A stretch of DNA of 32,000 nt from Desertibacillus haloalkaliphilus. GTDB taxonomy: Bacteria > Bacillota > Bacilli > Bacillales > KJ1-10-99. The stretch lies in contig NZ_JAHPIV010000018.1 of the NCBI RefSeq assembly GCF_019039105.1, positions 1 through 32,000 of the forward strand. The letters are read 5' to 3'. Shown here piece by piece: positions 1 to 32,000 of this stretch (the stretch's first letter is position 1; every line of letters begins with the position of its first letter). Both the position numbers and the translations under genes were made by a program. The notes beneath the pieces are model-generated. The model was not told the DNA's origin and made no database searches. It was given only the letters and a program-made list of their open reading frames with translations.

Positions 1-605
1 GTTTGATACCTATGACTTAAAGGAACAGACTGCAATTGGTGAGAAACAACTAAACGTATTGAAGGAGTTGAATTGGAGGAATGTTTCACATTAATTATGA
101 TGGGACCGACAGGTGCCGGGAAGACTCATTTATCAGTGGCCCTAGGGATACATGCGGTTGAGAATGGATATAAAGTGTCTTTTATCTCCATGAGTCACCT
201 CATGTACATCTTAAAAACAAAAGAATACATCGGTAAATCTAAAACCAGATATAAAAGAATTATAAATTCAGACTTAATCATCATTGATGATGTTATGTAT
301 ATGACCTATGAGGAACAGGAAGCTCACTTTTTCTTTCAGTTTATTTATGACCTATATGACAAAGCTGCTTTTATCCTAACATCAAATAAAGGACCAGGTG
401 AGTGGGGGAAATTCCTCGGAGACCCCACTCTAACAACAGCCATATTAGATCGTCTCTTGCATCGAAATGAGATTCTCACTTTCGATGAAGAGGCAGATAG
501 TATTCGAATGAAGTATAGAAAAGCATTATTTGATCCGCAAACTGTTGAATCTTAATTGTGGAAAGTTGTTTGAAGTTATTTGTGGAAAATTGTTTAATTC
601 TACTT
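1..605 (+). mobile_element. IS21-family insertion sequence, right-hand portion (helper gene plus terminal repeat region); the rest lies left of the window
   Basis: IstB-type ATPase ORF. Downstream are two copies of TGTGGAAARTTGTTT (557-571, 581-595), as expected for the multi-repeat ends of IS21-family elements. The exact terminus is not determined (~600-610). Confidence 0.65.
2..555 (+). pseudogene. istB: IstB-like IS21 helper ATPase, 5'-truncated by the window and apparently frameshifted
   Basis: Frame 1 from nt 73 gives Walker A GPTGAGKTH, Walker B LIIIDDV and LDRLLHR. The expected upstream residues FDTYDLKEQTAIGEKQLNVLKELNW are in frame 2 (nt 2-76), which stops at 92-94. Frame 1 has stops before nt 73. 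A frame change near nt 74-80 is therefore needed. Confidence 0.6.
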
Positions 606-1068
606 GACGGTTACAATAATATTCCTTTAACTCAGTGGCATTATCTTTCCATTCCACTAGATGTCCGTTGACTATCTGTTGAAGGACATCCAAGCACCGA
701 TGCCACCCTGCAGCGGTATTAACTGCCCATGAATCGTCGTCAAAAGTATGGGTGAAGATCATTCGAGAACCTTTATCCTCTTCCTGCAAAGATATGTTCA
801 CCAGATCACCTTCTTCACGGAAACCAAATAAATATGGCTTTTCAAACTCTGTGATAGTAGCCTTATATGTTGTACCTTCACCATCATCGAAGCCAATTTC
901 ACCACCAAGTCTGAGATCCATCTCCCCTGTGGCAAAAGGGTACCATTGGGAGAAATAATTAGAAGTTGTGAGGACACGGAATACATCTTCTGGATTTTGA
1001 GGGAAAGATCGTTCAAATCTTAAAGCATATCGACCATTTGATTCATGTAATTTACCATATTCATTCAT
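526..1068 (-). CDS. SRPBCC / AHSA1-like (START-fold) domain protein; the C-terminal ~25 aa appear to be read-through into IS sequence
   Basis: The sequence has the general look of Bacillus SRPBCC/AHSA1 family proteins (RFERSFPQNPEDVFRVLT..., WYPFATGEMDLRLGG, GWHRCLDVL). The tail ELNNFPQITSNNFPQLRFNSLRIK is the translation of the IS repeat region. Confidence 0.6.
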   Translation of the reverse strand: MNEYGKLHESNGRYALRFERSFPQNPEDVFRVLTTSNYFSQWYPFATGEMDLRLGGEIGFDDGEGTTYKATITEFEKPYLFGFREEGDLVNISLQEEDKGSRMIFTHTFDDDSWAVNTAAGWHRCLDVLQQIVNGHLVEWKDNATELKEYYCNRQVELNNFPQITSNNFPQLRFNSLRIK

Positions 1069-1597
1069 AATTTCATCCTCCTCTTCTTTATCCTTGAATT
1101 CCTTCTGTAACTTGTTATGATGATCAAATTACAAAAAATGTGTATCTCCATGTCACACAAGAAATGAAAAAAGAAGCCTCTCAAAAGTTCGGTGAACTAA
1201 TGAGAAGCCTCCGTTAATAACCTCAATGTTAGCAAAATGTTAGCATTTCACTCTCACCTTACTAACAAATCCTTATATATCAAGGGTTCGAGGGGCAGAT
1301 GTCCAGCTTCAGTGCCTACGAGCTCGGGGCCACTTCAGGCCTTTTTTGAAGCCAAAAATCGGCTTCTATCAAAGTCCTTCCAGTGCCTGTCGCTCGTGAC
1401 CAAGGCACTTACGCTTTTCTTATTACATCATGCCGCCCATGTCTTGCCCTATTTTACCTACTTATACATACCTATCTAACCTCTAATAAATAAAGGGAAA
1501 TCGTAAATGCATCATTTAAAAACATTACTATGTTATATCAATTTATATGACAGTCGGCACCAAAACGGCACCAAATGCACAACTTAACTCAAAAGTT

Positions 1598-3865
1598 CTA
1601 ACTTCCAGATTTTTCGTTATTTATTACCCTAAACCCATTTTTGAAGTACCTCTCAAGAGAATACAAAAACTTATCATCCGTAATCCAAAGCATATTGAGA
1701 TCCTTGGAACTTTTGATTTTATTTTTCAAATAATTTAATTCTTCTTTTTTCACCCAATGAGGAGTAATGTAATTACCGTCTGGTAAAAAATCAAAATCTA
1801 AGTTACTTTCATCTATATATATTTGTTGCCCTAATAATAATAACTCCATTTTTTTCATACAATATTTTATTGTTCTTTTATTAATATTAAAAGAACTTTC
1901 CCCTTTTGTATAATTATCTTCAAACGAAAACACATCACTTTCAAAAGGGTTAGTTGAACTTAAAAAAGAATGATAATATTCAACCAATTTTTCATTATCA
2001 AAGTTAGTTACAAGAAACTTAACTAAAAAGCCGGTTGATTTATGGTGAGAAATTTCAATTGACTTAAATAAACATTGAAATAAGATTAACATTGAAATAT
2101 TTTCGTATTGTTCTAAACCATGTTCTTTACTCCTCTCTCTTAATACCTTGAACTTATTTTCTAATTGTTCCTTTCTCTTTTCATTTATAGAAAGAAGTAC
2201 TTCTTTAGCCTTACGAGGTATCTTCTTACTACTATTTAATTTTCTTATACTTGTGTTTATATCTTTCATTTGTTTTCGTATTAAATCCTGCTCAGCGCTA
2301 GTCACACCCTTTGTTAATGAATACGACGCGTCAGTTAATATATTCAAGTCATCTTTTGAAATAACTTTTAATATGAGCGTCCTATAGACTAAAAATATAT
2401 GTTTAACTTCAAAGGTAATAATTTCACCATCAAAGCTTTGTTGATTCTCCAATTCTGATACTGAAGTTTCCAAGAATTCAATCAAAAAGGGCACCCCATC
2501 AGTTTGGTTATTACAAATTGAGGTTGCTAACTCCCCAAGTGACTTCAAATAGATTTGGAGCAAATGTTTATACTTATTCTCGAGCTGCTTAACCGTATTC
2601 TCATCAAAGTTAGTTTCCCCTATCACGTTATCTTTTCCTACTCCAATTACCTGTTCATTATATTCGTCGTTAGTTTGTTTGATCTTATCATCAGTCACAG
2701 TGACTATTTCAGAGAGCGGGTTCCTCGGCTTTAACTGATTAAAGTGTTTAATCGCAGTTCGAGCAAAATCCAAATTGTGATTATTTATTAAAAACATAAC
2801 TAATGAAGTATAATTTTTAATAACTAACGAGTACAACTCTTGATATTTATCACGGTCTTCCGATATGATGTAAAACATTATACTATTTTCTTCTTGGTTG
2901 GGATCTCTTGAATTTTCCATTAAGTCTTTAATTAATGTCCTAAAACTATGGAACTGTTCATCATAAATTTTGTACATATTTTTATCTACTGCCATTTTAA
3001 GCATTTGATAAATACTTTCAATTGTATACTCAATATTACTATAATAATTTTCAATCAAATTCCGATTAAAAGTATTAGCATCTTCATTACTCAGATATGA
3101 TATAGTCCTAAACCTTTTTTCCAAATCTAATATTGAATCAAAAAGGATATACCTAATATTTATAGTTCTAAATAACTTTTTTAAAGACTTCATTAATAAA
3201 AATAAAGTTATGATCACTAACGATATCCAAATATCGATCCGACTAATTTCAATGTTTGTTGCTACTAAAGATGCATTCAAATCTTCACTTTGGCTTGTTA
3301 TTACATAATTTAAATGATAACCGTATATGATCGTTAGAAGGTTAAAGTAAATAAAAACTATTAAATAAACATTTTTTGTCAGGTCGTTTATTAATGATTC
3401 AAAAGAGGTCTTTTGTACCCTATAGATAAACAAATAAAGAGTGATACTAGCGGGTAAAATAATTGTCAGCGCTCCAGAAAAACCCATTAATAAGTCCGAT
3501 GTTAATCCATCAGATAGTTCATGAAATCCATATTTTCGATTAAAAAAAATGGTAGATATATTATCAATTCCTAAATTAGGCAATATAAAAAATGCAATTA
3601 TATAAATACATAAGAATATAATTATTGAAGTGAAAAAGTTTGTTAAAATAAATTTATAAAAGCTCACAGTATATAACCTTAAATACGCGACCGTTACTTG
3701 AACCTTTTTATTACCAAAAAACCGCCTATAAAACTTAGTATTAAACATTTGGGATTTTAAATCTAAAATGGTTTGATATTTAATATCTTTTGATAAGTAA
3801 TTAAATATTTCTAATATAAATAAGATTGAGATTAAAATAATAGTGAGAGTTAACAAATTACCCAA
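1598..3865 (-). CDS. 755-aa multi-pass membrane protein with a large uncharacterised soluble C-terminal domain (candidate toxin/effector partner of the upstream Panacea gene)
   Basis: Long ORF. Five hydrophobic segments lie in the first ~230 aa; the remainder is K/E/N-rich with no motif I recognise. SD AAAGGAGGGG lies directly upstream. The TTG at 3865 is only 2-3 nt from the SD, and the in-frame TTG at 3856 has better spacing. Confidence 0.8.
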   Translation of the reverse strand: MGNLLTLTIILISILFILEIFNYLSKDIKYQTILDLKSQMFNTKFYRRFFGNKKVQVTVAYLRLYTVSFYKFILTNFFTSIIIFLCIYIIAFFILPNLGIDNISTIFFNRKYGFHELSDGLTSDLLMGFSGALTIILPASITLYLFIYRVQKTSFESLINDLTKNVYLIVFIYFNLLTIIYGYHLNYVITSQSEDLNASLVATNIEISRIDIWISLVIITLFLLMKSLKKLFRTINIRYILFDSILDLEKRFRTISYLSNEDANTFNRNLIENYYSNIEYTIESIYQMLKMAVDKNMYKIYDEQFHSFRTLIKDLMENSRDPNQEENSIMFYIISEDRDKYQELYSLVIKNYTSLVMFLINNHNLDFARTAIKHFNQLKPRNPLSEIVTVTDDKIKQTNDEYNEQVIGVGKDNVIGETNFDENTVKQLENKYKHLLQIYLKSLGELATSICNNQTDGVPFLIEFLETSVSELENQQSFDGEIITFEVKHIFLVYRTLILKVISKDDLNILTDASYSLTKGVTSAEQDLIRKQMKDINTSIRKLNSSKKIPRKAKEVLLSINEKRKEQLENKFKVLRERSKEHGLEQYENISMLILFQCLFKSIEISHHKSTGFLVKFLVTNFDNEKLVEYYHSFLSSTNPFESDVFSFEDNYTKGESSFNINKRTIKYCMKKMELLLLGQQIYIDESNLDFDFLPDGNYITPHWVKKEELNYLKNKIKSSKDLNMLWITDDKFLYSLERYFKNGFRVINNEKSGS

Positions 3866-3888
3866 CCCCTCCTTTCTTATATAGTAAC

Positions 3889-3921
3889 AAAAAAAAACGG
3901 AGTGGGTCTCCGTTTTTTTTA
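3889..3921 (-). terminator. Intrinsic (bidirectional-looking) terminator between the Panacea gene and the 755-aa gene
   Basis: A-run 3889-3897, stem ACGGAG (3897-3902), loop TGGGT, stem CTCCGT (3908-3913), T-run 3913-3920. On the minus strand the hairpin is followed by a run of 9 U. It overlaps the stop codon of ORF 3919-4401. Confidence 0.7.
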
Positions 3922-4401
3922 CATATAATTTATGTTTATTTCGTCCTTGTAAAAATCAAACATATTTTCTATAGATATAATACTCCTGCTTCTGGATTGG
4001 GGGCTTTTATTACCACGAGCATTCTTCCATGGATCTTCATTGTGGGTTCTCATTTCAAGAGTCTTCCCAGACTCATGCCCGTATTTATTCCACACGAAGT
4101 CTAGAACAAATGTAGCAAATTCGTCTTCATCCAATTCCGTCTTTCCAACATAGGTAGGGATGTCATCATATCCATAATTAGAATACTTTTGCCATAACTT
4201 TCGACAAACCGGACCGTGAACCCAAGCCTCAAACTCACAATCATTAATTAACCTTTCGTGTGTTCCCCCACTAATCGCTAAATAGTAAGCCTCTCCATAA
4301 AATGTTAATTTTTGCAATTTGAGTGGATCGATTGCCCATATTGTCCCTGGTGAGCTTTTCCGCAAGAAATATTTCGCTACTTCTTCAACAGAATATACCA
4401 T
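3919..4401 (-). CDS. Panacea / DUF4065 domain protein (GepA/SocA-like, PanA-type putative antitoxin)
   Basis: Motifs LKLQKLTFYGEAYYLA and EFEAWVHGPVCRKLWQKY are characteristic of DUF4065 as I recall it. SD AAGGGGG lies ~9 nt upstream of the ATG. Confidence 0.7.
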   Translation of the reverse strand: MVYSVEEVAKYFLRKSSPGTIWAIDPLKLQKLTFYGEAYYLAISGGTHERLINDCEFEAWVHGPVCRKLWQKYSNYGYDDIPTYVGKTELDEDEFATFVLDFVWNKYGHESGKTLEMRTHNEDPWKNARGNKSPQSRSRSIISIENMFDFYKDEININYM

Positions 4402-4443
4402 TTAATCGACCCCCTTTTTTAATATGCTGAAATGAAATTGAAC

Positions 4444-4472
4444 ATTATACTACAACTTATCCACAATGTAAA
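4444..4472 (-). promoter_or_regulatory. Sigma-A type promoter for the Panacea gene
   Basis: The minus strand reads TTTACA (4472-4467), a 17-nt spacer, then TATAAT (4449-4444), ~40 nt upstream of the ATG at 4401. Confidence 0.6.
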
Positions 4473-4802
4473 CTAATCTTCATACTTTTATGATACTACA
4501 TTTAAAACAATAAGTCACCTGCACCTGTGAAACTTTTAAGTTATTATTTCTATCCATTACGAGACAAATACTATATATTGTGTAATCAAAAAAGGGAAAC
4601 ACTAAATATTACTACCTTCATAATATTGTTACATCTATATTAAATTTTAAATTAATGCAACCTTGACAAAAATAAATCATGCCCATTTCTTAAATGCCAA
4701 AAAACAACCAGAGTTTTTATAATTAACATTCCAGAAATTCTATGCCCTCCAATCACTGAAGAGGCGTGTTAAAAACACTTTAAAATGCTTTTTCAAAAAT
4801 GT

Positions 4803-7442
4803 TTATAGGGCGTTTTGCAAATCCTCCCACTTACGTCCAAACATCCTGGCATGGCGTTTTGTCAAAAATGAATTATCATACTTTATTTCGGCTGGTGGTT
4901 TCATGTGGCAAATAAACGCATTTTGCATTTCCTTTCCAGCTCGGACAGATACAATTGCATAATGCATTGGCAATCGAGAAGCATCTTCAATCGTAATCGT
5001 TGGCTCTAGCCGGTGTTTTGATAGTTCAAACGTTTTTGTGTGATCATTAGCAAATAAGAATTGTTGGACACCGCCACCCTGTAAATTCTCTTGTAAGCTC
5101 TGGGGTAACTTGTTCCAATGGTGAAAAGCATATAACGAACCAAGACGCTCTTTTCTCCCTTCTGTACCAATACGCCCCATTAGTTTTGTTAATCCTTCTG
5201 TTGTGTATTGCTCAGGCTCATTAAATACCACGAAGCAGCCATTCTTTTGATCAGCTTTACTCATGAGCATACGTGTCATGAATGTTTTTAGCGTCACCCA
5301 ATGGACCAGCGTTTTAGTCGCTAACTCACCTAGCTTACGGTTAGGTATACGAATAATAATAACCTTACCTTCCTTCATCCACTTCTCAAAGTCCACATCT
5401 TTCTTTGGTGGTTGAGCAAATATGTCAAAAAGAGTATCGTTATCAAAAAAGTCACCTAATCGATTAAGTACAGGATCAGCTTTACTCCCCAATTCTTCAT
5501 TCGTCCCCCATTGTATTAATTCGTTCGCTAATCTTATATTCCCTTCGTTCATTAACTGCTCGATGCGTTCTAATCTATAGGATTCATCTTCAATAATTCG
5601 TTTAATGTTATACAGGGACCCTCCCGCTGACTTGGCAGCCGTTTTTAGGTAGCGTTTAGAACGTGATAAACCTTCCATATCCCCAAAAAAGTCAATTACC
5701 TCATCTGCAAATCTCGAAGCGCCCTTTCTCCCTAACTTTTCAATAACCTCCGTTAGGTCCAACGGCACAATATATTCCTCATCACTTAAATCGATATCAA
5801 TGATCTTATCAGGTGGCAAAGTATCCCTTATACCGTCGGCCATTCCTCTTTCTCCTTCTTCAACAATTGCTTCTGGAATAACTGCACTAATTCCATGATT
5901 TAAACAGCCATCAATTATCCAATTTTTTATAGCGGTGTCTTTACCAGCACCTTGACCACCAATGAACACATAACCTCTATAGAAGGTGTCAGGGTTCGTC
6001 ACAGGCATTGATATTGGTATCTTAGTATCCTTATACTCCGCTAACCCTAATGGAATCCCCTTTCCAGTTCTCATGGCCTTTGGTATGTCAACTTCTGTTT
6101 TGGTTTTAGTGCTCAACGCATCATCATAACGCCTTTGGAGTTCTTGGGATGGCATTTGTAACGCTAACCGGTTCATCTCATCAGTACTTATTAAATTGAC
6201 GTCAGCATCCATTTTAGACCGTTTGGATAGTCTCAATTCATTAATTTCTCTAATCGCATCAATTCGTTTTCCATTCACCTTCACTTTTATTCCATGCAGC
6301 TCATTGTTTTCTGCCAGCTCACTCATTGAAAGTGACAAGGTTTCACCCAGAGTTTCTCTTGTTAATTTATCGTTAGAATGAGCAGATACTCTGATTTTTG
6401 ATTTAAAAACAGGTTGGTTGATCTTTTCGCGACTGGCATTACTCAAGCGAGCTGCACTTATTTCATCTTCAAGGGAGTACCCTTTTTCGACCACCTTTTC
6501 TTTCTTAAAGCCTTTATCGGATTTAAAGAACACATTAGAAAACGCCTGGAATGTATCGGTTAAAAGATCATTGATTTCATTAATAACACCTGCCACACCG
6601 GTTTTAACCGCTTTTGTCACCTTTCCACTGCTTAAATTTGCACGTTGTGGAACTTTTCCTTTTTGTAACTTCTCCATCGCCCACTGAGCACTTTTTACCC
6701 ACTTTTGACGATTTTCAGCTTCATTGCATATAGATAATCTAGCCATGTCACCATCGTATTGCAATTCATCAACTGTATTTAATATAGAAGAAATCGGTGT
6801 TTTTGTTTCCGTGGCGTTAGTATTCATGGAAAAAATGTCATGTTTGAGGTATTTCATATCTTGAACAACTGTGTTTGCTTGTGGGATCTGTAGATCATCA
6901 ATCGAAGCATCTTTTATTGTGGCGTTCATTTTATTCTCAAGCTTTCGTTTTAGTTTTAGTGCTTGATATTCAGACGTAGCGACATAAAATTCAATTTTCT
7001 TTTCACCTTTTACTTGCTTAAAAACAACATCAAACCAAAAGTAATCTTTTTCTCTATACCTAAACTTGAACCCATCACGTTCCAGCCTTGATCTCGGGCA
7101 TTCATACATTTCATACATTTTATAAATGGACCGCCATAACCTTTTATTATTGTTTGTTATTTTTGAATGTGGGATGATTCTATATACCACCATTTTGTTT
7201 CGCTCCACTTCAAAGAAATCATCCCATTTAACAGCCTTTGTTTTCGTGAGTAGACGCTTGAACTTACTGCTCAATTTTTCATTTTCGGGTATAACATCAA
7301 TCACTAGTGCAGGTTTGCCACATCTGCTTTTATCAGGATAGTGGTAAACCGTTTCTTTTGTATCTAGGATTTCAATTTCCGTTTTCTCTCTAACGACAGG
7401 AAGGTTTTTATCATCTAACATAATGAAGTTAGGCTCCTTCAT
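4803..7442 (-). CDS. ~879-aa P-loop NTPase of the FtsK/HerA/VirB4-VirD4 (ASCE) type, with a ~490-aa unassigned N-terminal domain
   Basis: Walker A-like GGQGAGKDT (nt ~5934-5960). Walker B-like CFVVFNEPEQY (nt ~5205-5237), followed by GRKERLGSLYAFHHWNKL, which resembles the post-Walker-B motifs of T4SS ATPases. The likely start is the ATG at 7442, overlapping the M23 stop (ATGA), with GGAGG 7 nt upstream. The track start at 7490 is probably an over-extension. Confidence 0.55.
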   Translation of the reverse strand: MKEPNFIMLDDKNLPVVREKTEIEILDTKETVYHYPDKSRCGKPALVIDVIPENEKLSSKFKRLLTKTKAVKWDDFFEVERNKMVVYRIIPHSKITNNNKRLWRSIYKMYEMYECPRSRLERDGFKFRYREKDYFWFDVVFKQVKGEKKIEFYVATSEYQALKLKRKLENKMNATIKDASIDDLQIPQANTVVQDMKYLKHDIFSMNTNATETKTPISSILNTVDELQYDGDMARLSICNEAENRQKWVKSAQWAMEKLQKGKVPQRANLSSGKVTKAVKTGVAGVINEINDLLTDTFQAFSNVFFKSDKGFKKEKVVEKGYSLEDEISAARLSNASREKINQPVFKSKIRVSAHSNDKLTRETLGETLSLSMSELAENNELHGIKVKVNGKRIDAIREINELRLSKRSKMDADVNLISTDEMNRLALQMPSQELQRRYDDALSTKTKTEVDIPKAMRTGKGIPLGLAEYKDTKIPISMPVTNPDTFYRGYVFIGGQGAGKDTAIKNWIIDGCLNHGISAVIPEAIVEEGERGMADGIRDTLPPDKIIDIDLSDEEYIVPLDLTEVIEKLGRKGASRFADEVIDFFGDMEGLSRSKRYLKTAAKSAGGSLYNIKRIIEDESYRLERIEQLMNEGNIRLANELIQWGTNEELGSKADPVLNRLGDFFDNDTLFDIFAQPPKKDVDFEKWMKEGKVIIIRIPNRKLGELATKTLVHWVTLKTFMTRMLMSKADQKNGCFVVFNEPEQYTTEGLTKLMGRIGTEGRKERLGSLYAFHHWNKLPQSLQENLQGGGVQQFLFANDHTKTFELSKHRLEPTITIEDASRLPMHYAIVSVRAGKEMQNAFICHMKPPAEIKYDNSFLTKRHARMFGRKWEDLQNAL

Positions 7443-8125
7443 TTCATCCCTCCTAGAATGCAGATAGCCAAAATCAACGCACCAAACCACCAGGCAAGAG
7501 TTTTAATCATCCCACCTTTACCTACCATCGATGAGAAGATCATAAGGACACCAGCTGCAATTGTCCCATAACCCATAATGTCAGGTAAATTAGCAACAAA
7601 CCACATCCATATATCTGTTGTGACTTCCTGTATAAAGTTAGCGAACGGCTTTAACACAAGCTCAGTTTCTTTTCCGATGACCCAATCTGAGAACTGATTA
7701 AATTTCTCCAAAAAGAAGTTTGTGTTTGAATTTTCGATATGACCGCTAATAGCACTAATACCGTCCGCAAAAGGTGTAGGATCAACATATTCGCCATCTG
7801 GTGACTTCAATGCAAAATGCAAATGTGGTCCAGTGCTATTACCTGTATTACCGCTAAAACCGATAGTGTCCATAAAGTTAACAGATTGCCCTTCTTTGAC
7901 TGTGATCTCACTCAAATGACCGTATATGGCTTGCGTTCCGTCCTCCAATCGAATGTAAACACCGTTACCAATTTTCTCCCCATCCTCAATCACACGCTCA
8001 ATAACACCATCACCAACACTTCTTAATTCCGTACCTGTTTCCATCCCTAAATCAATTCCGCTATGTGGCCTGTTGTCTCGTACTTCTGATAATTCACCGA
8101 ACGGGCTCGTTAGTTTAAATTTCAT
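7439..8125 (-). CDS. M23 (LytM-type) metallopeptidase with two C-terminal transmembrane helices
   Basis: HSGIDL (HxxxD) and GPHLHFAL (HxH) motifs with the intervening GNGVYI...YGHL beta-core. The C-terminus has hydrophobic stretches IAAGVLMIFSSMV and LAWWFGALILAICILGG. No N-terminal signal peptide is seen. Confidence 0.8.
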   Translation of the reverse strand: MKFKLTSPFGELSEVRDNRPHSGIDLGMETGTELRSVGDGVIERVIEDGEKIGNGVYIRLEDGTQAIYGHLSEITVKEGQSVNFMDTIGFSGNTGNSTGPHLHFALKSPDGEYVDPTPFADGISAISGHIENSNTNFFLEKFNQFSDWVIGKETELVLKPFANFIQEVTTDIWMWFVANLPDIMGYGTIAAGVLMIFSSMVGKGGMIKTLAWWFGALILAICILGGMK

Positions 8126-8133
8126 ACGATCAC

Positions 8134-8478
8134 CTATATTGTTTTTAGAAAATCTCTAATGTCTATTGCATGACGGGCAATGATATATCCACAAGAAACA
8201 CCTATAAGGATTTCTAGCCCTTTGGTACGATGCCCCAACCCCCAAGCACAACCAGCAAACATAATGACTAAAACTACACCAGCATCAATCATATTCATGG
8301 CTGATCCGTGAACATTTCCAAATGTCCCGTCTACTCCTGCAGCTAATGCCAATTTAGGCACTAACAAAACTGCACCTGCCATTGATGCTGACAATACTTT
8401 AATTTCAGTATTGTTTTTCTTTTCTCTCCAATCGCGACTCATAAAATCTCTAAAGTTGATCGCTTCCGTTTTAGCCAT
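8134..8478 (-). CDS. 114-aa membrane protein (signal-like segment plus two hydrophobic helices; VirB2/VirB3-like topology)
   Basis: Segments VLSASMAGAVLLVPKLALAAG, then AGVVLVIMFAGCAWGLG and ILIGVSCGYIIA. SD AGGAGGGG lies upstream. The stop is 8 nt from the M23 start. Confidence 0.6.
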   Translation of the reverse strand: MAKTEAINFRDFMSRDWREKKNNTEIKVLSASMAGAVLLVPKLALAAGVDGTFGNVHGSAMNMIDAGVVLVIMFAGCAWGLGHRTKGLEILIGVSCGYIIARHAIDIRDFLKTI

Positions 8479-8540
8479 TGTACCCCTCCTGAATAATTTG
8501 TTTTAAAGCGGTCATAATAACCAGCAAAGGAGGTCATCAA

Positions 8541-8609
8541 ATGGTATTTACGACCGCTTTAGTTGTTGGCTTTGCTGTCGGAACAGGCGTTAATATTTTG
8601 ATTGGTTAA
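8541..8609 (+). CDS. 22-aa hydrophobic peptide MVFTTALVVGFAVGTGVNILIG (candidate type I toxin-like or small membrane peptide)
   Basis: Not in the ORF track (too short). A perfect SD AAAGGAGG (8526-8533) lies 7 nt before the ATG. A strong plus-strand terminator follows immediately. The ORF is antisense to the 3' end of ORF 8590-8901. Confidence 0.45.
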   Translation: MVFTTALVVGFAVGTGVNILIG

Positions 8610-8901
8610 TAAACACTTTCGGAGCTGATTGCTGGCTCCGTTTTTTTAGTTGCTCGAGCCGATCTGATGGAGATTGTTTAGGTTGCGGTGTCATAACAGA
8701 TTTATCATTTTGAATATCATCTTTTTCGCCTTCATTTTTCGTTTTGTCACTCTTATTACCTTGCTTTTGTTTTATATCCTCCAAGATCAACTTTTTTACA
8801 TATCCACTAAAATTACGCCTGCTGATGTTCTTCAAAATGAGTTGATCTTCTTCATTTGTCTTATTAAATGATACAGACTTCACGAATCTGTTTTTGCTCA
8901 T
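8590..8901 (-). CDS. 103-aa protein: RHH-like N-terminal DNA-binding segment plus a K/Q/E/D-rich low-complexity tail
   Basis: KSVSFNKTNEEDQLILKNISRRNFSGYVKKLILEDIK has a beta-strand/helix/helix pattern. It is paralogous to the 47-aa ORF at 9289-9432. Confidence 0.5.
   Translation of the reverse strand: MSKNRFVKSVSFNKTNEEDQLILKNISRRNFSGYVKKLILEDIKQKQGNKSDKTKNEGEKDDIQNDKSVMTPQPKQSPSDRLEQLKKRSQQSAPKVFINQSKY
8620..8647 (+). terminator. Rho-independent terminator (plus strand only)
   Basis: CGGAGC (8620-8625), 9-nt loop, GCTCCG (8635-8640), then T7 (8641-8647). The minus-strand version lacks a U-run. Confidence 0.7.
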
Positions 8902-9021
8902 AAGATCACCCTTTTCCTGTACGACATGTATGAGCGAAAAATAATTTTATTGGTACTAGCAAGTTTCGGCTAATGTGTGCATAAGTTATTACACATAACG
9001 TGTAGTAACTTTTCGAGGCTT

Positions 9022-9047
9022 CCCTTCGTAAATGCGAGGGGATTTTT
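9022..9047 (+). terminator. Plus-strand hairpin plus T-run (possible terminator of an antisense or small RNA)
   Basis: CCCTTCG (9022-9028), loop TAAATG, CGAGGGG (9035-9041), then ATTTTT. A 10-bp imperfect inverted repeat at 8985-9009 precedes it. Confidence 0.4.
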
Positions 9048-9067
9048 ACGTTCTGAATTACATTTCT

Positions 9068-9277
9068 TCATTTCCTCTTACAAACAGGACACAAACAATA
9101 ACCTATGTGATACTCAACCCCATTACGCCTTTTGTATTCCTTGTTAACTCCATTCACGAATGATAAGAAACGCCCCATACTATCACCTAAACTCGTTTCG
9201 TATTCAGCTTCCAACTCCATTAGAGCATCATCCACCAAGTCTAGGATATACTTCATCTTTTTATCGCTTATTCTCAT
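9068..9277 (-). CDS. 69-aa hypothetical protein with a C-terminal CxCPxC motif
   Basis: Strong SD AAGGAGG lies 6 nt upstream of the ATG. The gene sits 11 nt after the preceding RHH-like ORF. Confidence 0.6.
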   Translation of the reverse strand: MRISDKKMKYILDLVDDALMELEAEYETSLGDSMGRFLSFVNGVNKEYKRRNGVEYHIGYCLCPVCKRK

Positions 9278-9288
9278 GACAAGCCTCC

Positions 9289-9432
9289 TTATTTTTGTTT
9301 GCTCAACATATCCCTTTCAATTAGTCGCTTCACATAGTTAGAGAAGTTCGTGCGTTGTATGGCGAATAGGTAAAGTTGTTTCTGGTCGGGATCGGCAAGA
9401 TTGAAGCACACGCCTTTGTTTTTTAGATTCAA
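9289..9432 (-). CDS. 47-aa RHH-like small DNA-binding protein (not in the ORF track)
   Basis: TTG start with SD GAGGTGA. Product (M)NLKNKGVCFNLADPDQKQLYLFAIQRTNFSNYVKRLIERDMLSKQK. It shares the RxNFS(N/G)YVK(R/K)LI motif with ORF 8590-8901. It is divergent from the XRE gene. Confidence 0.55.
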   Translation of the reverse strand: MNLKNKGVCFNLADPDQKQLYLFAIQRTNFSNYVKRLIERDMLSKQK

Positions 9433-9506
9433 TGTAGTCACCTCGTTACTTGTTATTTAGTTTCAATGTATGGGTGGATAGCTTGTTTTGATAACAATTT
9501 TTATGT

Positions 9507-9530
9507 ATTTTATCCAAAATTTTACCCAAA
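9507..9530. repeat. Tandem 12-nt direct repeat ATTTTAYCCAAA x2 (candidate operator)
   Basis: ATTTTATCCAAA (9507-9518) is immediately followed by ATTTTACCCAAA (9519-9530). The repeat lies in the divergent intergenic region, at the -35 position relative to the TGgTAAGAT element at 9545-9553. Confidence 0.6.
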
Positions 9531-9544
9531 ATAATCTATAGTTG

Positions 9545-9553
9545 TGGTAAGAT
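9545..9553 (+). promoter_or_regulatory. Extended -10 element (TGgTAAGAT) upstream of the XRE gene
   Basis: TG-n-TAAGAT lies ~40 nt upstream of the ATG at 9592. No good -35 was found. Confidence 0.35.
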
Positions 9554-9591
9554 GAATGTACAGGCATAATTAAAGGAGGTGATACATATAA

Positions 9592-9846
9592 ATGCAGGTT
9601 GGAGTGAAAAGGACGATGAAGATTAAAGTTAGAAGTAAGTTAGGTGAATTACTCGATGAAAGAATGGTGAATAAATCTGAATTAGCTAGATCTATCAACG
9701 CTACACCAAAACAACTTTATGCCTGGTGTTCAAATAAAGAGGACGGACAGGCTAAATCAACACCTTCGGTTGGATACCTCCTACGCTTAAAAAAAGTTTT
9801 AGGTGTTGATATCGAGGATATGTTTGAGGAAATAAATGAAAAGTGA
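9592..9846 (+). CDS. XRE-family helix-turn-helix transcriptional regulator (84 aa)
   Basis: LGELLDERMVNKSELARSINATPKQLYAW is a typical HTH_XRE segment. SD AAAGGAGGTGA lies upstream. Confidence 0.75.
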   Translation: MQVGVKRTMKIKVRSKLGELLDERMVNKSELARSINATPKQLYAWCSNKEDGQAKSTPSVGYLLRLKKVLGVDIEDMFEEINEK

Positions 9847-9880
9847 ATCAGCTAGATTTATAAAGCGAAGGAGTGATTCT

Positions 9881-9976
9881 TTGGATAAACCGCTAAATGG
9901 TGGGTTTATATGCGGCAGGCATGGAGTTGGTTATAAAACAAAATGTCCAACCTGTAAATTCGAAGAAGAGTATTAG
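9881..9976 (+). CDS. 31-aa Cys-rich (zinc-ribbon-like) peptide MDKPLNGGFICGRHGVGYKTKCPTCKFEEEY (not in the ORF track)
   Basis: TTG start preceded by AAGGAGTGA. Its initiation region is nearly identical to that of the next gene. Confidence 0.4.
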   Translation: MDKPLNGGFICGRHGVGYKTKCPTCKFEEEY

Positions 9977-9991
9977 GAAGAGGTGATCCAT

Positions 9992-10219
9992 TTGGATAAA
10001 AATAAAATTGTTGAAAAATACAATGCTTATTGCCAGTGTTTCCAAAGCGAAAGAACTGTAGAAGAAGCACCAGAGAAAGCTATGGATTGTGTTGAGTTTA
10101 TTCCAGAATTATTGGGGAAGGTCGAACGGTATGAAAATGTGTTGGAGCGTATCTCGATAACTAATACAGATAAAGCTATGTATCGCACTTGGGCAGAAAA
10201 CGCACTTAATAAAAAATGA
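9992..10219 (+). CDS. ~75-aa hypothetical protein
   Basis: Track ORF 9983-10219. The TTG at 9992 (MDKNK...) after GAGGTGA is the better start. Confidence 0.5.
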   Translation: MDKNKIVEKYNAYCQCFQSERTVEEAPEKAMDCVEFIPELLGKVERYENVLERISITNTDKAMYRTWAENALNKK

Positions 10220-10296
10220 TTTTATTTCGCAGTACGATCAAAAACGGAATAAATACGCGTCTGATTTAGGAAAATAAGAAAATTGGTGTTGTATAG

Positions 10297-10524
10297 GTGG
10301 GATGGATGATGAGAGAACTATTTTACAAAGCAGGTGATATTATCACTTGCCCTACTTGCAATGAAGAATCTATACAGTTTGTTCAAAATGGTTACAAGAA
10401 TGACCGTTTAACTCATGACATGGTTATAAATCATCAGTCAAAAACACCATTTACGGAATTTGATGATTGTAAATGTGAGCATTGCGAAAGTAAAGATATT
10501 TGGTACGTCATTATGCGTGGGTAG
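10297..10524 (+). CDS. Small Cys4 zinc-ribbon protein (CPTC...CKCEHC)
   Basis: ORF with two CxxC-type pairs. The start is probably one of the ATGs at 10306 or 10309, after AGGTGGGA. Confidence 0.5.
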   Translation: MGWMMRELFYKAGDIITCPTCNEESIQFVQNGYKNDRLTHDMVINHQSKTPFTEFDDCKCEHCESKDIWYVIMRG

Positions 10525-10534
10525 GAGTGGTCAT

Positions 10535-10867
10535 ATGAAATACGATAAGGATAGTGTACAGGTATTTTTAGATGGAGTGAATGTGAATTTTGACGGTTGC
10601 GAAGAAATAAAACCCGATCTGACTAATAGTGAAAAGGTTAAAGAGCTCATACACGAAAGTATAGAACGCTCATTTAATGCGAGTAATCAAATGGACTTCA
10701 AACAATCGATCGAACAGCAATTCAAAAGTTGGTTTGGTGACGACGTATTAGATCATATTGATGTAGCGATTTTACAAATAAGAGATAACAAGGTGGAATA
10801 TGAGTTAGTAAGTAAGACTCATCGTGGTGCAAAAATTGTGGATGAAGTATGTTATATTGCAGAATAA
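10535..10867 (+). CDS. 110-aa hypothetical protein
   Basis: In-frame ATG at 10535 preceded by TAGGAGTGG. The track start at 10460 overlaps the previous gene and lacks an SD. Confidence 0.5.
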   Translation: MKYDKDSVQVFLDGVNVNFDGCEEIKPDLTNSEKVKELIHESIERSFNASNQMDFKQSIEQQFKSWFGDDVLDHIDVAILQIRDNKVEYELVSKTHRGAKIVDEVCYIAE

Positions 10868-10892
10868 CCCCTCCAATACGAGGGGGGATTTT
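10868..10892 (+). terminator. Plus-strand hairpin terminator
   Basis: CCCCTC (10868-10873), loop CAATAC, GAGGGG (10880-10885), then GGATTTT. Confidence 0.55.
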
Positions 10893-10898
10893 GTACTG

Positions 10899-10925
10899 AA
10901 AAAAGACAGTCTAATACAGACTGCC
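10899..10925 (-). terminator. Minus-strand hairpin terminator downstream of the LexA-DBD gene
   Basis: The minus strand reads CAGTC-TGTATTA-GACTG followed by TCTTTTTT. Confidence 0.45.
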
Positions 10926-11050
10926 TCTTACTAAAATAGAAAGGTTCCCTTCAACCTACATTTAATATACCGTGCACAACAAATAAAGAAACGTATCCGA
11001 AATCACTCTATCCAGAATAAAGTATGTTTAATTACAATACCGATAAACAA

Positions 11051-11275
11051 TCATTGGTTTTCGTTATGACAAATTCTTAATGTGCGCGGCTTACTCTCCT
11101 CCCAATCAATTATCCCTTCCTTTTTCAACCTTTCCAAATGGCCATGGACAGTGCTCGATGATTTTAAACCTGTTAATTCGCATATCTCACGAGTTGTTGG
11201 AGGGTATTTTTTTGTGGTGATAAATAATTTGATTACATCTAAAATTTCATTTTGACGTTTAGTGATTTTCCCCAT
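11051..11275 (-). CDS. Stand-alone LexA-type winged-helix DNA-binding domain protein (no S24 peptidase domain)
   Basis: MGKITKRQNEILDVIKLFITTKKYPPTTREICELTGLKSSSTVHGHLERLKKEGII matches the LexA N-terminal domain pattern (TxRQ..., PPTxREI..., SxSTVxxHLxxLxxKG). The protein ends ~74 aa in. The ATG at 11275 has an SD-like GGGGGAAG, and the track start at 11320 is likely too far upstream. Confidence 0.7.
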   Translation of the reverse strand: MGKITKRQNEILDVIKLFITTKKYPPTTREICELTGLKSSSTVHGHLERLKKEGIIDWEESKPRTLRICHNENQ

Positions 11276-11313
11276 AAGCTTCCCCCATATTTCTTCTTTT
11301 TTACAATTATAAA

Positions 11314-11357
11314 CGAACATATATTCTGTTTCAAGTTGAAAAGGGAATGAATGTTCT
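11314..11357. promoter_or_regulatory. Two degenerate Cheo/SOS-box-like dyads (CGAACATATATTCT and GGAATGAATGTTCT)
   Basis: Compared with the Bacillus LexA box CGAAC-N4-GTTCG: box 1 (11314-11327) has a perfect CGAAC half-site, and box 2 (11344-11357) has GTTC plus GAAT. Both lie in the divergent intergenic region. Box 2 sits in the spacer of the plus-strand promoter. Confidence 0.45.
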
Positions 11358-11365
11358 GGTAATAT
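11336..11365 (+). promoter_or_regulatory. Sigma-A type promoter (TTGAAA, 18-nt spacer, TGg-TAATAT)
   Basis: TTGAAA at 11336-11341 and an extended -10 TGGTAATAT at 11357-11365, ~35 nt upstream of the ATG at 11400. Confidence 0.55.
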
Positions 11366-11399
11366 TGAAGTTAATCAATTAAAAAAAGAGGTGTTTTTC

Positions 11400-11621
11400 A
11401 TGAAAGGTTCAGAACATGAATGTTTGCCTGAATTAACTAAAAAAGATATGCGTGACATCCAAAGAAAATTTGATACTGAGAAAAAACGTCTTGAGGAGGA
11501 TAAGGATTTCTACACAGAAGATGTTGAAACACAAAAGTTATTCCTTGCCTCTTTTTATGACTCTTTATGCTTAGCAAAACGACTCAGTAAGAAAAAGTTT
11601 ACTCCGAATAAAAAAGTATAA
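11400..11621 (+). CDS. 73-aa hypothetical, charged helical protein
   Basis: ATG at 11400 after AAGAGGTG. The track start at 11391 lacks an SD. Confidence 0.5.
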   Translation: MKGSEHECLPELTKKDMRDIQRKFDTEKKRLEEDKDFYTEDVETQKLFLASFYDSLCLAKRLSKKKFTPNKKV

Positions 11622-11647
11622 AAATCGGGAATGACAGGAGTGATAAC

Positions 11648-11965
11648 ATGACTACGCAACTTGGGATGTGCGATAAATGCAATCGTACAGGAAGAGCCAG
11701 GAACTTAACGTTGTTTTATAACCAGTTCCTTTGCCCAGACTGTTATAGCAAGGAAGATACTGGAACATCAAGATATGAGTTTATGCTTTTTCAGTGGGTC
11801 CAAGGGCATCGAGTGTTTAAGATTATGGATTTTAAAGAAGGACGCATTCTCTTTGTTAAAGAAAGTGAATACTTGAGCGGCGAGTTAGGTAAGGAAATAT
11901 CAGAGGCAATAGATAGAGTGTATGAGGAGCGGATATTAAGCGGATCTCATGAATATAATGGTTAA
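11648..11965 (+). CDS. 105-aa protein with an N-terminal Cys4 zinc ribbon (CDKC...CPDC)
   Basis: ORF with SD GACAGGAGTGA, followed by a terminator. Confidence 0.55.
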   Translation: MTTQLGMCDKCNRTGRARNLTLFYNQFLCPDCYSKEDTGTSRYEFMLFQWVQGHRVFKIMDFKEGRILFVKESEYLSGELGKEISEAIDRVYEERILSGSHEYNG

Positions 11966-11988
11966 GCCCCAATTAAGGGGCTATTTTT
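11965..11988 (+). terminator. Hairpin terminator between convergent genes
   Basis: AGCCCC (11965-11970), loop AATTAA, GGGGCT (11977-11982), then ATTTTTAT. Confidence 0.6.
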
Positions 11989-11989
11989 A

Positions 11990-12667
11990 TTACCGTAAAC
12001 GTTGCAGCACAACGCTGTTCAACCAAATCATTTCTGATGCTGTTATTGTGCGGTCTTTGATTTTTCGTAGCCAATCTTGGTCGCTGATCACGCCGTCTTC
12101 CAGTAATCCTTCGACCTGATTTTCTAACACACTCCATTGGTAGTTGGATAAATTCAAATCGTCATCCCCCTTCATAAGCTCTTTTCTTACATCCATTCTG
12201 AATTTATCCATTGAAAACAACTTACCAGGGCAGGATGTGCTTTGACCTGGTATTTCATAATGACCGAATACATCTTTATGAGTTAAATTGTGTTCACGGC
12301 ATTTAGCAGCTGTAATGGAAACTAATTTTCTGTATTGATCGTCACTAATTCGCTTTGCGGGGACGCCATTAACATCTTGGTGAAAATTCCCCTCAGCACA
12401 AATGCCGATATACCTGTGATTTTCACCCTTTGTGTGTGCACCTACATATTCGGTTCCTTTAGCACTTCGTCCATAGTAAACTGTCGCATCCTGCTGAACA
12501 TAGTAGCTGTAAGCAGTACCGTTCCAGCCGATGCTTATGAAATATTCATGTAGTCGTTGTATAGTCCAATACGCTAACGGATGGTGAATTACAATGCCCT
12601 CAACCGACTTCATCTTTTGTCTTCGGTTAGGGAATTTTAAATTAGCATCTTTAATCATGATCATCAT
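11990..12667 (-). CDS. Endolysin: N-acetylmuramoyl-L-alanine amidase (Amidase_2/PGRP fold) with a short helical C-terminal domain
   Basis: GIVIHH..., YSYYVQQDATVYYGR, GAHTKGENHRYIGICAEGNF and H...CPG are typical Zn-amidase motifs. It is the last gene of the lysis cassette. Confidence 0.8.
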   Translation of the reverse strand: MMIMIKDANLKFPNRRQKMKSVEGIVIHHPLAYWTIQRLHEYFISIGWNGTAYSYYVQQDATVYYGRSAKGTEYVGAHTKGENHRYIGICAEGNFHQDVNGVPAKRISDDQYRKLVSITAAKCREHNLTHKDVFGHYEIPGQSTSCPGKLFSMDKFRMDVRKELMKGDDDLNLSNYQWSVLENQVEGLLEDGVISDQDWLRKIKDRTITASEMIWLNSVVLQRLR

Positions 12668-12938
12668 CCTTCTTCTTGTACTGTTTTAACATTTGATGAC
12701 CAAACACACTCACACCAGCCACTATAACGCCTTGTATAACCGCATCTACATTGAATCCTAACAAAGCGATAGAAAACCCTACACCGATGAATAGAACGAT
12801 GTAGGGAATAAGCCAATCTTTTATGTTAGGCGTCTTTTTCAACATTGTGCCTAGTACTAACAGAACAGGTATTAGTATATAAGCTTCTTCGATTATGTGA
12901 TTCACTAACTCGCTAATTTCCAATTCAAACACCTCCAT
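12651..12938 (-). CDS. Holin (XhlB / phage_holin_4-like; three TM helices and a charged C-terminus)
   Basis: Three hydrophobic helices, then KQYKKKDDDHD. It lies between the XhlA-like gene and the amidase, with overlapping gene ends. Confidence 0.75.
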   Translation of the reverse strand: MEVFELEISELVNHIIEEAYILIPVLLVLGTMLKKTPNIKDWLIPYIVLFIGVGFSIALLGFNVDAVIQGVIVAGVSVFGHQMLKQYKKKDDDHD

Positions 12939-13140
12939 TCAAAAAGAAAGCCAACACTGCTGCTATGATCGTTCCCACGACTAACCTCAATATCCAAGTT
13001 GTATTTGCTTTGATAGAGGATATATCTTCTTTGATGTCTTTGATATTAGATTCAGCCACAGCTAATCGTGTTTTTACATCAACCATGTCGCTCTTTACTT
13101 CCCCGACATCATTTTCTAATTTATTGACACGTTGTTCCAT
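12925..13140 (-). CDS. xhlA: XhlA-like lysis-associated membrane protein
   Basis: N-terminal coiled coil (NKLENDVGEVKSDMVDVKTRLAVAESNIKDIKEDISSIK) plus a C-terminal TM (WILRLVVGTIIAAVLAFFL). Its position is as in the PBSX xhlA-xhlB-xlyA cassette. Confidence 0.7.
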   Translation of the reverse strand: MEQRVNKLENDVGEVKSDMVDVKTRLAVAESNIKDIKEDISSIKANTTWILRLVVGTIIAAVLAFFLNGGV

Positions 13141-13160
13141 AACATTCTCCCTTCAACTTT

Positions 13161-14114
13161 TTATTTCAACCTCTCTAAAATAACCGCTAATTCAGCTCTC
13201 GTTACTGTTTCATTAGGCTTAAACGTCCCGTCAGGATAACCAGCTAACTTGCCTTTTTTAGCCTGATTTTCGATAGCCGTTTGTGCCCAATGTCCTTCTA
13301 CGTCCGCAAATTTAACTTGGCTCACTTCTCTCACCTCCTCTTTTACAGGGTTTTCTTTCATTTCTGGCACGTCGGGCAAAATAAAAAGGCCATGACCGCT
13401 ACGTGTGTCAAAGCCTTCTTCGTATTTGTCGATGCAATTATCATGAATAAAACGTCTCGCTTGATCTGTATTGAGCTTTTCGCCTAGTGCAGACATGTAA
13501 CATGCCAACATCCCACAAACAGCCGGTGCAGAGGCGCTAGTACCTCCAAATGACATGTAACCGTTCTGTTTGTTATTAGGATTAGGGACATTGATATCGG
13601 TGAACGCTACTGCATCTAACATTTCCCCACGGTTTGAATATCCCGCAACATGTCCCCATCTTTTTTGATAAGCACCAACGGCTATTGTCCAATCAAAGCG
13701 TGCTGGAAATGAGATACGGTCATTATCCTGGTTACCACTACTGCACACAAGTGGTATATTCAAACCACTTAAGTATTCATCGATTAGCTCATATGTTGGC
13801 CTTGTAGCTGTGAAACTGCAATTAACAATATCAACATCGTTATCGACTATCCATTGTGCCATCTCCTCTTTACCTGACCCAAACCAAGGCATAGAGATAA
13901 TGCGAGCTTTCGGTGCAAACTCACGGACAATGCTACATACGTGAGTGTTGTGTCCGATCTCCCCGTTATGATTCTCTTTAAACGGTAATTCAACCTCAGT
14001 CTCTTCAAGAGGACTATGGAGGGTGTCTAACACAGCTACTGTGACACCCTGACCCTTATAGCCTTTTTCGTGAAAAGTAATTATATTTGACTTTTTGAGG
14101 ACTTCTGAATTCAT
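13161..14114 (-). CDS. Subtilisin-like S8 serine peptidase with one C-terminal SLH (S-layer homology) domain
   Basis: Triad contexts VAVLDT (Asp), GHNTHV (His), GGTSASAP (Ser). The C-terminus FADVEGHWAQTAIENQAKKGKLAGYPDGTFKPNETVTRAELAVILERL matches the SLH motif. Confidence 0.8.
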   Translation of the reverse strand: MNSEVLKKSNIITFHEKGYKGQGVTVAVLDTLHSPLEETEVELPFKENHNGEIGHNTHVCSIVREFAPKARIISMPWFGSGKEEMAQWIVDNDVDIVNCSFTATRPTYELIDEYLSGLNIPLVCSSGNQDNDRISFPARFDWTIAVGAYQKRWGHVAGYSNRGEMLDAVAFTDINVPNPNNKQNGYMSFGGTSASAPAVCGMLACYMSALGEKLNTDQARRFIHDNCIDKYEEGFDTRSGHGLFILPDVPEMKENPVKEEVREVSQVKFADVEGHWAQTAIENQAKKGKLAGYPDGTFKPNETVTRAELAVILERLK

Positions 14115-14161
14115 TCTCGCCCCTCCTTTTTAATCATAAAAAACACACCTTTTTGTGAATT

Positions 14162-14189
14162 AAAAAAGAACCTACTTATTGTAAGTTCT
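14162..14189 (-). terminator. Rho-independent terminator after the 196-aa gene
   Basis: The minus strand has a 9-bp stem (AGAACUUAC / GUAGGUUCU, one G-U pair), loop AAUAA, then U6. Confidence 0.7.
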
Positions 14190-14193
14190 AATA

Positions 14194-14784
14194 TTAATTA
14201 TCCTGGTTATTAAATAAACTCGTGCATTCTTCCACAAGTGATTTTAACCATAAAAAATACTCTTCGCATTTGTCAATTACATTACTATCCTTAAATTCTT
14301 CTACTGTATCGTAGATATTTAGGATACCATGGATCGTTAGCTCTTTCTCATTTCTTACTATTTGATTTTCAATATTGTCTACTTCCTTAATTTCCAAATT
14401 ATACTTTTTATCTTTCCCGTTTTTCTCTAAAAATATCTTCATTTCACTATAAACATCAACTGTTTCAGAATCCGAATGAATTATAGAATATTTTTTTGTT
14501 TTTAGAGGGGCTTGCTTTAGTGATCTATTTCTCATATTTGTAATCCCTCTTAATAAAATATCTTCAGATTCACTGGTTGATTTGTTCTCGTACCAATTTC
14601 TCCAATTATTATTTGAATCATATTCAGAATTCATTATCCATAAGACAGCTCTTGCTGAACTGACAAATGCATTCAGGAAATAATCAAACTCCGGGAAAAT
14701 ATTTTTGTGTTCTTTTAATTTATTTAGAAAAAAATCAGCCTCATTTAGCTTATCAATTGTATAGTTCAATCTCATCACCCCCAC
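14194..14784 (-). CDS. 196-aa uncharacterised helical protein (Abi/HEPN-like N-terminal pattern is only a weak impression)
   Basis: AT-rich ORF with its own terminator, divergent from the Abi-alpha gene. The N-terminal FFLNKL...FDYFLNAFVSSARAVLWIM resembles helix patterns seen in several Abi/HEPN-type families, but no Rx4-6H motif was found. The start is uncertain (GTG 14784, ATG 14775 or TTG 14769). Confidence 0.6.
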   Translation of the reverse strand: MGVMRLNYTIDKLNEADFFLNKLKEHKNIFPEFDYFLNAFVSSARAVLWIMNSEYDSNNNWRNWYENKSTSESEDILLRGITNMRNRSLKQAPLKTKKYSIIHSDSETVDVYSEMKIFLEKNGKDKKYNLEIKEVDNIENQIVRNEKELTIHGILNIYDTVEEFKDSNVIDKCEEYFLWLKSLVEECTSLFNNQDN

Positions 14785-14922
14785 TACATGATACCATAGT
14801 AGGGATGAAGGGAATGAAAAATAACACTAGCTAATGCTGCGTCCAATGAACCAAAAATTAAAAGGTTTATTACACAATTTATCGAAAGTTAGAACACATA
14901 ATAACTTATTGAGGTGAACAAA

Positions 14923-15716
14923 ATGTCCGATGGAAATTTTTTTACTGACTTATCCAAATCAATAAAGGTCCCAGCTGATATTACCAAGTCTGCACTTGAA
15001 CCGCCAGCTAAACAAATCGGCGAAGGACTTGGCGACTTATTCTTTATTGCGTTTTCTCCTTTAGCAAAAGCTAGAATTAAAAAAGAGCTTGATATTCAGA
15101 AATTCAAAGAGGAAATTGAGAAAGAATTATCTCTTATTCAACCCGATAAAGTCTCTGAGCCCTCTTTAAATATTGTTGGTCCAGCTTTAGAAGCTTCAAA
15201 GTATTATATTGAAGATGAAGAGATTCGCTCTATGTTTGCGAAGTTGATAGCATCATCGGTTAATAGTGACAAGAAAGATAAGTCACATTCTTCCTTTGTA
15301 GAAATAATAAAACAGCTTTCACCTTTCGATGCAAAAAACTTTAAGTATTTGTTTTTAAATACTCATTTGCATATTGCTGTTGGAAAAATAAAAACCAAAA
15401 ATAAAAATGGAGGAGAAAATACCATTATTGAAAATTTTTCCCCTTTCCTGAATTACACATCAAGAACCAAGATCTTTACTCTTCTTCAATTGACAACCTA
15501 ATCCGCTTAGGACTAATAACAATAGATCATGAACTGCATTATACAATGGAAAGCCGTTACGATGCACTTCTTAATCATCCAGTTTATTTAGCCTATAAAA
15601 ATGCTTATGATAATCAAAATACACAAGATGGAGATAAAACAAAAGAATTGTTCTTGAAGAAATCCATCTGGGACTTTACTAGTTTTGGTAAATTATTCGG
15701 TCAATGTTGTTTATAA
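14923..15716 (+). pseudogene. Abi-alpha (DUF4393)-like abortive-infection family gene split into two frames (frameshifted or recoded)
   Basis: Frame 1 (to 15501) gives PPAKQIGEGLGDLF..., EEIRSMFAKLIASSV..., SSFVEIIKQLSPFDAKNFKYLF. Frame 3 (15432-15716) continues with SSIDNLIRLGLITIDHE...FGKLFGQCCL. The likely start is the ATG at 14923 after GAGGTG. Confidence 0.6.
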
Positions 15717-15901
15717 TAATTAACCAGATTTCCGAACTCGGTTTTTAATTCACGTTTATATTCGTCCATCAACCTCTGCAGCTCTTCTGAAAATTTATTG
15801 GCTATGAACGAAAGAGCTTGCGATGTCTCTGCTTTTTGAATCGCTAGTGCATCTTCAAGCTCTTTTACTCTTAATTCAAGTTCATCTATATTTTTGGTCA
15901 T
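15701..15901 (-). CDS. 66-aa coiled-coil hypothetical protein
   Basis: SD GAGGAG lies 8 nt upstream. The 3' end overlaps the convergent Abi-alpha 3' end by ~16 nt. Confidence 0.55.
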   Translation of the reverse strand: MTKNIDELELRVKELEDALAIQKAETSQALSFIANKFSEELQRLMDEYKRELKTEFGNLVNYYKQH

Positions 15902-15953
15902 ACTATCTCTCCTCGAAATGTATTTTACTACGCATTATGAACCTGAGTTGCCA

Positions 15954-16088
15954 TTAATCTTCAAATGATTCTCCCGTTATTTCTTCGTATTCCTCTTCGG
16001 TGATATGATTAGTCCTTACTCCGTCTTTTACTTGTTCCAACGTCCACAACTCACGATCATAAAAACGTTTAATTCTATCAAACCACAT
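15954..16088 (-). CDS. xkdX: XkdX-family small phage protein (44 aa; not in the ORF track)
   Basis: Hand translation MWFDRIKRFYDRELWTLEQVKDGVRTNHITEEEYEEITGESFED matches the XkdX pattern. The start overlaps the upstream stop (TAATG). Confidence 0.7.
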   Translation of the reverse strand: MWFDRIKRFYDRELWTLEQVKDGVRTNHITEEEYEEITGESFED

Positions 16089-16255
16089 TACGAATTACCT
16101 CCTGTCATCATCTGATACCAAATATCTGCTATTTCAGTATCATGTTCATCATTACGTGACTTTTCCAACATCAATTCATAAACAGTATTAGCATAATCGC
16201 TCTCTAACTCCTCGATCTGCTTCTTTTCTTCAGTAGGAAAAATAAACTTACGCAT
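16088..16255 (-). CDS. ~55-aa hypothetical protein between the tail fibre and XkdX (not in the ORF track)
   Basis: The ATG overlaps the fibre stop (TAATG). Putative product MRKFIFPTEEKKQIEELESDYANTVYELMLEKSRNDEHDTEIADIWYQMMTGGNS. My reading of the printed sequence is 1 nt out of register near 16200, so this call is tentative. Confidence 0.35.
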   Translation of the reverse strand: MRKFIFPTEEKKQIEELESDYANTVYELMLEKSRNDEHDTEIADIWYQMMTGGNS

Positions 16256-18183
16256 TATGCTCTCCCTCCTAACAACCGTGTTACCGCATCGTCATTTCCG
16301 CTATCCGTATTAACCCTTGATAACTCTAAACGTAATGTAACCGGCTCCTCTTCAGCCAATGTACCGCTAAACATATATTCATCATCTAACAGGTCTGCAT
16401 CCATTAACTCATCGTTTATATATGCTTCAACCTCAATGTCACCTACACGTTTGACAAATGCTCCTACTTGATCTGTTGCTTCTAGTTCGTATACAGCGGT
16501 TGCTGTCGTTGTTGGAACTTCAGTTTCTTTTTTCCATGTACCTCTAAAATTAATTGAAACTCCATTTATCATGTAAACTGATAATGGTATAGAAAAATCA
16601 AGGGTAAACGTATTATCATATAAAGCTGATGGATGTCTACTGTTACTCGGCATTTGCGTAATTACCCACCCACCATCCGTATTTTCTAACATATAACTAG
16701 TTCCTACGCTATTTCTTTGGAATAAGATAAATAATTTATTATTTTTATTAACAGTAACGGATGGACTGTGATTCCTTTGAGTACCGCTTGTTAACTTCTC
16801 CATAGTTGACCATGTTTTTCCACCATCTATAGAGCGAGAGTAACGGATATTGTTTGAATTCTCTTCGCTATCCAGTCCATGCCACGCTACATGTATCACA
16901 CCGTCTTTATCGACACATGCGGATGGGGAGGATTGGGTGTAGTTTCCTGCATCATATATAGTAGTTTCGGTGTTTAACGCTAACCATGAACCTCCACTGT
17001 CTTTCCTGAGCCCATATACCCTTGAAACTGATGATGCTCTATAATCACTAGTGATTATAGGCTCATCCTGGTTATTCACAATTATAGACGGGTTTCGTAA
17101 ACCTGTATTAGTTGTGCTATTAACAGTCGTCACCTGTTCCACACTACCCCACGTTACACTACCATCTGCGTTAATCGTACCTTTCGCATAACGGATGTTG
17201 AACGAGTCAGGGTAGTTATCGTTTTTACTCGACCATGCAGCGTGTAATTCTGTGCCTTCGGGGTTGATGGCTAGGGAAATGGAATTTACTTCGTTTTGAC
17301 TACTATCAACTAGTAAATTATCTAACCACTCTCCGTTTGTATTTCTTGTTCTAAAACGGACTACTGCTGTCCCACTTGTACCTAGCATGAAAACATTTTT
17401 ACCGTCTGTTGTTATGCATACGTCTGTTCTTGTATTTGTAAATTCCATCTGTTCCTCTTGAACATTTACTATTTCGCCATTCGAATTTACGTTAAAATGA
17501 TAACCTAGGATATAATTGTCGGGATGTAGTAGAACAGCATAAAAGCTTCCGTCATCCAACCTCACTAACTTACGACCACCGTTACCCTCCGTACTATACG
17601 CTTCATTAACGACTGTCGCATCTTCAACGCTGACTTCTTCCATTTGCGAATCTAACATCAACATCGCACGGTCACGTCTAACGATATTCGTACTCGTTAC
17701 CTCATCGAAAATAGCACCGAATATATCTTCCATATTGTCACCGAATGTTGACCCGTTTTCGATACGGTCAGATGCTTCTTGTTTAAGATTGAGATAAGCG
17801 ACTTCACGTTGTAGGGCGGTAGTTGTTCGCCCCTTGCCATAGACGTAATCTTTAAATGTTTGCGTTACGTGACGGTCATTATCAGACAAATGCGTAACAC
17901 GCTTTTGCTCTAATTCGTTTATTGCAGCTACTAAATTTTCTTTTGTTTCAGTATCAAGATCGTCTGCATTACCGACTTTAGCTTTTAAATTTTCATAATC
18001 TGAATTGCTTGGAGCATTTACATCTTTGTTTGTTAATTCCACAATGCCAGTCTTACCGTTGACAGATTCAACCGGGACTTCTATTTCACCGATCTGATTA
18101 TCTGTATATTGTTTTGCATTTTCTTCGGCTTGATCTGCTTTTTCTTGGGCTCCATCAGGAGTTTCAACATAAATTCTAGTCAT
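16255..18183 (-). CDS. Tail fibre / receptor-binding protein with a BNR (Asp-box) sialidase-like beta-propeller region
   Basis: One canonical Asp-box SIDGGKTWS plus weaker ones (ADGSVTWGS, KDSGGSWLA, TNGEWLD). The N-terminal GAQEKADQAEENAKQYTD fibre-joining motif is shared with the upstream gene. Confidence 0.65.
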   Translation of the reverse strand: MTRIYVETPDGAQEKADQAEENAKQYTDNQIGEIEVPVESVNGKTGIVELTNKDVNAPSNSDYENLKAKVGNADDLDTETKENLVAAINELEQKRVTHLSDNDRHVTQTFKDYVYGKGRTTTALQREVAYLNLKQEASDRIENGSTFGDNMEDIFGAIFDEVTSTNIVRRDRAMLMLDSQMEEVSVEDATVVNEAYSTEGNGGRKLVRLDDGSFYAVLLHPDNYILGYHFNVNSNGEIVNVQEEQMEFTNTRTDVCITTDGKNVFMLGTSGTAVVRFRTRNTNGEWLDNLLVDSSQNEVNSISLAINPEGTELHAAWSSKNDNYPDSFNIRYAKGTINADGSVTWGSVEQVTTVNSTTNTGLRNPSIIVNNQDEPIITSDYRASSVSRVYGLRKDSGGSWLALNTETTIYDAGNYTQSSPSACVDKDGVIHVAWHGLDSEENSNNIRYSRSIDGGKTWSTMEKLTSGTQRNHSPSVTVNKNNKLFILFQRNSVGTSYMLENTDGGWVITQMPSNSRHPSALYDNTFTLDFSIPLSVYMINGVSINFRGTWKKETEVPTTTATAVYELEATDQVGAFVKRVGDIEVEAYINDELMDADLLDDEYMFSGTLAEEEPVTLRLELSRVNTDSGNDDAVTRLLGGRA

Positions 18184-18184
18184 T

Positions 18185-18706
18185 CTAATTCACCTCTTCC
18201 AAATAAAGTTGCCCATTCTCCATACCAAAGCTATACTTTTTATTTGTTTCACCATCATTTACTTTGACGGCTTCATCAGCATACTGTTTAGCATTTTGTT
18301 CAGCTTCGTTGGCTTTATTTTGAGCTCCCTCAGTAGTCTCTACTTTATACCAGTCACTCCAACTACCATCTCTATATCGCCTTTTTGCTATTCTAGGCTC
18401 TGTCTCACTACCCCAGTACTCAATACATTCTTGGATCACCCTGTCATTTCTTCGACCAGTCACACGAACAAAGCTTGCCTGGAAACCACTCGGCAAATTA
18501 GATGAACTACTGCCAACTATAAATAAGCCTGATGTTTTCAAGTCATTTAGATTTACAGTTGGTGGACTTGACCAACTCGACACACCTAATCCCATACCTT
18601 TTGCCCATTCGACGGCTTGTTCATATTGTTTTTGTATGTGATTTAAATTTTCGGCATTTGCTGCAGGAGGTGAATCATTACTGAAAGTTATTTTTTCATA
18701 CCCCAA
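18185..18706 (-). CDS. Tail-fibre protein (knob-like domain; C-terminal FGMENGQLYLEEVN motif)
   Basis: N-terminal SPPAANAENLNHIQKQYEQAVEW is a fibre-like motif. NDLKTSGLFIV...W..W resembles a pyocin-knob pattern. TTG start. Confidence 0.5.
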   Translation of the reverse strand: MGYEKITFSNDSPPAANAENLNHIQKQYEQAVEWAKGMGLGVSSWSSPPTVNLNDLKTSGLFIVGSSSSNLPSGFQASFVRVTGRRNDRVIQECIEYWGSETEPRIAKRRYRDGSWSDWYKVETTEGAQNKANEAEQNAKQYADEAVKVNDGETNKKYSFGMENGQLYLEEVN

Positions 18707-18712
18707 TGCTTA

Positions 18713-18994
18713 TCACACCTTTCTGACAAAGATTCGCTCACGCTTCAAACTTGGTGTTCCATCGATCTCTGCATACCACTCATAAATATAGTCGCCCGCT
18801 TCTTTTGTTACATAATCAAAGTAATACATTCCTTCACCAAGCCGATTAGCTGGTCCAACACTGTTTTCTTCAACCTTTTTATAACTGTTGTCTAAAATAA
18901 TTAATTTGACCAGGTCAGGGTCCACCGGTTGATTATCCCAATCTTTGAATTCGACTAGAAGACGTACGGTATTACCCTCCTGATAGTGCATCAT
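18713..18994 (-). CDS. 93-aa tail-fibre-region hypothetical protein
   Basis: ORF in an operon with overlapping ends; beta-rich composition. Confidence 0.45.
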   Translation of the reverse strand: MMHYQEGNTVRLLVEFKDWDNQPVDPDLVKLIILDNSYKKVEENSVGPANRLGEGMYYFDYVTKEAGDYIYEWYAEIDGTPSLKRERIFVRKV

Positions 18995-19478
18995 TTGCAG
19001 TCACCTCAATTTCACGAGCCAATTCATAACCTGACGTTTTTCGAACCACTTCTCTCGATTCTACTTTCCTGTTCCATTCTTTATATCTAATTTTTCGGTC
19101 ACTGGCTGATACATCCATCAAACGATTTGAGTCAAATACATTAAGAAAAATGTGAGCTGCATACTTTATATCAATAGTCTTCTCGTATACAGCTGAAAGG
19201 TTGTGCACCTCGTCTTTCAACCTTACATAGATAGTTGCTATGCCTATTGACATTTGTGAGAATGACAACTTTCCATAGAAATGATCTTTTCCAAATTGGA
19301 ATATGACATCATGTCTTGTTCCCTTCCCATCAATGATGTAGATGTCCTGAAATTCATCCAGAGGTTCATTGGCTTCGATAATTATTTCTGTCTCTTGTGA
19401 TGGAACTGTATAAGATGGTGCTGTAATTTCAAGGGTTGGGGGAGTTGTATCTAATTCTAATACAAAACTACTCGGCAT
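18972..19478 (-). CDS. 168-aa tail accessory protein, paralogous to the N-terminal domain of ORF 19824-20507
   Basis: Shared LELDTTPP / LTLDTTAP and YVRLKDEVHNLS / YVRIRDDVHNVS motifs. Confidence 0.5.
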   Translation of the reverse strand: MPSSFVLELDTTPPTLEITAPSYTVPSQETEIIIEANEPLDEFQDIYIIDGKGTRHDVIFQFGKDHFYGKLSFSQMSIGIATIYVRLKDEVHNLSAVYEKTIDIKYAAHIFLNVFDSNRLMDVSASDRKIRYKEWNRKVESREVVRKTSGYELAREIEVTANDALSGG

Positions 19479-19821
19479 AAGGTGTCCACTCCCCTTCCTC
19501 GTTTACTCCGTACACGTTAATACGATATTCACCATCGTTCTCTAGCTCGTCAAAATAAATAACGAATATTTGCTCTGCACCAGCATCCAAAGTGTAATCA
19601 CTAGGAAATAAGTCATCAGATGGGTATAAATTATCCGATGGGAATAATTCTCCTGATCGATCGACAAGTACACCTGATTTAAAATTAGTCCCATCCGCTC
19701 TTGCTCGGTACCCTTTCAATTTCTGGTCAGCCTTGAACGTAACAACGCATGAGTCGAACCCATCTTCATCACTAATTTTATAAGCTGAAACATCCAGTAT
19801 AGTTATTTTGGGCGCGGCCAT
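19468..19821 (-). CDS. 117-aa tail-region hypothetical protein with a PSD-hexapeptide tandem repeat
   Basis: LFPSDNLYPSDDLFPSDY is encoded by an imperfect 18-nt tandem around 19600-19660. Confidence 0.45.
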   Translation of the reverse strand: MAAPKITILDVSAYKISDEDGFDSCVVTFKADQKLKGYRARADGTNFKSGVLVDRSGELFPSDNLYPSDDLFPSDYTLDAGAEQIFVIYFDELENDGEYRINVYGVNEEGEWTPYAE

Positions 19822-19823
19822 TT

Positions 19824-20507
19824 CTATGCACTCCAGTTACCAGCCAAGTCTTTAGCGAATACCTTAATAATTTTTTCGCCATCTCCTGCACTTGCATTTT
19901 CAAGATCAGTACCATTTATTGTGCAATTGATTGGTGAGTCTTTTTCAAATTCACCGGTATTAGACATATTGGAAGAGCCGTTTGATGTACCAATTGTTGT
20001 TCCAGTATCATGTGCAGCGCCAGTGCTAGACACGACTTTTACTTTATACTCACTAAATTCCTGATCGACAGAGAAGCTAAAGTTAGATTCGTTTTTCCCA
20101 TTAACTTTTGAAATCTTATCAACATCTGGACCGGAGATAGTAACTTCTGGTTTTGTCTTATCGAGGATAATGCTATCTGATGCTTGTCCGGAAACATTGT
20201 GTACATCATCTCGAATCCTCACATACAAAGTCTTACTTCCGTCTTCAGTGTCATCAAGTCGCACTTGTTTTAACTCTTGGAAAGTTATCCAACTTGAATT
20301 AGACTCTGAATCTTGGACATCACTATCATATGAAGTGTCAACATCTCCCCATATCTTCATTTGATATCCTGTAGTGTCTGAGTCGCTAGTATTTATTAGA
20401 CAATCTACAAGTGCCTGCGTGGAATATGTTGCTCCTCCTTCAATACTAATGCTCGGATTGGCCGGAGCTGTAGTATCGAGCGTCAGATAAAAAAAGTTAG
20501 CCATCAA
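19824..20507 (-). CDS. 227-aa tail accessory protein (two Ig-like-looking domains)
   Basis: LDTTAP / LDKTKPEVTISGP domain-boundary motifs are typical of bacterial Ig-like repeats. Operon position. Confidence 0.45.
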   Translation of the reverse strand: MMANFFYLTLDTTAPANPSISIEGGATYSTQALVDCLINTSDSDTTGYQMKIWGDVDTSYDSDVQDSESNSSWITFQELKQVRLDDTEDGSKTLYVRIRDDVHNVSGQASDSIILDKTKPEVTISGPDVDKISKVNGKNESNFSFSVDQEFSEYKVKVVSSTGAAHDTGTTIGTSNGSSNMSNTGEFEKDSPINCTINGTDLENASAGDGEKIIKVFAKDLAGNWSA

Positions 20508-20773
20508 TCATTAACCTCCTCAAAAAATAAACGCCCATTTTCGAAACCAATTCGATAGCGGGCGTCTGTTTGTTCATCTTTTGTATCAATGGACCTTTCA
20601 AAAGCACTTATGTGCTCCCTTACTTCTTTTAATGCTTGATATGTTGTGTGTTGAAACCAGTTAAACCATTCAGCAGGAGGTTTTTCAGATTCTTTCCAAC
20701 CTTCATCAATTTTGTTTTGTGAAGGCTTTAAACCAGGCGAATTCCATACCGGCAATTCCTTTTCAAAACTCAT
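20504..20773 (-). CDS. 89-aa fibre-adaptor-like protein (C-terminal FENGRLFFEEVN motif)
   Basis: EKPPAEWFNWFQHTTYQALKEV is a fibre N-terminal-type motif. The C-terminus is homologous to that of ORF 18185-18706. Confidence 0.45.
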   Translation of the reverse strand: MSFEKELPVWNSPGLKPSQNKIDEGWKESEKPPAEWFNWFQHTTYQALKEVREHISAFERSIDTKDEQTDARYRIGFENGRLFFEEVND

Positions 20774-20792
20774 TTAATCACTACCCCCTTTT

Positions 20793-21431
20793 TTACAGTG
20801 GTATGTCACGATCATTAACAGGTTGATAAACAGATCCAAAGAAACCTCCAACTTCTTGATCGATGTTAGAAAATCCAGCTTCACTATCTGTTTCTAATTC
20901 AACACTTCCGAATTCAAATGTACCGGACAAGTCTATTTGCTTAACGCTTACTCCCGACGCTAATGTACTTTCTACTAACCGTCCGAACTGGTTACCTGTA
21001 AGCTCAACTTCATTTAACCTTGCTATGGGAATACGAACTACTCTAATAGAAGCTGGCTCTGGTTCGTCTGGATCGTTCCAAAGTTCCTCTATTTGTATTT
21101 CGGATGGATCGGTGTCAATTGATAAAGCAAGTACATTGATAATTGTGTTAATGTCACCAGAACTCATGTCTCTCGCTCGTTTTGATCTTATGAGTATCCT
21201 ATAAATATCGTCATTAACTTGTCCTCTAGACTGCCTAACACTGTACCCGATACGGTCCAATTCTTTACCTTCTGCTTTTTCCTCGTCCCGCCATTCGTCA
21301 ATACGATTAAATGTCTCATTTAAATTGTCTATTTGCTCTGAAACAACGGAAATTAACTTTGCAAGGTTACTATTAGGATTCTTGTTATAAGCATCCATTA
21401 ATTTTCCTATCATACGTTCTTTAAGCTTCAC
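20793..21431 (-). CDS. XkdU / DUF2313-like baseplate-distal tail protein
   Basis: It lies immediately downstream of the baseplate-J gene with overlapping ends. Size and position are as for PBSX XkdU / P2 gpI. Confidence 0.55.
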   Translation of the reverse strand: MKLKERMIGKLMDAYNKNPNSNLAKLISVVSEQIDNLNETFNRIDEWRDEEKAEGKELDRIGYSVRQSRGQVNDDIYRILIRSKRARDMSSGDINTIINVLALSIDTDPSEIQIEELWNDPDEPEPASIRVVRIPIARLNEVELTGNQFGRLVESTLASGVSVKQIDLSGTFEFGSVELETDSEAGFSNIDQEVGGFFGSVYQPVNDRDIPL

Positions 21432-22606
21432 GAAATCATCACCTTTTCATAATCAGTGGAAGCAACCTCAGTGTTAGCAATTTGAACATTAGAATACTGC
21501 GTCAAATCAGATTCATTTTTCCCTACTTTTAACACTGGAATATCATCTACTCCAGGAGTCTGCTTTATGGCGTCTACTAAACCAATGAACAATACGTCTT
21601 GACCATTGCTTAAACCGTTATACGTGTTTCCGTCCTCATCTAAACCACCGATATATTCGATGATTCTTGTTTTAATATCATTGTAACCACTGGTAGGGAA
21701 ATCGCTATTAGTAACAACCTCAACTTCAACATGAATTGGGACTTCATCTGAATGACTAAATCTAACGGTATGATCGTTCCCGCTATCGTCAGTTATGATT
21801 TGTTCCTCTGTACCGTAAGGTTCAATTCCTGCAGCTTTACGATCAAAAATAGCTTGAGCTACTTTTTTAGGATCTCCTCCCAATACATGTACTTCAAAAC
21901 TTTTGGGAGGTCGACCATCTGAATCGTATTCATTTGTATTATTTTCAATCACATGCACTGTGCGGACGCCTTCAACCCCTAATACACTTGCTCGAATCCC
22001 GTTTGTTGTTGGGGCCCCTCCTGCAGACAAGGAAAGGAAGTACCTTTTTCTAAGTTCGGAATCTGTTTCTTTTTCTCTCCCTCCACTAACAGGAGTCGGA
22101 TTATAAACTTCACTTATACCAACCGCAGGATTGACTATTTCAGTTATTGTGTTAGCAGGAGTATTCCCATCACTTCCGGCTTGTGTTGCAATAATGATCA
22201 CTACACCTTTTCCATTTTCGTCTAACGTAACAGCTTCTGTTGTTTCATAAGTGAATCCATCCTGTCGACTTACAACAAAACCTGATTCTATTGTCTGTCC
22301 AGGATCACCAATAACAACAAATTCCTCGTACTTGGCTTTTTCAGCAGGCCTACGTTTTATTAGATTTCGTTTAACTAACTTATCTAACGAAGCTCCCGTT
22401 GCTGTATCTATATGACCACTGTTGTATACATTTTCTGCAAGTTGATACATGATTGCTAAAAACCATGCGAACAGACGTAGCAAGATACCTAAAAAGGATC
22501 GTTCGCTTGTGTTAGTATTATCACCGAACTTTTCCTTCGCACTTTGTTCCATTTCTTCAAACAATTCTTTGTGTCTTTTGCGTTTGAATCCATGTTGCGT
22601 CAACAC
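21428..22606 (-). CDS. Baseplate J-like protein (XkdT / P2 gpJ / Mu gp47 equivalent)
   Basis: Size, its position after the gp25-like gene, and the general Baseplate_J sequence character. Confidence 0.7.
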   Translation of the reverse strand: MLTQHGFKRKRHKELFEEMEQSAKEKFGDNTNTSERSFLGILLRLFAWFLAIMYQLAENVYNSGHIDTATGASLDKLVKRNLIKRRPAEKAKYEEFVVIGDPGQTIESGFVVSRQDGFTYETTEAVTLDENGKGVVIIIATQAGSDGNTPANTITEIVNPAVGISEVYNPTPVSGGREKETDSELRKRYFLSLSAGGAPTTNGIRASVLGVEGVRTVHVIENNTNEYDSDGRPPKSFEVHVLGGDPKKVAQAIFDRKAAGIEPYGTEEQIITDDSGNDHTVRFSHSDEVPIHVEVEVVTNSDFPTSGYNDIKTRIIEYIGGLDEDGNTYNGLSNGQDVLFIGLVDAIKQTPGVDDIPVLKVGKNESDLTQYSNVQIANTEVASTDYEKVMIS

Positions 22607-22971
22607 TAAACGCTCACCACCTCATCATCTTGAATTTCACCATACTCACTAGAGATGGCCACAAAAAAGACCTTTAGCTTACGTTTGCTACGGTCAAAGT
22701 CAATTTCTATATTTTCAATGCGGTCAATTCCTTCTACTTGGTCCACTGCTTCCACTAAAGCTGATCGAATTTCTTCGCGATTTGGTCTTTTCACAAAAAC
22801 AGTTGAATAATCAAACCCTAATACGGGATTTAGGAACCATTCTCGTAAGTTAGTCTTGATTGTCAATCTAACTTGTTGGATCAACTCATCCTTACCATCG
22901 ACCATGCGGAAATTACCACTACCATCAAACTCAATGTCTTTAGTAACAGGGTTTATATACAGGGACTTCAT
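22606..22971 (-). CDS. Baseplate wedge protein, gp25/GPW-like (XkdS / DUF2634 equivalent)
   Basis: 121 aa. The pattern DGKDELIQQVRLTIKTNLREWFLNPVLGFDY is typical of the gp25/XkdS family. Confidence 0.65.
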   Translation of the reverse strand: MKSLYINPVTKDIEFDGSGNFRMVDGKDELIQQVRLTIKTNLREWFLNPVLGFDYSTVFVKRPNREEIRSALVEAVDQVEGIDRIENIEIDFDRSKRKLKVFFVAISSEYGEIQDDEVVSV

Positions 22972-23633
22972 ATTTTCACCTTCTCGCTCGAATCAGGACT
23001 ACCACTCGTCGGATCACTTGTAGAGCTAGGAAAAGACGTTGATGGACTAGACGTTGTTCCGTTTCCTCCGGAGTTAGTCCAAGAGTATTCATGAGTATGA
23101 TTGTCAAAAGCGTTTTTAAGGGCTGTTATATCGTGCTGATGAGCGTCTAGCCATTGTTTTAACTGATTACCTAACGGAACCCCTTCACTTGCTGATTCGC
23201 CCAACAGGATGGAGCCAGACGCCTCTAATACGATGTCGTTATTATCTTTAATGACAATTTTTGATGAAAAGTCTTTCTTTGCAATAACTAGATCATTTGA
23301 GTGATCACTAGGTAACGTCTGTTTCATGCTGTTGATCCCTTGTAACACAATGGCATCTTCTTCTCTAAAACGCTCTGTAATGTCTGACTCTTGCTGATTA
23401 GCACTTATTAGTACGTCGTCTATTGCCGTATCAGAGAAACCGACAATAACTAGATCGCCACGTTTATATGATGGCCGGATAACAAAGTCGCCAAATGACA
23501 TGTGACTAACCGGAACATTGAAAACCTCGTTATTCAGTCCCGCTTCCGTTTGTAAGATCGTGATGTCAGCGGTCATCGTAGCAGCATCAAATTTCTCTAT
23601 CCTGCATATTCTAATTGTCTTGACTTGGTCCAT
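22968..23633 (-). CDS. Baseplate central spike protein (Gp138-N / gpV-like OB-fold) with a His-rich apex and an S/T/P-rich tail
   Basis: NVPVSHMSFGDFVIRPSYKRGDLVIVGFSD matches the Gp138_N pattern. The C-terminus carries HQHD...HTHE. Confidence 0.6.
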   Translation of the reverse strand: MDQVKTIRICRIEKFDAATMTADITILQTEAGLNNEVFNVPVSHMSFGDFVIRPSYKRGDLVIVGFSDTAIDDVLISANQQESDITERFREEDAIVLQGINSMKQTLPSDHSNDLVIAKKDFSSKIVIKDNNDIVLEASGSILLGESASEGVPLGNQLKQWLDAHQHDITALKNAFDNHTHEYSWTNSGGNGTTSSPSTSFPSSTSDPTSGSPDSSEKVKI

Positions 23634-24430
23634 TATCCAACCACCTCCATATCGCAGTAAAAGTCACGCCTATTTGCTGTAAATACAACCTTCCTCACCC
23701 TGTATTGACCGTTTGCTGTCGATGATTGCACGTTGATAAGTGAATCTGTCTGGACACGGTGATTGAGCAACGATGTGACTTCATAACCACTTGCGTCATC
23801 ATCTTCGAATCTCTCAGGCGTACCTATCAAACCACGTTGAGCATTGAATAAGAACCTGATATCATCACCTTGTTCACCTTCACGAATGTAGATTAGACCT
23901 TTTGTGATTGTCACTTTGGAATCACAGTCTTTAGATATCTGCGAAACAACATTAGGTATTCTGCCGTTAATGGTACGCCCTCTTTGATACGTGATGTCCT
24001 TCGCTAATTGCACAACACCGACTGATAACCCACTCACAGATATTATGTCTTGTAGTATTTGGCTAGCTCTTATGCCAGCTTTGTACGTCTTATTGATTGT
24101 GTTGTTGAGCCATTCCTCGCTAGCATCGATGGCGAGAATTTTAGTGATTTTGTCGGTACGCTGCTTTGTGGTTTTCGCTTCTTCTATACGCCCAAAAAAG
24201 ATATTACCTACATCACCCTCATAACCAGCATTTAAAATGACATCCATGCCTTTTTTTATGCGGTTTTTCGTCTCATCTGATAGGTTATATATCTTAATCT
24301 CAGCATCGTTTAAGTCCTCTGAATCGTCATATTCTACTCGAAAATAGATCGTGAATTCGGGAAACGTGAACCGAATATCCCCTATATACAATTCAACCCT
24401 TCGCATGTACTGATTATCCATCGTCATCAC
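23633..24430 (-). CDS. Baseplate hub protein (XkdQ / gpD-like)
   Basis: Position after the TMP-proximal small genes; size 265 aa; XkdQ-like character (VILNAGYEGDVGNIFFGRI...). Confidence 0.6.
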   Translation of the reverse strand: MMTMDNQYMRRVELYIGDIRFTFPEFTIYFRVEYDDSEDLNDAEIKIYNLSDETKNRIKKGMDVILNAGYEGDVGNIFFGRIEEAKTTKQRTDKITKILAIDASEEWLNNTINKTYKAGIRASQILQDIISVSGLSVGVVQLAKDITYQRGRTINGRIPNVVSQISKDCDSKVTITKGLIYIREGEQGDDIRFLFNAQRGLIGTPERFEDDDASGYEVTSLLNHRVQTDSLINVQSSTANGQYRVRKVVFTANRRDFYCDMEVVG

Positions 24431-24725
24431 TCACATATAAAAAGACCGTATTACCTAAATTAGAATAGGTAACACGATCTTCATTGTCTGCACGATCAAG
24501 TGGTGTAATAGTTACGCCAGGAAATCGCTCATCTGAATAAGTGTCAAATAAAGGTGAGTCATAAACCACCTTTTCGCCTAACACTAATACATCGCCACTC
24601 TTGTATAAGTCCACGGTGAAGAAGTCATATTCTGCGTTGTAATGGACCTCGAAAGTAAATAACTCACCAGCTAATCTAATTTCAAACTCATTCGGTATTT
24701 GTTCCTTTTGAATAGGGATGATCAT
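24414..24725 (-). CDS. 103-aa baseplate/tail hypothetical protein
   Basis: Operon position only, with overlapping ends. Confidence 0.4.
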   Translation of the reverse strand: MIIPIQKEQIPNEFEIRLAGELFTFEVHYNAEYDFFTVDLYKSGDVLVLGEKVVYDSPLFDTYSDERFPGVTITPLDRADNEDRVTYSNLGNTVFLYVSDDDG

Positions 24726-25141
24726 TGGACCTGAACCCTCCCTGCATTACCAACGTCTTTCACTTGTGAACGTATTTCAGGCGACAGGAGGGATACTGTA
24801 CTAGGCCTTGCTAACTTAACTTGTTTAAGTGTCAGCGTGAATCGAAAGCCGTTAGCGATGCGTGAATCTACTGTTGTTCTGTAACTATCAAAGACAGCGT
24901 TCGGTAAGATTGCGCGACCAACATATCTAACAAGTTCGCCGCGCCTTAGTTCGCGTAGCTGAGCATCGATTTGAGCCGCGTTATCCCCAGTGACTTCACC
25001 TGTAATGCGAAAAGTAATTGGATTATTAATCACATGATCCGTTATATCTTGATCTTCTTCGACAGGGTGATCAGTTGATTCATTGTCATAGTTCCGATCT
25101 TCATCAATTACTGAAATTGGTATGCCATTGATGCTTGCCAT
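24722..25141 (-). CDS. 139-aa tail protein immediately downstream of the tape measure (XkdP-position, no LysM seen)
   Basis: Operon position only. Confidence 0.4.
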   Translation of the reverse strand: MASINGIPISVIDEDRNYDNESTDHPVEEDQDITDHVINNPITFRITGEVTGDNAAQIDAQLRELRRGELVRYVGRAILPNAVFDSYRTTVDSRIANGFRFTLTLKQVKLARPSTVSLLSPEIRSQVKDVGNAGRVQVQ

Positions 25142-25153
25142 CGTACCCCTCCT

Positions 25154-27337
25154 TTACTGTTTTTTAGCCCTTTGGCGTCGTTCATATTCGTCCATTAACT
25201 TGTAATGATTCTGCTCCTGTCTTTCATCGATAATTTCAGCTAATTCTTCATAGCTTTCCCTCGAACCGTCGCCATGATATTCGACTGTAACGTTTGATTC
25301 GAATTTAACAGATCCGTTGTTATTGTTATAAGTAGGAGCTGGACTTGGTGTGTACGTTGGTCCATTTCCCTCTGGATCAAATTCAGGGTCAAATGAATCT
25401 CCAATATCATTAGCGCTCATTTCAACTGCATGGTTCACTTCTTCTGCCTGATCTATGAAACCAATCTGATAACCTAGCATGGTATCCTCACCAAATCCTT
25501 CAAATAGTTTAGAAGGCGAGAAAATTGATAGCGCACTCTTGAATCCATCTGCGATGTCCCCTGCAATGCCTGTGACTGTATCCCAAACAGCACCAGCCAT
25601 ATCAGCAATACCATCAATTAACCCTTGTATGATGTCTTTACCGATTTGAAACAAGTCGATCCCTTCAAAGAACCCCATGACTGTATCCCAGATGTCGGTT
25701 ATTGTTTCCCAGGCATTCGTCATGCTTTCGCTTATAGAATCTACCATGCTACTGAAAATACTCTTTACCGTTTCCCATATGCTATTAACAATGCTTCCGA
25801 CCGTTTCTAACGCACTATTCCATATACTTGATATCACAGAGAATATAGCCCCTAAAATCGATGAAATAGTGTCTAATATTACGGTCCAAGATAAGGTGAC
25901 GATATCAATAATAAGGTTTAGAGCATTTCCTAAAATATCAACAATGCTGTCCCATAAATTCACAAACAAATCTTGTACAGCCGTCCATAATCCTTCCCAA
26001 TCACCACGGAATAGCGATGCAAATACATTAAAAATGTCAGTGATTAAGGTTACAACACCTTGAAATACACTGACTAATAAATCCCAGATTCCTTGGAAGA
26101 TATTCAAAATGTTTTGCCCGTAATTATCCCAAACCATGACTAGGAATTCCCAAAATCCCAGTGCCAGGTCAATCACTGAATCAAAGAATCCCATGAACGT
26201 ATCCTGAAGATCATTCATAACACCTTCATTATCGGACTTGAACGATTCAAGCCACCCAATGACTGTTTGGATTGCGGTAATAAAACCATCGACAGCAGAA
26301 CCGATAATATCAAATGCATTTCCTATAGTAGCCTGTATTTGTGGCATATTGTCTAATACAACGTCTAACCAATCTTGGAAAACAGGTAAAATGCTTTGTG
26401 CTATTTGGTTAAATACGCCACCCATTGCATTCTGTATGGAATCCATTGTATCCGCCCATAGAACCCCAGCGGCAATCCCGTCTTCATCGATTACAGCTCC
26501 TAACTCATGAGCCTCTTCTCGCAATTCTTCAATTGCGTCTCCGCCTTCTTGGATAGCAGGTAGTAATTGACGACCTAAACGAGTACCAAACATCTCCCCA
26601 GCTAGCTCTGCTTGCTTTGTAGCGTCATCCATCTCGTGTAATGCCTGGATTGAATCCATAAACACTTCTTCAGTCGATAATGCACCACTTTGGATATCCT
26701 CTTGTGCAAACCCTAATCTCATAAGAGCATCAGTATATTTTTCGTTCCCTTGCTCAGCTTGACCTAACCTTTGAGTTAATCGCTCAAGTCCTCGGTCCAT
26801 CTGTCCCTGATCTACACCCACTTGACCCATAGCATACCTGAGTTCTTGGAGTGAATCAGTATGGACCCCGGTTCTTATACTTGCTTTGTCGATCTCGTCT
26901 GCAGTATTGGCGAATGAATTAACCATAGCAAATCCAGCACCGGCTGCAGCTGTTGCCGCACCAGTTACCGCTACTACTACACCGGCTACACCTTTTGATA
27001 GGTTCTCCATACTGAACATTCCACGCTGGCCGGCACCTTCTGTCTCATCACCAAACTCACCCATAGCGTCACTCGCACTTTGCGTAGCACTTTCTACATC
27101 CTCTACAGCGTCTTCGACTCCACCAACATCACCAGTTGCATCTCGTCCAAAGTCGTCAGCAGAGGCAGCCGCAATATCAAATGCATCAGCACTTTCCATA
27201 ACGCTACCGACAAATGAATCAGCCATTTCATTAGCTTCTAATATGCCACCATCATCAATTTCCGTTGTTACACTAACATCTAAGTCACGTAAGGACATTT
27301 CCCTCACCACCGATCTGTGACCAAAACAAAAAGCCAC
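25154..27337 (-). CDS. Tail tape measure protein
   Basis: ~715-727 aa, located after the chaperone pair. It has a central hydrophobic Gly/Ala stretch and a C-terminal half with periodic W/F-containing helical repeats (SIWETVKSIF, DIWDTVMGFF...). The start is ambiguous (GTG 27337 or ATG 27298). Confidence 0.85.
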   Translation of the reverse strand: MAFCFGHRSVVREMSLRDLDVSVTTEIDDGGILEANEMADSFVGSVMESADAFDIAAASADDFGRDATGDVGGVEDAVEDVESATQSASDAMGEFGDETEGAGQRGMFSMENLSKGVAGVVVAVTGAATAAAGAGFAMVNSFANTADEIDKASIRTGVHTDSLQELRYAMGQVGVDQGQMDRGLERLTQRLGQAEQGNEKYTDALMRLGFAQEDIQSGALSTEEVFMDSIQALHEMDDATKQAELAGEMFGTRLGRQLLPAIQEGGDAIEELREEAHELGAVIDEDGIAAGVLWADTMDSIQNAMGGVFNQIAQSILPVFQDWLDVVLDNMPQIQATIGNAFDIIGSAVDGFITAIQTVIGWLESFKSDNEGVMNDLQDTFMGFFDSVIDLALGFWEFLVMVWDNYGQNILNIFQGIWDLLVSVFQGVVTLITDIFNVFASLFRGDWEGLWTAVQDLFVNLWDSIVDILGNALNLIIDIVTLSWTVILDTISSILGAIFSVISSIWNSALETVGSIVNSIWETVKSIFSSMVDSISESMTNAWETITDIWDTVMGFFEGIDLFQIGKDIIQGLIDGIADMAGAVWDTVTGIAGDIADGFKSALSIFSPSKLFEGFGEDTMLGYQIGFIDQAEEVNHAVEMSANDIGDSFDPEFDPEGNGPTYTPSPAPTYNNNNGSVKFESNVTVEYHGDGSRESYEELAEIIDERQEQNHYKLMDEYERRQRAKKQ

Positions 27338-27359
27338 CTCCTATAACGGAAGTGACTTC

Positions 27360-27536
27360 TCACCTTTTTTTATTTGATTGATTACTGTTACTTCTTGGGG
27401 CTAATATTTTAAGTGCTTCGTTTGCTTCGTATATCTCATCAACAGTCATATCCTTCGCCTCAGCATAACCTATACCGTTGAAGACGATGTTCCAAAAGAT
27501 TTTCTTCTTTCTAGCATTTGCCCTTATTGCGGACAT
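27360..27536 (-). CDS. 58-aa ORF in the +1 frame relative to the tail chaperone (gpT-like frameshift extension, or independently translated)
   Basis: Hand translation MSAIRANARKKKIFWNIVFNGIGYAEAKDMTVDEIYEANEALKILAPRSNSNQSNKKR. The frame stays open back into the last ~12 codons of ORF 27544-28050. No convincing SD of its own. Confidence 0.5.
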   Translation of the reverse strand: MSAIRANARKKKIFWNIVFNGIGYAEAKDMTVDEIYEANEALKILAPRSNSNQSNKKR

Positions 27537-27543
27537 TTCTTCT

Positions 27544-28050
27544 TTAGTCTTCTTTACCCCGAAAAAAGTTACGGGCTTCTTTCATCACCTTAATGAAATG
27601 GCAGTCATAACAGAATTTTGATGCTTCATTCATTACCTCTCTAAACAATGTGGTATCTCCAATTTCATCAAAATAGTCATAGCTTACTTCTGGTTCTGCT
27701 ATGACATGCTTCATTAATTGTTCGTATAGCTTTTCATTTGATAGTTTCCCCTCATGTTTAGAAGCGTCTTGCATCCTAGCTAATTCACGTGGTTCAGGTC
27801 GAACAAGTTTAAAGTTATAACCGTTCACGTCAATTTTCTTTTCTGTTTCCTCGTCTTTTTTGAAGTCTTCATACTTTAAGTTGCTAGGGACAACAATGAT
27901 ATGATTCATGTACTCTTTATACTCTTTTTCCTGAAGAGTAACCCCGAATTTATCTTTGATACGGTCTTCAATCTTCGCTACCTCTAAAAAGGGAGGCATT
28001 TGAAACTCATATTCAATTCCGTCGATTGTCTTTGTCATATTTTTAGCCAT
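27544..28050 (-). CDS. Tail assembly chaperone (XkdN / gpG equivalent)
   Basis: It lies between the tube and tape measure genes, is acidic and 168 aa long, and is followed by an overlapping out-of-frame ORF. Confidence 0.65.
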   Translation of the reverse strand: MAKNMTKTIDGIEYEFQMPPFLEVAKIEDRIKDKFGVTLQEKEYKEYMNHIIVVPSNLKYEDFKKDEETEKKIDVNGYNFKLVRPEPRELARMQDASKHEGKLSNEKLYEQLMKHVIAEPEVSYDYFDEIGDTTLFREVMNEASKFCYDCHFIKVMKEARNFFRGKED

Positions 28051-28063
28051 TAATTATTCACTC

Positions 28064-28468
28064 CTACTCCATTTTGAAATCAAATACTTCAATTTCGAAT
28101 GTTTGGTCTCCTGATTCCCTTCCCCAACTTGCATCAGCAGGCTTACGCACTCTAGCTTTAGAACCACCCGCTTTTTGTTTACGTGAAGAAGTATCGATAA
28201 CACGTGCCGGGTACATACGTTTACTATTTGCCAACCGATTTAAAACCGCAATACTTGGACTTGTTTGGTCCAGCGTTAATGTAATTAATCCACGATTGTC
28301 ATTGTTTTCGGATACGACTGTACCCCCATCTGCTGTTGCTTTAGATGTAAAGTTATCTTCTAGTTTTTGGACCTCTATCGCTGTTCCATCAGCATATCCC
28401 GTAATCACATTTCCATCGATGCGAGAAATAACATCAGCCAAATCATAAACTCTTACTCCCATGTGCAT
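28064..28468 (-). CDS. Tail tube protein (XkdM / DUF3277-like)
   Basis: 134 aa, immediately after the sheath gene, with beta-rich sequence. Confidence 0.55.
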   Translation of the reverse strand: MHMGVRVYDLADVISRIDGNVITGYADGTAIEVQKLEDNFTSKATADGGTVVSENNDNRGLITLTLDQTSPSIAVLNRLANSKRMYPARVIDTSSRKQKAGGSKARVRKPADASWGRESGDQTFEIEVFDFKME

Positions 28469-28522
28469 TCACTCCTCATTCCATAATAAAAAGCACTCAA
28501 TTTCTATAAACGAATTGAGTGC

Positions 28523-29542
28523 TTAAAATAAAATTTCACCTTCGATAACAGCATCATGAAATGCCCCTGCTAATTCAAAACGAAATGTTGCCCGTCTTAA
28601 TCGCCTTGAAGCCCGATCTTCTTCTGATAATTCTTCACGAGTTGGAAAGTCGGTGCTGTATAACGGATTACCATCACCATCATCTGCAATAATCCCATTT
28701 TCAAAGGCTTGGTCCAAAACTGTAATTACTTCGTCTTCAATACTTGCGATTCCAGAATTCGTAATTGGAACCTTCGGTGAGTTATTGAATAGCTTTTGGA
28801 TGCGGTTTTCAATATTCACTTGGACCCAATGCTTACCCTCGATTACATCCAAGTATTCACCGGTAACAACAATACCCTCACTTGTTTGGTTATCCCCGGC
28901 CTTTGTTACGTAAGTAATAGCACCATTTGTATGGAGCTCATTAAGGAAACCTGATGAAACTTCTAACGGTTCAATCCCACTAATATTTTTAAACTTATAA
29001 GTAATCTCTCCAACTGAATAGGTTGAACCTACTGCAGCTAACCCAGCTTCCGGATAATTAGAGATATCTTCATGGTAAAACACTAGCGTATTATCATGCT
29101 CTTTCTCTTTCAAAACCTGTACAAAATTTTCATCATCAGTACGAGCAAAATACACTTTTGTCTGTACTCCATCTCCTGTATCCCCATTAATGAAGTCGCT
29201 AATCTCTTCAATTTCTTCTGGATCAGTAGTTACAGACGTTAACCTAAACCATCCTTTGTTAATAATGGTTCGAAGATAATCAACATAACTCTCTAATAAA
29301 TCCTTTCCTGCAATTGCCACTCTTTCGGGCTTTGGATCCTGAGCAAACATCCGTAATGCCGCTTTATGTTCCTCGCTGTTTTCCTCAAAGTCCTCTAAAA
29401 CTTCCTCGATACCAAAGTATTCCTTGTATTCAATTCCCCCTTCTGCTTCAGAAAGAACCAAACTTGTCCCAAATCCTATTGACGATGTTGGAGATGCAAT
29501 ATCAATCCTTACACTTACATCACTTAATGGCATTATCATCAC
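28523..29542 (-). CDS. Tail sheath protein (short, DUF3383-like)
   Basis: 339 aa. The pattern ...AITYVTKAGDNQTSEGIVVTGEYLDVIEGKHWVQVNIENRIQKL...PITNSGIASIEDEVITVLDQAFENGII is typical of sheath C-terminal domains. Its position is upstream of the tube gene. Confidence 0.6.
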   Translation of the reverse strand: MMIMPLSDVSVRIDIASPTSSIGFGTSLVLSEAEGGIEYKEYFGIEEVLEDFEENSEEHKAALRMFAQDPKPERVAIAGKDLLESYVDYLRTIINKGWFRLTSVTTDPEEIEEISDFINGDTGDGVQTKVYFARTDDENFVQVLKEKEHDNTLVFYHEDISNYPEAGLAAVGSTYSVGEITYKFKNISGIEPLEVSSGFLNELHTNGAITYVTKAGDNQTSEGIVVTGEYLDVIEGKHWVQVNIENRIQKLFNNSPKVPITNSGIASIEDEVITVLDQAFENGIIADDGDGNPLYSTDFPTREELSEEDRASRRLRRATFRFELAGAFHDAVIEGEILF

Positions 29543-30050
29543 TCCTAATTGTCATATTGTTAATCTCGACGCTTTCAAACTCTTCAATTGGTACCTTTAA
29601 TATGTCATTTACTCGAAGTGTTACATCGAATCCAACCCTCCTTTCATATTGAACATCCTCAAGAACAATATCTCTGTTCTCTAAATCGCGCGTCTCCACG
29701 ACTACAACGCTGCTGTCTTTTAATCGATTCCTACCTAAGTAAGAAAACCACTCATGAGCTTGCAATGCTCTCTGAGTGGCTCCATCAATTGATTTGTCGT
29801 AGGCGTTGATGCTTATGGTCATTTTAGGTTGCGTTTGGACCAACAAAAACGCCTGTCCATTTTCTTTTATTACTGTTTCGTGTGGTGAGTAACTCTTTCT
29901 GATGTATGGTGTAATGATTTTATAACCTATATATGGATAAGAAGGCTTGTCACCAGGTTGATCAGACATGATAACAGGGATATTCATATATTTATATAAT
30001 TCGCTCCCTATCAATGTGCGAATGCCAACATAATCAATCATGACTCTCAC
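29520..30050 (-). CDS. Neck / tail-terminator-type protein (assignment by position)
   Basis: 176-aa ORF between the connector genes and the sheath gene, with overlapping ends. Confidence 0.35.
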   Translation of the reverse strand: MRVMIDYVGIRTLIGSELYKYMNIPVIMSDQPGDKPSYPYIGYKIITPYIRKSYSPHETVIKENGQAFLLVQTQPKMTISINAYDKSIDGATQRALQAHEWFSYLGRNRLKDSSVVVVETRDLENRDIVLEDVQYERRVGFDVTLRVNDILKVPIEEFESVEINNMTIRSDDNAIK

Positions 30051-30399
30051 CCTGCTTTATTCTCTTACAAAAGTAAACGTTAAAATCTGAGTACTCATCA
30101 TAAGGTATCTGGTCCAACACGCTATAACCTTTATTTCTATAAATGATTTTATCGCCCTCATGCAGAACGCCTTCGCTTTCGTGTACATAAACTTTCTTAT
30201 CCTGAAAGGTATATGTCCCATTTTCATCAAACTTCTTATCCTCGTTGCTCAGTGGCGTTACAATTGCATATAGGGGCTCGGGTTCACCATACCCTTCCAC
30301 CCATTTGCCCCCTTGTGCATAATCATAATAACCATCAACCTTTCGTTTTACCTCTATTTCAAATTGGATTTCAGCAAATAAGCTATCATAGTCCATCAT
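30034..30399 (-). CDS. Head-closure / head-tail adaptor-type protein (assignment by position)
   Basis: 121-aa ORF in the connector block. Confidence 0.35.
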   Translation of the reverse strand: MMDYDSLFAEIQFEIEVKRKVDGYYDYAQGGKWVEGYGEPEPLYAIVTPLSNEDKKFDENGTYTFQDKKVYVHESEGVLHEGDKIIYRNKGYSVLDQIPYDEYSDFNVYFCKRIKQGESHD

Positions 30400-30893
30400 T
30401 TATCTACCACTCTCCAAGTAATTGACCTTCTCAAGTGCCCATCATCTATTAAAGGACTGCTGCTCCTCTTTTTCTTGATTGTTGATTCGGCATTAGGAGG
30501 TGTGTCAAGATTTCTGATTGTCCGACGTATCCTAGATACTAACTCTTCCCCAATTGCTTGATAAAAAGCATCAACACTCATTCTTCCAGTCAAAACTCGT
30601 CTTTCAATTAACTGTTGCATAAGGTCGGTCATATCATCCACTTCATTATCGAATGTTGACCGCAAAAATGAACGTTCAGGTATATTGATCTGAAAGCTAT
30701 AACTCGTCCCGTCTTTCCTGGACCCTTTTCTATTGATAGTTGCTCCAAATTCATGGACTGATGCGATCTTGACCATATCGCCGTCATCATCACCGAATAT
30801 CCCTATCTCTAATTTTTTTGAATTCAGTTCTTCTATAATCGAAAGAACATTAGGTATATTATTATTATCACGAACCTTAACCCTTCTCCCCAT
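30396..30893 (-). CDS. Virion morphogenesis / tail-completion protein (Mu gpG / HK97 gp10-like)
   Basis: VHEFGATI...IPERSFLRSTF...PLIDDGHLRRSITWRV matches the family pattern HEFG...IPxRxF...PLxxTGxLxxSI. Confidence 0.55.
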   Translation of the reverse strand: MGRRVKVRDNNNIPNVLSIIEELNSKKLEIGIFGDDDGDMVKIASVHEFGATINRKGSRKDGTSYSFQINIPERSFLRSTFDNEVDDMTDLMQQLIERRVLTGRMSVDAFYQAIGEELVSRIRRTIRNLDTPPNAESTIKKKRSSSPLIDDGHLRRSITWRVVDK

Positions 30894-31220
30894 TTACATC
30901 AACCTTAAAAGACCGCCATTAGTCTGTTTTAGCAGTCGTAAATATTCCTGACCATACTCAGTGCTTTTTAAATCATCACCTTGAGGGACATTAAAGGAGC
31001 TATTCATATCATGTATTGAATGACTAGTTGTTCTTCTCACATTCAAGCTAGCAAAATGTGCAGCTAAATTACGTTGAAGTCTTTCTTTTGTTTTCCCATT
31101 ACGAACCTTTTGCTTTTCCACTTCATCAATAGCATCTTCTATATACATTTCGATAGTTGCATCAGGCAATTTAGCCAAATGTTTAGCAATCGCTCTTACA
31201 CGATCAACAGTAGTGTCCAT
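30894..31220 (-). CDS. Head-tail connector / DNA-packaging (gp6-like) small protein
   Basis: 108-aa helical ORF, first in the connector block. Confidence 0.4.
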   Translation of the reverse strand: MDTTVDRVRAIAKHLAKLPDATIEMYIEDAIDEVEKQKVRNGKTKERLQRNLAAHFASLNVRRTTSHSIHDMNSSFNVPQGDDLKSTEYGQEYLRLLKQTNGGLLRLM

Positions 31221-31265
31221 TAGATCACCTCAATCATAAAATGAGCCCACCCGAATAAGGGCAGG

Positions 31266-32000
31266 CTAATCATCCTCTAATAAATCCTCAAGCACCGGTT
31301 CAGCGGTGCAACGACAATTGTAATCCGTTCCCGGCCATATTGTTTCACCACGTTCATTAGTAGCTCCCTTTGACCATTCGAATATTTCTCCATCTAAATC
31401 CTCATGGCTGTCACGAACCCTCTCATCTCCGCTAGTGGACCAACGGAAACGTTTTATACCCGATTCTTCTTGCCTTCGCTTTGTTAGATCGCCATGTATT
31501 GAACCCATTTGATCTCGAGCGATGAACCTGGCACGCCTTACTTCTACATTTCCTACTTCTGCAATTTCACTGGCCATGTTGCGAATGGAAGAGCCACGCC
31601 TAACACCTTGAGTAATGATGGTTTCGATCTTATCGTGATATTCGCTTTGTATGGATTTAATCCAGTTAACGTTATCTTGGATAGCAGTTTCTAAAAATGA
31701 AGATAACCATGGTTCATTACGTGTCGGATCAAACCCAAGAACCCTGCTCATTCGTTGTCCGAATCTACGTTTTTGATTGTTATTCATATCCTCCACGAAT
31801 CGTCTAACAATCCGTTCTACGATGGGGATAGAAAAGACTCTTTCCCCTTGTTGTCGTAATCGATTTGTAATTCTCCTTATTTCATCGTAAGGATCATTAA
31901 CCGTTAATCTGTTTGCTGTTAAATTTCTGTACTGGTGAATACGAGGAATGATTTCTTTTTGAAAAGCCGTCCAAATGTTTGAACGATTTTCCTCAATCAA
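31266..32000 (-). CDS. Phage head morphogenesis protein (SPP1 gp7 / Mu F family), N-terminus outside the window
   Basis: The C-terminal RFRWSTSGDERVRDSHEDLDGEIF...WPGTDYNCRCTAEPV is the hallmark Mu F / gp7 motif. The ORF is open to the window edge. Confidence 0.85.
   Translation of the reverse strand: MIEENRSNIWTAFQKEIIPRIHQYRNLTANRLTVNDPYDEIRRITNRLRQQGERVFSIPIVERIVRRFVEDMNNNQKRRFGQRMSRVLGFDPTRNEPWLSSFLETAIQDNVNWIKSIQSEYHDKIETIITQGVRRGSSIRNMASEIAEVGNVEVRRARFIARDQMGSIHGDLTKRRQEESGIKRFRWSTSGDERVRDSHEDLDGEIFEWSKGATNERGETIWPGTDYNCRCTAEPVLEDLLEDD

Follow-up and report, generated by a model that had tools for sequence, protein, structure and literature searches.

The window analysed here is a 32,000-nucleotide stretch of the Desertibacillus haloalkaliphilus genome, and it carries a two-gene module on the minus strand (Table 1). 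A preliminary description of this DNA had placed a gene for a PanA-like protein upstream of a 755-aa ORF with five transmembrane (TM) helices on the same strand, and both ORFs, referred to below as panA and the large gene, were found as described, with 53 nt between them. It had also read a near-consensus promoter and a Shine-Dalgarno (SD) sequence ahead of panA; the predicted promoter matches the consensus at 11 of 12 positions and is the top site within positions 1300-4900, and the SD was confirmed, with its GGGGG core 8 nt from the ATG. The module as a whole had been called AT-rich, which is correct for the large gene (G+C 0.27) but not for panA (0.37), which is like the flanks (0.38). This low G+C is confined to the large gene and is the same in every host of its family, indicating that it is a trait of the family and not a mark of recent transfer. 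The position given for the module, at a prophage edge beside an IS element, holds as far as the prophage is concerned, as genes for a tape measure, baseplate, holin and amidase are present and the same prophage holds an Abi_alpha gene, but what had been taken for an IS element is an incomplete IS21 IstB gene, which matches positions 94-235 of the 238 in the profile.

Table 1. Features of the panA/large-gene module, with positions in the window.
Feature	Position	Strand	Description and basis
Promoter of module	4444..4472	-	Sigma-A-type, TTTACA-17-TATAAT; consensus scan, activity inferred
SD of panA	4410..4417	-	AAAGGGGG (core GGGGG, 4414-4410), 8 nt before ATG at 4401; sequence reading
panA	3919..4401	-	160 aa, ATG start; stand-alone Panacea/DUF4065, putative antitoxin
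Terminator-like hairpin	3889..3920	-	AAAAAAAACGGAG-ACCCA-CTCCGTTTTTTTTT; sequence reading and scan for hairpin plus T-run
SD of large gene	3868..3875	-	AAAGGAGG; sequence reading
Large gene	1598..3865	-	755 aa from TTG; putative PanA-controlled membrane effector
N-terminal membrane domain	3191..3865	-	aa 1-225, five TM helices; hydropathy and positive-inside rule
Cytoplasmic part	1601..3190	-	aa 226-755, all-helical, solenoid-like; AF2 secondary structure
Most conserved block of family	1646..2113	-	aa 585-740; 50-member alignment and conservation profile

The 160-aa protein had been assigned to the DUF4065/Panacea family by eye, and a Pfam HMM check bore this out with a match to PF13274 (SocA_Panacea) over aa 29-126 (E 7e-12, 46.7 bits, gathering cutoff 25.7); it also matches phrog_1281 (E 6.5e-38). 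It shares 29-46% identity with the PanAs encoded ahead of large-gene homologues in 18 other loci, and these proteins show little or no variation in the motifs LKLQKL, AWxHGP and LTHxExPW. PF13274 is named after SocA, the antitoxin of the Caulobacter SocAB type VI toxin-antitoxin system, which has the same domain and is a ClpXP adaptor. The window PanA differs in falling far below the cutoff of the NCBIfam equivalog SocA_antitoxin (NF047745; 46.1 bits against 190), and its partner is not SocB-like.

Hydropathy analysis of the large protein recovered all five of the N-terminal hydrophobic helices claimed for it (aa 3-21, 77-95, 129-147, 162-180 and 207-225), and under the positive-inside rule the C-terminal 530 aa are predicted to be cytoplasmic. 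The AF2 model is all-helical (pLDDT 80.2, pTM 0.77), with the cytoplasmic part modelled as a generic alpha-solenoid, which might act as a sensor domain. The best-conserved part of the membrane domain in the conservation profile is the TM3 motif LPxSLTFYxFxYREQK. The most conserved block of the whole protein lies in the cytoplasmic part, where it contains the motifs LKSIELSHYxxTGFLxKFLVTNF and YCxxKLxILLYGQQKY and the invariant residues E604, Y668 and K672; it is also the top-scoring stretch in the majority of distant family matches. Foldseek searches of the PDB and of BFVD returned generic helical-repeat matches only, with TM-scores of at most 0.2 for the PDB, and a PDB search with the sequence gave no match. 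The large domain behind the helices had been called unassignable, with no P-loop, HEPN, PD-(D/E)xK, HNH or protease signature, and this agrees with searches of the whole protein against Pfam, NCBIfam, PADLOC and PHROGs, none of which produced a match. Homology to a housekeeping transporter, which would have spoken against the earlier interpretation, was likewise absent from Pfam, NCBIfam, the PDB sequence search and Foldseek, and no motif typical of toxins or pore formers was recognised in the protein. CPBP/Abi intramembrane proteases carry the motifs EExxxR, FxxxH and HxxxN; this identity was considered for the TM domain and rejected, as the motifs are missing and there is no Pfam match.

The large protein is identical to a hypothetical protein of D. 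haloalkaliphilus already on record. An exhaustive profile search collected 158 representative clusters at E<=1e-3, including 53 at E<=1e-30, and the named hosts are Bacillales throughout. By contrast with this, a word-indexed search of 5.8 billion proteins returned two proteins only, and its repetition from a 50-member alignment returned the query alone, probably because low-complexity words swamped the candidates; a genome pattern scan with an 8-member alignment detected five loci. Motifs are conserved among members which share 21-33% identity, and at least three hydrophobic segments were predicted in 112 of the 115 representatives of at least 550 aa, the median end of the last segment being residue 226. 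Judged by these comparisons, the large protein is a member of a real family which has had no description so far. Family members measure 550-800 aa, far above any validated PanT, and in 55 viral loci with similar PanAs all other downstream partners have at most 298 aa, in line with the earlier remark that this partner is much larger than is usual for PanA.

A closely related PanA gene is found directly upstream of the large gene, on the same strand, in 26 independent loci. This PanA-first pairing was observed in the window, in Peribacillus, on all seven Bacillus cereus-group plasmids, in Paenibacillus, two Brevibacillus and B. sanguinis, in eight of nine sampled distant representatives (E-values down to 1e-5) and in six viral contigs, and thus recurs across at least six genera as well as metagenomic and viral contigs. 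Every relative detected by tblastn or pattern scan for which upstream sequence was available had the PanA gene there. The exceptions are one locus in which the Panacea-like gene is degenerate, and a single phage contig, L028, where the large gene is directly behind a holin and an endolysin and there is no PanA in the 4.8 kb upstream; in this contig the large gene reaches the contig end and the upstream side alone is visible. The co-occurrence that had been predicted for the two genes was therefore observed in 26 loci, and with a degenerate partner in one more, against a single exception. In the other loci the genes are separated by -4 to 185 nt, with most gaps at 20-60 nt. As the flanking genes differ between loci, the conserved unit consists of the two genes. 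The pairwise distances of the PanAs and of the large proteins are correlated (r=0.70), with none of 5000 Mantel permutations giving a value as high, indicating that the two have diverged together. Several of the features by which Kurata et al. (2022) recognise PanAT pairs are found here: a Panacea HMM match above cutoff, a partner within 100 nt on the same strand, and reciprocity, in that the putative toxin's nearest relatives likewise lie beside a PanA (with the exception of L028). The antitoxin-first order is also the commoner one in their set (PMC8832971).

The spacer between the two genes holds a terminator-like hairpin, a feature absent from the preliminary description. Its CGGAG/CTCCG stem is lengthened by A-U pairs, closes on the loop ACCCA and is followed by a run of nine Ts. 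A terminator scan missed it, and it was detected by a dedicated scan for a hairpin plus T-run. In the minimum free energy fold of the spacer (-20 kcal/mol, z -3.0), CCCACUCC and the U-run pair instead with the SD of the large gene. Hairpins with a T-run were found in the panA/large-gene spacer of 18 of 26 loci (15/21, plus 3/5 viral), compared to 10 of 35 (29%) co-directional junctions elsewhere; among random windows the rate is 6%. The enrichment has a binomial P of ~6e-5. They are equivalent in position between loci, but their sequences are unrelated. With a terminator-like hairpin between the genes, simple co-transcription at equal levels is unlikely, and expression of the large gene may be throttled by this element. 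An Rfam search of positions 1-9000 gave STnc40 over the hairpin as its sole match; the score of 27 bits is below the threshold of 45, and this identity was rejected.

In Bacillus and related bacteria, the B. cereus group among them, the pair occurs on prophages, megaplasmids and integrative elements. Neighbours in several loci include Shedu, retron-type HNH plus AAA ATPase, DUF262, TIR and DUF4365 genes, and there are further MmeI-like and type II restriction-modification genes, as well as integrases or recombinases at element edges. Several loci thus sit in defence islands (Shedu, retron-type HNH plus AAA ATPase, DUF262, TIR, restriction-modification, DUF4365), as would be anticipated from the earlier suggestion of a defence protein. 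In two loci the pair is inserted on its own between housekeeping genes, and no mobile element can be seen there. PADLOC-DB v2.0.0 matched neither of the window proteins and gave no family common to 50 members.

Panacea antitoxins pair with many unrelated toxins. They neutralise membrane-depolarising toxins directly (PMC8832971), and stand-alone Panacea proteins bind the toxin directly and may act as sensors (PMC10440598). The membrane PanATs of E. coli STEC O31, Bartonella apis/choladocola and Helicobacter sp. are likewise composed of a Panacea gene and a TM partner within 100 nt and, like the window pair, are two-gene units conserved across species and often prophage-borne. The validated membrane PanTs are, however, described as small peptides (Kurata et al. 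2022, PMC8832971; Ernits et al. 2023, PMC10440598), whereas members of the partner family here measure 550-800 aa and combine five TM helices with a helical cytoplasmic part of 530 aa. The terminator-like hairpin in the spacer is a further difference. The accessions and species of the present pairs have no match in the searched part of the Kurata supplements, and the family may be among the 88 PanT clusters predicted there.

Streptococcus phage P9 encodes a PanA and a 269-aa membrane PanT (gp51/gp52) which, according to the entry in Table S1 of PMC8832971, is toxic in E. coli and is not neutralised. In this temperate phage the PanA-first pair comes at the genome end, directly after the lysis cassette, a position like that in the window and in L028. 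The likeness does not extend to the sequences, as identity between the P9 and window PanAs is only 28% over 76 residues and hhalign of gp52 with the 50-member profile (probability 0.9%) shows no relation to the large protein, gp52 being the one described membrane PanT covered by this profile comparison. Lambda RexAB is a two-part abortive-infection system with a membrane effector. RosmerTA has the membrane-depolarising RmrT (PMC10440598). Both are prophage-carried too and have the same proposed logic, in which a cytoplasmic partner controls a membrane-collapsing protein; no sequence or fold relation to the window pair was found for either, and the analogy is a functional one only.

Since the large gene almost always follows a PanA gene, the two probably form a new toxin-antitoxin or phage-defence module. 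In the mechanism which we propose, panA would be transcribed from its own strong promoter, and PanA would bind the cytoplasmic part of the large protein and keep it inactive. The spacer hairpin and T-run would pass only a fraction of transcripts to the large gene, and in some loci the hairpin may also mask its ribosome-binding site, so that PanA would always be in excess over the large protein. Loss or inactivation of PanA, for example during phage infection, upon host shut-off or when the element is lost, would then let the membrane domain damage the membrane, and the resulting growth arrest would abort the infection or kill cells without the element. A PanAT-type module carried as cargo at the prophage end, with a new and unusually large membrane effector whose expression is throttled, is the interpretation that we favour, with moderate confidence, and the earlier view of a PanA-controlled, Abi-like membrane effector is as a whole partly supported. 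Against it can be set the size of the large protein, the lack of a toxin motif and the generic fold, the L028 locus with no upstream PanA, the possibility that the hairpin and T-run signal two transcription units and not attenuation, the lack of a PADLOC-DB v2 model for either protein, and the non-toxic PanT candidates (8 of 25) in the set of Kurata et al. Bolder, and rather doubtful, is the extension of this interpretation in which the pair would be the founding example of an undescribed Bacillales-wide abortive-infection family, with a solenoid effector held in check by a Panacea infection sensor and an intergenic terminator, and with membrane collapse fired by phage-caused PanA loss or by phage-driven read-through (antitermination).

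The same architecture could instead serve as an addiction module, which would stabilise its carrier element by post-segregational killing and not defend against phages. The pair is found on large B. cereus-group plasmids, at the borders of integrated elements with an integrase or recombinase alongside, and at a prophage end, and an antitoxin excess obtained through an intergenic terminator would fit a classical type II toxin-antitoxin system; we nevertheless regard addiction as the sole role as unlikely, because several loci sit among defence genes and not maintenance genes, and because the two lone insertions between housekeeping genes show no visible mobile element. Addiction and defence roles are not mutually exclusive. 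It is also conceivable that the large protein is not toxic and has a benign or protective role at the membrane (superinfection exclusion, envelope sensing or a lysis-related function), with PanA as an accessory or regulatory protein or a SocA-like protease adaptor. The size of the protein, which is far bigger than known PanTs and lacks a toxin motif, would be explained in this way, as would the L028 locus, with the large gene straight behind holin and endolysin, and the hairpin may split the pair into two transcription units; 8 of the 25 PanT candidates tested by Kurata et al. were non-toxic in E. coli (PMC8832971). A harmless partner would, however, hardly be expected to be linked almost invariably to an antitoxin-family protein and to diverge together with it, the space past the hairpin fits an SD only and no promoter, and PanA is far under the SocA equivalog cutoff (46 bits against 190), which together make a non-toxic partner rather improbable in our view. 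The least probable explanation, with a likelihood close to negligible, is a chance adjacency or a 755-aa ORF that is spurious in AT-rich DNA. The low-complexity sequence and the two proteins returned from 5.8 billion in the word-indexed search might suggest this, but it is refuted by the 158 representative clusters from the family search, of which 53 reach E<=1e-30, by the confident AF2 model (pLDDT 80), by motifs kept at 21-33% identity and by a pairing that recurs in 26 loci of at least six genera.

The analysis defines, in silico, a family of PanA partners which differs in scale and build from the small validated membrane toxins. Should the large protein be toxic and controlled by PanA, it would represent a new effector class for toxin-antitoxin and defence biology, a tractable case for determining what the Panacea domain senses, and a case in which an intergenic terminator sets the toxin dosage. 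Should it be non-toxic, the partners of Panacea proteins would extend to membrane proteins other than toxins.

The module lies between two copies of a 37-nt direct repeat (1472-1508 and 4571-4607, 73% identical); alignment of the flanks showed no extended similarity, and the repeat was therefore treated as chance. The SD of the large gene, AAAGGAGG, is 2 nt from the TTG at 3865 and 11 nt from a further TTG at 3856. Because of the 11-nt spacing, and because the Met of the Peribacillus homologue aligns there, the TTG at 3856 may be the true start of the large gene, giving a protein of 752 aa.

The best-supported reading of panA and the large gene that follows it is a PanAT-type module, that is a Panacea antitoxin with its toxin (PanT), in which the partner is a new and very large membrane protein. 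This reading draws on the Panacea identity of PanA, a transmembrane-plus-solenoid build predicted for the large protein, the co-divergence and close-to-obligate linkage of the pair, a recurrent intergenic hairpin, and mobile-element and defence settings. As the preliminary description had stated, two ORFs of these sizes are present on one strand, the minus strand, and 53 nt separate them. Residues 29-126 of PanA match Pfam PF13274 (SocA_Panacea; E 7e-12, 46.7 bits against a gathering score of 25.7), which bears out the proposed Panacea/DUF4065 assignment, and the protein also matches phrog_1281 in PHROGs. The promoter and Shine-Dalgarno sequence (SD) proposed for panA were likewise recovered.

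Features of the module and of the surrounding prophage
Feature	Position	Strand	Remarks
Truncated IS21 IstB ORF	73-555		profile positions 94-235 of 238
AHSA1-family gene	526-1068	-	
Tandem repeat, 24 nt	543-590		encodes the AHSA1-family ORF end
Large gene	1598-3865	-	755-aa ORF, start TTG
Hydrophobic segments of large protein (five)	aa 3-21, 77-95, 129-147, 162-180, 207-225		
Terminator-like hairpin	3889-3920	-	AAAAAAAACGGAG-ACCCA-CTCCGTTTTTTTTT, in the panA/large-gene spacer
panA	3919-4401	-	160-aa ORF, start ATG
panA SD	8 nt 5' of ATG	-	G-rich, read from the sequence
Predicted panA promoter	4472-4444	-	TTTACA-17-TATAAT, 11/12 positions match; top site within 1300-4900
Four-gene block	4803-8901	-	103-aa protein; 114-aa membrane protein; M23 peptidase with C-terminal TM; 895-aa P-loop ATPase
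Short reversed block	9500-11965	+	includes ORFs 10460-10867 and 11648-11965
Amidase	11990-12667		
Holin	12651-12938		
Subtilase (Peptidase_S8)	13161-14114	-	SLH cell-wall anchor domain
ORF beside Abi_alpha gene	14194-14784	-	
Abi_alpha gene	14914-15501	+	PF14337, E 1.7e-35
Baseplate gene	21428-22606		
Tape measure gene	25154-27337		

A gap of 2 nt separates the SD of the large gene (AAAGGAGG) from the TTG at 3865, against 11 nt for a TTG at 3856, and because the start methionine of a Peribacillus homologue aligns with the codon at 3856, a true length of 752 aa is possible. The five hydrophobic helices described for the N-terminal part were found, and the Lys/Arg distribution predicts an external N-terminus and a cytoplasmic location for the C-terminal 530 residues. 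The protein was also correctly described as lacking a recognised signature: searches of Pfam, PADLOC, PHROGs and NCBIfam gave no match for it, and it carries no nucleotide-binding, nuclease or protease signature. A word-indexed search returned only the protein itself and a 731-aa protein of Peribacillus frigoritolerans (32% identity). An exhaustive profile search of 1.84 billion cluster representatives gave 158 proteins at E<=1e-3, 123 at E<=1e-10 and 53 at E<=1e-30, mostly of 550-800 aa, and on these matches the large protein belongs to a real, unnamed family. The N-terminal multi-TM build is kept in 112 of 115 long representatives.

Fifty full-length members, which have no Pfam, PADLOC or PHROGs family in common, were aligned and share 21-33% identity with the window protein. 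Conservation is highest in TM3, which is closed by the motif LPxSLTFYxFxYREQK, and at residues 276-300, 351-375, 601-625 and 651-725; IESxYQxL...KNM is also conserved, as are the C-terminal motifs LKSIELSHYxxTGFLxKFLVTNF (aa 598-622) and YCxxKLxILLYGQQKY (aa 668-683), and F146, Q287, E604, Y668 and K672 are invariant. A sequence profile search of the PDB with the family gave no matches. The AF2 model built on the family alignment is of good confidence (pLDDT 80.2, pTM 0.77) and all-helical except for one small hairpin. The only Foldseek matches in PDB and BFVD were to designed repeats and to HEAT/ARM and TPR proteins, none with a TM-score above 0.2. From this model and these generic matches, the cytoplasmic part is predicted to be an array of helices resembling a solenoid, for which the searches gave no informative relative.

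The predicted co-occurrence of the two genes was upheld. A panA gene lies directly upstream of the large gene on the same strand in the Peribacillus locus, in all seven Bacillus cereus-group plasmids matched by tblastn, in Paenibacillus vulneris, two Brevibacillus and B. sanguinis (four loci), in eight of nine distant representatives sampled down the match list (E 1e-5 to 1e-89) and in six IMG/VR viral contigs. In total, PanA accompanies the large gene in 26 independent loci; a degenerate Panacea-like gene takes its place in one more, another has none, and one fragment was uninformative. What surrounds the pair varies at every locus, so that the conserved unit consists of two genes. The PanA proteins of these loci group in a single clade and share 29-46% identity with that of the window; the motifs LKLQKL, AWxHGP and LTHxExPW show little or no variation among them. 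The linkage is near-obligate, and the two proteins co-diverge: pairwise distances of PanA and the large protein are correlated (r=0.70; none of 5000 Mantel permutations as high).

In the ninth distant representative (L018/L019) a 129-aa gene at 3127-3516 overlaps the start of a 795-aa family member. Panacea was not detected in it and the AWxHGP core is lost, while the C-terminal LDAVWxxYG...L.E.T (here LDAVWDTYG...L.E.T) is kept; it may be a minimal or degenerate Panacea still partnering the large protein. The sole family member found without an upstream PanA is on an IMG/VR viral contig (L028, 2302-6611), where the large gene is preceded by XkdW, an M15 endolysin and a holin, from which a terminator separates it. 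No PanA was found within the 4.8 kb upstream, and the gene extends to the end of the contig. Either this locus has its genes in the opposite order, or PanA is dispensable for the presence of the large protein.

The reverse comparison used the 80 viral loci with PanA closest to that of the window, 55 of which had sufficient downstream sequence. The large-protein family was downstream in 5 of the 80, and all other partners in the 55 were <=298 aa (median 173 aa), in agreement with the earlier remark that the partner is far larger than usual. PanA relatives at ~40% identity in Paenibacillus larvae phages also pair with other, smaller genes. Such pairings represent partner swapping, which is the expected behaviour of Panacea (PMC8832971).

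Two features are absent from the preliminary description, namely the spacer hairpin and the family-wide low G+C. Downstream of the hairpin there is nothing more than the SD and start codon of the large gene, leaving no room for a promoter, and transcripts of the large gene therefore either pass the hairpin or start inside panA with the hairpin included. In an alternative fold CCCACUCC and the U-run pair with the SD (-20 kcal/mol, z -3.0), and in L008-L010 the SD lies within the 3' arm of the hairpin. Of 21 loci, 15 have a hairpin with a T-run in this spacer, as have three of five further viral loci; one spacer (L002) holds a longer hairpin missed by the scan. By comparison, the rate was 6% in random 75-nt windows and 29% (10/35) in other co-directional junctions of the same loci (binomial P ~6e-5). 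The hairpins of different loci are unrelated in sequence. We infer that the hairpin would keep the large protein scarce relative to PanA.

The G+C of the large gene is 0.27 in the window and 0.24-0.32 across all loci, always below that of its own panA (0.30-0.41) and of its flanks, even in Brevibacillus where these reach 0.45-0.50. The module had been described as more AT-rich than its surroundings, which is true of the large gene but not of panA (0.37, like the flanks at 0.38). Because the large gene is AT-rich in every locus regardless of host flanks, low G+C is a trait of the family, whose proteins are rich in K, N, I, F and Y, and does not count as evidence of recent transfer.

By analogy with described systems (PMC8832971, PMC10440598), PanA would bind the cytoplasmic part of the large protein and hold it inactive, and release would lead to membrane damage and growth arrest. 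A possible alternative is that the large protein is non-toxic and PanA a regulator or adaptor, for which the size of the large protein, the lack of any toxin motif and the L028 exception all speak. The module shows every feature by which Kurata et al. recognise a PanAT locus computationally. If the PanAT-type reading is taken, the module may serve either phage defence or element maintenance; the plasmid and integrase settings would also fit addiction. Serine or tyrosine recombinases adjoin the module at element edges in several loci, and in two it stands alone among housekeeping genes. The defence-island neighbours favour phage defence: these include, each at a different locus, Shedu with a retron-type HNH plus AAA ATPase and DUF262; DUF4365 with an AAA ATPase; a TIR protein with DUF1643 and TerB-N; an HNH endonuclease; an MmeI-like restriction-modification gene; and a methylase with DUF4928.

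A DUF1643 gene directly precedes panA both on a B. cereus plasmid (L006, 3307-3969) and on a metagenomic contig (L015, 3547-4131). These loci are unrelated, and the gene may be a preferred neighbour or, occasionally, a third component. In another locus (L022, 3059-8414) the pair and two integrase-like genes lie between thymidylate synthase gene fragments beside DHFR, which suggests an element inserted into thyA.

The antitoxin and the logic of the module are already known. The module is not a SocAB system (PanA scores 46 bits against a SocA cutoff of 190), and the pair is absent from PADLOC-DB v2. Streptococcus phage P9 carries a PanA/membrane-PanT pair tested by Kurata et al. (PMC8832971) directly after its endolysin gene, and its 269-aa PanT, the one described membrane PanT compared, is unrelated to the large-protein family. 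What is new is the partner, in its family, its size and its build, together with the terminator between the genes, although the family may be among the 88 predicted PanT clusters of Kurata et al. The finding is solid and conserved, offers a clear experimental entry point, and extends the promiscuous Panacea system rather than overturning it.

An identical large protein is recorded in Desertibacillus haloalkaliphilus, which is therefore taken as the host. The tape measure, baseplate, holin and amidase genes agree with the prophage context first proposed, and the window is a prophage. The module comes after a four-gene block conserved in Bacillus phages, whose VirB4/TrwK-like ATPase (phrog_5156) shares 68% identity with a Bacillus phage 0105phi7-2 protein that carries the annotation TrwK/VirB4-like translocase; this P-loop protein occurs in 109 phage records, mostly Bacillus. 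In 0105phi7-2 partition, replication and immunity genes come next, whereas in the window the module is followed by the AHSA1-family gene and then the IS21 fragment, and so marks the terminus of phage-derived DNA.

The IS element reported beside the module is IS21 sequence, but only a fragment of the IstB gene, which abuts the 3' end of the AHSA1-family gene. The end of the latter ORF (NNFPQITSNNFPQL) is encoded by a tandem repeat resembling IS21 terminal repeats (region 73-641), and this host gene therefore seems to read into the IS end.

Elsewhere in the prophage, the lysis cassette and the translocase block are separated by a short block in which the strand is reversed and GC skew positive; two ORFs of this block have no Pfam match, and it may be another moron or regulatory insert. 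The subtilase just upstream of the holin and amidase is an unusual lysis-cassette partner, and Paenibacillus phage Dash (L027) likewise has an S8 peptidase close to its PanA gene. Finally, the Abi_alpha gene, which is encoded on the other strand from the phage late genes, falls within a second region of low G+C (0.30-0.34, 14001-16000) flanked by the tail-fibre region and the lysis cassette, and may be a second abortive-infection candidate of the same prophage.

Follow-up and report, generated by a model that had tools for sequence, protein, structure and literature searches.

An SPP1-type four-gene cassette with a putative VirB4-class ATPase and an antisense micro-ORF in a prophage of Desertibacillus haloalkaliphilus

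Phage SPP1 carries a cassette, genes 31-31.1-31.2-32, that was proposed by Godinho et al. 2018 (PMC6316719) to be a membrane translocon. The cassette is accessory: it is an early-expressed operon, sharing promoter PE5 with the lysis genes 25 and 26, and is dispensable in the laboratory, 31.2 and 32 being non-essential and SPP1 lysing normally without them (PMC6316719).

An SPP1-type cassette and its distribution

The corresponding genes of D. haloalkaliphilus lie in a myovirus-type prophage, within the 32,000-nt stretch of DNA analysed here (the window). They run along the minus strand from 8901 to 4803, encoding proteins of 103, 114, 228 (M23) and 879 aa (ATPase) in that order, and about 3 kb separates them from the holin/endolysin genes. 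The prophage setting given in the earlier note is borne out by sheath, tape measure, baseplate, XhlA, holin and amidase genes upstream, and the four co-directional genes are present with every sequence feature named there.

4803-7442, minus strand: 879-aa putative VirB4-class ATPase, SPP1 gp32 homologue (phrog_5156, E=2.4e-279)
7439-8125, minus strand: 228-aa M23-gp31.2-like fusion protein (PF01551, phrog_7767, phrog_20592)
8134-8478, minus strand: 114-aa TrbC/VirB2-like membrane protein by sequence, SPP1 gp31.1 homologue (phrog_5422, E=6e-25)
8590-8901, minus strand: 103-aa gp31-like protein (phrog_17574, E=1.7e-24)

Since all four proteins match the PHROGs of the SPP1 cassette (17574, 5422, 20592 and 5156) and the ATPase shares 64.5% identity with SPP1 gene 32, membership of the SPP1 gene 31-31.1-31.2-32 family is almost certain; whether the cassette was a named family had been left undecided. 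Translational coupling, claimed for the whole cassette, holds for the M23 and ATPase genes, where stop and start overlap by 4 nt (ATGA) behind AGGAGGG, and nearly so for the 114-aa and M23 genes (8-nt spacer). It does not extend to the 103-aa and 114-aa genes, which are separated by 111 nt containing an antisense micro-gene.

In about 60 other loci the four families are arranged as here, in order and in strand; this is far from chance, and co-occurrence elsewhere is established. Of the families seen around a full-length ATPase (70 loci), none but these four is shared by more than 45 loci, and they keep a fixed order on the same strand. Here and in most loci the two-transmembrane-helix (2-TM) gene runs into the start of the ATPase gene (distances -105 to +17 nt), and the membrane genes are the sole universally co-conserved neighbours of the ATPase. 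Carriers are virulent and temperate phages, and nearly all of their hosts form endospores (Bacillaceae, Paenibacillaceae, Alicyclobacillus, Clostridium, Desulfotomaculum and Thermoactinomyces). A lysogeny-specific function, suggested earlier, does not agree with this range, which includes virulent Herelleviridae as well as virulent SPP1 with its early, non-essential operon.

Components of the cassette

The ATPase sequence displays the following regions, among them the unusual Walker A, the Walker B stretch and the segment at residue 762 already remarked on in the earlier note.

aa ~75-490: N-terminal domain, VirB4-type in the model of this domain alone
aa 495-503: Walker A GGQGAGKD(T), in the C-terminal RecA-like domain
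aa 738-742: Walker B and catalytic VVFNE (within VVFNEPEQY)
aa 760-776: segment EGRKERLG...AFHHW
aa 762: segment GRKERLGSLYAFHHWNKL

For a full-length AF2 model (pLDDT 77), the best Foldseek match in the PDB is R388 TrwK/VirB4 (E 4e-13 to 1e-10, some 900 columns aligned); HerA and TrwB rank lower, and the ATPase does not model as a terminase or helicase. The N-terminal domain of about 490 aa, which could not be placed before, when modelled by itself gives 14 VirB4 chains (E 8e-6 to 9e-4) and no other protein below E=0.01; the C-terminal domain also resembles HerA, FtsK, TrwB and TdpA. The protein is thus modelled as a VirB4-class relative of the type IV secretion ATPases, an assignment made from predicted structures (pLDDT 77 and 63) whose global TM-scores are low, 0.3-0.4. 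The first half of the label VirB4/VirD4-like is therefore kept and the second dropped. Pfam and NCBIfam type IV secretion models all fall short of significance for the ATPase, and 53 diverse relatives give weak, scattered model matches that never include CagE_TrbE_VirB. Agreement with the VirB4 class comes from Godinho et al. 2018 (PMC6316719) and, independently, from an HHpred note in GenBank OQ317942. Inspection of the sequence revealed no TM segment. K501, E742 and R661 are invariant in the 53 relatives; because the catalytic Glu and Walker Lys are among them, the enzyme is probably active. Walker pairs in 114 diverse relatives are GK[ST] with DE in 90 and GKD with NE in 19, mixed pairs being essentially absent, a pattern that marks the strict coupling of GKD with Walker B NE as a compensated, clade-specific swap. 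It would be a compensated change of the Mg2+-binding pair.

The 114-aa protein, its family found directly upstream in 66 of 78 loci, combines a long charged leader with a hydrophobic segment ending LALAA|G (KLALAA|GVDG). The conserved mature part of about 65 aa consists of two hydrophobic helices and a basic loop, GHRTK; the signal-like segment ending ALAAG and the two helices thus stand as first described. The VirB2 reading is upheld in that Pfam TrbC is the top match for 19 of 33 family members (best 2.8e-5), the window's own member scoring E=0.0017, below the cut-off, and the protein is on sequence criteria TrbC/VirB2-like. Upstream of a distant ATPase relative on C. botulinum pCLK lies a gene whose product scores above the Pfam TrbC cut-off; hhalign of the 114-aa family against that product gave nothing.

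The 228-aa protein is composed of two parts.

aa 20-116, nt 7778-8068, minus strand: M23/LytM metallo-endopeptidase domain (PF01551, E=3.7e-25)
aa 132-226, nt 7448-7732, minus strand: gp31.2-like module (helical segment, LPDIMGY motif, 2-TM hairpin)

The M23 motifs are intact (HxxxD at residue 21, HxH at residue 101), the TM helices lie at about 183-201 and 206-224, and no N-terminal signal peptide was seen on sequence inspection, all as noted before. Across loci the 2-TM module is found in 65 and the M23 domain in 23, always fused to the N-terminus of the module. About one third of loci, D. haloalkaliphilus included, carry M23, and about two thirds, SPP1 included, do not; M23 is an optional N-terminal fusion to a conserved gp31.2-like 2-TM subunit. 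Being fused to a cassette subunit, it is linked to the ATPase and is not a stray lysin. K/R counts are 100 for the loop between the helices against 32 before TM1, and this bias predicts an N-terminus outside and the loop inside. If so, the protein leaves the cytoplasmic ATPase merely a short loop. Export of an N-terminal 180-aa M23 domain without a signal peptide is unusual. A VirB3-like identity for the 2-TM protein was rejected, there being no match to Pfam VirB3/PrgI and the hairpin being C-terminal, not N-terminal.

The gp31-like gene is upstream in 59 loci. The N-terminal 45 aa of its 103-aa product are conserved (KxVxFN...NFSGYVKKLI; strand-helix-helix by eye); a low-complexity linker leads from them to ERLEQLKK, a conserved motif at the C-terminus. 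The description RHH-like was not sustained, neither an RHH profile nor a PDB entry matching the protein, which is presumed to be a DNA-binding regulator or adaptor.

The antisense micro-gene and neighbouring genes

The 111-nt gap and its borders contain a small unit on the opposite strand.

8490-8519, plus strand: promoter-like element, TGAATA (8490-8495), 17 nt, CATAATA (8513-8519)
8526-8533, plus strand: micro-ORF SD, AAAGGAGG
8541-8609, plus strand: 22-codon micro-ORF, MVFTTALVVGFAVGTGVNILIG; one hydrophobic helix containing GxxxG and a conserved Asn
8620-8647, plus strand: intrinsic-terminator-like hairpin with T-run, opposite the last part of the 103-aa gene, which would end the micro-gene transcript

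The micro-ORF and the 3' end of the 103-aa gene share 20 nt. Across loci it is hydrophobic, 17-24 codons long and antisense between the first two genes, and a peptide HMM run over 21,325 small ORFs recovered 46 loci at E<1e-3, all antisense at this position. Codon-position entropy is 0.82/0.59/1.29, with a synonymous excess in its frame only. It is absent from Rfam, and its peptide from the protein collection searched. By these comparisons it is a conserved, previously unannotated micro-ORF with a coding-type substitution pattern. A comparable hairpin with T-run lies downstream in at least 14 of 41 non-identical loci.

The promoter-like element shares nucleotides with the 5' UTR/SD region of the VirB2-like gene, which is read from the opposite strand. 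Among 39 non-identical loci the -10 region GGnCATA[C/A]TA is conserved (pattern in 27, background 0.3 per kb), and a -35 box is recognisable in 11. The strict two-box pattern GHATR-N17/18-CATWMTA occurs four times in 1.17 Mb, each time at this promoter site. The element resembles forespore promoters of the sigma-G/sigma-F type, matching what we take to be their consensus. The -10 box has a conserved GG before it and a conserved A after it; the G-upstream/A-downstream rule of such promoters, and that rule only, is supported by PMC3789822.

Features beyond the 8901 end of the cassette are as follows.

9068-9277, minus strand: 69-aa ORF with C-terminal CxCPxC, between the two gp31-like genes
9289-9441, minus strand: 50-aa short gp31-like N-terminal paralogue (phrog_4223, E=8e-13; phrog_17574, E=4.7e-5; jackhmmer)
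9506-9533: palindrome in the shared intergenic region
9592-9846, plus strand: 84-aa divergent Cro/C1-type HTH protein (Pfam HTH_26, E=2.2e-6)

The 50-aa paralogue probably opens the leftward transcription unit to which the cassette belongs, its start flanked by 21-nt direct repeats (9416-9436 and 9450-9470); elsewhere such a paralogue directly follows an actin-like (ALP) segregation gene. The 69-aa ORF has no Pfam or PHROG family match and is uncertain as a cassette member. A divergent HTH gene occupies the equivalent position in 17 related loci and in 0105phi7-2, and its product is a candidate regulator of the intergenic region with the palindrome. Conflict genes, Abi_alpha (14914-15501) and a Panacea-domain gene (3919-4401), are also nearby.

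Proposed mechanism and comparison with known systems

The cassette is very probably a membrane machine of the VirB2/VirB4 kind derived from type IV secretion, a secretion or conjugative-pilus apparatus strongly cut down and carried by phages. The explanation as a whole, with the mechanism that follows, we give a probability of roughly 0.55. In this scheme a VirB4-like ATPase oligomer would dock at the inner face of the membrane and use ATP to bring the processed VirB2-like protein out of the bilayer into a short filament or conduit. Work on VirB4 by Kerr and Christie in 2010 is reportedly the basis for this pilin-extraction analogy. The 2-TM subunit, N-terminus out, would bring the M23 domain to the wall, where local cutting of peptidoglycan cross-links could let the structure cross a thick Gram-positive wall; the gp31-like protein would most likely be an operon regulator or DNA adaptor. 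Pilin extraction with filament or conduit assembly is held only tentatively, at somewhat less than even odds. Cargo is the weakest step: DNA or a DNA-protein complex is the likeliest candidate, as hinted by ALP genes, with a short gp31-like paralogue, directly upstream in 13 divergent loci and phage Shanette, and by a Replic_Relax protein overlapping the ATPase 3' end in Shanette, and DNA as the substrate is doubtful.

A sporulation-linked device is unlikely; it would anchor or translocate phage DNA with respect to the forespore, trapping it in or keeping it out of the spore, and in that compartment the micro-gene would act as a specific switch or membrane peptide, turning the operon off or modifying the machine. 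The micro-gene promoter favours it through the strict pattern (4/4 at this site) and the apparent sigma-G/sigma-F match, but the -35 box is recognisable in 11 of 39 loci only. The conserved GG and A follow the rule in PMC3789822, ALP genes adjoin the cassette in the 13 loci and Shanette, and hosts are endospore formers almost exclusively, but host range may simply reflect phylogeny and the SPP1 operon belongs to early vegetative infection (PMC6316719). Superinfection exclusion or inter-element competition, in which the membrane complex would block DNA entry by other phages or conjugative elements or eject foreign DNA, keeping the infected or lysogenic cell for the resident phage, is quite unlikely. 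The exclusion systems known to us are small membrane proteins or lipoproteins lacking a motor of VirB4 size, and no cassette protein matches PADLOC defence models. The membrane-located components, the position in temperate phages in a moron-rich arm, in this window by Abi_alpha and Panacea-domain genes, and the accessory, non-essential, early-expressed state of the SPP1 cassette (PMC6316719) would suit such a role, but it leaves the strong conservation of a pilin-like protein and wall hydrolase unexplained, and late exclusion in the short lytic cycle of the large virulent myoviruses that carry the cassette would gain little.

It is highly unlikely that the ATPase works in replication, recombination or partition as a soluble DNA helicase or translocase, with the membrane proteins unrelated or a tether. 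The GenBank annotation 'DNA helicase or translocase', the HerA-, FtsK-, TrwB- and TdpA-like C-terminal domain, the lack of a TM segment and the ALP, ParA, YqaJ and Replic_Relax genes near several loci are consistent with it, but the N-terminal domain finds VirB4 alone, and neither the HAS-barrel of HerA nor the FtsK domains, and the overlapping 2-TM gene and universal co-conservation of the membrane genes also stand against it. Barely credible is an auxiliary lysis or wall-remodelling role, M23 and its membrane partners aiding lysis or release under an ATPase regulator. Phage endolysins and tail lysins often contain M23 domains (PHROG matches), and the cassette lies downstream of the lysis genes and in SPP1 shares PE5 with genes 25 and 26, but the M23 domain is lacking in two thirds of loci, the window has a separate holin, XhlA and amidase set, and SPP1 lysis is normal without 31.2 and 32 (PMC6316719).

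The reduced secretion machine that we favour differs from known systems in its gene content. None of VirB6, VirB8, VirD4 or a relaxase is conserved with the cassette across the 70 loci; to our knowledge, all characterised type IV secretion systems require a VirB6-type component. SPP1 gp31.2 is without M23, whereas its D. haloalkaliphilus homologue carries it. The cassette is not new as a family, being the known SPP1 cassette; new here are the modelled VirB4 class of its ATPase, the apparent GKD/NE swap, the TrbC/VirB2 likeness, the optional M23 fusion, the conservation over about 60 loci and the micro-ORF.

The cassette, its SPP1 relatives and its prophage setting

Four co-directional genes are present at 4803-8901, as the earlier note had read them, and every sequence motif that it cited is found in the window proteins. 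All four genes are on the minus strand:

8901..8590, minus strand: 103-aa protein, homologue of the product of phage SPP1 gene 31 (gp31-like)
8478..8134, minus strand: 114-aa VirB2-like protein (gp31.1-like), 111 nt after the 103-aa gene
8125..7439, minus strand: 228-aa M23 peptidase with two TM helices (gp31.2-like), 8 nt after the 114-aa gene
7442..4803, minus strand: 879-aa ATPase (gp32 homologue), its start overlapping the stop of the 228-aa gene (ATGA)

The ATPase gene is preceded by a strong Shine-Dalgarno sequence, and its product carries GGQGAGKDT at residues 495-503, VVFNEPEQY at 738 and GRKERLGSLYAFHHWNKL at 762. It is 100% identical to a Desertibacillus haloalkaliphilus protein.

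All four proteins match PHROGs of unknown function (17574, 5422, 20592 and 5156), with phrog_20592 matching the M23 protein in its C-terminal part only and phrog_5156 covering residues 67-878 of the ATPase (E=2.4e-279). By tblastn the ATPase is 64.5% identical to SPP1 gene 32 and is matched in 109 phage records, including Geobacillus phage GBK2, B. thuringiensis phage 0105phi7-2, PBC1-like B. cereus siphoviruses and, at 24-30% identity, Herelleviridae. SPP1 gene 32 is preceded by genes 31, 31.1 and 31.2, so that the four homologous proteins are encoded in the same gene order, on one strand and with the same stop/start overlap. A megablast of the 4.1-kb cassette against phage records gave no match; relatives are thus detectable at the protein level only. 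The window locus is the M23-fusion form of a known SPP1-type phage cassette. It differs from SPP1 in the N-terminal M23 peptidase of its gp31.2-like subunit, in having upstream both an additional short paralogue of the gp31-like gene and a divergently oriented HTH gene, and in its carrier, a temperate myovirus-type prophage as against a virulent siphovirus.

Godinho et al. 2018 (PMC6316719) already propose a translocon hypothesis for the SPP1 cassette. They liken the gp32 C-terminus by HHpred to TrwB, VirB4 and FtsK, describe TM segments in gp31.1 and gp31.2, report genes 31.2 and 32 to be non-essential and place the cassette under the early promoter PE5. SPP1 is the only phage for which early expression and dispensability in plaque formation are known. 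The envelope-spanning translocation apparatus proposed in the earlier note is therefore a rediscovery, partly supported by the results below but not new. In the literature after 2018, no paper was found on SPP1 gp31-32 function or on phage VirB4-like proteins. New here are the assignment of the ATPase N-terminal domain to the VirB4 type, the Walker swap that appears to be compensated, and the antisense micro-gene with its predicted forespore-type promoter, as well as the census of loci and the argument on topology. The domain assignment, the swap and the micro-gene, together with the likeness of gp31.1 to VirB2, go beyond what the available parts of PMC6316719 contain.

The prophage context claimed for the cassette holds. 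Structural genes of myovirus type (tail sheath, tape measure, baseplate) surround it, and it lies about 3 kb past the XhlA, holin and amidase lysis genes (11990-13140). Directly 5' of these is a gene whose product joins a subtilase (S8) domain to an S-layer-homology (SLH) domain (13161-14114, minus strand), an unusual wall-targeted protease for a lysis neighbourhood. A gene for Abi_alpha (abortive infection; 14914-15501, plus strand) separates this protease gene from the tail-fibre region and has the opposite orientation; it is a defence moron within the structural arm.

Past the cassette lie a Panacea-domain gene and then a 755-aa, low-GC gene, the pair spanning 1598-4401 on the minus strand. 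The former (3919-4401; SocA/Panacea antitoxin domain, Pfam E=7e-12) is preceded at 4472-4444 by a strong promoter-like site of its own and matches no PADLOC model; the latter has a hydrophobic N-terminal region, a GC content of 25-31% and no Pfam, PHROG or PADLOC match. Lying at the end of the prophage, the two may constitute a toxin-antitoxin pair of PanA type or a defence pair. At the left edge (73-1068) a 5'-truncated IstB ORF (IS21 helper ATPase) and an AHSA1/SRPBCC-family gene suggest a prophage boundary at about 1.1-1.6 kb. The start of the short gp31-like gene lies between two 21-nt direct repeats (9416-9470) that are 90% identical and spaced 34 nt apart, and a 28-nt palindrome (9506-9533) lies in the divergent intergenic region shared with a Cro/C1-type HTH gene (9592-9846); both are candidate operators.

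Predicted class of the cassette proteins

The ATPase falls in no Pfam or NCBIfam family. Against PDB sequences, phmmer gave only a marginal match to TdpA (E=0.11) and a profile search nothing; among 53 diverse relatives compared with Pfam, none match CagE_TrbE_VirB and one has a weak AAA_10 match. By sequence, then, curated VirB4 models do not take in this family. For the full-length AlphaFold2 model, built from 35 homologues (pLDDT 77), the best PDB structural matches by Foldseek are R388 TrwK/VirB4 (E 4e-13 to 1e-10, about 900 aligned columns), followed by HerA, TrwB/VirD4, TdpA and Cag-beta, which align to the C-terminal ~450 residues only. When the N-terminal domain was modelled alone (AF2, residues 60-488, pLDDT 63), all 14 significant PDB matches were TrwK/VirB4 chains, with E-values of 7.6e-6 to 9.4e-4 and TMq of 0.36-0.40, and the next-best PDB match had E=0.013. 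The ~490-aa N-terminal domain that the earlier note could not place is thus probably of VirB4 type (14 of 14 significant matches).

Because this domain matches VirB4 chains only, the ATPase is set apart from VirD4, HerA and FtsK. Of the broader label VirB4/VirD4-like given from the sequence, the VirB4 half is favoured by the N-domain and the best matches, whereas the VirD4 half falls away, the protein having no TM anchor and TrwB aligning C-terminally. Two other classes were considered and rejected: a VirD4/TrwB coupling protein, the ATPase having no TM segment and a VirB4-like N-domain, and a HerA/FtsK translocase, such matches covering only the ATPase core and the N-domain search returning neither HerA nor FtsK. 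An HHpred note in GenBank OQ317942 concurs with the VirB4 assignment. On the predicted structures, the ATPase is best described as a two-domain protein of VirB4 type.

The odd Walker A lysine-aspartate motif is present as the earlier note had it, and it is coupled across the family with an equally odd Walker B. In the close ATPase family G-x-x-G-x-G-K-D and N-E-P-E-Q are invariant. The ATPase profile detects 1,161 relatives at E<=1e-3 among 1.84 billion cluster representatives, and 114 diverse full-length relatives were aligned to the family HMM. GK[ST] is paired with DE in 90 of these and GKD with NE in 19; NE is found in 19 of the 20 GKD-type proteins, and mixed pairs are essentially absent among the 114. 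Lys501, Glu742 and Arg661 are invariant in 53 relatives at 20-50% identity. In one ATPase clade, the two residues that coordinate Mg2+ (D502/N741) thus seem to have been exchanged together, in a compensated swap. We infer that the change from Ser/Thr to Asp at the Mg2+ ligand would be offset by Asp-to-Asn in Walker B, leaving an ATPase that is probably active.

By direct reading and hydropathy, the 114-aa protein has a signal-peptidase-like site after a long leader (between ...PKLALAA and GVDG...) and helices at about 63-81 and 88-103, joined by the basic loop GHRTK. Its family shows a variable charged leader, a hydrophobic stretch ending in AxA and a highly conserved part of about 65 aa consisting of the two hydrophobic helices and the basic loop. 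The window protein scores 18.9 bits against Pfam PF04956, below the cut-off of 27.9. TrbC/VirB2 is nevertheless the top Pfam match for 19 of 33 members (best E=2.8e-5), and one cluster of the family carries a precomputed PF04956 assignment. From these matches the 114-aa protein appears to be a TrbC/VirB2-like partner of the ATPase. Many members of this family are listed in RefSeq as 'glycosyltransferase' and some at JGI as 'xanthine/uracil permease', while certain homologues of the ATPase bear the name 'MsbA'; such labels seem spurious and could lead automated annotation astray.

The M23 peptidase, with its intact motifs and two C-terminal TM helices, is confirmed: the domain scores 88.4 bits against PF01551 (cut-off 28.7), HxxxD being H21/D25 and HxH being H101/H103. 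In the gp31.2-like module to which it is joined, a helical segment and the motif LPDIMGY precede a C-terminal 2-TM hairpin. M23 is always an N-terminal fusion to this 2-TM module or, in distant myoviruses, stands in the module's place; it is an optional domain fused to a conserved 2-TM subunit. In 49 proteins the inter-TM loop contains 100 K/R and 2 D/E, and the segment before TM1 is acidic. From this charge distribution the N-terminus is predicted to face outwards, so that a fused M23 domain would sit at the wall. Homology of the 2-TM protein to VirB3 was considered and rejected: 27 members of the module compared with Pfam at E<=10 gave no VirB3 or PrgI match, the TM hairpin is C-terminal and the N-terminus is predicted outside.

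In the gp31-like protein the N-terminal 45 residues and a C-terminal ERLxxLK motif are conserved. The earlier note had called it RHH-like; neither the protein nor its N-terminal profile gave an RHH match in Pfam or PDB, and the strand-helix-helix pattern of the family alignment is a by-eye reading only. Should the protein bind DNA, the window repeats at 9416-9470 and 8783-8915 would be candidate sites.

Conservation of the cassette and of an antisense micro-gene

Besides the window, the 78-locus census of the cassette takes in 43 contigs from IMG/VR, 25 from genomes and 9 phage- or plasmid-collection records, some entries being duplicates of one phage. The genome loci were retrieved with a 10-sequence alignment and represent the NE clade only, so that the taxonomic survey is incomplete.

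Cassette families detected by jackhmmer in the 78-locus census
VirB2-like family: 66 of 78 loci
2-TM module: 65 of 78 loci
gp31-like family: 59 of 78 loci
M23: 23 of 78 loci

Co-occurrence of the four genes in other phages is borne out by fixed-order, same-strand sets that recur among these loci; cassette genes are invariably on the ATPase strand, and the distance from 2-TM gene end to ATPase start is -105 to +17 nt in most loci. When all neighbours were clustered by BLAST (70 loci), only the four cassette families recurred in more than 45. The next-commonest neighbours, in at most 20 of the 70, are amidases, HTH/ImmA repressors, integrase, ParA, YqaJ, YolD and the actin-like protein ALP, and no VirB6, VirB8, VirD4 or relaxase is conserved near the cassette in this clustering. 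Hosts are almost exclusively endospore-forming Bacillota, and carriers include siphoviruses, myoviruses, plasmid-prophages and megaphage G.

In 13 loci an ALP gene followed by a short gp31-like paralogue adjoins the cassette; the window keeps the short paralogue (9441..9289) without an ALP gene. By census locus number, ALP is upstream of the ATPase in L009, L020, L022, L026, L058, L060, L064, L066 and L074 and downstream in L019, L023 and L057, and it is also present in L006 and L007. ATPases of ALP-bearing loci are only 29-73% identical to that of L022, and these loci therefore span a deep divergence. In L007, Herelleviridae phage Shanette, a distant cassette lies between the ALP gene and a Replic_Relax (PF13814) gene that overlaps the ATPase 3' end. 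These neighbours suggest a recurrent link to genes of DNA partition or relaxation.

The gap between the gp31-like and VirB2-like genes contains, on the opposite strand, a strong Shine-Dalgarno sequence and an ORF of 17-24 codons. In the window its parts are:

8490-8647, plus strand: whole micro-gene, promoter to terminator
8541-8609, plus strand: micro-ORF of 22 codons, encoding MVFTTALVVGFAVGTGVNILIG
8620-8647, plus strand: terminator, hairpin and T-run

SPP1 also has this antisense micro-ORF (MHFFISLLIGYIVGVLV, NC_004166 24460-24513). The peptide is hydrophobic, with the consensus MH[VI]AIAVxVGxIIGxLVNxFVG. An HMM made from 13 peptides was searched against 21,325 small ORFs from six frames of the 78 loci; it matches 46 loci at E<1e-3, all antisense and at the same position, and the best off-site match has E=0.08. 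The four cassette genes, and with them the micro-gene, are tightly conserved. Entropy at the three codon positions is 0.82/0.59/1.29, and synonymous to non-synonymous codon differences number 1271:1898 in frame, whereas the two remaining sense frames give 358:2875 and 252:2909; the substitution pattern is of coding type. A 20-nt inverted repeat at the window micro-gene start (8504-8561) is not conserved elsewhere (mean z about 0), so RNA structure does not explain the conservation of the ORF. Six of the peptides were absent from a 15-billion-protein collection on exact look-up, micro-gene and peptide have no Rfam or Pfam match, and an Rfam search of window 8200-9700 was empty.

A clear hairpin and T-run follow the micro-ORF in at least 14 of 41 non-identical loci, and GGnCATA[C/A]TA is conserved upstream of it. 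The -10 pattern CAT[AT][AC]TA occurs in 27 of 39 loci, against a background of 0.3 per kb, and the two-box pattern G[AC]AT[AG]-N17/18-CAT[AT][AC]TA occurs four times in 1.17 Mb, all four at the micro-gene. The window promoter, TGAATA-17 nt-CATAATA, agrees with the sigma-G consensus, TGAATA-17/18-CATACTA; with its GG, the -10 also fits that of sigma-F (GGnnAnAHTR). According to PMC3789822, sigma-F promoters are distinguished by a G before the -10 and sigma-G promoters by an A after it. The predicted promoter suggests forespore expression of sigma-F/G type.

The micro-gene may serve to shut off the operon by antisense in the forespore specifically, or it may supply a small cofactor in the membrane or a peptide akin to type I toxins. 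In the type I toxin-antitoxin loci that Bacillus prophages carry (txpA/RatA, bsrG/SR4), the gene for a small hydrophobic peptide has a promoter and a terminator of its own and is convergent with its neighbour, its transcript overlapping the 3' end of the neighbouring one. The micro-gene shares the hydrophobic peptide, its own promoter and terminator and a convergent overlap with the gp31-like gene. It differs in that its peptide, at 17-24 aa, is far smaller and lacks a charged tail, its overlapping partner is a protein-coding operon and its promoter looks forespore-specific. It also illustrates how annotation overlooks conserved ORFs of some 20 codons when they lie on the 'wrong' strand, even in a model phage 50 years old.

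Possible function and relation to known secretion systems

The cassette can be read as a reduced T4SS-type machine, in which the ATPase would extract the pilin-like protein and assemble a wall-crossing structure, and M23 would cut the gap through which that structure crosses the wall. Likeness to conjugative systems lies in several features. R388 TrwK/VirB4 (7O42, 7O43, 8RTD) is, like the window ATPase, a two-domain protein of ~800-900 aa, and in the models the N-terminal fold and the RecA-like C-terminal domain both find their best structural matches there. Just 5' of the ATPase gene, as in virB2-virB3-virB4 operons, stands a gene whose pilin-like product has a long leader and a pair of hydrophobic helices, and a wall hydrolase is tied to the cassette as VirB1, PrgK and CwlT are to T4SS. 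The cassette is unlike conjugative T4SS in being without VirB3, VirB6, VirB8, VirB10, VirD4 and relaxase, in the fusion of its M23-type hydrolase to a 2-TM protein and in being phage-borne, strictly virulent phages included; its ATPase, unlike VirB4/TrwK, has no Pfam VirB4 match and carries the GKD Walker A and NE Walker B. The reading as a T4SS-type machine is weakened by the lack of a VirB6-type platform, of any match to a curated sequence model and of more than moderate model confidence. DNA may tentatively be named as the cargo, from the ALP and Replic_Relax neighbours and from the gp31-like protein as a putative DNA-binding adaptor, the C-terminal motif of which could bind the motor. Such an arrangement would resemble ParR-ParM or TraM-TraD.

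Four rival explanations are considered less likely. As a soluble DNA motor the ATPase would act alone, and its core does align with HerA; the N-domain and the pilin-like and 2-TM partners, conserved in most loci, sit better with a T4SS-type machine. Auxiliary lysis would give the M23 domain a role close to the lysis genes; M23 itself is found in fewer than a third of the loci. A role in exclusion or defence would suit early, dispensable genes, and no cassette protein matches a PADLOC defence model at E<=0.01. A sporulation-linked role has in its favour the endospore-forming hosts and the promoter of the micro-gene, and beside these stands the early promoter of the SPP1 cassette. In its fullest form, which we consider distinctly unlikely, the cassette would be a sporulation-coupled phage organelle, with the micro-gene and its forespore (sigma-F/G) promoter as a compartment-specific off-switch or membrane cofactor. 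The minimal VirB2/VirB4 machine, wall hydrolase and DNA adaptor would then position phage DNA at, or move it across, the sporulation septum or membrane, and virulent and temperate phages of endospore formers alike would control genome carriage into the spore. If true, this would be the first T4SS-derived apparatus working in a viral life cycle.

The cassette is among the most widespread uncharacterised gene sets of Bacillus-type phages, including SPP1, Herelleviridae and megaphage G. If a VirB4 motor and a VirB2-like pilin suffice without VirB6, VirD4 and relaxase, the T4SS-type reading would make it the smallest known machine of that type and a new activity for phages. The question is now testable in SPP1 and B. 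subtilis through the catalytic residues K501 and E742, the predicted Walker pair D502/N741, the predicted N-out hydrolase carrier and the newly found conserved micro-gene.

Among distant relatives, the ATPases of pCLK (Clostridium botulinum) and of Shanette (gp156-gp150 module) are 24-28% identical to the window's over most of their length. The pCLK protein is 27% identical and the gene directly 5' of it passes the Pfam TrbC cut-off, although hhalign detected no relationship between that TrbC-like protein and the 114-aa family. Shanette resembles the ALP-bearing loci in that its ATPase belongs to a module with actin-like ALP and small ORFs, and differs by the extra Replic_Relax protein. Both ATPases, unlike that of the window, have canonical GK[ST]/DE Walker motifs, and neither locus has detectable gp31.2-like or gp31-like genes or a micro-ORF.

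The archaeal Ced and Ted systems of DNA import consist of VirB2-like CedA1/TedC, VirB6-like CedA and VirB4-like CedB, and are minimal T4SS derivatives of a monoderm envelope, without coupling protein or relaxase. They are unlike the cassette in having a polytopic VirB6-like platform and in being cellular DNA-import systems, and to our knowledge they include no hydrolase or gp31-like protein. The cassette resembles them in combining a VirB4-like ATPase with a VirB2-like pilin in the absence of coupling protein and relaxase, and the example of Ced and Ted implies that very reduced sets of this kind can move DNA.
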